Assembly: GCA_050872745.1 (NCBI GenBank) | Contig: JBNMHL010000001.1 | Location: 36,842 to 100,841, forward strand | Source of the DNA: Clostridiales bacterium | Lineage (GTDB): Bacteria > Bacillota > Clostridia > Christensenellales > UBA1242 | Length of the DNA stretch: 64,000 bases | Direction of reading: 5' to 3' | Part shown: in pieces, positions 1 to 64,000 of the stretch | Numbering within the stretch: the first letter of the stretch is position 1 | Layout of the letters: each line of letters opens with the position of its first letter | Program-made: the position numbers and the translations under genes | The notes under the pieces: model-generated | Database searches by the model: none | Told to the model about the DNA's origin: nothing | Seen by the model: the letters and a program-made list of their open reading frames with translations, nothing else

Positions 1-1
1 A

Positions 2-3000
2 CGAACAAAAGGATTGGATTCATTAAGCGGTTCTGAAATGTTGGGCTATTATGCTGGCCTATTTGGTTGCACTGATGGTGCAAAAATTAAAAACATCGTT
101 TTAGAAGAAAATTGCATTATAACAGGAACTCGTTATATTGGTGGATTGGTTGGCTACGCTAAAGACACATCTATAGAAAACATCATATCAAATGTGACTA
201 TAAACAACACGGATCTACTTCAAACTGAAAAAGAAGATGGTTGCACTGGTGGAGTAGTTGGGTTACTAGAATTTACGGATTATAAAGTTGATCTAAATCC
301 AACAGGATTAATCAAAGAATCGGAAACTCCGTTAACTCCAAATGCCTTTAATATTCCATTAAAAAATATTAACACAACAGCAAATGCGAAAGTGCAAGTT
401 GCACATTCAAGTGTTGTTGGTGGAATAATTGGCAAAATCTTAATCAATTCCGAAATAGAGAATTTGATTGTTTCATTTGGATCTGAAATCAAAAACAATG
501 CAAGCATTTATGCTCCTAATTCAAATAATGTTGCAGGTGTGATTGCAAAAGTTGAAGTAAATGAATGCATTATTGATAAAACGCAATTAGTTATTGAATT
601 CACTGATCTTAAAACTCAAATTATTGAAAATGGTGGCAAAGTTCAAGGGAAAAATTATGTTGGTGGTCTATTCAGTTCAATTTCAAACTTAAATGTTAAA
701 TCAACTGAAACAATTAACACGGCTGACATAAATCACAAACTAAACACAGGCTCAATTATGGGTGAAAATTATGTTGGTGGTTTTGCTGGTTACGCCACTC
801 ACACTAAAATTGAAGGCAGTGTTAAAGCGTATATTTCAGGAGAGAGTAAATACGCACTAAATTATGTTTGGTTTGAAAATGCTGGTTCAATTCAAGCAAG
901 TTCTTATGTTGGTGGATTATTTGGAGCAATAGGTGGTGATTATGATTCGATTGTTGATAAGCCTAACTATAGAGAACCAATTGAAGAATTTACTCAAGAG
1001 AAAGTAACAAGTCGATTGCATTTAGTTAAGAATAGCGGATCAATTTTAAGCAATAAAAACACCTCAGATAGTTACTTTGGTGGAATTGCAGGTTTTGCAA
1101 ATGTTTTAATTGAAGGTGCTATTAATAGCGGGGAAATTAATTGCATATTAAATGGTGCTGATTATAATGAACACAATACAAACTTAAAATATGTTGGTGG
1201 TATTGCTGGTTTTGAAACTGTTGGAATATTTGAAGCCCAAAACAAAGCTCCAGTATTTGGCTATGAAAGTGATGGTGAGAACTATGGTATTGCAGGTATT
1301 GTTGGAACATTCTTGATTAATGATAATATTGATGATGAATACAATAAAATTATTAACCTTGAAAATAGTGCAGAAATTGATAATGGAAATGGTTCAGCAA
1401 TCGTTGGAACAATTCTACATAATAAAAATCAGTTGGTTAACTATAAAGATTATTATGCAAAAACAGAATCAAAATTTAAGTATAGCAACATCGTTTCAGG
1501 TGGCACCTCTTCAAATATTTCAAACGATCTTCTAGCTTTAATTCAATCAAAAGTTTTAATGGGGTATGATAACAACAGTAACGCAATGCACTATTCAGAT
1601 AACACGATGATTCGCGTTGCAAACGAGAATAAAAATAATCAAGCATTCGTTGAGTCTTCTTCGTGGAAAACAAACGAAAATTCTAAGAAATTTGAGTTGG
1701 TTCAATTTGCTTTGCCAAAATTAGAAATTGAAGAAGTTGGTGAAAAATACGTTTATGCACTTTCTGATGCAAGTTCATATATCACCGCTCAAAAAACTCA
1801 TTCAAGAAGATATAAATTATCTCCATATCAATACGACATCAATCCAAATATTGATATAAAAGTAACGAGTCAAATAAACTTAAGCGGAATTAAGGATAGC
1901 ATTAAAGAAACAATTGATGTTTTGAATGAATCACATAATAGTATTAATCCTTTAGGTTCAAATGAATATATGTTCATAGGTGAATTTAATGGTGATAATA
2001 AAACAATAGCATATGATTCATTATATTCTCTAGATAATGAAAACTATGGTTTGTTTGGAGTTGTGAAAGAAACTGAAATATCAAATGTAACTATTAACTT
2101 TAAAGGAGAAAACTTTAATATTAATGGTAGTAAAAATGCAAGTTTTGCAATCGCCAAATTAATAGGTAAATCAAAAGTTGAAACTTTAAGTGTTAAGCAA
2201 ACTGAAAACAATATTAATATTCAAAACCAATCTACAAACTTTGGTTTTGCTATAGGTTCAATTGATGCAAACGGAACAAGTGAAGAAAACAAATCAGAAT
2301 TAAAAGATATTGTGGTGAATGGCGATATCATTTTAAATAGTGATATAACCAACTTAGGCGGATTGGTTGGAGAAATCACTGGCGAAGGATTTGTTGATAT
2401 TAGTCAAAGCGAAACCAATGAAAACAAATCAAAAATATTTATTAATGGAAATAACAAGGCAACTGCAATAGCAGGTGTTGTTGGATTAATAAATAAATCA
2501 GAAACAAAAGATTTAAATGTTTCAATTTCAGATCTTAAATTAGAAAAAGTTGAATTGAAAAATGCTAGTGATTTAGCTAGTGGTTCAACCATCGCAGGAA
2601 TAACAACTAAGCTTGAAACTGGCTCAAAAATAACTGGAATAGAAATTGGTGCAATCAACTTACAAAATGCAAATAATATTGCTGGTTTTGTTAATAATTT
2701 GAGTGGTGGTGAAATTAAATCAAATTCAATTAATTCAATAAACTTAGGTGCAGATCAAAATTTGAATTCATTAACAATAGGTGGTGCGGTTTCAACTTTA
2801 TCAAGTGGAAAATTGCAAATGAACTCTATTGCATTTGGAGCTTCTAACAAAATTGAAATCAATAATAACGCCACTATTAAAACTGCAAATATTGGTGGAT
2901 TAGTTGGTGTTGATAATAGTAGTGAAAACGAGGTTTATGCAATATTCAATACCAACACAAACGAGTGGGAAAACCAAAACACGATTAATAACCTAAAAAT

Positions 3001-6000
3001 CACAGCATATAAATCAACAATAAACAACTTAAATATGGGTGGTTTATCAGGTTTAGCTAACTTCTCTGATTCATTATTTGCAACAGCATTAAATGGAACA
3101 AATAGCGTGTCAATTGGTGGTGGCACTGAAGATAACAAAATCACTATTAAAGATTTATCGAACGTTGGTGCTTTATTTGGTAAACTTGAAGTTGCTAGTG
3201 AAAAAGAAATAGTGTTAGAAAATGAATTAGATAATATCAGCCTAGATACTACTATGAATCACATCTCTAAAACCTCAACAACTGATTACTTGAATATTGG
3301 TCAATTTGCAGGTTCAATCAGAGGTGGAGATAATAGCAAACTTAAATATGAATCAATTAATAGATCATTAATAATTGAAAATAGTTCAGGCAATATTTCA
3401 TTAGGTAAGTTTGCAGGAAACATAGAAAATATTAACTTAATTAAAACTGGATCAACTATTCCTACTATCCATTCAGTTGAAAACAACGATAAATCAGTTC
3501 TTGGTTTAATAGTTGGAAGAGCTAATAAAAGTAAAATTAGCGTTATGGCTTCTGAAGATGAATTGGTAAATTTAACTCTAGCAAATGATTTAAGCATCAA
3601 AGGTGGAAGTGTTGGTGTTATTGCTGGTTTAATTAAAGAATCAGAAATTAATTTGAAAGAACTTAGTTGTTCAAATTTAACAATCAATGGCGGAGTTTAC
3701 ACTGGTGCTGTTGTTGGAAAGAGCGAAAGTTCAAAAGTTAATTTATCAAAAATTTCAAATGCTAACTTATCTGGCACAAATGCTGGTGCGGTGGCAGGCG
3801 AATTTAAAAACTCAAATCTAAATTTAAAAGTAGAAGAAGTAGCTGGTGTTAAAAATTATTCAAACACAAAGCTTACTATAGATAATGTTTCAGTTCAAGC
3901 AAACGTGGCAGGTGCAGTGTTTGGAAAAATTAAAGTTGAGCTTTACACAAATATAGAAGAAACCTACATTTCAAATATCACAGTTTCAAATGTTTTCAAT
4001 ATCAAAGCAACTGATATTGGAACTAATAAAGGTAAGGCAGGTGGAATTGCGGGTGAAATTGATGGCACAAGCGTTGTTGCACGAATTGGTTCTCCAATCA
4101 GCCTTGGAATAACTGAAATTGATGGTTCAATTATTGGTGGAATAGCTGGTGAATTGAAAAATGGCTCTATCCAAAACCTAACCGAACATGATGACTTAGA
4201 TATTAAAGCTGAATCTAAACTAGTTAATGCTGAAATTGCTGGTGGAGTGGTAGGTTTAATTGGTGAGTCAGATAGTGAAAATGAAATTAAAATTGATGGT
4301 GTGATTAGCACATCAACTAGTATCACAGCAAGTTTAATTGCTGGTGGAATTATTGGCGAAATTAATAACGCTAAAGTTTCAATTGGAACTCAGAAACTTG
4401 TTCAAAATAAGGCAACCTTAGTTACTGCCGGAAGTGAAACAACGGAAGAAAACACATATGCTGGTGGAATCATTGGAAAAATTTTAAGTAATCTTGAAAC
4501 AAAGATTGAAAATGTTAATGGTTCAACTGGAATAAACGTAACCGCAATAGTTAAGTCTGATTTGGCAACATCGTATGCTGGCGGTGTGCTTGGTTATGGT
4601 GAAAATGTTGTGGGTGAATGGAATTTCATAGGTGTTGCAGAAGTAAAAAGTATTGAAGTCCAAAAATATGATGAAGATGGCAATCCGTTAAAGAACCCTG
4701 ATGATGGCACTAACATTAAAGAAAATAAAGATGTTGTGGTTTCATATAACCTAAACTTAGGAACAATAACTGCTAAAGTGGCTGGGGGAATTGCGGGTTA
4801 CCTAAAAGGAAAAAGCAATGCTGAAGCTGAAAGAGTTTCTATTAAAGGTAGCAGTGAAGAAAGGTCAAGTGACTTGTTGAATAATTTAACAATTGATAAT
4901 ATTTTCATGTCTTCAATTTATTATAGAACAACACTAACTGGAACAATCACAGGAACAAACGCTATAAGCTTAGGCTCAATTGTGGGTGAAGGTGAGAATA
5001 TTAACATTCAATATTTCCAAAACTCAGCAAAGATTGAAAAGGCAGAATCAGCAGGTGGTTTTGCTGGAATATTAACAAACGGAAAGATTGAAGAGTGCCA
5101 AAATGATTCAGATATATCTGCGAAAGAAAATGCGGGTGGATTTATCGGAAAGGCTCGCGAGAATATCACATTAATAAACACAACAAATAAAGCACCTGAA
5201 GAGGTTGATGATCCAGAAACAGGCGGAAAGAGAACTAAGTATGTTGATATAAAATCTGATAAATATGCAGGTGGAATAATCGGGGTTGGTGAAGAATTAA
5301 CTTTAGATAGTGAATTTGTTGGATTGAAAACTTCAACCCAATTTGCAGAAGCACTTAAGGGATGTGAAGATGATTTGGATACTGATCCAGATAATATAGG
5401 AACAATAATTGCAAAAGTCATATTATCTATTTGCTATCATTACGTTGCTCAATATAACAACACCATTATAATAGGAAATGTTCAAGGTGAAATTGCAGGT
5501 GGATTTGCCGGAAGCCTAAATGGAAACGAGTCGATTTGTTCAATTAAAGGTAAAGATATAAATATAAAACTAGTAGAAAGTATTGAGGGTAAGCTTGTTT
5601 ACACCGATACAATCATTCCAACAGTTAAACTTTCGGGAATAGTTAGAGCAAGCAAAACCGCGGGTGGTGTTATTGGTGAAGGTTCTAATATTTCAATTTC
5701 AAACATCAATTGTGCAGTTGGAATTTCAGGATTAACAGAAAGCACTCTTCTAGAAACTGCGGGTGGAATGGTAGGAAAAATCACGAACGGAGCAAACGTG
5801 ATTAAATCTGAAGAAGTTGATAGCGTTGATTTTGAAAAAATAACGGTTGGAAATGTTTCTGATATATCTGCAAGTGAAAATGCAGGAAATATAATTGGAT
5901 TGGTTGAAAGCGGTTCAGTTGATTTTGCGGGAAATATTCTTGGCGCTGGATTGGTAACTGCTGGAACAACAACCACAACATCAGACACATTTGCAGGTGG

Positions 6001-9000
6001 CTTAGTAGGTAAATCAAAAGGCTCAATTAGCCTATCAGATATCTCATCAATTAAATTAAATGGTTCAGTGCAAGCTTTGGGAACTTCAAACACATATGCT
6101 GGTGGTGTTTTAGGCTACTCTCAAGGTGCAACTGGCGAGTTTAAAATAAAAGGTGATTTTAATATAGGTAAAGTTGTTGGTAAAATTGCAGGTGGATTTG
6201 CTGGTCATTTGTCTGGAATGACTAATGAAAATAGAGTTTCGATTAAAGGCACTGAAAGTGTTGAAAGTCAAGTAAAAATTACGGGTTCTATCAAAGGTTC
6301 AGAAAACTCAACATTCAATAAAACTGCTGGTGGAATTATTGGTGAGGGAAGTTTTGTTAACATTGAAAACCTTAGCGTTGCAGTAAAAATAGATGGCACA
6401 AATAGATTATTTGCAGGTGGAATCGCAGGCTTTGTGTTTAACTGCAATATATCAAATTGCAAATCAAGTGCAGAAGATGATGAATCTGAAAAAACAATTT
6501 CAGCAAAAGCTGATATAACAGACCAAGCAATCAAAAACTTTAGTGGCGATTCTTTAACATTGGATTCATATACTAAAGATGAAAAAGTCTATTCAGGTTA
6601 TGCGGGTGGATTCGTTGGTTATGGAGTTGGTATTGAAATTTCATTACCATTGCAAGAAAAAACGAAAGTTAATGGAGTAATTGCAGGTGGAGTTGCAGGA
6701 TTCTTAAGTGGAAAAATCGCTAGAGAGAATAGAGAAAAATTATTTTTAGATGCTAATGGTGGAAGTATTAATGCAATAATCTCAGGCGGTGGAGCGGTTG
6801 GAATTAGTGCTGGTGTTAAAATAAATAATTTTGAGATTGAATTTAGCGAATTTAAGATAGTAAAAGAAATTGGGGCTTCAGTACCTGAAACTTATTTAGG
6901 TGGAGCTATCGGAAAATCGCAAGGTGGAAATGATAAAACTATTAATTGCACAACATCTTATAATGCAGGCAGTATTCAAAGAATAGAAGGTTCAAATTAT
7001 GCTGGTGGATTTGTAGGCTTCGCGAAAGCTGAAAGTTCGATTGAAATTTCTGGTTCAACTAATAACTTAGAAATTAAAGCGACTACTTGTGCTGGTGGTA
7101 TAATCGGAAAAGCAATTAGCGTTTCATTTACAAACACATCAAACGCTGGCAATGTTTCTGCTATCACAATCGTTGGTGGAATTGTTGGTGAAGCAGATAC
7201 TGCAATATTTAATAGTGGAATTAGTGTAACTCAGGGAACTTTCGAGGCTATCGACTATGCTGGAGCGGTTGCTGGAAAGGTAAATTATTCTGCAGAACTT
7301 ACTTCACCTCCTGAATTGGCAAATGCAATCCAAGTTTCTGCTTCAAACACTGAAGAAGATAAAGGTTACGCTGGTGGATATTTTGGTTATGTATCAGGTT
7401 TAACCGCAACGTTTGATATATCTGATTCAACTGAATTAAATATTGGAATGATTAAAGGAAATTACGCTGGTGGAATTGCTGGTTACGCTAGCGGAAAAGA
7501 AGATGACTTCTTAACGATTGTTGGTAACTTCACAACATATACTTCAATCAAAGGCACTATTTCATCATGCTCAGGCACTGCGAAATCGATCGGTGCTGTG
7601 GTTGGTGAAGGTGAATATCTAAACATTTCAAATATTCAAAACCAAATCACATTAAATAGTTCAGAAAAAGCGGGTGGTTTAGCTGGAAAATTAACCAACT
7701 CAAAAATCACACACTGCAGAGTTCTATATTCAGATATTACAGCAACTCATTATGCGGGTGGTTTAGTAGGTCAAGGTGAAAACCTTGAATTATCAGAAAT
7801 GTTTGAAATGAAAAACAATAGTGGAACAATTCAAACAACGGCAACTACCGAATCTTACGCTGGTGGATTATTTGGTTACTTAGAAGGTGTAATTGGAGAT
7901 AAGATTGATTGGTCGAGTTTCTACTATAGTGGAATCAATGTTGGAACAATTAAATCTAATTATTCTGCTGGTGGTTTCGCTGGTTTCTTGAGTGGAAGAG
8001 ATGCTGAAAATAAATATGTTTTAGGCGGGATAGATGGTAAGCCATTAAAAATGCAAGGCACGATCGCTAAGAATACCAAATCATATGCATATACATTAGG
8101 ATCAATAGTAGGAATTGGAAAGTGGTTGAAGTTAGAAAGCTGCGGAGAGTATGAAGTAATTAAAGAATCAGAAATTATTGGTGGAATCGCTGGAATACTC
8201 ACAGATTCAAATGTTTCTTATTGTGACTCTTCAAAAGACTTTTCAGTTGATTTCTCAAGTGGAGAATTAACAGATTCTAATAAAGGCATATGCGTTGGTG
8301 GAATAGTTGGATACGCAGACGGCGAAACGACAATTGAAAATTGTAGCTCATCAAGCAATATTTCTGCAAAGAAAACAACTGATTCTGATGGATACGCTAG
8401 TGTGGGTGGAATTGTTGGAAGAAGTGCAGGAAATATAACGATTAAAAACTGTGGTAGTCCCGCAAATATACGAACAATTACTGGAGAAAACATAGGAATA
8501 AATAGTAAATATGGTTATGCTGGTGGAGTGATTGGGCAGATACAAGGTGAAGGAACTATTACCGATTGTTATAATTACAGTAATGGGACCATTAAAGCAA
8601 CAAATTCAGCCGGAGGCATAGTAGGAGAAGCAGTTGAAATTATAATTAATACTGAAAATAAAGAATGCTCTAATGATGGTAATGTTGTAGCGAATAATGA
8701 CTACGGCTATGGTGCTGCTGGCGGAATTATTGGTAAAATATATGGCAGTGGAGCAATTATAGGAACTGAAACTTATAAAATTACAAATAATGGCAAAATA
8801 GGAAATGATTCAACATGGCAAGCAGGAGGAATAATTGGTAGGGCATCGGATAACGCTACTAATAGTGAAGAAATTGAGATTCAATATGTTGAAAACTATG
8901 GAACAATATTAGCAGAAGAAACTGCAGGTGGAATTATTGGAACTGGAGATGCATCTGAGATTAACATATCAAATGTAACAAATGAATTAATCGCGGTTAA

Positions 9001-11104
9001 CGAAAAAGATATAAGAGCTAAGTGTGTTGGAGGAATTATTGGGCATGTGAAGAGTGTAACATTTGGTGAGAATATCAAGTGCTTAGATGGAAATTTTGTG
9101 GGAGTTACATATGCTGGGGGAATAGCTGGCAAAATATCAACTTCTGCTAAAATAAACAACACTCCAACTATATCAAGCGAAATTAGAGTTTTAACTTCGG
9201 GAACAGGAGAAGACATTGGTTACACTGGTGGATATTTTGGCTATGTTGAGAAAGCAGAAGGAACTTTAGATTTCAGTTCATCACCTGAAATAAGTATCGG
9301 TGAAGTTTGCGGAAAATGTGCTGGTGGAATTGCCGGTTACATATCTGGAACTGCAGGAAATAACTTAAAGATTCAAGGACACTTAAGTAAAACAAGGTTA
9401 GTTAACTCTGCTGTTTCAGCTTTTCAAGGTTCACCAACGCCAGCCACGCAGTATATAGGCGGGCTTATAGGTAAAGGTGGATATTTGGTAATTTCAAATT
9501 TCATCATAATTAACTCAGTTGAGATAAATAGCAACAAACAATATAATGAAGCTATGGGTGGATTTATTGGTGTTGTTAGTGCTGAAACAACAATTTCTAA
9601 TTGCACAAATAATGCCGGTATGTTAATTATAGGAAACGATGTTGATGCAGGAGGTTTTGTTGGCCATTCTGGAGCTAAATTAACAATTTCTAATTCGATA
9701 AATAATGGCGAAATCGAAGCAAAAAGAGATACAACTGTTGGAGGACCAGCTAATCAATTTGTTAACGCAGGAGGTTTTGTTGGTGATTCTAAATCAGATC
9801 TTGAAATTACAGGCTCAATAAATAATGGTACGATAAAGTCAGATGATACTTTTGGAACTGCTGGAGGATTCGTTGCACTTTCATTTGGAATGATAACACT
9901 AACAAATTGCCATAATGGTTCAAGTGGCTCACAAGCTACAATTCAAGGAGAACATGCAGGAGGTTTAGTTGGTCATAATGATGAAAAATCAATACTAATA
10001 AGTGGTTGTGTAAATTATTTAAATATCACAGGCTTATATTGTGGAGGCTTTGTTGCTTACACTAAAGGTGAACTAAACGTTGAGAATAGTGAAAATAATG
10101 GTTCTGTTGATGCCACATGTGATGCTGGTGGAATAGTTGCGCATGCCATTGGAACAAAATTAAATCTTACAAACACTCATAATAAAAAAGGTATAAAATC
10201 TGGCTCACAAACATATACAGAGGGTACTACTACAACTACTACACTGGGATACAGTATTGGCGGGTTGGCTGGTTATGTTACGGGTGTATGTGATATTCAA
10301 AATTGTTCTAATTCGGGCTATATACATGGAGCGGTTCAGGCTGGCGGATTGGTTGGTCACGCTCGAAATGATATCACAATAACGGGCTCTAGGAATACTG
10401 GGGATGTTCGAGGAACAGCCACATTTACTAATTGTGGAAAAGGCGGATTGGGCGATTCAGCTGTTGGTGGCTTTATTGGTTATGTTGTTAATTCAAATGT
10501 AACAATTAATGGTACTGATGAACAAGAAAATAAATCTTTTATTTCTCACGGATTATATATGGGTGGTTTTGTAGGCTATATTAAAAATCAAAATGAAGGT
10601 GGGAATAATAAACAAGTAGAAATTCAAAATTGTATATCTACCTCGAACGGCATCGAAAATAGGTCAGATATTGGATGTTCTCAAGGCTTTGGACATCCTG
10701 GAGGGTTTATTGGAAGAACAGATATTGTAACATACATAGATAATTGCACAAATAGTGCGAAAATAGAGTCGTGTAATGTTAATAATAAAGCAACAGATGC
10801 TGGTATTGTATCAATAGCGAATGAAATTTATATAGGTACTAAAAAAAATACTGGAGCTGTAATAAATAATGGCTATGTTGGTTATGTTAAGGGCGCCACA
10901 ACAAGTGCACCTAAGAATGTGGCTGGATTAGTTGGTTTTATAAATAGTTACGGAAAATTTGATAATTATCAATCAAATGGTGGCTTAACTTGCAATAGTG
11001 GGGGACATACAGCTTTAGTCTGCTTCTACAAAACTGGTGCCACGATAGAAGGAGTTTCTGGGGATGCCAATATAAAGGAGTGGACTTGGAACTATCCAAT
11101 TTAA
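2..11104 (+). CDS. Giant repeat protein (>3,696 aa, 5' end outside window); GLUG-motif, probably beta-helical surface adhesin-like protein
   Basis: One frame is open from the first bases of the window to TAA at 11102-11104. It carries well over 100 degenerate units centred on G-G-[ILF]-[AVI]-G (YVGGLVG, AGGIAG, AGGFVG). The C-terminal ~900 aa (nt ~8300-11100) show the classical GLUG pattern I-x-N-C-x-N-x-G-x-[IV]...A-G-G-[IFL]-V-G. No start codon can be assigned inside the window. Confidence 0.85.
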   Translation, partial: RTKGLDSLSGSEMLGYYAGLFGCTDGAKIKNIVLEENCIITGTRYIGGLVGYAKDTSIENIISNVTINNTDLLQTEKEDGCTGGVVGLLEFTDYKVDLNPTGLIKESETPLTPNAFNIPLKNINTTANAKVQVAHSSVVGGIIGKILINSEIENLIVSFGSEIKNNASIYAPNSNNVAGVIAKVEVNECIIDKTQLVIEFTDLKTQIIENGGKVQGKNYVGGLFSSISNLNVKSTETINTADINHKLNTGSIMGENYVGGFAGYATHTKIEGSVKAYISGESKYALNYVWFENAGSIQASSYVGGLFGAIGGDYDSIVDKPNYREPIEEFTQEKVTSRLHLVKNSGSILSNKNTSDSYFGGIAGFANVLIEGAINSGEINCILNGADYNEHNTNLKYVGGIAGFETVGIFEAQNKAPVFGYESDGENYGIAGIVGTFLINDNIDDEYNKIINLENSAEIDNGNGSAIVGTILHNKNQLVNYKDYYAKTESKFKYSNIVSGGTSSNISNDLLALIQSKVLMGYDNNSNAMHYSDNTMIRVANENKNNQAFVESSSWKTNENSKKFELVQFALPKLEIEEVGEKYVYALSDASSYITAQKTHSRRYKLSPYQYDINPNIDIKVTSQINLSGIKDSIKETIDVLNESHNSINPLGSNEYMFIGEFNGDNKTIAYDSLYSLDNENYGLFGVVKETEISNVTINFKGENFNINGSKNASFAIAKLIGKSKVETLSVKQTENNINIQNQSTNFGFAIGSIDANGTSEENKSELKDIVVNGDIILNSDITNLGGLVGEITGEGFVDISQSETNENKSKIFINGNNKATAIAGVVGLINKSETKDLNVSISDLKLEKVELKNASDLASGSTIAGITTKLETGSKITGIEIGAINLQNANNIAGFVNNLSGGEIKSNSINSINLGADQNLNSLTIGGAVSTLSSGKLQMNSIAFGASNKIEINNNATIKTANIGGLVGVDNSSENEVYAIFNTNTNEWENQNTINNLKITAYKSTINNLNMGGLSGLANFSDSLFATALNGTNSVSIGGGTEDNKITIKDLSNVGALFGKLEVASEKEIVLENELDNISLDTTMNHISKTSTTDYLNIGQFAGSIRGGDNSKLKYESINRSLIIENSSGNISLGKFAGNIENINLIKTGSTIPTIHSVENNDKSVLGLIVGRANKSKISVMASEDELVNLTLANDLSIKGGSVGVIAGLIKESEINLKELSCSNLTINGGVYTGAVVGKSESSKVNLSKISNANLSGTNAGAVAGEFKNSNLNLKVEEVAGVKNYSNTKLTIDNVSVQANVAGAVFGKIKVELYTNIEETYISNITVSNVFNIKATDIGTNKGKAGGIAGEIDGTSVVARIGSPISLGITEIDGSIIGGIAGELKNGSIQNLTEHDDLDIKAESKLVNAEIAGGVVGLIGESDSENEIKIDGVISTSTSITASLIAGGIIGEINNAKVSIGTQKLVQNKATLVTAGSETTEENTYAGGIIGKILSNLETKIENVNGSTGINVTAIVKSDLATSYAGGVLGYGENVVGEWNFIGVAEVKSIEVQKYDEDGNPLKNPDDGTNIKENKDVVVSYNLNLGTITAKVAGGIAGYLKGKSNAEAERVSIKGSSEERSSDLLNNLTIDNIFMSSIYYRTTLTGTITGTNAISLGSIVGEGENINIQYFQNSAKIEKAESAGGFAGILTNGKIEECQNDSDISAKENAGGFIGKARENITLINTTNKAPEEVDDPETGGKRTKYVDIKSDKYAGGIIGVGEELTLDSEFVGLKTSTQFAEALKGCEDDLDTDPDNIGTIIAKVILSICYHYVAQYNNTIIIGNVQGEIAGGFAGSLNGNESICSIKGKDINIKLVESIEGKLVYTDTIIPTVKLSGIVRASKTAGGVIGEGSNISISNINCAVGISGLTESTLLETAGGMVGKITNGANVIKSEEVDSVDFEKITVGNVSDISASENAGNIIGLVESGSVDFAGNILGAGLVTAGTTTTTSDTFAGGLVGKSKGSISLSDISSIKLNGSVQALGTSNTYAGGVLGYSQGATGEFKIKGDFNIGKVVGKIAGGFAGHLSGMTNENRVSIKGTESVESQVKITGSIKGSENSTFNKTAGGIIGEGSFVNIENLSVAVKIDGTNRLFAGGIAGFVFNCNISNCKSSAEDDESEKTISAKADITDQAIKNFSGDSLTLDSYTKDEKVYSGYAGGFVGYGVGIEISLPLQEKTKVNGVIAGGVAGFLSGKIARENREKLFLDANGGSINAIISGGGAVGISAGVKINNFEIEFSEFKIVKEIGASVPETYLGGAIGKSQGGNDKTINCTTSYNAGSIQRIEGSNYAGGFVGFAKAESSIEISGSTNNLEIKATTCAGGIIGKAISVSFTNTSNAGNVSAITIVGGIVGEADTAIFNSGISVTQGTFEAIDYAGAVAGKVNYSAELTSPPELANAIQVSASNTEEDKGYAGGYFGYVSGLTATFDISDSTELNIGMIKGNYAGGIAGYASGKEDDFLTIVGNFTTYTSIKGTISSCSGTAKSIGAVVGEGEYLNISNIQNQITLNSSEKAGGLAGKLTNSKITHCRVLYSDITATHYAGGLVGQGENLELSEMFEMKNNSGTIQTTATTESYAGGLFGYLEGVIGDKIDWSSFYYSGINVGTIKSNYSAGGFAGFLSGRDAENKYVLGGIDGKPLKMQGTIAKNTKSYAYTLGSIVGIGKWLKLESCGEYEVIKESEIIGGIAGILTDSNVSYCDSSKDFSVDFSSGELTDSNKGICVGGIVGYADGETTIENCSSSSNISAKKTTDSDGYASVGGIVGRSAGNITIKNCGSPANIRTITGENIGINSKYGYAGGVIGQIQGEGTITDCYNYSNGTIKATNSAGGIVGEAVEIIINTENKECSNDGNVVANNDYGYGAAGGIIGKIYGSGAIIGTETYKITNNGKIGNDSTWQAGGIIGRASDNATNSEEIEIQYVENYGTILAEETAGGIIGTGDASEINISNVTNELIAVNEKDIRAKCVGGIIGHVKSVTFGENIKCLDGNFVGVTYAGGIAGKISTSAKINNTPTISSEIRVLTSGTGEDIGYTGGYFGYVEKAEGTLDFSSSPEISIGEVCGKCAGGIAGYISGTAGNNLKIQGHLSKTRLVNSAVSAFQGSPTPATQYIGGLIGKGGYLVISNFIIINSVEINSNKQYNEAMGGFIGVVSAETTISNCTNNAGMLIIGNDVDAGGFVGHSGAKLTISNSINNGEIEAKRDTTVGGPANQFVNAGGFVGDSKSDLEITGSINNGTIKSDDTFGTAGGFVALSFGMITLTNCHNGSSGSQATIQGEHAGGLVGHNDEKSILISGCVNYLNITGLYCGGFVAYTKGELNVENSENNGSVDATCDAGGIVAHAIGTKLNLTNTHNKKGIKSGSQTYTEGTTTTTTLGYSIGGLAGYVTGVCDIQNCSNSGYIHGAVQAGGLVGHARNDITITGSRNTGDVRGTATFTNCGKGGLGDSAVGGFIGYVVNSNVTINGTDEQENKSFISHGLYMGGFVGYIKNQNEGGNNKQVEIQNCISTSNGIENRSDIGCSQGFGHPGGFIGRTDIVTYIDNCTNSAKIESCNVNNKATDAGIVSIANEIYIGTKKNTGAVINNGYVGYVKGATTSAPKNVAGLVGFINSYGKFDNYQSNGGLTCNSGGHTALVCFYKTGATIEGVSGDANIKEWTWNYPI

Positions 11105-11135
11105 AGTGTTTATAATAAATTAAGCACCACAAAAA

Positions 11136-11166
11136 GTCTAGAAGATTTAGTCTTCTAGGCTTTTTT
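11136..11166 (+). terminator. Intrinsic terminator of the giant gene
   Basis: GTCTAGAAGA (11136-11145) pairs with TCTTCTAGGC (11151-11160) as a 10-bp stem with one G-U pair. The loop is 5 nt and TTTTTT follows. Confidence 0.85.
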
Positions 11167-11299
11167 ATGCTTAAAAATCGGAACGGGTTGCATTAAAAAG
11201 AATGACATTATGAAATTTAACTAATTTTATCGTTAAATTGAATTTTCAAACTGCTATATAATATTAACAAAGAATATCAAAAAAAGTTTACAAAAAGGG

Positions 11300-11329
11300 T
11301 TGACATAGTTTGTTTGATTATGCTAAAAT
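11300..11329 (+). promoter_or_regulatory. Sigma-A type promoter of rpoBC
   Basis: TTGACA (11300-11305), 18-nt spacer ending in TGC, TAAAAT (11324-11329). It is followed by a ~270-nt leader before rpoB. Confidence 0.7.
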
Positions 11330-11601
11330 GCTCTAATATGTGGTATTTTCGGGATTTATTGCCCCAAAAATACTTTAAGTCACTAATTTGGTTTGAAATT
11401 CGCTTGAAAGCAAGCATCTTGGTTGGGTTGTGTTATAGAATAATTTATTTTTAAACTTTAGTTTAAGTTTCTCGTTTTAATTGGAACCCAACTTATCTAC
11501 TTTTGTTTAGTAGAATTTCATATGGCTTTGTGTTTTTCAAGTGATTTTAAAATACATACAACTTAATATTATCTTTAAATTTATGTGAAGGAGAGTATGC
11601 T

Positions 11602-14600
11602 TTGATGCTAAACGCGCAAGATATTAAAAAAGTGAAATATGGTAATAATGTTAGATACTCATTTTCTAAAGTAAAAGATGTGGAACCACCATATTTATTA
11701 GAAGTGCAAAAAAATTCTTACAAAAAATTTATTGAAGAAGGAATTGGGGAAGTTTTAAAAGAATTTTCACCTATCCAAGATTATAGTGGAAAAGCAGAAG
11801 TTTATTTCCTAGACTATTCTCTTGAGGAACAACCAAAACTTTCTAAAGCAGAAACAAAAAGAAAAGGTAGCCATTATACCGTTGCTTTAAAAGTTAAAGT
11901 TCGCCTTGTTATTAAAGAAACAGGAGAAATGATTGAATCAGAGGTTTTCCTAGGAGATGTGCCTTATATGACCGATCAAGCAACCTTTATTTTCAACGGA
12001 ATTGAAAGGGTTGTTGTTTCTCAAATTGTTAGAAGCCCTAGTGTTTATTATTCAAAACATATTGATAAAACAGGTAGGGAACTTTTTGCTTGCGCTTTAA
12101 ACCCAAAACGTGGTAGCTGGCTTGAAATTGAACAACGTGATAAAGATCCAAATCAATTAAAAGTTTATCTAGATAAAGGCGGAAAAATTTCTTTAGGTAT
12201 TTTCTTAAAATGTTTTGGATTAACTAGAGAACAAATTCTTGATGTTTTTGGCGATAACGAAATCATGAAAGCCACTCTTGATAAAGATGCTTATGAAACC
12301 CAACATGATGCTTTGGTTGAATTGAGTAAGAAAACTCGCCCAAGTGAAATTCCTAGTGCTGAAGCCACAAAACAATTTATCTTCTCTCAATTTTTCTCAA
12401 ATCAATTCTATAATTTAGGTGATGTTGGTAGATATAAAGTTGATAAGAAATTAGCATTGGCTAATCGTTTGGTTGGATTAACTGCGGCTGAAGATATTAA
12501 AGATAAAAAAGATGTTATTGTTAAAGCTGGCGAAGTTATTTCAAAAGAGAAAGCTTATCAAATCCAACATTTAGGAATTAATTCAGTTTGGGTTATGGCC
12601 GATGGCAAAAAGCACAAAATGTACGGTAATAACCGTGTTAAATTAAGTGAAGTTATTAAATGCAACGAAAAAGAACTAGGAATTAATCACCAAGTTTATT
12701 ATCCTGTTCTTGCAGATATATTAAAAGAATATAAAACCAAAGAAGAAAGATTAGAAGCAATTAAAGCAAATGCTGAAAATCTTGTTGGAACAACTATCAC
12801 TATTGATGATATTTTAGCAACGGTTTCATATTTTTTGGATTTAACAGTTGGAATCGGATATGTTGATAATATCGACCACCTTTGCAATCGTAGATTAAAA
12901 GGTGCTGGTGAGTCGTTGCAAGATGCTTTCAGAAGCGGAATGAACAAACTTTCAAACTCTGTTAAAGAAACATTGCAAAGCCATGACTTAACAGATATTA
13001 CTCCAGCCCAAGTTGTTAACGCTCGCCCAATCAATAGAGCATTTAAAGATTTCTTGGCTAGCCACCAATTATCACAACTTATGGATGAAATGAACCCACT
13101 TAGTTCTCTTGCTCAAAAGCGAAGATTAAGCGCGGTTGGCCCAGGTGGTATTAAAAAAGATAGGGCAACCGATGAAGTCCGTGATATTCACCATAGTCAC
13201 TATGGAAGAATTTGCGTTATTGAAACACCAGAAGGTGGAAACATCGGTCTTATAAACTCACTTGCTGCTTTTGCTAGAGTTAATGATTATGGATTTATTG
13301 AAACTCCATATAGAGTTGTTGATAAAGAAAAGGGTGTTGTAACAAACGAAATCGTTTATTTAATGGCAGATGAAGATGAGGGTTGCTATATTGCTCAAGC
13401 AATTGAACCAGTTGATGAAAATGGTAAATTTATAAATGATAGAATCGTTTGTAGATATATGGAAACTATTGTTGAAGTTGCTCCTGATCAAGTTGACTAT
13501 GTTGATGTGTCACCTCGCCAATTAGTATCAGTTCCAACATCTTTAATTCCTTTCCTTGGCAACGATGACACAGCCCGTGCGCTTATGGGTTCAAACATGC
13601 AACGTCAAGCTGTTCCTCTAATCACAACTGAAGCTCCAATTGTTGCAACAGGTATGGAGCGTCAAGTAGCTTTGGATAACGGAGCTGTAATCGTTTCTAA
13701 AGAATCAGGTGTTGTTTCATATGTTGATGCAAATAGAGTTGAAGTTAAAAATGATAATGGAACAACTAGCACATATGAGTTAACAAAATTTTCAAAAACA
13801 AACCAAGAAAGCTGTGTAAATGAAAAACCAATTGTTAAAACTGGTCAAAAAGTTAAGAAAGGTGACACTTTAGCTGATGGTTATTCAACTAATGGTGGTG
13901 AACTTGCTCTTGGTAAAAATATGCTTATAGCATTTATGAACTGGGAAGGTTATAACTATGAAGATGCTATTTTGCTTAGCGAAAGACTTGTTAAAGAAGA
14001 TGTTTACACATCTATCACATTAAAAGAAGAAGAGGTTAAATGCAGAACAACAAAACTAGGTGATGAAGAATTCACTCGTGATATTCCAAACCTTGGTGAA
14101 GATGTTCTTAAAAACCTTGATGAAAATGGTATCATTAGAATTGGTGCTGAAGTTAAGCCAGGTGATATCTTAGTTGGAAAAGTTACTCCAAAGGGTGAAA
14201 CAGAACCAACTCCAGAAGAAAGATTGCTTAGAGCAATTTTTGGTGAAAAAGCAAGAGATGTTAAAGATACTAGTCTTCGTGTTCCTCACGGAATTAGCGG
14301 TATTGTTGTTGATATTCAAGTGTTCTCAAGAAAAAATAAAGATGAGCTTGAAACAGGTGTTAACCAAATGGTTAAAGTAACTATTGCTCAAAAACGTAAG
14401 ATCAGTGTTGGTGATAAAATGGCAGGACGTCACGGAAACAAAGGTATCGTTTCAAGAATCCTTCCAGTTGAAGATATGCCATTTATGGCAAATGGTCAAC
14501 CAATTGATATCGTTTTGAACCCACTAGGTATTCCTTCTCGTATGAACGTTGGTCAGGTGCTTGAAGTTCATTTAGGATTAGTTGCTAAAGCTCTTGGAAT

Positions 14601-15291
14601 TAAGATAGCAACTCCTGCATTCGATGGTGTAACTGAAAACGATATCCAAACCCTTCTAAAGGAAAATAATTTCCCAGAAAATGGTAAAATTCAATTGTTT
14701 GATGGAAGAACTGGTGAACCATTTGAAAACCCAGTTACCGTTGGTTATATGTACTATATCAAACTAGAGCACATGGTTAACGATAAAATGCACGCAAGAT
14801 CAACTGGTCCTTATGCATATGTAACTCAACAACCTCTTGGCGGTAAGGCTATGTTTGGTGGCCAAAGATTCGGTGAAATGGAAGTTTGGGCACTTGAGGC
14901 CTATGGTGCAAGTAAATTATTGCAAGAAATGTTAACCATTAAGTCTGATGACACTGAAGGACGTCTTGCAAACTATAAAGCGATTGTTGAAGGAACTCAA
15001 CTTCCTGATCCATCAATTCCAGAATCATTTAAAGTGTTGATTAAGGAATTACAAGGCTTAGGGCTTGATATTAGGCTTCTAACTGATCAAGGCAAAGAAT
15101 TCACTTTAAGTGAGTTGAATCACGATACTGTTGAAACTTTTGCTGAAGCAACAAAAGGCAGGGAAGAAGTTAGTGAAGTTGAACTTGAATTCGATAACGA
15201 TAAAAACTTGGAACAAGATCTTGAAGTTGATGATGATTTTGATAATATTTTTGATGAATCAGCACTATTTGATGATCTTGATGAAGAATAG
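11602..15291 (+). CDS. rpoB: DNA-directed RNA polymerase subunit beta
   Basis: 1,229-aa ORF with unmistakable RpoB sequence ([31 protein letters not shown]). SD GAAGGAGAG lies at 11587-11595. The start is TTG 11602 or ATG 11605. Confidence 0.98.
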
Positions 15292-15302
15292 GAGAGAGAT
15301 TT

Positions 15303-18300
15303 ATGTTTGAATTAAACAATTTAGCAGCAATAAAAGTTGGAATTGCTTCTCCTGAAAAAATTAGGGAATGGAGCCATGGTGAAGTAACTAAGAGTGAAAC
15401 TATCAATTATAGAACTCACAAACCTGAAATGTCTGGGCTTCTTTGTGAAAGAATTTTTGGACCAAAGAAGAATTGGGAATGCCACTGTGGTAAATATAAG
15501 AGAATCCGCCATAAAGGCGTTATATGTGATAAATGTGGTGTTGAAGTAACTAAAAGTTCAGTACGCCGTGAAAGAATGGGGCATATTGAATTAGCAACTC
15601 CAGTTTGCCATATATGGTATATGCAAAGTATTCCTTCAAGAATTGGTTTGCTTTTAGGTTTAAATAGTAAGCAACTTGAAAAAGTTGTTTACTATGTAAG
15701 CTTTATCGTTATTGATCCAGGCAAAACTGGCTTCCAAAAAATGCAACTAATTTCTGATAGTGAATATAGAGAAGCTATTGAAAAATTTGGTTACAACTCA
15801 TTCAAAGCAGGAATGGGTGGTGAAGCAATAAAAGAATTATTGCAAGAGATTGATCTTGAAAAAGAATCAACCGATTTAAGAAATGCTATCAAAATCGCAA
15901 AAGGTCAAAAGAAAGTTAAATTAAGCAAAAAACTAGAAATAGTTGAAAGTTTAAGAAGAAGTGGTAATCGCCCAGAATGGATGGTTATGGATGTTGTTCC
16001 AGTTATTCCACCAGATTTAAGACCAATGATTCAACTTGATGGTGGTAGATTTGCAACAAGTGATATCAACGATTTATATAGAAGAATTATTAATAGAAAT
16101 AATAGATTAAAGAAATTTATAAGCATTGGTGCTCCAGAAGTTATTATCCGTAACGAAAAAAGAATGCTTCAAGAAGCTGTTGATGCTTTGATTGAAAACG
16201 GTAAGCGTGGTAAAGCTGTTCAAGGACCAAAACAAAGAGAATTGAAGAGTTTAACATCAAGCTTGAAAGGTAAGCAAGGAAGATTCCGTCAAAACTTACT
16301 AGGAAAAAGGGTAGACTACTCTGGTCGTTCTGTTATCGTTGTTGGACCAGAACTAAAAATGTATCAATGTGGTCTTCCTAAAGAAATGGCTTTGGAACTA
16401 TTCAAACCATTTATCATGAGAAAGTTAGTTGAAAGAAACCTTTCATTAAATTTCAAAACAGCAAAACGCGTTATCGAACGTCAAAAACCAGTAGTTTGGG
16501 ATTTACTTGAAGAAGTTATTAAGGATCACCCAGTACTATTGAACCGTGCTCCATCTCTTCATAGGCTTTCAATTCAAGCATTTGAACCAGTTTTGATTGA
16601 AGGTAGAGCAATAAGGCTTCACCCACTTGTTTGTGGTGGCTTCAACGCCGACTTTGATGGTGACCAAATGTCTGTTCACGTTCCACTAAGTCCAGAAGCG
16701 ATTGCTGAAGCAAGATTATTAATGCTTGCAAGTAATAACGTTTTGAAACCAGCTGATAGCTACCCAATCTGCACGCCAACCCAAGATATGGTATTAGGTT
16801 CATATTATCTAACCGTTATTAAAGAAGGTGCAAAGGGTGAAGGAAAAGTATTTAAAGATGAAGATGAAGCAATCTTAGCTTATCAAAGCGGTGTTGTTGA
16901 ACTTCAAACTGCCATTCAGGTTAGAAGAACAGGAATGTTTGATGGCAAGTTGATAACAAGAAGGATTGCAACATCAGTTGGTAAAATCATTTTTAACCAA
17001 AGAATGCCTCAAAATATGGGATTTGTTGATAGAACAAACTACGACACATTCCTTAACTATGAAATTGATTTCTTAGTAACTAAGAAAATGCTTGATAAAA
17101 TTATTAAACAATGTTTCAACACATTGGGAACAACAGCAACTGTTAAAATGCTTGATAATGTTAAAGAATTGGGTTATAAATATTCAACAATTGGTGCTGT
17201 GACTATTAATGTGTTTGATATGAAAATTCCAGAAGAGAAAACTCAGATCGTTGCAGATGTTGAAAAACAAGTTGCAGAGAATGAGAAATTCTTTAAACGC
17301 GGTTTTATAACTGAAAATGAAAAATTAGATAAAAACATCAAACTTTGGAACGAAGCTACTGATAAAATTAAAGGCATCGTTTTAAAGAAAATGGATATAT
17401 TAAATCCAGTTAGAATGATGGCGGACTCAGGAGCCCGTGGTACTGTTGGGCAGGTTCTTCAGCTTTGCGGTATGCGTGGTATCATGGCGAACACATCTGG
17501 TAAAAAGGTTGATATTCCAGTTAAATCAAACTTTAGAAAAGGCTTAACACCACTTGAATACTTTATTTCAAGCCGTGGTGGTAGAAAAGGTCTTGCCGAT
17601 AAGGTTCTTAAAACTGCTGACTCTGGTTACTTAACTCGTCGTCTTGAAGCAGTTGCTCAAGAAATTATTATATCTGAAGATGATTGCTTTAAAAACCTTG
17701 GTCAAAAACCAAAGGGTATGGTTGTTTCCGCTATCACAAAAGATAGCACACCAGTTGCATCTTTACAACAAAGAATTATTGGTCGTGTTAATGTTAATGA
17801 TATTATTAACCCAACAACAAAAGAAGTTATCGTTCCTGCCGACACTATGATTACAAAAGAAATGGCCGATGCTGTTGTTGCTGCTGGTGTTGATAGTGTT
17901 GAAATTAGAACAGTGCTTACTTGTAAGTGTAAACACGGCGTTTGTGCTAAATGTTATGGTAAAAATATGGCTAATAATGAGATGATTCCAATTGGTGAAG
18001 CAGTTGGTATCATAGCTGCTCAAAGTATCGGTGAGCCAGGTACTCAGTTAACAATGAAAACATTTCACACAGGTGGTGTTGCAACTGCTGCCGATATCAC
18101 GCAAGGTCTTCCAAGAGTTGCCGAGATTTTCGAAGCAAGAAAACCAAAAGGTGTTGCTGCTGTTAGTGAAGTTGCTGGTAAAGTTATTGTTAAAGAAATT
18201 CAAGCAGCCAATAAAGAAGGCGGAAAATACTATGAAATTATAGTAAAAAACCCAGAAGGAGATGGTCATTACATTATTCCTTATGGCGTTGTTCTAAAAG

Positions 18301-18914
18301 TTAAAAATGGAGATATGGTTGAAGCCGGAACAGTTCTAACTGAAGGTTCAATCTATCCTAATGATTTATTGCGTACTCGCGGTGTTAAAGAAGTTGAAAA
18401 TTACCTTCTTCGTGAAGTTTTGGCAACTTACTCATCTCAAGGTGTTGAATTAAATACAAAGCACGTTGAAATAATCATTAAGCAAATGTTAAGAAATGTT
18501 AGAATCGAAGATTCGGGTTCAACAAATCTTCTTGCTGGAGATATCGTTGATTACTACACATACGAAGATGAAAACGAAAGAGTACTTCAAGAAGGTGGAA
18601 TTCCAGCAACTGCAAAACGTTTGGTTCAAGGAATCACAAAAGCTTCCTTATCTAACCCAAGTTTCTTAGCGGCTGCATCATTCCAAGAAACCTCAAGAGT
18701 TTTAACTGATGCTTCTATCAAGGGTAAGGTTGACCACTTAGTATCATTAAAAGAAAACTTAATGATAGGTAAACAAATCCCAGCCGGAACAGGTTATAGC
18801 TTCATTAAGAAGGTTAAACCAGTTAGCGTTGATGATCAAATTGATGCTTATGGTGATCTTGATGAAAACACAGCTAAGTTATTTGAAGAAGAACAAGAAA
18901 ATTCAGAATTTTAG
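15303..18914 (+). CDS. rpoC: DNA-directed RNA polymerase subunit beta'
   Basis: 1,203-aa ORF with the zinc motif CHCGKYK...CDKCGVEV and the catalytic [19 protein letters not shown] is present, and the start is 11 nt after the rpoB stop. Confidence 0.98.
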
Positions 18915-18921
18915 CCGAATT

Positions 18922-18971
18922 ACTATATGTTGATATGCACACTTGAACACATATCAACATATAGTTTTTTT
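18922..18971 (+). terminator. Intrinsic terminator after rpoC
   Basis: Perfect 16-bp stem ACTATATGTTGATATG (18922-18937) / CATATCAACATATAGT (18950-18965), followed by a T-run. Confidence 0.9.
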
Positions 18972-19005
18972 ATGTAAATTTTCTGTAAAATTTTTTAAAA
19001 TAGTA

Positions 19006-19034
19006 TTTACAAGTGCCTCACAATGTGCTATAAT
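19006..19034 (+). promoter_or_regulatory. Sigma-A type promoter of the 186-aa gene
   Basis: TTTACA (19006-19011), 17-nt spacer ending in TGC, TATAAT (19029-19034). Confidence 0.65.
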
Positions 19035-19065
19035 TCAATTGTTAAAACAACAAGGAGTTGAGTTT

Positions 19066-19626
19066 ATGTCAATAGAAGGATTGCGTTCAAGAGATGAAAA
19101 TGGAACTATTAAAGAAAGGCGAAATATCCAAGCAAAATTTATGAGCTTACTTGCTGCTAATGGTTATTCATGCGAAGAGAGAGCACAAATTGGTTGTTTT
19201 ATAATGAGAAAAGATTTTGTTAGGCAAATGTTTATGTTTGATGTTTACGCTTGTTCTTCAATGTCAATTGCCAACACATATAATCAACTTGCAAATATGG
19301 GTATGGTTGCCACTTACTCACAATTATCAGATTTGCAAGCATTAAATCAAAAAGTATCAGTTGCTTTAGATAATAAAGTTAAATCAGCAAACTCAAATGC
19401 AGTTTCTAATGCTGAACTAAATAGGGGAGTTTCTTCATTAAGAAAAACATTGAGTGCTGTTAACGATAGAATTGTTGAAACTGCAGAAGGAACACCAGAG
19501 TATGATGTTTTAGTTAGTTCAACTGATATGCTTGGAAAAGTTGATTCTATTATCAGTCAATCAATCAAAGCAAACGCTGTGGAAGAAAAGGTAACAGTTT
19601 CTTCTGAAGAGTCAATTTTGGCATAG
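19066..19626 (+). CDS. Hypothetical protein (186 aa)
   Basis: ATG at 19066 is preceded by AAGGAG (19052-19057). The ORF-track start at 18943 lies upstream of the promoter and inside the rpoC terminator, so it was rejected. I recognise no family. Confidence 0.7.
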   Translation: MSIEGLRSRDENGTIKERRNIQAKFMSLLAANGYSCEERAQIGCFIMRKDFVRQMFMFDVYACSSMSIANTYNQLANMGMVATYSQLSDLQALNQKVSVALDNKVKSANSNAVSNAELNRGVSSLRKTLSAVNDRIVETAEGTPEYDVLVSSTDMLGKVDSIISQSIKANAVEEKVTVSSEESILA

Positions 19627-19653
19627 TTTTTAGAATTCGAAAAAAAAATATTT

Positions 19654-19692
19654 AATAAATTTGGTAATTTTTATTGCCAAATTTATTTTTTT
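19654..19692 (+). terminator. Intrinsic terminator
   Basis: AATAAATTTGGTAA (19654-19667) pairs with TTGCCAAATTTATT (19674-19687) with one G-U pair, running into a T-run. Confidence 0.75.
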
Positions 19693-19820
19693 AATAAAAT
19701 TTCAAATAATAATTTTACAATAAAAAATTTTTATGTTATCATTTTAATGTTGAAAACTTGATTTTTTAGTGGAAATCAATAAAAATTTATTATTTAATGC
19801 ATTTATATATCGGAGAAAGA

Positions 19821-20099
19821 ATGAAAAAATTTATTTATCCTGCTGTTGTTTTTTATGATGAAGAAGTGAATGTGTATGCTTTATCTATCGATGATTTGGG
19901 AATAGTTGTTGAAGGTGAAAGCGTGGAAGAGGCTCATAAAAGAGGTGAGCAATTTTTATCTGCATATATTGAATGTGCTTTGAATAATGATTATGAAATC
20001 CCTGAACCAACTGAATTTGATGTTGTTTCTAGAAACAATCCTAAAGAAATTTGTGTTTTGGTTGAAGCAACTTTTAACGACAAGTTAAAACCAGTTTAA
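19821..20099 (+). CDS. HicB-like / UPF0150-type small protein (92 aa), no HicA partner
   Basis: MKKFIYPAVVFYDEEVNVYALSIDDLGIVVEGESVEEAHKRGEQFLSAYIE...EIPEP matches the HicB N-terminal-domain pattern (Y-P-A...Y...D-L-G...G-x-S/T-x-E-E-A...P-E-P). SD GGAGAAAG lies before ATG 19821. Confidence 0.55.
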   Translation: MKKFIYPAVVFYDEEVNVYALSIDDLGIVVEGESVEEAHKRGEQFLSAYIECALNNDYEIPEPTEFDVVSRNNPKEICVLVEATFNDKLKPV

Positions 20100-20226
20100 T
20101 TATTAAATTTGCCTGATTTTTTCAAATGTTTTAAATATTAAAAACTTTGTAAATTTAGGCCTTTTTTTATTTTGTTATAATTTAGAAAATAAAAAGCAAA
20201 TATATTATAGAAATTTAAAAAAAATG

Positions 20227-20255
20227 TTGACAACACTATCAAATTTTGCTAAACT
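20227..20255 (+). promoter_or_regulatory. Sigma-A type promoter of the str operon
   Basis: TTGACA (20227-20232), 17-nt spacer ending in TGC, TAAACT (20250-20255). A ~250-nt leader follows. Confidence 0.7.
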
Positions 20256-20506
20256 ACTTAGCGTATTATATAATGCCTTAAAAAGTTTTTTTTCGTGCTT
20301 GAATAAGTTTCTAAGGCGGGTAAGTTGATAAATTTGGTGTGAAAATTTTATGCTTATCTATCTCACAGTAATACAATTTTCTAAGTGCTATGTGAGAATA
20401 ATTTGTGATTTGAATATGGGTTGATGTTCAAGTTGCTTTAAAATGAATCTTTTTAGATTTACTAATGAAAACAACGTTTTCATAACAAATTTCAGGAGGA
20501 ATTATA

Positions 20507-20878
20507 ATGCCTACAATTAATCAATTAGTAAGATCTGGTAGAAAGAAAGTTGCTGTTAAGTCAACTGTTCCTATTCTTGATGAAAACCCTCAAAAAAGAG
20601 GTGTTTGCTTAAGTGTTACCACCACTTCTCCTAAAAAACCAAACTCTGCGTTAAGAAAAATTGCAAGAGTTAAACTATCTAATGGTCAAGAAGGTACCGT
20701 TTATATTCCAGGTGAAGGCCATAACCTTCAAGAGCATAGCGTTGTTCTTATCCGTGGCGGTAGAGTTCGTGACCTTCCAGGTGTTCGTTATCACATTATC
20801 CGTGGAACATTAGATGCAGCTGGTGTTGGTAAGAGAAAACAAAGCAGATCAAAATATGGCGCTAAACGCCCTAAGTAA
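20507..20878 (+). CDS. rpsL: 30S ribosomal protein uS12
   Basis: [14 protein letters not shown]...[10 protein letters not shown]...[21 protein letters not shown] is present. Confidence 0.98.
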
Positions 20879-20920
20879 ACCATTAATTTGGTGAAAATTT
20901 TAAATCACAAAATCTAATAA

Positions 20921-20960
20921 AGGAGGAAGGTTAAAGCAATTAACTTTGTTTTAAACCTTC
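20921..20960 (+). promoter_or_regulatory. Orphan SD plus hairpin in the rpsL-rpsG spacer (possible S7 autoregulatory element)
   Basis: AGGAGG at 20921-20926 has no start codon at a usable distance. GAAGGTT (20926-20932) pairs with AACCTTC (20954-60), and AAA pairs with TTT. The rpsG ATG at 20991 has no SD of its own. Confidence 0.35.
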
Positions 20961-20990
20961 GGCTATATAAATAATAGTCGTATTAATATT

Positions 20991-21461
20991 ATGCCAAGAA
21001 GAGCAGGAGTACCTAAGAGAGATGTTTTGCCTGATCCAAAGTATAATAGTGTTGTTATAACAAAATTAATCAACCAAATTATGCTAGATGGTAAAAAGGC
21101 TATCGCTCAAAATATTGTTTATAAAGCATTTGATATTATCCAAGAAAAATTAGGTGTTGAACCAAATGAATATTTCTTTAAAGCTTTGGATAACTTAAAG
21201 CCACTTCTTGAAACTAAATCAAGAAGAGTTGGTGGTTCAAACTATCAAGTGCCTCTAGAAGTTAAACCAGCAAGGCAACAAACACTTGCAATCCGTTGGT
21301 TAGTAACTTACACAAGAAAAAGAAATGAAAGAAGTATGGAAGAAAAACTTGCAGCCGAAATTATGGACGCATATAACAATGCAGGTGCATCATACAAAAA
21401 GAAAGACGAAGTGCATAGAATGGCTGAAAGTAATAAAGCATTCGCACATTATCGTTGGTAA
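20991..21461 (+). CDS. rpsG: 30S ribosomal protein uS7
   Basis: [20 protein letters not shown]...AHYRW, canonical S7 termini. Confidence 0.98.
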
Positions 21462-21481
21462 TAAATTAGGAGATCGATTTT

Positions 21482-23557
21482 ATGCCTAGAAAAGTTGCGT
21501 TAGAAAAATTAAGAAACGTTGGAATTATGGCTCACATTGATGCCGGAAAAACAACAACAACCGAAAGAATTTTGTTTTACACTGGTAAAACTCATAAAAT
21601 CGGTGAGGTTCACGAAGGCGCTGCCACAATGGACTGGATGGCTCAAGAGCAAGAACGTGGTATAACTATCACAAGTGCCGCAACAACTTGCTATTGGAAA
21701 GGTCATCAAATCAATATTATCGACACCCCAGGACACGTTGACTTCACAGCTGAAGTTGAAAGAAGCTTAAAAGTTCTAGATGGCTCAGTTGCTGTATTCA
21801 GTGCAAGGGAAGGTGTTCAACCACAAAGTGAAAAAGTTTGGCGTCAAGCTGATAAATACAAAGTTCCAAGAATGATATTCGTTAATAAAATGGATAGACC
21901 AGATAGCGATTTCTTCAGAGTTATGGATGGTATTAAAAATCGCCTTGGCTCAAACGCAGTTCCAATTCAAATTCCAATCGGCCAAGCTGAAACATTCAAA
22001 GGTGTTATTGACCTTATTGAACAAAAAGCTTATATTTATGAAAATGACCTTGGAACAGATATTCAAGTTACAGATATTCCAGAAGAATATAAAGAACAAG
22101 CTCAAAAATATCGTGACAATTTAATTGAACAAGTTGCAGAGCAAGATGATGCATTAATGGAAAAGTTCTTCGCTGGTGAAGAATTAACAATTGATGAAAT
22201 CAAACACGGAATCAGAAAGGGAACAATCGAAATGAAGATATTCCCAGCAACTTGTGGTAGTGCTCTTAGCAATAAGGGTGTTCAAAAACTACTAGATGCT
22301 ATCGTTGAATATATGCCAGCCCCAACTGACATTGAATCAATTAAGGGAACAAAACCAAAAACTGGTGAAATTATTGCTCGTCATAGTTCAGATACTGAAC
22401 CATTCGCAGGTTTAGCATTTAAGATTATGGCAGATCCATTCGTTGGAAGATTAACATTCTTCAGAATTTACTCTGGTAAAATCACTGCAGGTACTTATGT
22501 TTATAATAGTTGCAAGGATAAGAAGGAAAGAGTAGGTAGATTAATTAGAATGCACGCTAACAATAGAGAAGAAATTGAAGAAGCATATGCTGGTGAAATT
22601 GTTGCTATTGTTGGTTTGAAAGACACAACCACAGGAGAAACACTATGCGATCAAGATAACCCTATTATCTTAGAAAGTATGGATTTCCCAGAGCCAGTTA
22701 TTAAAGTTGCGATTGAACCAAAAACAAAGCAAAGCCAAGAAAAAATGATTCTTGCACTTGTTAAACTTGCAGAAGAAGATCCAACATTTAAAACATACAC
22801 AGACCAAGAAACAGGTCAAACAATTATCGCTGGTATGGGCGAACTTCACCTTGAAATTATTGTTGATAGATTATTGAGAGAATTTAAAGTTGAAGCAAAT
22901 GTTGGTGCACCTCAAGTTGCATATAGAGAAACAATCCGTAAGGAAGTTGAAGTTGAAGGTAAGTATATCAAACAATCTGGTGGTCGTGGTCAATATGGTG
23001 ACTGCTGGGTTAGATTCACTCCTCTTCAACCAGGCGAAGGTTACAAATTCGAAAACAAAATTGTTGGTGGTGTTATTCCTAAAGAATATATTCCAGCAAT
23101 TGATGCTGGTATCCAAGAAGCAAAGCAAAATGGTGTGCTTGCTGGATACGAAACAGTTGACTTCAAAGCAACTGTGTTTGATGGTTCATTCCACGATGTT
23201 GACTCATCTGAAATGGCGTTCAAGATTGCAGGTTCTTTAGCATTTAAAGAGGGTTGCAAAAAGGCAGATCCAGTTATACTTGAACCAATTATGAAGGTTG
23301 AAGTTGAAATGCCTGATGAATATCTTGGTGATGTTATGGGTAATATCAATAGAAGACGTGGTATCCTAAACGGAACTGAGATCAAAAATGGGTTACAAGT
23401 TATCAATGCTATAATCCCACTAGGAGAAATGTTCGGTTACGCAACAGATCTTCGCGGATTAACTCAAGGCAGAGGTACTTTTAATATGGAATTTTCACAT
23501 TATGCGGAAGTTCCGAAAAATATTGCCGATAAAGTTATTGGCGATAGAAAAAATTAA
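21482..23557 (+). CDS. fusA: Elongation factor G
   Basis: 691 aa; [28 protein letters not shown]. Confidence 0.98.
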
Positions 23558-23581
23558 AATATTTTTAAGGAGAATTTAAAA

Positions 23582-24784
23582 ATGGCAAAAGCAAAGTTTG
23601 AAAGAACTAAACCACACGTAAACGTTGGTACCATTGGCCACGTTGACCACGGTAAAACAACTTTAACAGCTGCTATCACAATTACTCAAGCTGCTAAAGG
23701 TAAAGCATTAGCAATGGACTACAGTGCTATTGATAAAGCACCAGAGGAAAGACAAAGAGGTATCACAATCAATACCGCTCACGTTGAATACGAAACAGAT
23801 AAAAGACACTATGCTCACGTTGACTGCCCAGGACACGCTGACTATGTTAAAAATATGATTACTGGTGCTGCTCAAATGGATGGCGCTATCCTAGTTGTTG
23901 CTGCAACTGATGGTCCAATGCCTCAAACAAGAGAACATATCCTTCTTGCTCGTCAAGTAGGTGTTCCATACATCATCGTATTTATGAACAAAACTGACCA
24001 AGTTAATGATCCAGAACTTCTAGACTTAGTTGAAATGGAAATCAGAGATTTGCTTAACGAATATGGATTCCCAGGAGACACAACTCCAATTATCAAAGGT
24101 TCAGCTCTTAAAGCTCTTGAAGCTGCTAAAGCTGGTAACGTTGATGGTCCAGATTCAAAATGCATCGAAGAATTAATGGATGCTCTTGATTCTTATATTC
24201 CAGATCCAGAAAGAGATACTGATAAACCATTTCTTCTACCAATTGAAGACGTGTTCACAATCACAGGTCGTGGAACAGTTGCAACTGGTAGAGTTGAAAG
24301 AGGAACAGTTAAAGTTGGTGACACAGTTGAAATCGTTGGTATGAACTCTAAATTAACTTCAGTTGTTACTGGTGTTGAAATGTTCAGAAAAATGCTTGAT
24401 GCTGCCGTTGCTGGTGATAACGTTGGTTTACTTCTTCGTGGTATCCAAAGAACTGATATCGAAAGAGGACAAGTTCTTGCTAAACCAGGTACAATTCACC
24501 CACACACAGAATTCACAGCAGAAGTTTACGTTCTAAAGAAAGAAGAAGGTGGTCGTCATACTCCATTCTTCAATGGTTACAGACCTCAATTCTACTTCAG
24601 AACAACAGACGTTACAGGTTCTATTGAACTTCCACAAGGCGTTGAAATGGTTATGCCAGGTGATAACGTTAGAATGACAATCAAATTGATCACTCCAATC
24701 GCTATCGAACAAGGTTTAAGATTCGCTATCCGTGAAGGTGGTAGAACAGTTGGTTCTGGTGTAGTTTCTTCAATTATTAAATAA
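23582..24784 (+). CDS. tuf: Elongation factor Tu
   Basis: 400 aa; [27 protein letters not shown]. Confidence 0.98.
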
Positions 24785-24800
24785 TTATTGAAAAAATTAG

Positions 24801-24833
24801 AAAAACACTTTGATTATTTCAAAGTGTTTTTTG
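24801..24833 (+). terminator. Intrinsic terminator after tuf
   Basis: AAAAACACTTTGA (24801-24813) pairs with TCAAAGTGTTTTT (24819-24831) around a 5-nt loop, and a T-run follows. Confidence 0.9.
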
Positions 24834-24886
24834 TTAACATAAAAAAATGTTTTTGCTTTAATATTGCGTGCAATAAACTTATTTAT

Positions 24887-24915
24887 TTGTTTTATTAGTG
24901 TTTATGTGTTACAAT
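24887..24915 (+). promoter_or_regulatory. Candidate extended -10 promoter of the 469-aa gene
   Basis: TTGTTT (24887-24892), 17-nt spacer, TGT-TACAAT (24907-24915). Confidence 0.45.
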
Positions 24916-24970
24916 CCTTATGAGGAGTTTTATGTGTTGTTAAAAAGTATAACACATAAATTAGAATGTT

Positions 24971-26380
24971 ATGGAAAATAGATTTATTAGAAATATTTCT
25001 CAAGATGCTCTAGTTTCTGAGAAAACCGATATTGTATTTAATTCGTTGTTAGGGGTTTACGATAATAATGGCAACTATTTTATTGCGCCAGAAATAGTTA
25101 ATGAATTAATAGGTTTTGAAAAAGCAAAAAAATATGCTTTTCAAGATTCAGTTTTTTGTGAAAGCAATATCCCCGGATTTGGTGAAATTATGTTTGAAAT
25201 AACATTTCATAAAAATCCTGAAAAAAATGAGTTTAGTGCAAAATTGTTTTTACTTGAAAATGTGTATAAAATTAATGGATATTTGCAAAATACAATTAAA
25301 ACTTTAATTTCAGAATTTAAATCTGATATGAAAGATTTTGTTGAAAAAGTATATAAAAACTATAATGTTGTTGTTGACTATGATGAAAACGGCAGAAAGA
25401 AAAAGGTGAGTGCTGAACACTTCTTAAAAACATTTTTAATGGCAAAAAAACAGTACTGTAATGCCCTTAAGAACGCAATTCAAACTGAATCTGAAAAACT
25501 ATACGGCGATTATTATAAAGCCAAAATAAAGGTTTTAAATAGGTCAAAAAACGCCTTTACCACAGATGTTTTAAGGCAATATGATAATGAATCTAAAAAG
25601 ATTGAAGGTGTTTTCTTAAAAGAAACGAAGAACAAAGATTTAAATGAATTGCTGGATAAATCAATTGAAGATATCACTCAAACAAAAGAACAAAATAAAG
25701 AGTTTGAAGAAAAATTTTTCAAAGAAATTTTGCCTGCGTTAAAAACTTTTTACTCATCAATGACTGAAACTATTGAAACTGCATCTAAAAAAGTTATGGA
25801 AAGTTTAGATAAATCTGATAGATTGAATATGAATGTTATTAAAGAAAAAGAAGATAACTTTGTTAGAACATCAAATAACGATTCAAGCCTTAGTGAATTA
25901 ATAGACTTGTTGAATCTTGAGCAACCAATATTAGATGAAAATGAGCTTGAAATGTATGAGGAAAGTCTAAAAGATTTAAGCATTGAAAACTCAGTTAATT
26001 TAGATAATGAAACCAACCAAACTACTATGCAAGATTTTGAAAATTCTGAATTGAAGCCAATCGATGCTGATTTATTAAATGAAGTTAATAAAAAACAAAA
26101 AGAGGGAAAACTAAAATTTGATAAAGTCATAAGTGGGAAAATCAAAAAATCTATATTAAATAATTCCAACTTTAAAACAATAGATAATACTATGCAAAAT
26201 CAAGAATCTGCAACTCAGGTTGATGTTCATAATGTTGTTGCAAAAGAAAAAGTTGAAGAAAAAATGCAAGAGGCGCAAGCACTTGATGGTAACACAGTTG
26301 CATCGAGCATAATCGAGAATTTAAAGGGTAAAAATAGTAATAATTCAACTCAAGATTTTGAAATTGATCGCAATATTTAA
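24971..26380 (+). CDS. Hypothetical protein (469 aa), K/E/N-rich, no recognisable domain
   Basis: Long ORF in the co-directional gene run. There is no obvious SD and no family I recognise. Confidence 0.7.
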   Translation: MENRFIRNISQDALVSEKTDIVFNSLLGVYDNNGNYFIAPEIVNELIGFEKAKKYAFQDSVFCESNIPGFGEIMFEITFHKNPEKNEFSAKLFLLENVYKINGYLQNTIKTLISEFKSDMKDFVEKVYKNYNVVVDYDENGRKKKVSAEHFLKTFLMAKKQYCNALKNAIQTESEKLYGDYYKAKIKVLNRSKNAFTTDVLRQYDNESKKIEGVFLKETKNKDLNELLDKSIEDITQTKEQNKEFEEKFFKEILPALKTFYSSMTETIETASKKVMESLDKSDRLNMNVIKEKEDNFVRTSNNDSSLSELIDLLNLEQPILDENELEMYEESLKDLSIENSVNLDNETNQTTMQDFENSELKPIDADLLNEVNKKQKEGKLKFDKVISGKIKKSILNNSNFKTIDNTMQNQESATQVDVHNVVAKEKVEEKMQEAQALDGNTVASSIIENLKGKNSNNSTQDFEIDRNI

Positions 26381-26403
26381 ACTGTGAAAATATAAGGAAA
26401 AGA

Positions 26404-26670
26404 ATGAATATGCAAAAGAAAACAAGGAATATTTTAATAGCATCAATAGTCTCAGCAATAATTGTTGTGGTGGCTTTGGTGTGTGTATTAATTTTTGCTA
26501 CTAAGCCAAAATCATTTAATTGCACAATAAATTACGCATATGGCTTAGTTCAAGAATCAACATTAAATCTTAAAAAGGGAACAAGCATTTCAGAAATAAT
26601 TCCAATAGAAATTGAAGGTTACACCTTTGATGGATATTATTTTGATCAAGAATTTAACGAAAAAGTTTAA
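26404..26670 (+). CDS. N-terminal fragment (signal-anchor plus first part of an InlB B-repeat / Flg_new domain) of an interrupted surface protein
   Basis: The TM segment is ILIASIVSAIIVVVALVCVLIFA. The fragment ends ...IEGYTFDGYYFDQEFNEKV-TAA. The next ORF is in the same frame and continues the same repeat unit. Confidence 0.8.
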   Translation: MNMQKKTRNILIASIVSAIIVVVALVCVLIFATKPKSFNCTINYAYGLVQESTLNLKKGTSISEIIPIEIEGYTFDGYYFDQEFNEKV

Positions 26671-26679
26671 GATAATTAT

Positions 26680-29550
26680 GTGATCAAAAGAAAGTTAAAT
26701 TTGTATGCAAAATACAATATTAATTATTACGCAATCACAATATCATCAAACAACACACAATATGGTTCTGTGAGTGAATCTAGCTTCGAAGCAGAATATA
26801 ATTCAATGATTACTATTGAAGGAAATAAAATTACAATTGGAAATAAGGAAATAATTGCAACACCAACGCCTAACACAATTCAAAATTCTTATGCTTTTGT
26901 TAATTGGTCAATTTCTCCAGTGTGCGAAAATGTTAAAGGAGATATAAGCATTGTGGCAAATTTTAAAGAGACCACAAACGCGTACGAGATCAAATTTTTA
27001 AACTATGATGGAACAGAACTTCAAAAGTCTAACCTAAGCTTTGGAGAAATGCCAACGTACGATGGTGCAACTCCAACAAAACCAGCAACAGCTGAATTTA
27101 CTTACACATTCTCAGGTTGGGATAAGGAAATTAGCAACGTTACAGGTGATACAACTTACACGGCTATCTTCACAAAAATTAAAAATAAGTATTTAATCAC
27201 ATTTAAAAATGAAGATGGAAGCATCATTGAAGCAAAAGAATTTGAGTATGGTACAATTCCAAATTGCTCTCAAACTCCAACAAAACCAGCAACAGCTGAA
27301 TTTACATACACATTCTCAGGATGGGATAAGGAAATTAGCAACGTTACAGGTGATGAAACTTACATAGCTATCTTTACAAAAATTAAAAATAAGTATTTAA
27401 TCACGTTTAAAAATGAAGATGGAAGTATTATTGAGACAAAAGAATTTGAGTATGGTACAATTCCAAGTTGTTCTCAAATTCCAACGAAAGAACCCACTAT
27501 TGAGTTAGCTTACACATTTAATGGTTGGTTACCGAAGGTGGTTAGCGTGACTGGTGAAGCAACATATAAAGCAACATTCAGAGAAGGAGCAAGGCAATAC
27601 ACCTACACATTCTATAACGAAGATGGTTCAAGTGTTGTTTCAACTGGTGCAGTTGATTATAATTCAATAATCCCTTTGCCACAAGATCCAATAAAAAAAG
27701 GCCATGAATTTGTTGGTTGGAGCTTAAATCCTGATGGAGAAGTTGCAGATTTGAGTAATTTTAGAGTTGTTGAAAATGTTGATATTTACGCACTTTTTAG
27801 TGTTTTAAAATATACAATAACATGTTTAAATTCTGAAAATGGAGTGCTATCATCAGAGAAATCAAAATGTGATTATGGAGATATTTCTAAATTAACTTTC
27901 ACACCAAACGAAGGCTTTATTCTTTCAGCATATTTTGTTAATGGTGAAAGAATGGAATTGCAGGCTGATGAGTTAGTTTTGGGAGTAAAAAATATATCTT
28001 TCATAATGCCGGATTCTAATGTTGAATTAACCCCAGAATTTTCAATTGCTATAAAAACAAAAGATGGTGAAACTATTAATTGGGCATACACAACAGAGAC
28101 TGAAAATGGTGAAGAATTTACATATATCAATCAAATCCCAAAGTGTGATGGGGTTAATTTTGAGATTGATATCCCGGCATTCCTTATAGATACCGATAAC
28201 GAAAACAAAGTTGTTGCAATAAATGGAGTTAGAGGTTTTAGATCTGGCCCAATTGCAAATGTGAAGGATTATAAAACAGTCAATCTTCCAACACAACCAA
28301 GTTTTAGCAGAATAGGGAAATATGCATTTAATTATTGTACTAAATTATTTAACATTAATATAACAAGCAATATATCATTTATTGGAGATGGAGCTTTTAA
28401 TAATATTGCAAAAACTGATTTTTATATTCCAAGTAGTGTTCAAGAAATAGGAGAAAATGTTTTTGGTCGAAATTCAATAACAAGTTTAATTATTTCTCCC
28501 GAAAACGATACATTCACGGATGGCGGAGTTAATGCCATAATTAATAAAAAAACAAAAACATTAGAATATGCAACAACATTAACAACATCAATTCCAGATT
28601 CTGTTTTAGTTATTGGTTCTGGGGCTTTTTCTAATTATTGTTTTTCAGGTGCTTTTGTTATTCCAAATTCAATTGTTGAAATAAAAGAATCAGCCTTCAG
28701 GTCTAGCAATTTTGAGTCAATAGTTATTCCCAGCAGTGTGGAAATTATAGGGAAAGAAGCATTTTTAATTTGCAGTAAGTTAAGTTCCATTATATTGAAT
28801 TGCAGAATAACTGAGTTAAGTTCAAGCATGTTTCGTGGGTGTGACTTACTTGAAGAAATAACCTTGCCTAGTTCTATAATCTCAGTTGGTGAAGCAGATC
28901 CTTTTGAAAGGTGTCCAAATTTAAAAAATATTAAAATTGATGGGGAAAATTCACTTTTGTCATTTGATAATAATTTATTAATTATTAATGATGGTGTTAG
29001 AAAAAAAATTATTCATCATATTACAAATTCAGAAGAAAACATTGCGATTGCTAACGATATAACTGAAATATGCGATGGAGCTTATTCATATGATGATACG
29101 ATAACAAGTGTTAATTTCCCAGGTAATGTGAAAATAGCTTCTAAAAGTGTTTTTTATCGTTGTAGCAATTTGACTTACTTAACTTTAAATGAAGGAATTG
29201 AAATAATTAAAGTGTTAGCGTTTGGTAGTAATAAAATTGAAAAACTAATAATTCCAAATTCTGTTTCCATCATTGAGGCTAGCACATTCTACACATATAG
29301 TTCATCTCTCACTACTATTATTATTGGAACGCCTGAAGGCTCAAACCTTAAGAAAATAGGAAAAACTGCTTTTGGTATGAAATCTCATACTTTTGATCTA
29401 ATAATTTACGCAAATATCCCGCCAGTATTCGATGAACCAGATTCATACATTGGAGGATTTTCTTCAATAAAGGTTCCTAGTGGCAGTGTTCAAAGTTATA
29501 AAGAAGCAGAAGGTTGGAGTAAATATGCCGATGTTATTACTGCGATTTAA
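26680..29550 (+). CDS. Main part of the interrupted surface protein: InlB-B/Flg_new-type repeats followed by BspA-type leucine-rich repeats
   Basis: The frame is open from 26671, directly after the TAA. It begins (DNY)VIKRKLNLYAKY, the canonical end of a Flg_new unit. The C-terminal half carries IP-x-SV-x-I-G-x-x-AF-x-x-C-x-x-L repeats (BspA/LRR_5 style). This part has no signal peptide of its own. Confidence 0.8.
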   Translation: MIKRKLNLYAKYNINYYAITISSNNTQYGSVSESSFEAEYNSMITIEGNKITIGNKEIIATPTPNTIQNSYAFVNWSISPVCENVKGDISIVANFKETTNAYEIKFLNYDGTELQKSNLSFGEMPTYDGATPTKPATAEFTYTFSGWDKEISNVTGDTTYTAIFTKIKNKYLITFKNEDGSIIEAKEFEYGTIPNCSQTPTKPATAEFTYTFSGWDKEISNVTGDETYIAIFTKIKNKYLITFKNEDGSIIETKEFEYGTIPSCSQIPTKEPTIELAYTFNGWLPKVVSVTGEATYKATFREGARQYTYTFYNEDGSSVVSTGAVDYNSIIPLPQDPIKKGHEFVGWSLNPDGEVADLSNFRVVENVDIYALFSVLKYTITCLNSENGVLSSEKSKCDYGDISKLTFTPNEGFILSAYFVNGERMELQADELVLGVKNISFIMPDSNVELTPEFSIAIKTKDGETINWAYTTETENGEEFTYINQIPKCDGVNFEIDIPAFLIDTDNENKVVAINGVRGFRSGPIANVKDYKTVNLPTQPSFSRIGKYAFNYCTKLFNINITSNISFIGDGAFNNIAKTDFYIPSSVQEIGENVFGRNSITSLIISPENDTFTDGGVNAIINKKTKTLEYATTLTTSIPDSVLVIGSGAFSNYCFSGAFVIPNSIVEIKESAFRSSNFESIVIPSSVEIIGKEAFLICSKLSSIILNCRITELSSSMFRGCDLLEEITLPSSIISVGEADPFERCPNLKNIKIDGENSLLSFDNNLLIINDGVRKKIIHHITNSEENIAIANDITEICDGAYSYDDTITSVNFPGNVKIASKSVFYRCSNLTYLTLNEGIEIIKVLAFGSNKIEKLIIPNSVSIIEASTFYTYSSSLTTIIIGTPEGSNLKKIGKTAFGMKSHTFDLIIYANIPPVFDEPDSYIGGFSSIKVPSGSVQSYKEAEGWSKYADVITAI
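26977..27600 (+). repeat. Intragenic tandem repeat, ~204-nt (68-aa) unit, about 3 copies
   Basis: CTCCAACAAAACCAGCAACAGCTGAATTTAC... at 27071 recurs at 27275. The protein units NKYLITFKNEDGSIIE[AT]KEFEYGTIP and TPTKPATAEFTYTFSGWDKEISNVTGD are near-identical. Confidence 0.85.
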
Positions 29551-29612
29551 TGAATTTATTTAAATCATAACTTAAAAAAACAAATAAAGTTGCAATAAAT
29601 AACATTTTATAC

Positions 29613-29642
29613 TTTACAATTTATTTGGTGTTGTGATATAAT
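29613..29642 (+). promoter_or_regulatory. Candidate extended -10 promoter
   Basis: TTTACA (29613-29618), 18-nt spacer, TGA-TATAAT (29634-29642). Confidence 0.45.
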
Positions 29643-29658
29643 TTAGTTAACAAAATAT

Positions 29659-29686
29659 AAAAAAAGAGTTTCGGCTCTTTTTTTTT
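29659..29686 (+). terminator. Weak terminator-like hairpin
   Basis: An A-run, then GAG / CTC with a TTTCGG loop, then a T9 run. The stem core has only 3 G-C pairs. Confidence 0.35.
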
Positions 29687-29696
29687 GAGTTTGTTA

Positions 29697-29725
29697 TTGA
29701 CATAATGCTTGTATTATGTTAAACT
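29697..29725 (+). promoter_or_regulatory. Sigma-A type promoter of rpmG-secE-nusG
   Basis: TTGACA (29697-29702), 17-nt spacer ending in TGT, TAAACT (29720-29725). Confidence 0.7.
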
Positions 29726-29792
29726 TAATCGCTATATTGCAAGGGTTTTGCAAGCATAGTATATTTCACTTTAATTAAGGAGAAATGGCATC

Positions 29793-29942
29793 ATGAGAGA
29801 AATTATCACATTAGCATGCACTGAGTGCAAAAGCAGAAATTATACTTCTGAAAAAAATAAGAAAAACGATCCTGATAGAATTGAATTAAAGAAGTTCTGT
29901 AAAGTCTGCAAAAAGCAAACTGCTCATAAAGAAACAAAGTAA
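29793..29942 (+). CDS. rpmG: 50S ribosomal protein bL33 (Cys4 zinc form)
   Basis: Not in the ORF track. Own translation: [60 protein letters not shown] lies upstream. Confidence 0.95.
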
Positions 29943-29966
29943 TAATCAAGGAGCACTTTTATTATT

Positions 29967-30374
29967 ATGGCAAAAAAAGAAGTTAAAAATGAAGAATTAG
30001 AAGTTCAAAATTTAAGCACTGATAATGCTGAGGTTAAAACCGAAGTTGAAGAGGCGAGTGTTTCTTCAAAAGAGGATAAAAAAGCATTAAAAAAGGCTGA
30101 AAAAGAAAGAATTAAGGCTGAGAAAGAGAATGCTAAATCAGCTGAAAAATCAAAAACTTCTAAGGCTCAGAAAAAACAAAAAACTGAAAAAAGATCGATG
30201 TTTAAGCGTTTAAAGGAAACTTCAAGCGAACTTAAAAAAGTATCTTGGCCATCTTTTGGTAAAGTTCTTAAGCAAACCGGAGTTGTTATTTTGGTTGTAA
30301 CAATTTGCACATTATTATTGTTTGGCGTTGATAAATTATTTAGTTTGATTTATGAAGTGCTAACTAAGAAGTAG
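29967..30374 (+). CDS. secE: Preprotein translocase subunit SecE with ~75-aa Lys/Glu-rich N-terminal extension
   Basis: The C-terminal part ELKKVSWPSFGKVLKQTGVVILVVTICTLLLFGVDKLF is a SecE core. Its position between rpmG and nusG fits. Confidence 0.9.
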   Translation: MAKKEVKNEELEVQNLSTDNAEVKTEVEEASVSSKEDKKALKKAEKERIKAEKENAKSAEKSKTSKAQKKQKTEKRSMFKRLKETSSELKKVSWPSFGKVLKQTGVVILVVTICTLLLFGVDKLFSLIYEVLTKK

Positions 30375-30385
30375 GAGGAAGCTTA

Positions 30386-31051
30386 ATGGAAGAAAATGAA
30401 ATTCAAGAAAATGTTGATTCTATTGAATCAGCTGAAATTTTAAACGAAACTGAATCTTCAAATGAATCAATTGAGCAAAGTCAAGCGCAAGTTGTTGATG
30501 CAAACATCACAGCTGAAAATAATGCTGATTTAGATGGCGCAAAATGGTATGTGCTTCACACGTTCTCTGGTTATGAAAATGTTGCAAAAGAAAACCTAGA
30601 AATTGTTATTGATAAGTATAATTTGCAAAATCGAATTTTCGATATCGTTATTCCAATGGAAGATGTTGTTGAAGAAAAGAATGGCAAAAAGAAAATCGTT
30701 AGCAGAAAGGTTATGCCAGGTTATATTATTGTTAAAATGATTTATGGTGATGATATTTGGCACGCTGTAACTAGAACTCGTGGAATAACTGGATTTGCAG
30801 GTCCAAAGGGAAGGCCACTAAGCTTAACTGAGGAAGAGATCAGAAAAATGAGGCTCGAAAAAGTTGCTGTTATTGATACCAATCTTGAGGTTGGCGATAA
30901 AGTTGAAGTGCTTGAAGGCGCTCTTAATGGCTTCTTAGGAACAGTTCAATCTCTAGATACCCAAGCCAATAAGTGCAGAGTTGTTGTTGAAATGTTTGGA
31001 AGAAACACACCAGTTGATTTGCTTTTAGAACAAGTTAGAAAAATTGATTAA
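30386..31051 (+). CDS. nusG: Transcription termination/antitermination factor NusG with ~50-aa acidic N-terminal extension
   Basis: WYVLHTFSGYENVAKENLE..., and a KOW region GDKVEVLEGALNGFLGTV. Confidence 0.95.
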   Translation: MEENEIQENVDSIESAEILNETESSNESIEQSQAQVVDANITAENNADLDGAKWYVLHTFSGYENVAKENLEIVIDKYNLQNRIFDIVIPMEDVVEEKNGKKKIVSRKVMPGYIIVKMIYGDDIWHAVTRTRGITGFAGPKGRPLSLTEEEIRKMRLEKVAVIDTNLEVGDKVEVLEGALNGFLGTVQSLDTQANKCRVVVEMFGRNTPVDLLLEQVRKID

Positions 31052-31113
31052 TTTATTTATGATTGTTTTCGCTTTATAGCGTTGCAATAACTTATGATGA
31101 AGATCGTAAGATA

Positions 31114-31157
31114 GTGGGAGAAATGTAAATTTTTTAATGCATTTTGTTTATACCACA
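31114..31157 (+). promoter_or_regulatory. Putative L1-binding mRNA element (23S L1-stalk mimic) upstream of rplK
   Basis: GTGGGAG (31114-31120) ... internal AAATG/CATTT hairpin ... ATACCACA (31150-31157). Confidence 0.5.
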
Positions 31158-31183
31158 TTAGCCACACGGCAGGAGGAAATTTT

Positions 31184-31612
31184 ATGGCACAAGCTAAAAT
31201 TAATGCAATTGTTAAATTGCAATTACCAGCAGGAAAGGCAACTGCAGGTCCACCAGTTGGTTCATCTTTAGGACCTCACGGAATTAATATTCCAGCATTC
31301 ACAAAGGAATTTAACGAAAAAACCGCATCTCAAGAAGGTTTAATTATTCCAGTTGTTGTTACTATCTTTGCTGATAGATCATTCAAAATGGTTTTAAAAA
31401 CACCACCAGCAGCTGTTCTTATTAAGAAGGCTTGCGGAATTGAATCTGGTTCTGCAAATTCTATTAAAACTAAAGTTGCTCAAATCACTAAAGCACAAGT
31501 TAAAGAAATTGCTGAATTGAAAATGCCAGACTTAAATGCAGGATCATTAGAATCAGCTATGAGCATGGTTGAAGGTACTTGCAGAAGTATGGGTGTTACT
31601 GTTATTGATTAA
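31184..31612 (+). CDS. rplK: 50S ribosomal protein uL11
   Basis: [26 protein letters not shown]. Confidence 0.98.
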
Positions 31613-31615
31613 TAA

Positions 31616-31658
31616 GTGGGAGAATAAAAAATCTTTAATTTATTCGTTTATCACCACA
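31616..31658 (+). promoter_or_regulatory. Second putative L1-binding element in the rplK-rplA spacer
   Basis: GTGGGAG (31616-31622) ... ATCACCACA (31650-31658). The outer strands and spacing match the element at 31114. Confidence 0.5.
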
Positions 31659-31673
31659 AAGGAGATTTAAATT

Positions 31674-32363
31674 ATGAAAAAAGGTAAAAGATATGCCGAA
31701 AGTGCTAAACTAGTAGACAAAACAAAAACTTATGATGTTGCAACTGGTTTAGATTTAGTTTTGCAAACTGCAAAAGCAAAGTTCGGTGAAACTGTTGAAC
31801 TTCATGTTAAATTAGGTGTTGATGGTAGAAATGCTGATCAACAAGTTAGAGGAGTTGTTGTTCTTCCTCATGGAACTGGAAAAACTTTAAAAGTTTTAGT
31901 TATTGCTAAAGGCGATAACGCTGAAATAGCTGAAGAAGCTGGCGCTGATTATGTTGGTGCAGAAGAAATGATAAGCAAAATTCAAACTCAAAACTGGTTT
32001 GATTTTGATGTTATCGTAACCACTCCAGATATGATGCCATTACTTGGTAGAATCGCTAAAATCTTAGGACCAAAGGGATTAATGCCAAGCCCAAAGAGTG
32101 GAACTGTTACTATGGATGTTAAGAAAGCAATTTCTGAAATCAAGGCTGGTAAAGTTGAATATCGTTTAGATAAAACAAATATCATTCACGTTAGAATCGG
32201 TAAAGTATCATTCGGTTTAGAAAAACTTCAAGATAACTTAAACACAGTTATGGAAGCTTTAATCAAAGCTAAACCAGCTGCTGCAAAAGGAACATACATC
32301 AAGAGTTCATATGTTAGCTCAACTATGGGGCCAGGAATTAAAATTGAATACAAGCAAAACTAA
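31674..32363 (+). CDS. rplA: 50S ribosomal protein uL1
   Basis: 229 aa; [27 protein letters not shown]. Confidence 0.98.
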
Positions 32364-32386
32364 TTAGCTTTATTTGAATTTAGTTC

Positions 32387-32415
32387 TTGACAAATCTATA
32401 TTATTATAGTAAAAT
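32387..32415 (+). promoter_or_regulatory. Sigma-A type promoter of rplJL
   Basis: TTGACA (32387-32392), 17-nt spacer, TAAAAT (32410-32415). Confidence 0.7.
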
Positions 32416-32419
32416 ATAC

Positions 32420-32613
32420 AAGATAATTAAATATTTCAATTTGCCATAGACAGCAAGTTTGCTAAATTAATAATTCAGAATTGTTTTAACTTAGCATTTA
32501 ATTCTAGAAATAGGGCTTGCCGAGGTGAGTGTTAATGAGTGAATTCTTTCTTCCTTAATGCTTTCATGGCATTAAGGAATTTTTTAATTAAATATTAAAG
32601 AAAAGGAGAGAAA
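32420..32613 (+). promoter_or_regulatory. rplJ (L10) leader with attenuator
   Basis: A ~190-nt leader lies between the promoter and rplJ. It has a long-range GCAAG/CTTGC helix and ends in a perfect terminator hairpin. The position and architecture match the Bacillota L10 leader. Confidence 0.6.
32551..32586 (+). terminator. Leader (attenuator) terminator upstream of rplJ
   Basis: TTCCTTAATGC (32551-32561) pairs with GCATTAAGGAA (32569-32579) around a 7-nt loop, followed by TTTTTT. It lies 28 nt before the rplJ ATG. Confidence 0.8.
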
Positions 32614-33102
32614 ATGGGAGCAAATTTAGATAGTAAAAAAGAATTAGTTTCAACTATTGTTGACCAATTCAAAAATGCAAAATCAATCATTTTTGTTGAC
32701 TATCGTGGTATCACTGTTGCTGAAGACACAAATCTTCGTTCTGATTTCAGAAAAGATGGCGTTACTTACAAAGTTTATAAAAATAGATTAATGCTTCGTG
32801 CTTTAAATGAACTTGGTGTTCAAAACCTTGACGAAAAGATGTTCGAAGGCACAACAGCTGTTGCATTCTCAGATGATGAAGTTGCACCAGCTAGAATTTT
32901 CGTTGATAATTCATCTAAATTAAACAAAATGTCTGTTAAATTTGGTATTGTTAATGGAAATATAATGAGCAAACAAGAAGTTGAAGCATTAGCAAAAATA
33001 CCTTCAAAACCAGTACTTATCTCTATGTTACTTGGTGCATTGCAAGGTCCAATTGCCTCACTTGCTAGAGGCTTAAACGAAATAGCAAAAAAGCAAGCTT
33101 AA
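32614..33102 (+). CDS. rplJ: 50S ribosomal protein uL10
   Basis: 162 aa; FVDYRGITVAEDTNLR. Confidence 0.97.
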   Translation: MGANLDSKKELVSTIVDQFKNAKSIIFVDYRGITVAEDTNLRSDFRKDGVTYKVYKNRLMLRALNELGVQNLDEKMFEGTTAVAFSDDEVAPARIFVDNSSKLNKMSVKFGIVNGNIMSKQEVEALAKIPSKPVLISMLLGALQGPIASLARGLNEIAKKQA

Positions 33103-33180
33103 TTAAATAATTGATTTAATTAAAGCAAATTAATTATAAAAAAATTAAAAATTTAAAATTAAAAATAAGGAGAAATTAAA

Positions 33181-33555
33181 ATGGCTGATTTAAATAAATT
33201 AGTAGAAGAAATCGAGAAATTAACAGTTCTAGAAGTTAGTGAATTAGTTAAAATGTTAGAAGAAAAATTCGGAGTTAGTGCTGCTGCTCAAGTTGCTGTT
33301 GCAGGTCCAGTTGCTGGCGGTGCTGCTGCTGAAGCTGAAGAAAAGAGCGAATTCAATGTTGTTCTTAAAGAAGTTGGAGCAAACAAAATTGCAGTTATCA
33401 AAATCGTTAAAGAAATCACAGGTTTAGGTTTAGGCGAAGCTAAAGCTAAAGTTGATGGTGCTCCTTGCACAATTAAAGAAAATGTTGCAACAGAAGAAGC
33501 TAAATCTATTGAAGCTAAATTAAAAGAAGCTGGCGCAACTGTTGAATTAAAGTAA
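33181..33555 (+). CDS. rplL: 50S ribosomal protein bL12 (L7/L12)
   Basis: [23 protein letters not shown]..., an Ala-rich hinge, then [19 protein letters not shown]. Confidence 0.98.
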
Positions 33556-33586
33556 TTTAATTTAAAAAATTTATTGAATAAATAAT

Positions 33587-33620
33587 AAAAAAATTCACTT
33601 GAAATAAAGTGAATTTTTTT
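33587..33620. terminator. Bidirectional intrinsic terminator between convergent rplL and rplI
   Basis: A-run plus ATTCACTT (to 33600) pairs with AAGTGAAT plus a T-run (33607-33620) around a 6-nt loop. It is readable as a terminator on both strands. Confidence 0.85.
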
Positions 33621-33755
33621 ATGTAATAAATCAAAAATGAAACACCAGTGATTAAATCATATTTAGTTAAAATGAATACTCTACTAAGAATATCAAATAC
33701 TTGAATAATCATTTTAATAATAAAAATGCATTACATGTTTACGCTTGTATTCATA

Positions 33756-34196
33756 TTATTCTGGAATTACTTCAACTGGAATTGAAATAGTAACAGTTGG
33801 GTGAAGTTTAACTTTTGCAGTGTATGATCCTATTGATTTTATAGTTGCAACCTCGATTTTCTTTTTATAAATATCAAAGCCTTTTTTAATAAGGTCCTCA
33901 GAAATTTCTTTGTTTGTAACAGAGCCGAAAACCTTACCATTTGCTCCGCATTTAATAGAAAGTGAAACTTGAATATTTTTTAATTTTTCACCAAGTTCAA
34001 CTGCTCTTAACCTTGCTTGTTCAGCTTGGTATATATTACTTTCTTGGGCTTGTTTTGCTTCATTAAGGTTAACTGCATTTCCTACCTTAGCAAGTCCATT
34101 AGGTATCAAATAATTAGATGCATAACCATCATTAACGGTTATTATGTCGCCTTTTTTGCCTTTTCCTTTAATGTCTTTTAATAAAACAACTTTCAT
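33756..34196 (-). CDS. rplI: 50S ribosomal protein bL9
   Basis: MKVVLLKDIKGKGKKGDIITVNDGYASNYLIPNGLA. GGAGGT lies 4 nt upstream of ATG 34196, and the ORF-track start at 34208 falls inside that SD. Confidence 0.95.
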   Translation of the reverse strand: MKVVLLKDIKGKGKKGDIITVNDGYASNYLIPNGLAKVGNAVNLNEAKQAQESNIYQAEQARLRAVELGEKLKNIQVSLSIKCGANGKVFGSVTNKEISEDLIKKGFDIYKKKIEVATIKSIGSYTAKVKLHPTVTISIPVEVIPE

Positions 34197-34217
34197 AATT
34201 ACCTCCAATATACATTA

Positions 34218-34247
34218 AGTTTACAACCATTTAAATGTTTTTGTCAA
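34218..34247 (-). promoter_or_regulatory. Sigma-A type promoter of rplI
   Basis: On the minus strand: TTGACA (34247-34242), 18-nt spacer, TAAACT (34223-34218). Confidence 0.65.
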
Positions 34248-34440
34248 TTAAAATAACCTTTAATTATTAATCTAGATTATTAGGTTAGTGGTTATCTGCA
34301 TTTATATATTATCCTTACAAAAAAGCTACCAGATTAAATTTGATGTAGTTTTTGCATAATTTTTAAAAAATAATTTTATTTAAGTAAAATTGAATAAAAA
34401 AGCTTATAAATAGCAAACTAATATAAAGAGGTGAATTTAT

Positions 34441-34761
34441 ATGGATTTAAAATGTAAAAAGTTAAATTGCAAACATAATAATTGCTATGCATGTATGAGC
34501 AGTGATATTAAGGTAACTAATAAGTGTGAATGTGCAACATTTGAAGAGGCTGATCATGTTGATGCAAAACAAAAACAAAACATTCCCAAAACAATGTTTG
34601 AAACTGCACCAGATATGCATCCTTATAGGCATAATAAACTTGTTGGAATAAAATGTGATGCAAAGTGCTTATTTAATGAAGATTGCCATTGCAAAGCAAA
34701 TGGTATTTGTGTTTGTAATGATGATTGCAAAGCAACTTGTGCAACATTTGTTGAAAAATAG
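34441..34761 (+). CDS. Cysteine-rich protein with two DUF1540-like modules
   Basis: KCKKLNCKHNNCYACMSSDIKVTNKCECATFEE and IKCDAKCLFNEDCHCKANGICVCNDDCKATCATFVEK both end in C-x-T-F. SD AAAGAGGTGA is present. Confidence 0.5.
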   Translation: MDLKCKKLNCKHNNCYACMSSDIKVTNKCECATFEEADHVDAKQKQNIPKTMFETAPDMHPYRHNKLVGIKCDAKCLFNEDCHCKANGICVCNDDCKATCATFVEK

Positions 34762-34762
34762 T

Positions 34763-34806
34763 AAAAAACACTTTTAAGAAATTATAAATCTTAAAAGTGT
34801 TTTTTA
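34763..34806. terminator. Bidirectional intrinsic terminator between convergent genes
   Basis: AACACTTTTAAGA (34767-34779) pairs with TCTTAAAAGTGTT (34789-34801). It is flanked by an A-run and a T-run. Confidence 0.85.
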
Positions 34807-34877
34807 GTTATGTGTACTTAATTGTTTTTTATAATAATTAGGAATTTTATAAAAACGTTATTATTAGGGTTATTAAA

Positions 34878-35606
34878 TTATTTTTTCTTTGTGAAATTCG
34901 CAAATATCATAAGCATTCTTAAGAAGTATACTAAAGAAACAATCAACGATGCAACATATGTTAGGGCAGCAGCATCTAAAACAGACTTTGCTTGTGTTAA
35001 TTCACCATCATTTAAAGTATTAGTTTCCTTAAGCATAGCCAACGCTCTTTTGCTTGCATTTTTTTCAATTGGTAAAGTAATTAAAGCAAATAGAAAAGAC
35101 ATTCCATAGAACACAACATATCCTAGTAAAAAGTACGAGAAAAAGCTATATGAAAGAGCAGGTGAAACGCAAAAAGAGCCAATAATTCCAGCGATAAGTA
35201 TAACCCACATAAACCTACTCATAAAGTTTGCGATAGGGTATAGCACTTGCTTAATTTTGATAAAAGCATATCCTTCTTTGTATTGAATTGCATGTCCAAT
35301 TTCGTGTGCAACAACGCCTAAAGCTGCAACACTTGTTGAATCATAAATACCATCGCTTAGAGCTATAACTTGCCTTTTATGGTCGTAGTAATCGGTTAAT
35401 TCGCCACCAATTTTTATTATCTGGATATTTTGTAAACCAAGAGAATCTAAAACAATTCTAGCAAATTGATAAGCAGGCATTGCTTGAGATGTTGTTATTT
35501 CACTGTATTTTGAATAAGTTACTCTAACTCTTATTTCAGCATAAACCGTTATAATAATTAGTATCATGGCAACTGAAATTGAGCCTATATAAATGGGATA
35601 TATCAT
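34878..35606 (-). CDS. Membrane zinc metallopeptidase (YugP / Zn_peptidase_2-like), paralog 2
   Basis: N-terminal TM segment, then LTDYYDHKRQVIALSDGIYDSTSVAALGVVAHEIGHAIQ (HExxH), then C-terminal TM helices. Confidence 0.8.
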   Translation of the reverse strand: MIYPIYIGSISVAMILIIITVYAEIRVRVTYSKYSEITTSQAMPAYQFARIVLDSLGLQNIQIIKIGGELTDYYDHKRQVIALSDGIYDSTSVAALGVVAHEIGHAIQYKEGYAFIKIKQVLYPIANFMSRFMWVILIAGIIGSFCVSPALSYSFFSYFLLGYVVFYGMSFLFALITLPIEKNASKRALAMLKETNTLNDGELTQAKSVLDAAALTYVASLIVSLVYFLRMLMIFANFTKKK

Positions 35607-36334
35607 TTTTTTCTCCTTTTATTTTTTTTCTTAGTTGCAAATTTAAGAAATATAATTTCATCAAAAAAGTTTGCAATATATGTTCTTGATGCAACTCGAA
35701 GTAATTTTTTTACTTTATGTAGTTCGCTTAATGTTAAATATTTGTTTTCCTTTAAATATCTTAAAGCAAAATTGCTTGCACCCATTTCAACTGGTATTAG
35801 TAGTATATTCTTTAAACAATGTAAACCAAAAAGTGCAAAAGATATATACAATAAAGTAGTTGCAACATCGCTTCTTAAATACATCGCTATTATTGCTGAG
35901 AATAAAAATATCAAAATAAATTTACTTGTGAAATTCGTTAATGAGCGAATCCAATTTGTTATAATAAAAAGTGGATTCTTATTGTGGTCTTGCACGGCAT
36001 GCCCAAGCTCGTGCCCAATTATAGCAAGTGAGGCGATAGATGGAAAATCACAAACTGCTTCGCTCATCATAAGTGTTTTTGATTTTGGACTATAACAATC
36101 GGTTAATGTGCCATCAATTAAAGCAAGTTTAATATTGAGGTGGAGTTGTTGTTTTGCTGATATCGCGAACTCTTTTCCTGTTGTGTTTGTGTGATTTCGT
36201 TCTTCCGAAAATTTATTGTACCAATAATAAATTCTAGATCTTGATGTAAACACATCAATGAGGAAAAGTATAATTAAAATTCCACAAGCAATATATATAT
36301 AATACTTTGTTTCCATAGTATTATTATAATTCAA
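35603..36334 (-). CDS. Membrane zinc metallopeptidase (YugP / Zn_peptidase_2-like), paralog 1
   Basis: LTDCYSPKSKTLMMSEAVCDFPSIASLAIIGHELGHAVQ. The architecture matches the downstream gene, and an ATGA overlap (35603-35606) couples the two. Confidence 0.8.
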   Translation of the reverse strand: MNYNNTMETKYYIYIACGILIILFLIDVFTSRSRIYYWYNKFSEERNHTNTTGKEFAISAKQQLHLNIKLALIDGTLTDCYSPKSKTLMMSEAVCDFPSIASLAIIGHELGHAVQDHNKNPLFIITNWIRSLTNFTSKFILIFLFSAIIAMYLRSDVATTLLYISFALFGLHCLKNILLIPVEMGASNFALRYLKENKYLTLSELHKVKKLLRVASRTYIANFFDEIIFLKFATKKKNKRRKK

Positions 36335-36359
36335 TTTGTTTTTTTTAACAAGTAATTAT

Positions 36360-37304
36360 TTAAAAACTCTCTAAATCGTTTATCAAATTATTTTCAAAAG
36401 TAAACTTGATTTTTTTGGTTGATTCGGTGCTTCTAATTATATATATAGTGTCGTTCCTATTATATGAATCAAAAAATATTTTTTCAATTTTTCCAAAAAA
36501 TTTAGATATGTTTTCTTCGCTCATATTTTCTTGAAGTTGGGGTGAAAGCTTTGTCATAGCTTGAGATATGTCATTATTTTTTATTGCCATCAAAAATTGA
36601 TAAGCTGTTAATTCATTTATATTTGCATTTCTGGGTTTAGATAAATATATTGAGTTGTTGGATAGTTTTCCATCATTAAAATTAAAATCGTAAATGGTTG
36701 CATAATTACATACATTATCACATCTAACAAGAAATTTAAGTTTATTTTCAACTTCTTCAATTGTTTCACAGACTAAATTGCAAACGCATTCAAGTGAATT
36801 TATATCAACTATGCATATTTGGAAATTCCCATTAGTTAAACAGTTTTTATAAACAATATAGTTTCCATATTGTTTGGCTAGGGAGTTAGTTATGCAATGA
36901 TTTGAATTAATTATCTTTTTTAAAACATTATTTTCGTAGATATAAATATTTGTTGGGTTTGTTTGAACTGTGGTAAAAATCTTACCGAAATTAAATGTTA
37001 TTAAATTATTTATTTGGCTAGTGGAAACAATAGGATTTAATTTAATTTCAAAATGATTGTTTGAAAATTCAATGATTTCAACTTGGTCACCATTGCATTT
37101 TGGAACTCCATTAAGCATTTGAATTGATTGTGTGTAGGGTAAATATTGAATTTTGTTTGATATTGGATTAAATGTAATATAAAATTTGGTACCTGATTCA
37201 ACTTCAAAGTCGCAATATTCATTTACCCGGCAGTGTTTAACAAATTCGCTGTTAACCCTTAATTCAAATTCAACATCACTACAAAAATGTAGATAGCTTT
37301 TCAT
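36360..37304 (-). CDS. Hypothetical protein (314 aa), first gene of the peptidase operon
   Basis: The ORF ends 25 nt upstream of the peptidase paralog. SD AGCGAGGAATCAAG lies before the ATG (minus strand). I recognise no family. Confidence 0.7.
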   Translation of the reverse strand: MKSYLHFCSDVEFELRVNSEFVKHCRVNEYCDFEVESGTKFYITFNPISNKIQYLPYTQSIQMLNGVPKCNGDQVEIIEFSNNHFEIKLNPIVSTSQINNLITFNFGKIFTTVQTNPTNIYIYENNVLKKIINSNHCITNSLAKQYGNYIVYKNCLTNGNFQICIVDINSLECVCNLVCETIEEVENKLKFLVRCDNVCNYATIYDFNFNDGKLSNNSIYLSKPRNANINELTAYQFLMAIKNNDISQAMTKLSPQLQENMSEENISKFFGKIEKIFFDSYNRNDTIYIIRSTESTKKIKFTFENNLINDLESF

Positions 37305-37411
37305 AACTTGATTCCTCGCTTAATAATATAAATTACTTTATATAATAAATATGACATTTATGTTTTATATATGATATAAGCGGAAATAATCTAATATGAA
37401 AGGAGAATAAT

Positions 37412-37660
37412 ATGGTAAAATTTAGCTTCGTTAAAAAATTTAATCCAAAAAATAAAAACAAGTTTTTAAATATTCATAGAAAACATATAAGTAGTGAAAG
37501 ACCTTATGAAGATGAACTGATTAATTTAATGTTTGAAAAATTAGCAAATCTAATCAAAAAAGTGGGTGTTATGCAAGCGAGTAAAATTCACGATAAAAAC
37601 TGCCAAATTATTAATTTTAATCCAGCTAATAATTCTGATAACGAAGCCTCTCATAAATAA
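37412..37660 (+). CDS. Hypothetical small basic protein (82 aa)
   Basis: AAAGGAGAA SD lies 6 nt before ATG 37412. It is divergent from the 314-aa gene. Confidence 0.55.
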   Translation: MVKFSFVKKFNPKNKNKFLNIHRKHISSERPYEDELINLMFEKLANLIKKVGVMQASKIHDKNCQIINFNPANNSDNEASHK

Positions 37661-37731
37661 TAAACCTTTGATTTAATTTTCTTTATTTGATATAATAAAT
37701 ATTGAAAAGAAAATTTAAGCTAAGGTGAAAA

Positions 37732-40700
37732 ATGAAAGTTAAGATTTTTGTAGGGAAAACAAATAGAGATAGCCTTAAGGCAGTTATTGAAAAATTAAAG
37801 CACAGAGATAAAACTCAAATGCATATTTTAATAACCCCAGATAGAAATGCATTAAATATTGAGAATTTTGTTTTAGAGAATTTGTGTGAGGATTGTGTTA
37901 CTGATATCACGATTTCAACTTTTTCAAGGTTCTCGAGCCAAATCATTCAAAGGTATAATTCTGATAACAAAAAGATGCTCTCGAAGTCGGCGAGTATAGC
38001 TATAATTAAAAACATACTAACAAATAATATGGATAAGTTGAGTTATTATAAAAAAGCAATTAACTACAATGGTTTTTGCTCTGAACTCTACGAAACTATA
38101 TGTATGTTTAAAAGTTGCGGGGTTAAGCCAACTGATATTGTTGAAACCAATAATAATTTTTTAAATCTAAAATTAAAAGATATAAAATTAACATATGAAA
38201 AGTTTGAAGAGTTTTTGAAAAACAGATATACAGATAGTTTCAATAAATTAATTTTATGTTCAAAATTAATTAATTCTGATTTAAAAAATACTAATTTTTA
38301 TTTCATTGATTTTAATGATTTAAACTTTCAAATGTATCAAATTATTCTTGCACTAATAAAGAATTCGAGCAGTGTTAATGTTGCAACGGTGGCAAATTGT
38401 TTTGATGAATTGAATAATAAAGAACTGTTTGTGAATGCTATTTATTACAATATTATTGATTTATGCAAACAGTTAGGTGTTTATTGTGATATTGAAAAAT
38501 GTTCACCGGTTGATTATGTTAAGGATGATTTATATGGATATTCTATAGTGAAAAATGTCAATTATGAAAGGGTTGCTGACTATAAACTGTGTGTTTGTGA
38601 CAATAATCGCCTTGAAATTGACAATTTAGTTTTAAAAATTAAAAAATTGTTTATTGATGGCAAAATAAAATCTTTCAATGATGTTGTTGTTTGTGTTTCC
38701 GATTTAAACCTTTACTATAGGGATTTGGAAAATGCGTTAATAGTATCGAATTTGCCTTACTATATAGATAAGTCGAGTTCAATTAAGGATAATGTTGTTG
38801 TTAGGGCTATTTTAAATATTCTTGAGTTGTTGTGCGGTAACTACGATAAACATAATATTTTATCTTTGCTCAATAATGTGTTGTTTAATTTTGATGATAG
38901 TGTTTATGAATATAATAATTTTATTAATAAATATGGTTTGCAATATGCCAGCTTAATAGATAAATCATTGCTGAATAAAAATATAATCGTTCCAGATAGT
39001 TTAAAAAATGTTTTTTTGTTTTTTGCAATTATATTGAAATATAAGAGTAAAATTGATAGCCTAGGTTCAGTTGAAAGTTTATTAAGTATTTTGCGTGAAT
39101 TATTTGATGAGATTAAGTTTGAGGATAGGGTATTAAATCTTTTTAATAAATTGAAGCAACAGGGTTTAATTATTGAATTTAGGAATTTAGATAAGGTGTG
39201 TGAAAAAATTAAGCAAGCATTTAATGAAATTTTGGAAGTTTTTAAAAATGAGCAATTGTCACTTGAAGGTCTTAAGGGGATTCTTGATTCCTATTTTGAA
39301 GATATTTCTGTGAGCCAACCACCTATAAGTATTGATTCGATTTTTGTTGGTGATGTAAATAATTCTTATTTCACTCCTTGTAAGTATTTGTTTGTTTTGG
39401 GGGCTAATGAAGGAAGCTTTCCAACTTACTCTCAAGACCTTGGTATTGTTAGTGATAAAGAAATCGGACACTTGGATGAAAAAAATAAAATTGCTCCAAC
39501 TATTGCGCTTATTAATAAGAGGCGGAAGTTTAAAGTTTATGAGTTGATGTTTATGGCTGATGTGTGTACATACATATCTTATTGTTCATCTGATGAAAAT
39601 GGAGTTGAGCAATATCAAAATTCTTTTATAACATCGTTGATGAAATTAGATGCTATAAGTGAAGTTGAATATGCTAAACAAACAAATCTATCAAAGTGTT
39701 TGGTTGGTTGTGATGATGATTATTTTATCAATAATCTGAATTATGATACTGCTAAAAATAACTTTGCGTTTGCAATTAAGAATTGGAATTCCTTCTCGAG
39801 TAACGTTGGCTTTAGAGCGTATGTTGATTATCTTGCAAGTGTTCTAAATAAAGAGTGTGATAAAATTTTGGAGTTGAATAAATTTAGGAAAACTTATTTT
39901 AATTTAAGAGCTGAAAACAACAGTTTACTTAGTAACAACTCAATCAGTATTAGTCAATTTGAAACATTTTTTAAGTGCCCATATATGCATTTGGTTAGGT
40001 ATGGTTTAAAACTTAAAGATGAGGAAAAGACAGAATTGCAGGCGAAAGAATTTGGTGATATAATTCACTCTTTCTTGGCTATTTCAGTTAAAGAGTTGTG
40101 CAATAAACCCAATTGTGATGATACTAGTATTAACGATATTGTCAAAAAGTCATTTGATGTAGTTAAAAATATGGAGAAATTTTCTTACATTTTCAGTAAT
40201 AAGTTAAATGCATTTTTTGTTAACTCTTTAGAAGATGAGTGTTTTAGAGTTTTAAAAGCTATTAATAATCAACAAAAATTATCTAATTTCAGGCCTATGA
40301 AAAATGGTTATGAAATACCATTTAGTAAATTTTCCAATTCAATTAAGTTTAATATTGGAGATAAAGAAATAGTTTTAAAAGGTATAATTGATAGAGTTGA
40401 TTTGTGTGGTGATTATTTTAGAGTTATTGATTATAAAACTGGTAGTAATAGTTTTACCGATTTCACTGATTTATACAATGGTAAAAAAATTCAGTTAATA
40501 GTTTATATGAAAGTATTTGGAGATTCTCATAAAAACCTTAAACCGGCAGGTGCTTTATATTTACCAATTAAAAACTCTTATTCAAGTGGCTTAGATATGA
40601 AATACCAGTTGTCAGGCGTTATTAGGAATGAAATTGAAAATATTTTGAATTTTGATGGTAACTTAAACAAGCCAAACTACCGCAGTCCCGTTGTTAATCT

Positions 40701-41010
40701 GGCTACTAAGTCTGATTGTTCTTTTGTTTCTAATTCAACTTCTAATAATTTGTTATTAACTGAAGAGCAAATGAATTATATTTGTGATTTTGCCTTTGAA
40801 TTGATGAGTAGGGCGGTTGAGAAAATGAATGATGGTGTTATTGACGCCGTTCCTCTTGAAGATGATAACTTTAAATGTTGTGCTTATTGCGATTACAAAG
40901 GATTATGTTATTTTGATGAGTCGTTTAATTGCAAAACAAAAAAAGTTGTGAAAGTGAAAAATATTAGTGAACTTAAAAATATAATTGAAAAGGAAAATGA
41001 AATTGATTAA
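37732..41010 (+). CDS. addB: Helicase-nuclease AddAB, subunit AddB (RexB)
   Basis: 1,092 aa. The C-terminal RecB-type nuclease has Fe-S cysteines: FFKCPYMHLVRYGL ... GIIDRVDLCGDYFRVIDYKTG ... CCAYCDYKGLC. The N-terminal Walker A is degenerate (FVGKTNRD). Confidence 0.9.
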   Translation: MKVKIFVGKTNRDSLKAVIEKLKHRDKTQMHILITPDRNALNIENFVLENLCEDCVTDITISTFSRFSSQIIQRYNSDNKKMLSKSASIAIIKNILTNNMDKLSYYKKAINYNGFCSELYETICMFKSCGVKPTDIVETNNNFLNLKLKDIKLTYEKFEEFLKNRYTDSFNKLILCSKLINSDLKNTNFYFIDFNDLNFQMYQIILALIKNSSSVNVATVANCFDELNNKELFVNAIYYNIIDLCKQLGVYCDIEKCSPVDYVKDDLYGYSIVKNVNYERVADYKLCVCDNNRLEIDNLVLKIKKLFIDGKIKSFNDVVVCVSDLNLYYRDLENALIVSNLPYYIDKSSSIKDNVVVRAILNILELLCGNYDKHNILSLLNNVLFNFDDSVYEYNNFINKYGLQYASLIDKSLLNKNIIVPDSLKNVFLFFAIILKYKSKIDSLGSVESLLSILRELFDEIKFEDRVLNLFNKLKQQGLIIEFRNLDKVCEKIKQAFNEILEVFKNEQLSLEGLKGILDSYFEDISVSQPPISIDSIFVGDVNNSYFTPCKYLFVLGANEGSFPTYSQDLGIVSDKEIGHLDEKNKIAPTIALINKRRKFKVYELMFMADVCTYISYCSSDENGVEQYQNSFITSLMKLDAISEVEYAKQTNLSKCLVGCDDDYFINNLNYDTAKNNFAFAIKNWNSFSSNVGFRAYVDYLASVLNKECDKILELNKFRKTYFNLRAENNSLLSNNSISISQFETFFKCPYMHLVRYGLKLKDEEKTELQAKEFGDIIHSFLAISVKELCNKPNCDDTSINDIVKKSFDVVKNMEKFSYIFSNKLNAFFVNSLEDECFRVLKAINNQQKLSNFRPMKNGYEIPFSKFSNSIKFNIGDKEIVLKGIIDRVDLCGDYFRVIDYKTGSNSFTDFTDLYNGKKIQLIVYMKVFGDSHKNLKPAGALYLPIKNSYSSGLDMKYQLSGVIRNEIENILNFDGNLNKPNYRSPVVNLATKSDCSFVSNSTSNNLLLTEEQMNYICDFAFELMSRAVEKMNDGVIDAVPLEDDNFKCCAYCDYKGLCYFDESFNCKTKKVVKVKNISELKNIIEKENEID

Positions 41011-50086: not shown

Positions 50087-50719
50087 ATGAAAAAGGCAAT
50101 TTTAGGAAAAAAACTTGGAATGACTCAAATATTTAACGAAACAGGTCTTGTTGTTCCTGTAACAGTAATTGAGGCTGGTCCTTGCTTTGTAACACAAATA
50201 AAAACAAAAAATAATGATGGCTATGATGCAGTTCAAATTGCATTTGGCGATATTAGAGAAAATTTAGTTAATAAACCAATGATGGGTTTATTTAAGAAAG
50301 CTGAAGTAGCTCCAAAAAGATATGTTAAAGAATTTAAACTTGAAGATTCATCTTTGAATGTTGGCGATAAAGTTCTTTGCGATATCTTCAACGAAGGCGA
50401 TTTAGTTGATGTAACTGGAACATCTAAAGGTCATGGATATTCTGGAACAATCAAAAAATGGAATTTCCATCATCAAAAGAATACTCATGGTGGTGGTCCA
50501 ATTCACCGTCATCCTGGTTCAATTGGTTGTTGTTCATTCCCAGCTAAAGTTTTTAAAGGTAAAAAACTTAGTGGAAGATATGGTCACGATAGAGTTACCA
50601 TTCAAAATTTAACTGTTGTTAAAGTAGATGCTGAAAGAAACATTCTTTTAATTAAAGGTGCAATTCCTGGTCCTAAAGGAAGTTTAGTTTCTGTTAAAAA
50701 CGCAGTAAAGGCAAATTAA
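50087..50719 (+). CDS. rplC: 50S ribosomal protein uL3
   Basis: ILGKKLGMTQIFNETGLVVPVTVIEAGPC. Confidence 0.98.
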   Translation: MKKAILGKKLGMTQIFNETGLVVPVTVIEAGPCFVTQIKTKNNDGYDAVQIAFGDIRENLVNKPMMGLFKKAEVAPKRYVKEFKLEDSSLNVGDKVLCDIFNEGDLVDVTGTSKGHGYSGTIKKWNFHHQKNTHGGGPIHRHPGSIGCCSFPAKVFKGKKLSGRYGHDRVTIQNLTVVKVDAERNILLIKGAIPGPKGSLVSVKNAVKAN

Positions 50720-50741
50720 GCAAAGGAGAATTTACGAGATT

Positions 50742-51368
50742 ATGGCTAATGTTAAAATGTTAAATATGTTAGGCGAAGAATGTGGCTCTTTAAAACTTAA
50801 AGATGAGGTTTTCGGTGCTGACTACAATGAAGCATTAATTCATCAAGTTGTTGTTGCATATCTTGCTAACAATCGTCAAGGAACAAAAAGTACTTTAACT
50901 CGTTCTGAAGTAAGAGGTCATGCTAAAAAACCTTGGAGACAAAAAGGAACAGGTAGAGCACGTCAAGGTTCAACTAAAGGTCCACAATGGAGAGGTGGTG
51001 GAATAGTTTTCGCACCAAAGCCAAGAGACTTTTCAAAGAAAGTTAATAAAGAAGCTAAGAGAGTTGCTTTTAGAAGTGCTATCAGCACAAAACTTGCTTC
51101 TAAAGAATTAATCGTTTTAAAAGATTTAGAATTAAAAGAAGCTAAAACAAAATTATTAGTTGATTTATTGAATAAATTAAACTTAGATAAAACTGCTATC
51201 TTCGTTACTAAAGATGCAAATGAAAATTTGATTCTTGCTGCTGGTAACCTTCAAAATATTGATGTAACCACTTCAAATTTATTAAATGTTTATGATATCA
51301 TTTGTTGTGATAAGTTAGTTGTAACTGAAGATGCTATTAAAGCAATTGAGGAGGCTTACGTAGGATAA
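50742..51368 (+). CDS. rplD: 50S ribosomal protein uL4
   Basis: KPWRQKGTGRARQGS...GGGIVFAPKPRD. Confidence 0.98.
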   Translation: MANVKMLNMLGEECGSLKLKDEVFGADYNEALIHQVVVAYLANNRQGTKSTLTRSEVRGHAKKPWRQKGTGRARQGSTKGPQWRGGGIVFAPKPRDFSKKVNKEAKRVAFRSAISTKLASKELIVLKDLELKEAKTKLLVDLLNKLNLDKTAIFVTKDANENLILAAGNLQNIDVTTSNLLNVYDIICCDKLVVTEDAIKAIEEAYVG

Positions 51369-51658
51369 TGAAAAGTTACGATATTATTATTAAACCACTT
51401 TTAAGTGAAAAAAGTTATGCTGATATTGCTAACAAAAAATACACATTCGTTGTTGCAAAAAGTGCAAACAAAATTGAAATCAAACAAGCAGTTGAAAATA
51501 TTTTCGGAGTTCAAGTTGCTTCAGTTAACACTGCAAACTGCAAAGGAAAATTAAAAAAGCAAGGAAAAACACAAGGTTATACTTCTGATTATAAAAAGGC
51601 TTTCGTTCAATTAAAACCAGAAAGTAAGGCAATTGAGTTTTTTGAAAGCTTATCATAA
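51368..51658 (+). CDS. rplW: 50S ribosomal protein uL23
   Basis: DIIIKPLLSEKS...KYTFVV; TAATG overlap with rplD. Confidence 0.97.
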   Translation: MKSYDIIIKPLLSEKSYADIANKKYTFVVAKSANKIEIKQAVENIFGVQVASVNTANCKGKLKKQGKTQGYTSDYKKAFVQLKPESKAIEFFESLS

Positions 51659-51677
51659 AGGTTAGGAGGAATTTATT

Positions 51678-52505
51678 ATGGCTATTAAAACATATAAACC
51701 AACATCTCCAGCACGTAGATTCTACACAACAGCATCTTTCGAAGAAGTAACAAAAACTTCTCCAGAAAAATCTCTTCTAGTTTCAAAGAAGAAAACAGCT
51801 GGTAGAAACAATAACGGAAGAATAACCGTTCGTCACATTGGTGGTGGAAATAGAGTTAAATATAGAATCATTGATTTCAAAAGAGATAAAGATGGAATTA
51901 ATGCAAAAGTTGCTGGCATTGAATATGATCCAAATCGTTCAGCATACATCGCATTATTAAATTATGCAGATGGTGAAAAAAGATATATCCTAGCACCTAA
52001 GGGATTAAATGCTGGTGATATTGTTCAAAGTGGTGAAAATGCAGAAATTAAAGTTGGTAATGCTCTAAAATTAAAAGATATGCCAGTTGGTTCTGTTATC
52101 CACAATATCGAATTGCAACCAGGCAAGGGCGGTCAAATTGTTCGTTCTGCTGGTATGGAAGCAAGATTGATGGCTAAAGAAGGTAAATTCGCAACCATTA
52201 AACTTCCTAGCGGTGAAACAAGACTTGTTCCAATCGAATGTAAAGCAACATTAGGAACAGTTGGTAACTTAGAACATGAAATAGTTTCTCTTGGTAAAGC
52301 GGGTAGAAAACGTCATATGGGTATTCGCCCAACAGTTCGTGGTTCTGTTATGAACCCTAACGATCACCCTCATGGTGGTGGTGAAGGTAAATGTCCTGTT
52401 GGTAGAAAATCTCCTAGAACTCCTTGGGGTAAACCTGCACTTGGTAAGAAAACTAGAAATACTAAAAAACAAAGTAGCAAACTTATTATTAAGCGTGCGA
52501 ATTAG
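51678..52505 (+). CDS. rplB: 50S ribosomal protein uL2
   Basis: [18 protein letters not shown]...[13 protein letters not shown]. Confidence 0.98.
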
Positions 52506-52516
52506 GAGTGAGAGTT

Positions 52517-52798
52517 ATGAGTAGGTCATTAAAGAAAAAACCATTCGTAGAACAAAGATTGTTTGATAGAATTAAAAAGATGAATGAAGAAGGCAAGAAA
52601 ACAGTTGTTAAAACTTGGAGCCGTTCATCAACAATTTACCCAGAATTCGTTGGTCACACTATCGCTGTTCACAACGGTATGAAACATATTCCTGTTTATT
52701 GCACAATCGATATGATTGGTCATAAACTTGGAGAATTTGCACCAACAAGAACATTTAGAGGTCATGCTGATAAAGCTACAACAAAAGGTAACAAATAG
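52517..52798 (+). CDS. rpsS: 30S ribosomal protein uS19
   Basis: [11 protein letters not shown]...[19 protein letters not shown] 52517 lies 9 nt after AGGAG; the track start at 52508 was rejected. Confidence 0.97.
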
Positions 52799-52809
52799 GA
52801 GAGTAAATT

Positions 52810-53199
52810 ATGGCTACAAGAATGAAAGAAAAATCAGCTAAAAGAATTGAAAATAAAGATCAAAGACCTTTTGCCACAGCTCGTTATATCAGAATGGGTT
52901 CTTCTAAAGCAAAAAGGGTTTTAGATTTGATTAAAAATAAGCCATATCTTGAAGCAGTTGCTATCTGTGATATCACTCCTAGCACAGCTTCTATGGTTGT
53001 TAAAAAAGTTTTAGAGTCTGCAGGAGCTAACGCTGAAAATAATAAAGGTTTAAGCAAAGATACATTATTTGTTGCTGAAGCTTATGCAAACCAAGGTCCA
53101 TCTTTCAAAAGAGTTAAATTCAGAGGTAGAGGTGGAGTTGATACTATTATAAAAAGAACTTGTCATATCACAGTTGTGTTAGACAGTGCTGCAAACTAG
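52810..53199 (+). CDS. rplV: 50S ribosomal protein uL22 (about 20 aa N-terminal extension)
   Basis: [23 protein letters not shown].... Confidence 0.96.
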
Positions 53200-53219
53200 A
53201 AAGGAGTAGTAAGTTAAGT

Positions 53220-53906
53220 ATGGGACAAAAAGTTAATCCTCATGGAATGAGAGTTGGTGTTAATAAAGACTGGAGTTCTTCTTGGATTTCATCTAAGCAA
53301 GACTTCTCTAAATTCATCAAAGAAGACCATGATATTAGAAAATTAATCAATAAAAAACATGCCGCATCTAGCGTTTCTGATGTTAAAATTGAAAGAACTG
53401 CTGGAAGATTAACAGTTGACATCTTTACTGCTCGTCCTGGTGTTATCATCGGAACTAAGGGTGCAGGCGTTGAAGAACTTAAAAAAGATATTTCTGCTAT
53501 AAGTTCTATTAAAAATGTTAATGTAAACATTAAAGAAGTAAAAAGACCTGATCTTGATGCCGAATTAGTTGCTCAAACAATTGCTCAACAACTTGAAAAA
53601 AGAATGAGCTTCCGTCGCGCAATGAAGATGGCTATGCAAAGAGTTATGAAAGCAGGTGCTAAAGGTTGCAAAGTTATGGTTAGTGGTCGTTTAGATGGCG
53701 CAGAAATCGCTAGAAGCGAACATTATCATGAAGGTCGCCTTCCTCTTCAAACTTTAAGAAGTGATATCGATTACGGAACTTGTGAAGCACACACAACTTT
53801 CGGTGTTATTGGTGTTAAAGTTTGGATTTGCAAGGGTGAAATTCTAGGCAAAAAATCTGTAACTATTGCAGAAGCTCCTGAATCAACAGAGGGAGGTAAC
53901 AATTAA
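53220..53906 (+). CDS. rpsC: 30S ribosomal protein uS3
   Basis: [25 protein letters not shown] lies upstream. The track start at 53160 sits inside rplV and was rejected. Confidence 0.97.
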
Positions 53907-53907
53907 T

Positions 53908-54357
53908 ATGTTATTAATGCCAAAAAGAGTTAAAAGAAGAAGACAACATAGAGGCAGAATGACTGGTGTTGCTTCAAGAGGAAACAAAATTGCTTATGGT
54001 GAATATGCTTTAGTTGCAACTGAACCTTGCTGGTTAAAAGCCAACCAAATTGAAGCTGCACGTATTGCTATTAACCGTTACACTAAAAGAGGCGGAAAAG
54101 TTTGGATAAATATTTTCCCTCATAAACCAGTTACTAAAAAACCTGCTGATACTCGTATGGGTAAAGGTAAAGGTGCTCCAGAATTTTGGGTTGCTGTTGT
54201 TAAACCAGGTAGAGTTCTATTTGAAATCGCTGGTGTTGCTGAAGAACAAGCTAGAGAAGCTATGAGGCTTGCTTCACACAAACTTCCTTGCAAAACAAAA
54301 TTTGTAGCTAAAGCTCAAATGGAAGCTGTTGAAGGCGGTGACGATCATGAAGAATAA
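53908..54357 (+). CDS. rplP: 50S ribosomal protein uL16
   Basis: [25 protein letters not shown] lies upstream. Confidence 0.97.
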
Positions 54358-54553
54358 GAATTTAAGAGATTTAACAAATGAAGAACTAAACAAAAAGTTA
54401 GTTGAATTAAAACAAGAACTTTTTAACCTTCGTTTTTCAAATGCAACAGGGCAATTATCTAACCCTATGCAAATTAATGCTTGCAAGAAAGAAATTGCAA
54501 GAATTAAAACAATCTTAACTGAACGTGAGCTAAATATAAAGGTTAAGGCATAA
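54347..54553 (+). CDS. rpmC: 50S ribosomal protein uL29
   Basis: [30 protein letters not shown]. It overlaps the rplP end by 11 nt. Confidence 0.95.
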
Positions 54554-54570
54554 TCGCTATGGAGGAAATT

Positions 54571-54849
54571 ATGGAAAGAGATTTAGAAAAAACAACTGAT
54601 AGAAATCTAAGAAAAACAAGAATCGGTGTTGTTTCAAGCAATAAGATGGACAAAACTATCACAGTTTCTATTGTTTCAAATAAGCGTCATCCACTTTATA
54701 GCAAAGTTTATAAATCAACAAAGAAGTTCAAAGCTCACGATGAAAAGAACGAATGCAATATTGGTGACACAGTTGAGATTATGGAAACACGTCCACTAAG
54801 CAAGGACAAACATTTCAGATTAGTAAGAATAATAGAAAGAGCAAAATAA
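54571..54849 (+). CDS. rpsQ: 30S ribosomal protein uS17
   Basis: [19 protein letters not shown]...[28 protein letters not shown] lies 5 nt upstream of ATG 54571. Confidence 0.96.
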
Positions 54850-54860
54850 GGAGTTAAATT

Positions 54861-55229
54861 ATGGTACAACCACAAACAATACTTAAGGTTGCCGATAATA
54901 GCGGTGCTAAAAAGATAATGTGTATTAGAATTTTAGGTGGTTCATTCAGAAGAAGTGGAAACATTGGCGATATTATCGTTGCTTCTGTTAAATCTGCAAC
55001 TCCTGGTGGCGCTGTTAAAAAAGGTGACGTTGTTAAAGCCGTTATCGTAAGAACAAACAAAGGTATTTCAAGACCAGATGGTTCTTACATTAAATTTGAT
55101 GATAATGCCGCAGTTATCATTGATAACCAAAAACTACCAAAAGGTACTCGTATCTTTGGACCAATTGCAAGGGAACTTAGAGATAAAGGATTTATGAAAA
55201 TAATTTCTTTAGCTCCTGAGGTTCTTTAA
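54861..55229 (+). CDS. rplN: 50S ribosomal protein uL14
   Basis: [27 protein letters not shown]. Confidence 0.98.
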
Positions 55230-55243
55230 AGGAAGGTGTTTAT

Positions 55244-55780
55244 ATGGCTATGCAAATTAGAAAAGGTGATAACGTTCTAGTTATCGCTGGAAAAGACAAA
55301 GGTAAATCAGGAAAAGTATTATCAGTTGATCCAACAAACAATGCTGTTGTTATAACTGGTGTAAATATTGTTTCTAAACATAAAAAAGCAAGAAGTGCTG
55401 AAGATAAAGGCGGTATCTTCAAAAGAGAAAATAAAGTTGATGCTTCAAATGCTCAAATCATTTGCCCAGCTTGCGGTAAAGCAACAAGAGTTGCTCACAC
55501 AATTGAAGGGGACAAAAAATCAAGAGTATGCAAAAAATGCGGAGCTTCTTTAGATAAAGCTGTTGTTGCCAAGAAAACAACTAAAGCTTCTTCTGAAAAA
55601 TCTACAACTAAAGCAGCAGCTAAACCAGCAACTAAGTCTGCTGCAGCATCAAAAGCAAAAACAACCAAAACTGCAACAAAATCTGCTCCAAAGAGCGAAA
55701 AAGCTCCTAAAGCAACTGCTGCAAAAAAATCTACATCAACATCTACTAGAAAGACTTCTAGCAAGAGTTCAGGTAAATAG
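55244..55780 (+). CDS. rplX: 50S ribosomal protein uL24 with CxxC...CxxC knuckles and a ~75-aa Lys/Ala/Thr/Ser-rich C-terminal tail
   Basis: KOW core IRKGDNVLVIAGKDKGKSGKV, then ICPACGKATRVAHTIEGDKKSRVCKKCGASL, then the low-complexity tail KKTTKASSEKSTTKAAAKPATKSAAASKAK.... Confidence 0.95.
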   Translation: MAMQIRKGDNVLVIAGKDKGKSGKVLSVDPTNNAVVITGVNIVSKHKKARSAEDKGGIFKRENKVDASNAQIICPACGKATRVAHTIEGDKKSRVCKKCGASLDKAVVAKKTTKASSEKSTTKAAAKPATKSAAASKAKTTKTATKSAPKSEKAPKATAAKKSTSTSTRKTSSKSSGK

Positions 55781-55795
55781 GAGGAATAATTATTT

Positions 55796-56344
55796 ATGGA
55801 AAAAAACAGATTACATGTTAAATATTTAGAAGAAGTTGTTCCTGCTATTATGAAGGAAAAAGGTTATAAAAATGTTAACCAAGTTCCAAAAATTGAAAAA
55901 ATCGTTTTAAACCGTGGTTTAGGTGATTGCAAAGATAATGCTCAAAGCTTTAATAAAGCTGTTGATGAATTAGCTCAAATCACTGGTCAAAAACCAGTTG
56001 TAACTTTTGCAAAAAAATCTATCGCTAACTTCAAAGTTAGAGAAGGTAATAAAGTTGGTGCAAAAGTTACTCTTAGAGGAGAAAAGATGTATGAATTCTT
56101 AGATAGATTAATTTCTATCGCTCTTCCTCGTGTTAGAGACTTCCAAGGTATTTCAGCAAAGGCATTTGATGGAAAAGGAAATTACGCATTAGGTCTTAAA
56201 GAACAATTAGTTTTCCCAGAAATCAGTTATGAGAAAATTGATAAAGTTCGTGGTCTAGATGTTGTTATCGTAACAAACGCTAGAACAGATGAAGATGCAA
56301 AGTTACTTTTAGATTATATGGGAATGCCTTTTAAAAGGAAATAG
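55796..56344 (+). CDS. rplE: 50S ribosomal protein uL5
   Basis: [36 protein letters not shown]. Confidence 0.98.
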
Positions 56345-56353
56345 GAGGAAGCA

Positions 56354-56539
56354 ATGGCAAGAAAAGCATTAAAAGTTAAACAACAAAAAGAACAAAAATT
56401 CTCAACCAGAGAATACACTCGTTGCTCTATCTGTGGCAGACCTCATTCTGTTTTGAAGAAATACGGAATTTGCAGAATTTGCTTCAGAGAATTGGCATAC
56501 AAAGGCGAAATCCCTGGTGTTAAGAAGTCAAGTTGGTAA
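56354..56539 (+). CDS. rpsN: 30S ribosomal protein uS14, type Z (zinc form, 61 aa)
   Basis: [38 protein letters not shown]. Confidence 0.97.
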
Positions 56540-56553
56540 AAGGAGATAAGTTT

Positions 56554-56952
56554 ATGATAGTAACAGATCCAATCGCAGATATGCTAACAAGAATGAGAAA
56601 TGGCTTGAGTGCTAAACATAAAAGTGTTTCCGTTCCAGTTTCAAAAACAAAATTAGCAATTGCAAAACTATTACTTGATGAATGTTTCATCGCTTCATAT
56701 AATGTTGATGGTGAAGGCACAAAAGCAAATATAAATATAGAATTCAAATTCGGTCCTAATGGCGAAAAAGTTATAAATGGATTAAAGAGAATTTCTAAAC
56801 CAGGTTTAAGAATTTATGCTAGTGCAGAAGACCTTCCAAAAGTTATTAATGGTTTAGGTATTGCAATTGTTTCAACAAATAAAGGATTAATGACAGACAG
56901 ACAAGCACGCCAAGAAAATGTTGGTGGTGAAGTTTTGGCTTTCGTTTGGTAG
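56554..56952 (+). CDS. rpsH: 30S ribosomal protein uS8
   Basis: MIVTDPIADMLTRMRNG. AAGGAG lies upstream of ATG 56554. Confidence 0.97.
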   Translation: MIVTDPIADMLTRMRNGLSAKHKSVSVPVSKTKLAIAKLLLDECFIASYNVDGEGTKANINIEFKFGPNGEKVINGLKRISKPGLRIYASAEDLPKVINGLGIAIVSTNKGLMTDRQARQENVGGEVLAFVW

Positions 56953-56962
56953 GAGGAAAGAT

Positions 56963-57502
56963 ATGAGTAGAATAGGAAGATTACCAATTTCAATTCCAGC
57001 AAATGTTAAAGTTGAAGTTGATGATAATAATAAAGTTACCGTTACTGGTCCTCTAGGAACTCTTTCTCGTGAAATCAATCCTAGAATTGATATTAAGCAA
57101 GAAGGTTCTGAAATTATAGTTGGTGTTAAATCAACTGATCCAAAACTAAAAGCTATTTATGGTTTATCACGCCAATTAATTAATAATATGGTTGTTGGTG
57201 TTAGCCAAGGTTACACTAAAAAACTAAACATTAATGGCGTTGGTTATAAAGTAACTCAAAACGGTGAAAACTTAACTATGAATATTGGTTTTTCTCACCC
57301 AGTTGAATTAAAAGCAGTTCCAGGAATTAAACTTTCTTGTGACAAAACTCAAATTATCGTAACCGGCATCGATAAAGAAAAAGTTGGTCAATTTGCTGCT
57401 AATGTTAGAGATATTAAACCAGTTGAACCATATCACGCATATGGCATTAGCTACGATGATGAAGTTATCGTTAGAAAAGAAGTTAAAAGTGGAAAAAAAT
57501 AA
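56963..57502 (+). CDS. rplF: 50S ribosomal protein uL6
   Basis: MSRIGRLPISIPANVKVEV. AGGAGG lies upstream of ATG 56963. Confidence 0.97.
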   Translation: MSRIGRLPISIPANVKVEVDDNNKVTVTGPLGTLSREINPRIDIKQEGSEIIVGVKSTDPKLKAIYGLSRQLINNMVVGVSQGYTKKLNINGVGYKVTQNGENLTMNIGFSHPVELKAVPGIKLSCDKTQIIVTGIDKEKVGQFAANVRDIKPVEPYHAYGISYDDEVIVRKEVKSGKK

Positions 57503-57522
57503 AAGGAGTTAGGTAAACTATT

Positions 57523-57891
57523 ATGATTAATAAAGTAGATAAAAATGCTGAAAGAAAAATCAGAGCTAAAAGAGTTAGACGTAAGGTTTCCGGCACTCAT
57601 AAAGTTCCACGTTTAAATGTTTTCAGAAGTTTAAGCAATATATCTTGTCAAATTATTGATGACACTAAAGGTGTAACACTTGTTAGTGCTTCATCTTTAG
57701 ATAAAGATCTTGCACAAAGTTTAAAAGGTAAAACAAAACAAGAGGTTGCATTTGCAGTAGGCGAAGCAGTTGCTAAAAAAGCATTAGATGCTAAAATCAA
57801 AGCAGTTGTATTTGATAGAGCAGGTTATGTTTACACTGGCAGAGTTAAAGCATTAGCTGATGGCGCTAGAAATGCAGGCTTGAAGTTTTAA
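57523..57891 (+). CDS. rplR: 50S ribosomal protein uL18
   Basis: [36 protein letters not shown]. Confidence 0.97.
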
Positions 57892-57903
57892 GGAGAAGGT
57901 CAC

Positions 57904-58467
57904 ATGCAAAATAATAATGAAAAGAAAACATTTGAGAAGAAACCATTCGAAAAAAGACCTGATAAGAAATTTGTTAAAAGAGAAAAAGAAGTTGATCCTA
58001 TTGCTAGCAAGTTAGTAACTGTTAATAGAATTACTAAAGTTGTTAAGGGTGGTAGAAATATGCGTTTCAGTGCTCTAATCGTAGTTGGAGATAGAGCTGG
58101 AAAAGTAGGTCTAGGTCACGCTAAAGCAGCTGAAGTTCCAAATGCTATTGAAAAAGCAACATTACTTGCTAAAAAACATATGGTTAAAATTTCATTAGAT
58201 GGAACAACAATTCCACACGAAGTAGTTGGTAAATTCGGAACAAGTATGGTTAAATTACTTCCTTCTAAAGAAGGTACTGGTGTTATCGCTGGTGGTTCAG
58301 TTCGTCCAGTTGTTGAACTTTGTGGAATTAAAGATATCACTGCAAAATCTTATGGTTCAAGAAATAAAATTAATTGCGTTAAAGCAACTTTAAATGCTTT
58401 ACAACAATTAAGATCAAAAGAAGAAGTTGCACTTCTTCGCGGAAAATCTGTTGAGGAAATTTTATAG
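57904..58467 (+). CDS. rpsE: 30S ribosomal protein uS5 (about 20 aa basic N-terminal extension)
   Basis: LVTVNRITKVVKGGRNMRFSALIVVGD. Confidence 0.97.
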   Translation: MQNNNEKKTFEKKPFEKRPDKKFVKREKEVDPIASKLVTVNRITKVVKGGRNMRFSALIVVGDRAGKVGLGHAKAAEVPNAIEKATLLAKKHMVKISLDGTTIPHEVVGKFGTSMVKLLPSKEGTGVIAGGSVRPVVELCGIKDITAKSYGSRNKINCVKATLNALQQLRSKEEVALLRGKSVEEIL

Positions 58468-58477
58468 GAGGTAAATT

Positions 58478-58939
58478 ATGGCAGAAACTAAGAAAACAAC
58501 AACAAAATCAACTACTGCTACAAAATCTACTTCAGCTAAATCAACAGCAGTAAAAAAAGAAACAGCTACTAAAACTCCAGCAAAAACAGTAGCTAAATCA
58601 ACATCTGCAAAAAAGGATACAGCAACAAAAACAACAGCATCAAAAACTGTAGCTAAAACACCAGCAAAGAAAGCTACAACAAAATCTGCTGAAGTTAAAG
58701 TTGAACCAAAAAAAGCAGAAGTTAAAGTTGAAAAAACATCAAAACCTGCTAAGAAAGGTAAAATGATTAGAGTAACTTTAATTAGAAGTTACATTGGTTA
58801 CAATAAAGACCAAGCAAGAACTGTTAAAGCTCTTGGTTTAAATAAAATAAATTCATCAAACGAACTAGTTGATAACGCTTGCATTAGAGGTATGATCTTC
58901 AAAGTTAAACATTTAGTTCGTGTTGAAGAAATGAACTAG
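58478..58939 (+). CDS. rpmD: 50S ribosomal protein uL30 with a ~95-aa Lys/Ala/Thr-rich N-terminal extension
   Basis: The C-terminal 58 aa, [56 protein letters not shown], form a complete L30 core. The upstream 95 codons are in frame and start at ATG 58478 behind AGGAGG. Confidence 0.9.
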
Positions 58940-58950
58940 GGGGAAAAATT

Positions 58951-59397
58951 ATGAAATTACATCAATTGTCTCCAGCTCCTAATTCACAAGTTAGTGCTAG
59001 ACGTGTTGGCCGTGGTCTTGGTTCTGGTCTTGGTAAAACAAGCGGAAGAGGAACAAAAGGTCAAAATTCTAGAAGTGGTGGCGGAGTTAGATTAGGATTC
59101 GAAGGTGGTCAAATGCCACTTGTTAGAAGATTACCTAGAAGAGGATTCAGTAATGCTTTATTCAAAAAAGAATACAATGTTATCAATGTTTCTGATTTGG
59201 AAAATTTCAAAGCAAACACAGTTATAACAATTGAACTTCTTCAAGAGAAAGGTATCATTAATAAAATCGCCCCTTATGGTTTAAAGGTGTTGGGTAATGG
59301 AAATTTAACAAAAGCTTTAACTGTTAAAGCAAATAAATTTTCTGAAAGTGCAATACAAAAAATCAATGAAGCGGGTGGAAAAGCAGAGGTGCTATAA
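58951..59397 (+). CDS. rplO: 50S ribosomal protein uL15
   Basis: [29 protein letters not shown]. Confidence 0.98.
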
Positions 59398-60677
59398 TGT
59401 TTAAAACGTTAATCAACGCTTTTAAAGTAAAAGAAATTAGAGTTAAAATCTATATCACACTTCTATTAATCTTAGTTTATCGCCTAGGTTGCTGGATTCC
59501 AGTTCCAGGATTAAACTTAGATGGCTTCGCTGAGCAAATTCAAGGTCAAGATTTCTTAAATTTGCTAAGTTCTGTTAGTGGTGGCGCATTAGCAAATGGT
59601 GCAATTTTTGCACTAGGTGTTAGCCCATATATTTCAAGTTCTATTATTATTCAATTGCTTACTATCGCAATCCCAAGGTTAGAAAGACTTTCTAAAATGG
59701 GTGAGGAAGGTAGGAAGAAAATAGCTGAATACACTAAATATACGGCATTAATTTTAGCGTTTGTTCAAGCTATTGGTATAGTTCTAGGATATAAAGAAAT
59801 ATTAAACACTAACGTTCTTCCAGGTGCGTTAGTTGGTGCTATGGTAGTTTTAATTCTAGTAGCTGGCGCTATGTTCACATACTGGCTAGGTGAAAAAATT
59901 ACTGCATACGGAATTTCTAATGGTGTTTCACTATTGATATTCGTTGGTATTCTATCTACTGCTGCTTCTTCAATTCTTGCAACTATCAAAGATATTGCAG
60001 GTGGAAACACTGAAAAAATCTGGGAATTAGTATTGTTTATTGTTGCATTAATTTTTATTTTCGGTTTTATCGTGTTTATGGATATGGCTGAAAGAAAAAT
60101 TCCTGTTCAATATGCTAAGCAAGTTAAGGGAAGAAAAATGTATGGTGGGCAAAGCACACATATTCCTATTAGAGTTAACGCAACAGGTGTTATGCCTATA
60201 ATTTTCGCTATGTCAATATTGTCTTTCCCACAATTAATTATGAGTATTGTTGCTCCAAAAAGTGGGTTCTACACATGGTATAGTAACTGGTTAGGAACTG
60301 GCAGTTGGGTTTATATAATCCTTGTTGGTTTATTAATCACATTCTTCTCATACTTCTGGACTCAAATAACATTTAATCCAGAAGATGTATCTAAAAATAT
60401 TCAGCAAAATGGTGGTTTCATTCCAGGCATTCGTCCAGGAAAACCAACTGCTCAATATTTAAAGAAAATATCTAATAGAATAACATTATTTGGTGCTATA
60501 TTCCTTGCAATTATTGCAATAGTTCCAAGTTTAATATTTAAAGGAATTGGAACAGGTGGATTAGTTGGTGCATTTAGCGCAACTGGACTATTAATCGTTG
60601 TTTCAGTTGCAATTGAAATTGATAAACAATTAGATGCACAAATGTTAATGAGAAACTATAAAGGTTTCTTAAAATAA
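59397..60677 (+). CDS. secY: Preprotein translocase subunit SecY
   Basis: 426 aa, multi-TM; GVSPYISSSIIIQLL, NGGFIPGIRPGKPT. TAATG overlap with rplO. Confidence 0.98.
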   Translation: MFKTLINAFKVKEIRVKIYITLLLILVYRLGCWIPVPGLNLDGFAEQIQGQDFLNLLSSVSGGALANGAIFALGVSPYISSSIIIQLLTIAIPRLERLSKMGEEGRKKIAEYTKYTALILAFVQAIGIVLGYKEILNTNVLPGALVGAMVVLILVAGAMFTYWLGEKITAYGISNGVSLLIFVGILSTAASSILATIKDIAGGNTEKIWELVLFIVALIFIFGFIVFMDMAERKIPVQYAKQVKGRKMYGGQSTHIPIRVNATGVMPIIFAMSILSFPQLIMSIVAPKSGFYTWYSNWLGTGSWVYIILVGLLITFFSYFWTQITFNPEDVSKNIQQNGGFIPGIRPGKPTAQYLKKISNRITLFGAIFLAIIAIVPSLIFKGIGTGGLVGAFSATGLLIVVSVAIEIDKQLDAQMLMRNYKGFLK

Positions 60678-60692
60678 TTAATTAATCTTTTT

Positions 60693-60751
60693 AAATGTGA
60701 ATATCAATGATTTAAAAATTCCCAATACCAAAGAAATTGATATTCACATTT
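60693..60751. repeat. Perfect 16-bp inverted repeat in the secY-adk spacer
   Basis: AAATGTGAATATCAAT (60693-60708) and ATTGATATTCACATTT (60736-60751) are separated by a 27-nt spacer. No T-run follows. Confidence 0.8.
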
Positions 60752-60784
60752 GGAAATATTAAAATAAAAACAAAGGAATGAAAA

Positions 60785-61426
60785 ATGATGAAATTATCAA
60801 TGTTAGGCGCTCCAGGTTGTGGTAAAGGTACTCAAGCAAAAAAACTAAGTGCTTATTATAATATTCCACACATTTCAACTGGTGACATTTTTAGAAAAGC
60901 AATAAAAGAACAAACTGAATTAGGAAAACTTGCTGAAAAGTATATGAGCAAATTAGTTCCTGATGAAATTACTATAGGCTTAGTAAAAGAAAGAGTTAAA
61001 GAGGCTGATTGTGCAAATGGATTTATTTTAGATGGATTTCCAAGAACAGTCGCTCAAGCTGAAGCTTTCCTAAAAGATAATTCTTTCGATAGAATCCTAT
61101 ATTTCAATATAGATGAACAAACAGTTATTAAAAGAATTCTTGCAAGAAGAACTTGTGCTAATTGCGGTGAAATTTATATTGATGATGGAAATCTTGGTAA
61201 AACTTGTACAAAGTGTGGTGGCGACTTGATTGTACGTGCTGAAGATAGTAAAATTGAAGAAAGAATTAACACTTATAATAAAGAAACATTCCCATTGGTT
61301 AATTATTTTAAAGAAAAAGGTTTGATTTTTGAAATCAACACTAATGATGTTAAGAGTACTGAAGCTAGTGCTCAAATCGAAGAAATTTTCAATATAATAA
61401 CTAAAGAATTGGACGCAAATAAATAA
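60785..61426 (+). CDS. adk: Adenylate kinase (Cys4 zinc lid)
   Basis: LGAPGCGKGTQAKKL, and the lid CANCGEIY...CTKCGGDL. The start is ATG 60785 or 60788. Confidence 0.97.
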   Translation: MMKLSMLGAPGCGKGTQAKKLSAYYNIPHISTGDIFRKAIKEQTELGKLAEKYMSKLVPDEITIGLVKERVKEADCANGFILDGFPRTVAQAEAFLKDNSFDRILYFNIDEQTVIKRILARRTCANCGEIYIDDGNLGKTCTKCGGDLIVRAEDSKIEERINTYNKETFPLVNYFKEKGLIFEINTNDVKSTEASAQIEEIFNIITKELDANK

Positions 61427-62171
61427 TGATAAAATTAAAAAGTGAAAAAGATTTAGTTGATATGCGTGTTGCTTGTAAAATCACTGGTGACACACTTAAA
61501 TATATAGAAACTAAAATAAGACCAGGTATTTCAACAAAGGAATTAGATACTCTCGCATATGAGTTTATCAAAAGTAAAGGTGCAAAACCATCATTTAAAA
61601 ATTATGCTGGCTTTCCTGGTTCGCTTTGCACTTCAATTAATGATGTTATAGTTCACGGCATCCCTAGTGAATCTGTAATTTTAAAAGAAGGGGATATAAT
61701 TAGCATTGATGTTGGAGCTAAATACAATGGATTCCACGGAGATGCTGCAAGAACATTTCCAGTTGGAAAATAGATGCCAAAACAGCAAAACTAATCAAAG
61801 TAACTGAAAAAAGTTTTTTTGAAGGTATTAAAGACTTAAAGGCAGGAGCTTTTGTTGGAGATATCTCACATAGAATTCAAACCTATGTTGAAAAAAATGG
61901 TTTCTCAATTGTTAGAGAATTAGTGGGGCATGGTGTTGGCAGAGATCTTCATGAAGATCCTATGGTTCCTAACTATGGAAGAGCTGGAAGCGGTGCAAAA
62001 CTTAATGCGGGTGCAACAATCGCCATTGAACCTATGGTAAATATGGGCGAAAGAAACGTTGTTTTTAAAAGCGATGGTTGGACTTGTGCAACAAGAGATG
62101 GGCTTCCTGCAGCTCATTATGAAAATACTATTTTAATAACTGAAAATGGTGTAGAAATTTTAACTTTATAA
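61426..62171 (+). pseudogene. map: Methionine aminopeptidase type I, interrupted by a -1 frameshift at an A4 run (61767-61770)
   Basis: The 0 frame reads ...GDAARTFPVGK then TAG (61771-61773). The -1 frame continues, from Ile codon ATA at 61770 after the Lys, as IDAKTAKLIKVTEKSFFEGIK...VGHGVGRDLHEDP...AAHYENTILIT. The two parts together give a complete ~248-aa MetAP. Confidence 0.9.
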
Positions 62172-62180
62172 AGGGTATTT

Positions 62181-62459
62181 ATGCAAACAAAATTTGATGT
62201 CGGAAGTGTTGTTAAATCAACATATGGTCATGATAAAGGTGAGCTATTTGTGGTTTTGAGTGTTAACGAAAGCAATGTGTTTATTGTTAATGGGAAATCA
62301 CGTAAGATAGAAAAGCCTAAAAAGAAAAATTTAAAGCATATTTATCTTTTACTAAAAAACACCGATCTAAAAGAGTTAATCGTAAATAATAAAGCAACAG
62401 ATGCACATATCATTAAACTCTTAAAAGAGTATAAAAACAAAGAACTAGGAGGCAATTAG
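62181..62459 (+). CDS. KOW-domain small RNA-binding protein (YbzG-like) between map and infA
   Basis: VGSVVKSTYGHDKGELFVVLSV is KOW-like. The map-infA position is conserved, as in Bacillus. Confidence 0.6.
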   Translation: MQTKFDVGSVVKSTYGHDKGELFVVLSVNESNVFIVNGKSRKIEKPKKKNLKHIYLLLKNTDLKELIVNNKATDAHIIKLLKEYKNKELGGN

Positions 62460-62461
62460 TT

Positions 62462-62704
62462 TTGTCAAAACAAGATGTTATGGAAACTGAGGGCGTTGTT
62501 GTTGAGGTACTTCGCAACGCAAATTTTAAAGTTAAGTTAGTTAACGGATTTGTTATAACTGCCTATTTATCTGGTAAACTTCATTTAAACAATATCCGAA
62601 TTCTAGTAGGAGACCAAGTTAAAGTCGAGATGTCGCTTTATGATTTAACAAAAGGCCGTATAGTATGGCGTATGAAACAACAAAAAGCAGAGGAGATAAA
62701 GTAA
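62462..62704 (+). CDS. infA: Translation initiation factor IF-1 (TTG start)
   Basis: [25 protein letters not shown]...[27 protein letters not shown] lies 8 nt upstream of TTG 62462. Confidence 0.95.
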
Positions 62705-62705
62705 T

Positions 62706-62822
62706 ATGAAAGTAAGACCATCAGTTAAGAAAATGTGTGATAACTGCAAAGTTATTAAAAGAGATGGAACCGTTATGGTTATATGCTCAAAATATCCTAA
62801 ACATAAACAAAGACAAGGCTAA
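62706..62822 (+). CDS. rpmJ: 50S ribosomal protein bL36 (zinc form)
   Basis: Not in the ORF track. Own translation: [38 protein letters not shown]. Confidence 0.95.
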
Positions 62823-62961
62823 TTTGTGTTTATTATTTAAGTGCTGTTTAAGTGCTTAATATTGGCTTTGAAAATAACTGTGGTTTGTGTGCGGCTGAAT
62901 TAACACACCACATTTATATATATAATTATTTTATTTAAGAAAATTTTATGGAGGAAATTAA

Positions 62962-63339
62962 ATGGCTCGTATCGCTGGAATTGATTTACCAAGAGAAAAA
63001 AGAGTTGAAATTGGTTTAACTTACATTTATGGTATTGGTAAACAAACTGCTATTAAAATTTTGAATGAAACCAAGATTAATCCTGACACACGTGTTAAAG
63101 ATTTAACAGAAGATGAAGTTGCAAAAATCAGACTTTACATCGAAAAGAATTGTGTTGTTGAAGGAGATTTGCAAAGAGAAATTTCATTAAATATTAAACG
63201 TTTGCAAGAAATTGGTTGTTATCGTGGAATCCGCCACAGAAAAGGATTACCTGTTCGTGGTCAAAACACAAAACAAAATGCAAGAACAAGAAAAGGTCCA
63301 AAGAAAACTGTTTCAAAGGGCAAAAAAGCTAAAAAATAA
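62962..63339 (+). CDS. rpsM: 30S ribosomal protein uS13
   Basis: [26 protein letters not shown]. Confidence 0.98.
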
Positions 63340-63358
63340 TTTTTGTTAGGAGAATACA

Positions 63359-63763
63359 ATGGCTAGTACACAAAGTAAGAAGAAAGTTACAACTAGAAAA
63401 AAGAAAGTAACTAAAAATATTGATAAAGGCTGTGCTTATATTAATGCTTCTTTCAATAACACAATCGTTACTATAACCGACCAAGCTGGCAATGCTATTT
63501 CTTGGAGCAGTGCAGGAAGTTTGGGTTTAAAAGGTTCTAGAAAAAGCACTCCATATGCCGCTCAACAAGCTGCTGAACAAGCTGCTAAAGTTGCTGCTGA
63601 TTTGGGTGTTAGAAGTGTTGATGTTTTTGTTAAAGGTCCAGGCAATGGAAGAGAAACTGCAATTAGAGCAATCCAAACTGCAGGTATCAACATCACAATG
63701 ATTCAAGATGTTTCACCTATTCCACACAATGGTTGCAGACCACCAAAACGCAGAAGAATATAA
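63359..63763 (+). CDS. rpsK: 30S ribosomal protein uS11
   Basis: [28 protein letters not shown]...[12 protein letters not shown]. Confidence 0.98.
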
Positions 63764-63892
63764 TTCAATTATTATTTTAATTGAATAGTTAATATTTTAG
63801 CAATACATATTGCTTTAAATAATTAATAGAATAGATATTTGAAAGTATTAAAATTAAACTTTCGTTTTATAAATTTAAAGGAGAAATTATAA

Positions 63893-64000
63893 ATGGCTAA
63901 ATACACAGGCGCTGATTGTAGATTATGCCGTAGAGAAGGTTGCAAACTTTTCTTAAAAGGCGAAAGATGTTTATCTAGTAAATGTTCTATTGAAAAAAAT
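63893..64000 (+). CDS. rpsD: 30S ribosomal protein uS4, 5' part only (runs off the window)
   Basis: Own translation: [47 protein letters not shown] is present. Confidence 0.93.

What the first reader, a model, noticed from the sequence alone, without database searches (positions are those of the whole stretch)
26404..29550. In-frame TAA splits a surface protein in the middle of a single repeat domain
Seen in sequence:
- ORFs 26404-26670 and 26680-29550 are in the same frame.
- They are separated only by TAA (26668-26670) and three sense codons.
- The junction reads ...IEGYTFDGYYFDQEFNEKV-stop-DNYVIKRKLNLYAKYN. This is one continuous InlB-B/Flg_new unit of the form G-Y-T-F-x-G-W/Y-Y...L-Y-A-K-W/Y.
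- The only signal or anchor sequence is in the 88-aa upstream piece.
- The 956-aa downstream piece has no export signal of its own, and no SD precedes GTG 26680.

Inference: this is a recent nonsense mutation (pseudogene), a base-call error, or stop-codon read-through. If the stop is real, the large LRR part cannot be exported.
Basis: partly seen in the sequence, partly recalled or inferred. Interest (0 to 1): 0.55.

Follow-up and report, generated by a model that had tools for sequence, protein, structure and literature searches.

The report
Nonsense-mutated accessory surface protein gene
A gene for a large putative cell-surface adhesin in an uncultured gut Clostridia bacterium carries a real premature TAA stop that cuts it off from its only export signal; related strains have lost or wrecked the same gene, so this is an ordinary pseudogene in the making.

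Summary
ORFs 26404-26670 and 26680-29550 share a frame. TAA 26668-26670 lies inside one InlB-B/Flg_new repeat, which passes Pfam's threshold only when the two pieces are joined. The only hydrophobic anchor is in the 88-aa piece, and no Shine-Dalgarno precedes GTG 26680.

The stop is real. Two independent Logan assemblies (SRR30769984, SRR30769985; about 99.9% identical to the window) carry the same TAA. The same runs correct two other lesions that only the window has: a TGA in an SPFH gene and a homopolymer frameshift in map.

TAA is the genome's normal stop (34 of 47 ORF ends), so the codon is not reassigned.

The gene is dispensable. Of 11 related contigs covering the tuf-rpmG interval, nine lack window 26188-29572 entirely. 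A tenth, more divergent one lacks the gene apart from possible vestiges of its ends. The eleventh keeps a wreck with lost start codons, a 1.9-kb deletion and frameshifts. No intact allele was found.

Best explanation: a fairly recent nonsense mutation in an accessory adhesin-like gene that is being lost in this lineage. This resembles the premature stop codons of Listeria inlA. Read-through or reinitiation is not excluded but has no support. Interest is low.

The parts
26394..26398 (+). Shine-Dalgarno-like AAGGA, 5 nt upstream of ATG 26404
   Evidence: Sequence read. Anti-SD duplex energy is -5.1 kcal/mol.
26404..26667 (+). 5' fragment of the gene (88 codons): N-terminal basic region, a hydrophobic signal or anchor (residues about 6-38, nt about 26419-26517), and the first two-thirds of the first Flg_new repeat
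   Evidence: The identical product is called in Logan contigs L001 and L002.
26566..26712 (+). The single InlB-B/Flg_new repeat unit that the stop interrupts (joined residues 55-103)
   Evidence: Pfam gives 28.7 bits over profile positions 15-65 only when the pieces are joined. Homologues align across it without gaps.
26668..26670 (+). Premature in-frame TAA stop codon, followed by G
   Evidence: Present unchanged in L001 (SRR30769985) and L002 (SRR30769984).
26671..29550 (+). 3' part of the gene, still one open frame of 959 codons: Flg_new and Flg_new_2 repeats followed by BspA-type LRR_5 repeats. It has no signal, no SD and no C-terminal anchor motif.
   Evidence: The 3' part is also open in Logan contigs L015 and L016.
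27069..27489 (+). In-frame 204-bp tandem repeat (2.1 copies, 92% matches), duplicating a 68-aa repeat unit
28582..28926 (+). Best-scoring BspA-type LRR_5 stretch (residues 635-749 of the 956-aa ORF). This is the likely ligand-binding head.
   Evidence: PF13306, 159 bits, 3 stretches.
26188..29572 (+). Segment that varies between related strains. Nine contigs have no alignable counterpart to it, one more divergent contig (L010) aligns only at its two edges, and L007 keeps a deleted, frameshifted remnant of it.

Best explanation
This is one gene, not two. It encodes a putative adhesin of about 1,048 aa: an N-terminal Sec signal or membrane anchor, a stalk of InlB-B/Flg_new repeats, and a BspA-type leucine-rich-repeat head. 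A single base substitution turned codon 89 into TAA. Ribosomes starting at ATG 26404 therefore release an 88-aa membrane-anchored stub. The remaining 959 codons have no ribosome-binding site and no export signal, so they are either not translated or give a cytoplasmic product that cannot reach the surface. The allele is therefore a loss-of-function allele (inferred). The lesion is fairly recent in this lineage, because it is the only one and the downstream frame is still intact. It falls in a gene that is dispensable for this organism and is being lost from the population.
For: Shown directly:
- Same frame, and a domain that spans the stop. Homologues are continuous across the site, and in P0046 and P0107 the equivalent unit is the first one after an N-terminal anchor.
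- The stop is in the DNA. L001 and L002, from two separate sequencing runs, have no difference from the window between 26025 and 26920 and call the same truncated product.
- Control for that comparison. Contigs from the same project (99.8-99.96% identical) show AGA where the window has TGA at 48480, and A5 where the window has A4 in map. They would therefore have exposed an artefact at 26668.
- TAA is the standard stop: 34 of 47 ORF ends.
- No anchor and no SD downstream of the stop.
- Dispensability. L003-L006, L008, L009 and L011-L013 are 95-99% identical in the flanks and lack window 26188-29572. L010, which is more divergent, lacks it too.
- Independent decay. In L007 both ATGs are ATA, window 26653-28552 is deleted, and the last kilobase carries six 1-nt indels plus stops. 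The remnant is 90% identical to the window, against 95-99% for neighbouring genes.

Inferred:
- Recency. The window and L007 copies differ by about 9.5%, yet the window copy has no second lesion. dN/dS between the two copies is 0.45-0.55, between constrained genes (0 to 0.26) and neutrality.
Against: - No intact allele of this gene was found in any collection, so the ancestral sense codon is not observed.
- The strains that carry the stop are nearly identical and probably come from one project, so the allele may be confined to one population.
- Expression was not measured. A low level of read-through, or reinitiation at GTG 26680 only 9 nt after the stop, cannot be excluded from sequence alone.
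- The two protein searches aimed at junction-spanning alleles did not even recover the known positives, so their silence says nothing.
Confidence: 0.85

Rival explanations
1. The TAA is a sequencing or assembly error in the window, and the organism really has an intact gene.
For: The window does contain two lesions that near-identical assemblies lack. One is TGA 48480-48482, where L025 has AGA. The other is a 1-nt homopolymer deletion in map, where L032, L033 and eight related contigs have A5. The record is therefore not error-free, or the strain carries private mutations.
Against: L001 (SRR30769985) and L002 (SRR30769984) were assembled separately from raw reads, differ from the window by SNPs elsewhere, and both carry the TAA and the same 86-aa call.
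Confidence: 0.03
2. The stop is bypassed: site-specific read-through of UAA gives some full-length exported protein, so the gene stays functional at a reduced or variable level.
For: The 959 downstream codons are still open in a 31% G+C genome, and the frame is preserved. The 3' part is also open in L015 and L016.
Against: - TAA is the genome's main true stop.
- No tRNA gene is in the window.
- No Rfam element lies near the site.
- From general knowledge, UAA is the least leaky bacterial stop.
- The open frame is explained just as well by a recent mutation.
- Related strains discard the gene altogether, which argues against selection to keep it.
Confidence: 0.03
3. The split is functional as two products: the 88-aa membrane stub, plus a 956-aa protein made by termination-reinitiation at GTG 26680 that acts inside the cell or is exported another way.
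For: GTG 26680 lies only 9 nt after the stop, a distance at which bacterial ribosomes can reinitiate (general knowledge). Gene callers annotate both ORFs.
Against: - There is no SD (-1.8 kcal/mol).
- The cut falls inside a folded repeat, so both products carry a broken domain.
- The downstream product has no hydrophobic segment.
- None of the homologues examined shows a two-gene arrangement; their repeat units are continuous across the site.
- The family's repeats (Flg_new, LRR_5) are those of extracellular proteins (general knowledge).
Confidence: 0.06

Closest known systems
Premature stop codons (PMSC) in Listeria monocytogenes inlA
   Same: A natural nonsense mutation in a gene for a Gram-positive LRR surface protein with an internalin-type repeat architecture. 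It segregates among strains and abolishes the surface function. This case is well documented (e.g. PMC12427964, PMC10299213, found).
   Different: The inlA stops described in those papers leave a truncated protein that is still made (abstracts); from general knowledge it is secreted because the C-terminal LPXTG anchor is lost. Here the stop is at codon 89, so the LRR head is cut off from its N-terminal signal and should not be made or exported at all. The protein is not an internalin orthologue: its LRRs are BspA-type LRR_5, its anchor is N-terminal, and it has no LPXTG. No phenotype is known.
BspA-like / InlB B-repeat ('Listeria-Bacteroides repeat', TIGR02543) surface proteins of gut Firmicutes and Bacteroidota
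   Same: The domain make-up is Flg_new, Flg_new_2 and LRR_5. There are more than 1,800 homologues at E <= 1e-10, and the few that carry source names are called InlB B-repeat-containing or leucine-rich-repeat proteins.
   Different: The best non-self hits are only 30-57% identical over 24-64% of the query, so no orthologue is known. This copy is interrupted.
Strain-variable accessory genes lost by deletion (presence/absence polymorphism with pseudogene intermediates)
   Same: One chromosomal slot, between the 469-aa gene and the rpmG promoter, shows four states in related strains: full length with a nonsense codon, an internally deleted and frameshifted remnant, absent, and absent with possible vestiges of the gene ends.
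   Different: Nothing unusual. No mobile-element genes or clear flanking repeats were seen.

Membership tests
Pseudogene by nonsense mutation | An in-frame premature stop that is truly present in the DNA | tested here: met
   TAA 26668-26670 is in the window and in two separately assembled runs. A control shows that these runs expose lesions found only in the window.
Pseudogene by nonsense mutation | The stop interrupts a unit that is continuous in functional relatives | tested here: met
   Flg_new passes Pfam's cutoff only when the pieces are joined. Homologues align across the stop without gaps.
Pseudogene by nonsense mutation | The stop codon has its standard meaning in this genome | tested here: met
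   TAA ends 34 of 47 ORFs, including rpsL, rpsG, fusA, tuf and ribosomal-protein genes.
Pseudogene by nonsense mutation | An intact orthologous allele exists that shows the ancestral sense codon | tested here: not met
   None was found. P0001 is alone in its cluster. Metagenome scans were empty. Related contigs lack the gene, or in L007 have the site deleted. Searches were uninformative because they missed the known positives.
Pseudogene by nonsense mutation | The downstream part is not expressed or not functional | not testable with these tools
   Only indirect evidence: no SD and no signal. Needs proteomics or ribosome profiling.
InlB B-repeat / Flg_new repeat proteins (PF09479, PF18998) | Repeat units scoring above Pfam's gathering threshold | tested here: met
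   PF09479 scores 55.6 bits (cutoff 27) with 3 stretches. PF18998 scores 51.9 bits (cutoff 23.6).
BspA-type LRR proteins (PF13306 LRR_5) | LRR_5 repeats above the gathering threshold | tested here: met
   159.4 bits (cutoff 27.7), 3 stretches.
Listeria internalins (InlA/InlB) | Internalin-type N-terminal cap and LRR, inter-repeat region, and an LPXTG or GW anchor | tested here: not met
   No internalin-specific Pfam families were hit. The LRRs are LRR_5 type. The C-terminus ...SKYADVITAI has no LPXTG. The two share only the B-repeat.
Programmed stop-codon read-through / recoding | The stop is conserved at the same position in diverged orthologues | tested here: inconclusive
   The only carriers are about 99.9% identical to the window. 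In the one diverged copy (L007) the site is deleted.
Programmed stop-codon read-through / recoding | A recoding signal or a suppressor tRNA | tested here: not met
   The window has no tRNA gene. The only Rfam hit is the L10 leader at 32426-32594. The rest of the genome was not available.

The most novel reading that the evidence does not exclude
The TAA is not simply a dead end. Low-level read-through or reinitiation may still yield some protein. Alternatively, the repeated independent inactivation of this one locus (nonsense here, start loss plus deletion in L007, clean deletion elsewhere) may reflect positive selection to switch off an exposed adhesin under phage or host immune pressure, with the nonsense allele as a potentially revertible off state.
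Probability: 0.05. Interest if true: 0.4.

Novelty: new member of a known kind. Interest (0 to 1): 0.12.

Why it matters
It matters little beyond annotation. The two ORFs should be annotated as one disrupted gene (pseudogene), not as two proteins, and the 956-aa entry in protein databases is a fragment. The locus is a tidy small example of how a gut commensal sheds a large surface-protein gene: nonsense, then decay, then deletion. The work also flags that this assembly carries at least two lesions of its own, in map and in an SPFH gene, that should not be read as biology without checking the reads.

Tried and rejected
- Exact look-ups of the 956-aa, 88-aa and 469-aa window products in the contig index found nothing. 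The window's own record is not indexed there.
- The cluster look-up gave the way in, through P0122.
- The search for homologous proteins with the joined N-terminal 198 aa (X at the stop) and 221 aa (K at the stop) returned no hits at all, not even P0001 or P0122. I treat these as failed searches, not as evidence of absence.
- A DNA pattern around the stop with NNN, and then P0001 itself, against JGI metagenome contigs found nothing.
- Genome-wide TAA reassignment: rejected from stop-codon usage.
- A paralogue in the window as the donor of the gene: none. BLASTP against the 3,696-aa ORF 14..11104 and the 740-aa ORF gave no hit.
- ORFs 37732..41010 and 40985..44470, suspected of being another split surface gene, are addB and addA.
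- Whether the gene was gained in the window/L007 lineage or lost elsewhere stays open. L010 seems to keep vestiges of both gene ends, which favours ancestral presence, but the similarity is short, A+T-rich and not significant by blastn-short.
Full report
**1. Observation**

The window holds ORF 26404..26670 (88 aa, ATG) and ORF 26680..29550 (956 aa, GTG) in the same frame. TAA 26668-26670 and the codons GAT AAT TAT lie between them.

Pfam's Flg_new model (PF09479, the Listeria-Bacteroides or InlB B repeat) matches the 88-aa piece alone only weakly: 15.2 bits, profile positions 14-48 of 65, cutoff 27. On the joined sequence with X at the stop it scores 28.7 bits over residues 55-103, profile positions 15-65. 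One repeat unit is therefore cut by the stop.

A local BLASTP of the joined N-terminus against 119 homologues gives gapless alignments across the stop position. P0058, P0010 and P0064 all show GYTF.G.Y.D.EF...LYAK..IN.Y. In P0046 and P0107 the matching unit is the first one after an N-terminal hydrophobic anchor, the same layout as here.

The only strongly hydrophobic segment of the joined protein is at residues about 6-38. The C-terminus has no LPXTG motif. GTG 26680 and the first in-frame ATG (26806) have essentially no Shine-Dalgarno pairing (-1.8 and -2.7 kcal/mol). Most genes in the window have -7 to -12, and the upstream ATG has AAGGA at -5.1.

A scan of all six frames finds only nine stops flanked by at least 70 stop-free codons on each side. 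Three of the other four on the + strand are ordinary boundaries between adjacent genes. The fourth is the window-only TGA in the SPFH gene described in section 2.

**2. Is the stop real?**

The 956-aa product (P0001) is alone in its cluster and comes from one NCBI contig of 121,608 bp. The 88-aa product has a cluster mate, P0122. P0122 is the same sequence starting at the second ATG, and it comes from two Logan assemblies of separate runs, SRR30769985 (L001) and SRR30769984 (L002).

L001 covers window 24745-26981 and L002 covers 24892-27101. Both differ from the window by four SNPs in the upstream gene, and L002 has 15 further differences at 26921-27071. Neither differs anywhere between 26025 and 26920, so both carry the TAA. 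Other contigs of the same project (L014-L016) carry the 3' part of the gene as an open frame at 99.9% identity.

A control arose by accident. The window has two further lesions:
- A TGA at 48480-48482 splits an SPFH/Band_7_1 gene. Pfam profile positions 1-119 match the upstream piece alone, and 1-194 match when the pieces are joined.
- An A4 run at 61768-61771 frameshifts map, the methionine aminopeptidase gene.

Contigs of the same Logan project (99.8-99.96% identical to the window) show AGA with an intact 294-aa SPFH gene, and A5 with an intact 248-aa map. Eight related contigs from other samples also have A5. These assemblies therefore do reveal lesions private to the window, and they do not remove the TAA. 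The stop is in the organism's DNA.

**3. Is TAA a stop here?**

Of 47 ORF ends in the window, 34 are TAA, 11 are TAG and 2 are TGA. The TAA ends include rpsL, rpsG, fusA, tuf and many ribosomal-protein genes. No tRNA gene lies in the window. The only Rfam match is the L10 leader at 32426-32594. Reassignment of TAA is excluded, and nothing suggests a local recoding signal.

**4. Context and population**

The window is a bacterial chromosome of about 31% G+C. The gene order is rpoB-rpoC, rpsL-rpsG-fusA-tuf, a 469-aa gene of unknown function, the split gene, then rpmG-secE-nusG-rplKAJL.

The 469-aa protein finds one locus among GTDB species representatives. This is L003, on contig CAKVOF010000023.1, an uncultured Clostridia MAG from a Hadza gut sample, 87% identical in protein. 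L003 is about 97% identical in DNA on both sides but has nothing corresponding to window 26188-29572. There the 470-aa gene is followed directly by the rpmG promoter region.

An exact look-up of the rpmG product returned ten more contigs from several projects:
- Eight (L004-L006, L008, L009, L011-L013) are 95-99% identical to the window in the flanks and lack window 26188-29572, like L003.
- L010 is more divergent (82-93% identity). It lacks the gene but may keep short vestiges of its two ends. This evidence is weak.
- L007 keeps a wreck of the gene. Both start codons read ATA, window 26653-28552 is deleted, and the remaining 3' kilobase has six 1-nt indels and stops.

The L007 remnant is 90.3-90.6% identical to the window copy. 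For comparison, the 469-aa gene is 95.4% identical, rpmG-secE-nusG 98.2% and tuf 98.8%. dN/dS between the two copies is 0.45-0.55, against 0.26 for the 469-aa gene and 0 for tuf.

The right-hand boundary is position 29573 in every contig. No integrase, transposase or clear flanking repeat is present.

No intact allele was found anywhere. P0001 has no close relative and the JGI metagenome scans were empty. Two further protein searches failed technically.

**5. Explanation**

The gene encodes a putative adhesin. It has an N-terminal Sec signal or anchor, a stalk of Flg_new and Flg_new_2 repeats that includes a recent in-frame 204-bp tandem duplication at 27069-27489, and a head of BspA-type LRR_5 repeats.

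A substitution created TAA at codon 89. Translation from ATG 26404 therefore ends after 88 residues. The rest has no ribosome-binding site and no export signal, so the surface function is lost (inferred from sequence, not measured).

The downstream 959 codons carry no second lesion, although the window and L007 copies have diverged by about 9.5%. This means the window copy was under constraint until fairly recently, and that the L007 copy was inactivated independently (inference). Related strains lack the gene altogether, so it is dispensable. The locus shows the ordinary path of gene loss: nonsense, then decay, then deletion.

Whether the repeated loss is neutral or selected (for example by phage or antibody pressure on an exposed protein) cannot be told from these data.

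**6. Rivals**

- Assembly error: essentially refuted (section 2).
- Programmed read-through: there is no positive evidence. TAA is the main genuine stop, and from general knowledge it is the least leaky one. The open downstream frame is explained by recency.
- A functional two-gene split with reinitiation at GTG 26680: possible in mechanism, since the GTG lies 9 nt after the stop. However, both products would carry a broken domain, the large one would be cytoplasmic, and none of the homologues examined has such an arrangement.

**7. Comparison with what is known**

The closest documented parallel is the premature stop codons of Listeria monocytogenes inlA (PMC12427964, PMC10299213). From general knowledge, those stops remove the C-terminal anchor and leave a secreted LRR fragment. 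Here the stop separates the signal from everything else.

The protein belongs to the large family of InlB-B-repeat and BspA-LRR proteins of gut bacteria (more than 1,800 hits at E <= 1e-10). It is not an internalin orthologue.

**8. Verdict**

The feature is real but ordinary, and interest is low. The useful by-products are an annotation correction and a warning about two other probable errors, or private mutations, in this assembly.

Noticed in passing
window 61426..62171 (lesion at 61768-61771): The map (methionine aminopeptidase) gene is frameshifted in the window: GGAAAATAG has A4. Eight related contigs and two near-identical Logan contigs (L032, L033) have A5 and an intact 248-aa gene. 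This is probably a homopolymer error in the window's assembly.
   Followed up: yes
window 48027..48971 (TGA at 48480-48482): A second in-frame stop splits an SPFH/Band_7_1 plus zinc-ribbon gene into ORFs of 151 and 154 aa. The 99.96%-identical Logan contig L025 has AGA (Arg) and one 294-aa gene. The lesion is therefore private to the window: either a base error or a strain mutation.
   Followed up: yes
window 26188..29572; loci L003-L013: The slot between the 469-aa gene and the rpmG promoter varies among related strains. The gene is absent in nine contigs. In L007 it is a deleted and frameshifted remnant. In L010 it is replaced by about 180 bp that may hold vestiges of the gene ends. The last about 190 nt of the 469-aa gene also diverge sharply between the gene-carrying and gene-less types.
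   Followed up: partly
window 27069..27489: An in-frame 204-bp tandem duplication (2.1 copies, 92% matches) inside the gene, equal to one 68-aa repeat unit. The Logan contig L002 ends near its start, after a cluster of 15 differences (6 nonsynonymous and 3 synonymous codons) at 26921-27071.
   Followed up: partly
window 14..11104: A very long ORF (at least 3,696 aa) runs off the left end of the window. Its first 1,000 residues have no Pfam match, and it shows no similarity to the split gene.
   Followed up: partly
window 24971..26380: A 469-aa protein with no Pfam domain lies between tuf and the split gene. It is conserved among related strains at 466-474 aa with a variable C-terminus. Only 23 nt separate it from the split gene and no promoter-like site lies between them, so the two are probably co-transcribed.
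   Followed up: partly
window 32426..32594: Ribosomal protein L10 leader (RF00557, 45.8 bits) upstream of rplJ. It is the only Rfam match in the window.
   Followed up: no
window 29613..29642 and about 29655-29690: A near-consensus promoter-like site (TTTACA, 18-nt spacer, TGnTATAAT) lies upstream of rpmG, followed by an A-tract/stem/T-tract hairpin (AAAAAAAGAGTTTCGGCTCTTTTTTTTT). The surrounding segment, from 29573 to rpmG, is about 97-99.5% identical in the related contigs aligned over it.
   Followed up: no
tool behaviour: the search for homologous proteins returned no hit for 198-aa and 221-aa queries, although 105 to 130 of their residues are identical to P0001 and 86 to P0122, both in its database. 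Null results from that tool for short, low-complexity, A+T-rich-encoded queries should not be trusted.
   Followed up: partly

Follow-up and report, generated by a model that had tools for sequence, protein, structure and literature searches.

Type I methionine aminopeptidases (TIGR00500/PF00557), with solved structures from T. maritima (1o0x) and E. coli (1mat/2mat), contain a dinuclear metal site that in the E. coli enzyme comprises D97, D108, H171, E204 and E235, together with the catalytic histidine H79. Methionine aminopeptidase (MetAP) is essential in those bacteria that possess one copy, and in many Firmicutes, the encoding gene follows adk in the spc operon. Reading of one bacterial gene in two frames is known from -1 sites such as those of dnaX (A-AAA-AAG), IS elements (A-AAA-AAG or A6G types) and B. 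subtilis cdd, with dnaX-type shifts being stimulated by a Shine-Dalgarno (SD) sequence located 10-14 nt upstream. Slippage by RNA polymerase needs an A/T run of about 8-9 bases or more. At the same time, homopolymer-length errors leading to frameshift 'pseudogenes' are a familiar feature of draft and metagenome-assembled genomes, with short A4/A5 runs only rarely being miscalled by short-read platforms. Here, a MetAP gene (map) interrupted by a one-base frame change is compared with each of these systems.

The window, namely, the whole stretch of 64,000 nucleotides analysed, includes part of the spc/alpha ribosomal operon, where map is found in the order rplO-secY-adk-map-infA-rpmJ-rpsM-rpsK, with the features of the map locus all lying on the plus strand. 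The first base of the map start codon, ATG at 61426, is at the same time the last base of the adk stop codon, TAA (TAATG), such that the adk ORF (60785-61426; PF00406 ADK in relatives) and the first map ORF (61426-61773) overlap by one base. This first ORF encodes an N-terminal fragment of 115 residues in the 0 frame that ends as ...DAARTFPVGK (in full, ...HGDAARTFPVGK) before a premature TAG at 61771-61773, directly preceded by a run of four A residues (A4) at 61767-61770. Continuing from position 61770, the -1 frame encodes a C-terminal part of 133 residues (61770-62171) reading IDAKTAKLIKVTEKSFFEGI...ENGVEILTL or, written out further, IDAKTAKLIKVTEKSFFEGIKDLKAG...ITENGVEILTL, with the stop codon at 62169-62171. 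Stop codons close the -1 frame just upstream of the junction, and the first ATG, GTG or TTG in this frame is the GTG at 61923, from which gene calling had predicted a C-terminal fragment of 82 residues (P0124). Between map and infA lies a gene encoding 92 residues (62181-62459), present in all relatives and without a Pfam match. The description of the 0 frame, the TAG, the A4 run, the -1 continuation and GTG 61923 offered by an earlier, sequence-only reading was accurate upon re-reading, while the location of map in the spc/alpha operon and its TAATG coupling to adk, also put forward at that time, agree with the ORF coordinates.

In the same ribosomal region, the gene at the L30 position (58478-58939) encodes 153 residues, a length maintained in all conspecific loci. 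The L30 domain occupies only residues 97-147 of this protein, preceded by a Lys/Ala-rich N-terminal extension of about 95 residues that gives a weak, below-threshold match to a histone H1-like (HC2) profile.

The two pieces of map respectively cover positions 3-100 and 105-208 of the Pfam Peptidase_M24 profile. When joined by repair of the frame, the resulting protein of 248 residues scores 322.4 bits against NCBIfam TIGR00500 (type I methionyl aminopeptidase; cut-off, 171.35) and 169.7 bits against PF00557 (cut-off, 23). Over residues 1-247, the joined protein is collinear with 1o0x, the MetAP of T. maritima (E 1e-74), and the alignment runs ungapped through the junction. The N-terminal half contributes the catalytic histidine H77, as well as D95 and D106, whereas H169, E202 and E233 are found in the C-terminal half; all six residues appear in conserved motifs aligned with 1o0x and 4fo7. 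Because the ligands are divided between the fragments, neither piece alone can form the metal site. The earlier proposal that the -1 frame is the continuation of a type I MetAP with its metal ligands is thus borne out by the profiles and by the 1o0x alignment. Judging from these alignments, the split map is a single gene interrupted by a frame change of one base, with chance resemblance being excluded. In score class, collinearity and ligand set, the repaired protein is the same as described type I MetAPs, and the gene follows adk, as in many Firmicutes. What sets it apart is the lack of a single A, which interrupts the frame in no record but this one; the 248-residue protein is otherwise unremarkable. 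It is, accordingly, a standard type I MetAP encoded at the usual operon position and no new kind of feature.

In a genome scan with peptides of the map protein, a conspecific locus (L001; CAKVOF01, a metagenome-assembled genome from the Hadza gut) matched the entire 248-residue sequence in a single frame, at 99% identity. Here, the DNA reads CCAGTTGGAAAAATAGATGC, as compared to CCAGTTGGAAAATAGATGC in the window, which is one A short of a run of five (A5). Another 11 loci, originating from different samples and present in ENA and Logan assemblies, were collected by way of contigs encoding either the exact SecY of the window or P0001. All 12 conspecific loci covering this position, which represent 11 distinct contigs and are 98.7-99.96% identical to the window, read GGAAAAATAGATGC, i.e., A5, where the window reads GGAAAATAGATGC. 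In each of these loci, map is a single uninterrupted frame, called as a gene of 248 residues, in contrast to the window, where the frame is closed by the TAG at 61771. A5 is found even in the nearest strain, L088, for which 7,639 compared bases include two substitutions relative to the window, and likewise in the strains represented by L091 (99.9%) and L085 (99.8%). Sequences from runs SRR30769980, SRR30769984 and SRR30769985 are 99.9-99.97% identical, and both of those runs with contigs extending to this position show A5. Five more distant orthologues (L002-L006; 77-83% amino acid identity) are likewise in frame, reading GGA-AAA-ATT, GGA-AAG-ATT or GGG-AAG-ATT, with L002 and L006 carrying AAG rather than AAA at the site. 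Such codon variation indicates that the A run is conserved to no greater extent than is needed to encode Gly-Lys-Ile. The question raised earlier of whether relatives have A4 plus TAG in common is thereby answered in the negative. Among the best 120 database homologues of the map protein, nearly all are single proteins of 247-249 residues. A fixed-flank scan of the metagenome_contigs collection, from which the species is absent, matched neither the A4 nor the A5 allele.

The distribution of the broken form was next considered at the protein level. In a collection of 15 billion proteins, the 90%-identity cluster containing the map protein has 15 members, 13 of which are distinct variants of 248 residues encoded on about 29 contigs. 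The other two, of 115 (P0130) and 82 (P0124) residues, come from one and the same NCBI contig. As they are exactly the fragments encoded by the window, this contig is evidently the window's own. An exact look-up of both fragments in the gene-position index had given no match before the cluster listing returned them. By contrast, P0122, a full-length member present on three contigs, including that from which L085 was taken, is identical at every residue to the translation of the window upon repair of the run to A5, indicating that map shows no decay beyond the single missing base. The additional lesions or relaxed constraint expected of a decaying pseudogene were not seen, with both halves translating exactly to P0122.

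A census of indels comparing the window with 24 conspecific loci, covering about 46-46.7 kb of the window, likewise singled out this position. Only the indel in map fell within conserved coding sequence, and only there did all covering loci (12/12) disagree with the window; the remaining indels are located in A/T runs between genes, most of them being common to several loci. One of the latter, a one-base A6/A5 polymorphism at 60765 in the secY-adk spacer, presents the window state also in L085, L087, L088 and L091 and so is a real population variant, unlike the private indel in map. Among the records compared, the loss of one A in map is private to this record.

Larger differences between strains were also noted. 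Between a gene encoding 469 residues and rpmG, the window contains an insertion of about 3.3 kb (26190-29570) that varies between strains and encodes an 88-residue ORF and a 956-residue surface protein with BspA-type leucine-rich repeats and Listeria-Bacteroides repeats; the insertion is missing in L093 and L094, while L095 retains a partial, indel-ridden remnant. At the end of rpoC (18903-18914), the window is three codons longer than L093 and L094, with a Ser codon at 18904 where these relatives have a stop codon. Upstream of rpoB, an uninterrupted ORF of 3,696 residues (14-11104), has one GLUG motif as its sole Pfam match; its product is probably a surface or adhesin-like protein of very large size.

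Differences between the window and its relatives are about 4:1 synonymous to nonsynonymous (93:20, 365:96, and others), reflecting strong purifying selection on the region. Relative to L085, every coding difference is synonymous save one, at codon 44 of the gene encoding ribosomal protein S8 (rpsH, 56554-56952). There, at position 56683, the window has TGT (Cys), as opposed to GGT (Gly) in 12 of 12 distinct relative contigs, the 99.96% identical strain among them. Gly44 lies within an EGFI motif common to the three solved bacterial S8 structures (PDB) in the alignments shown. A further private change affects a Band_7_1-like gene (48087-48971), where an in-frame TGA at 48480-48482 divides the gene into ORFs at 48027-48482 and 48507-48971. 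In the eight conspecific contigs compared, the codon is AGA (Arg) and the gene encodes one protein of 294 residues (8/8). L103 is one of these relatives, despite having the local haplotype of the window; L104 and L105 also have AGA, these being further stretches of the contigs counted as L096 and L097. The L4 look-up returned no nearest-strain contigs over this TGA, such that its private nature is judged against relatives at 97.6-98.8% identity. It was the failure of an exact look-up with the Band_7 C-terminal ORF that had led to the TGA; similar look-ups with the window's rplA and rpoB also gave no match, with start-codon choice or strain-specific residues being the likely cause. Against a background of mostly synonymous differences, the three damaging changes private to the window, in map, S8 and the Band_7-like gene, resemble unselected consensus noise.

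Could the two frames of map be joined during translation? The candidate -1 slip site is CCAGTTGGAAAATAGATGCC, read in the 0 frame as GGA-AAA-TAG and, in -1 terms, as G-GAA-AAT-AG. It was previously suggested that map needs a -1 frameshift and, as the third of three options, that the shift is programmed. According to such a scenario, the tRNA-Lys in the P site would slip back from one AAA triplet to another while the A site holds TAG, in an evolved, stop-stimulated event yielding full-length MetAP. Re-pairing of this kind is chemically possible, as was claimed earlier, and this point is agreed upon, although as an incidental property of the sequence rather than an evolved signal. Decoding is, moreover, known to slow when a stop codon occupies the A site, and the second half of map lacks a canonical start before GTG 61923. 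Like the sites in dnaX, IS elements and cdd, the map site offers a Lys AAA codon able to re-pair one base back. Unlike those sites, it presents no tandem heptamer, no stimulatory SD sequence or hairpin and no conservation among orthologues, nor is a useful shorter product apparent. Specifically, no X-XXY-YYZ slippery heptamer is found at the site, where re-pairing is possible for the P-site AAA only, the A site holding a stop codon. No internal SD sequence is found 10-14 nt upstream, the nearest SD-like GGAG being about 27-30 nt upstream. The predicted folding of the 90 nt downstream (-16.5 kcal/mol; z -1.31) is not significant, with 19 of 200 shuffled sequences folding as well. Neither a two-frame layout nor a shift site appears in any of the 12 conspecific loci or in L002-L006, all of which are in frame and in which even the A run is not always kept, and nearly all of the best 120 homologues are, as noted above, undivided. 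Finally, a literature search on recoding or programmed frameshifting in methionine aminopeptidase returned unrelated co-mentions only. With A4 plus TAG not found in relatives and no stimulatory element detected, the earlier suggestion did not hold up, and an evolved frameshift at this position is considered to be extremely improbable.

Other routes to a functional product were addressed and rejected. Transcriptional slippage would call for a run much longer than A4. Readthrough of the TAG or an alternative genetic code is countered by the 0 frame meeting TAA six codons past the TAG and by the long ORFs of the window being intact under table 11. Were the C-terminal half to be translated separately, the first canonical start, GTG 61923, would omit residues 116-166, with the ligands still being split between the two halves.

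This leaves the origin of the missing base to be considered. Circumstantial evidence suggests that the split in map is probably a consensus or assembly error, with the organism itself being unaffected. The loss of one A from A5 in one deposited record would have turned GGA-AAA-ATA-GAT into GGA-AAA-TAG, creating an in-frame TAG from bases that in relatives belong to the codons ATA-GAT, and would have moved the second half of map to the -1 frame. Were this the case, the cell would make a normal enzyme of 248 residues, identical to P0122, by normal translation and with no recoding. An under-call of A5 as A4 had been the first choice among the three options raised in the sequence-only reading, and this choice is upheld by the A5 run and intact 248-residue gene of all 12 conspecific loci, in contrast to the option of a programmed shift. 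That reading had taken A5 in the sequencing reads as the sign of a simple error; A5 in 12 of 12 relatives comes very close to this. An error is also favoured because a gene of essential type is concerned, situated within a ribosomal protein operon. Comparable breaks, moreover, occur in this type of data, since other metagenome assemblies of the same species contain broken essential genes, with rpsC being split into calls of 34 and 94 residues in L099 (6385-7071) and with a spurious 44-residue call and an altered rplE start following a breakpoint near rplX in L084 (276-948). The map break shares with known homopolymer-length errors a single-base change in an A run, seen in one assembly and in an otherwise perfectly conserved essential gene; it differs from typical examples in the shortness of the run (A5 to A4) and in being the only coding indel of the window, such that any error would be an isolated one. 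As a single-base frameshift in a draft or metagenome-assembled record, the break belongs to a familiar class.

Some of the evidence points in the other direction, namely, to a real and very recent deletion that would have rendered this copy of map a new pseudogene, a genuine inactivation having been the second of the three options raised earlier. With 579 A/T runs of at least five bases, an 11-kb ORF that is intact and no further frameshift in coding sequence, the window does not resemble an assembly in which homopolymer errors are frequent. Synonymous (63075) and intergenic (63787) changes private to the window mark it as a genuine strain of its own, in which a deletion could have newly arisen, A5 runs are natural hotspots of replication slippage, and a second private inactivating change is at hand in the TGA of the Band_7-like gene. 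At the same time, no other assembly carries the deletion (12/12 A5), and only a lesion of extremely recent origin would be compatible with both halves still matching intact P0122 in amino acid sequence. The gene is, furthermore, part of the spc operon, with its start coupled to adk, in a region under strong selection, and no second M24 gene is found within the 64-kb window. Survival of a strain with a real deletion could possibly be explained by a second MetAP encoded elsewhere, by the population having been sampled while the deleterious variant was frequent or by trace -1 slippage on A-AAA. On balance, a real deletion is seen as unlikely. That A4 is real in a strain with no second MetAP, kept alive by spontaneous, unselected -1 slippage at the TAG making a little full-length enzyme, is held to be very unlikely.

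If the A4 run were nonetheless true, the strain would represent a modestly interesting natural experiment on the tolerance of MetAP loss, still with no evidence of an evolved frameshift signal. The significance of the map case is mainly one of quality control, in that a frameshifted essential gene in a ribosomal operon mimics recoding, while comparison with conspecific assemblies shows a loss of one base in one record. As such, the record is best read, and ideally annotated, as containing an intact map gene encoding 248 residues, unless its reads say otherwise.
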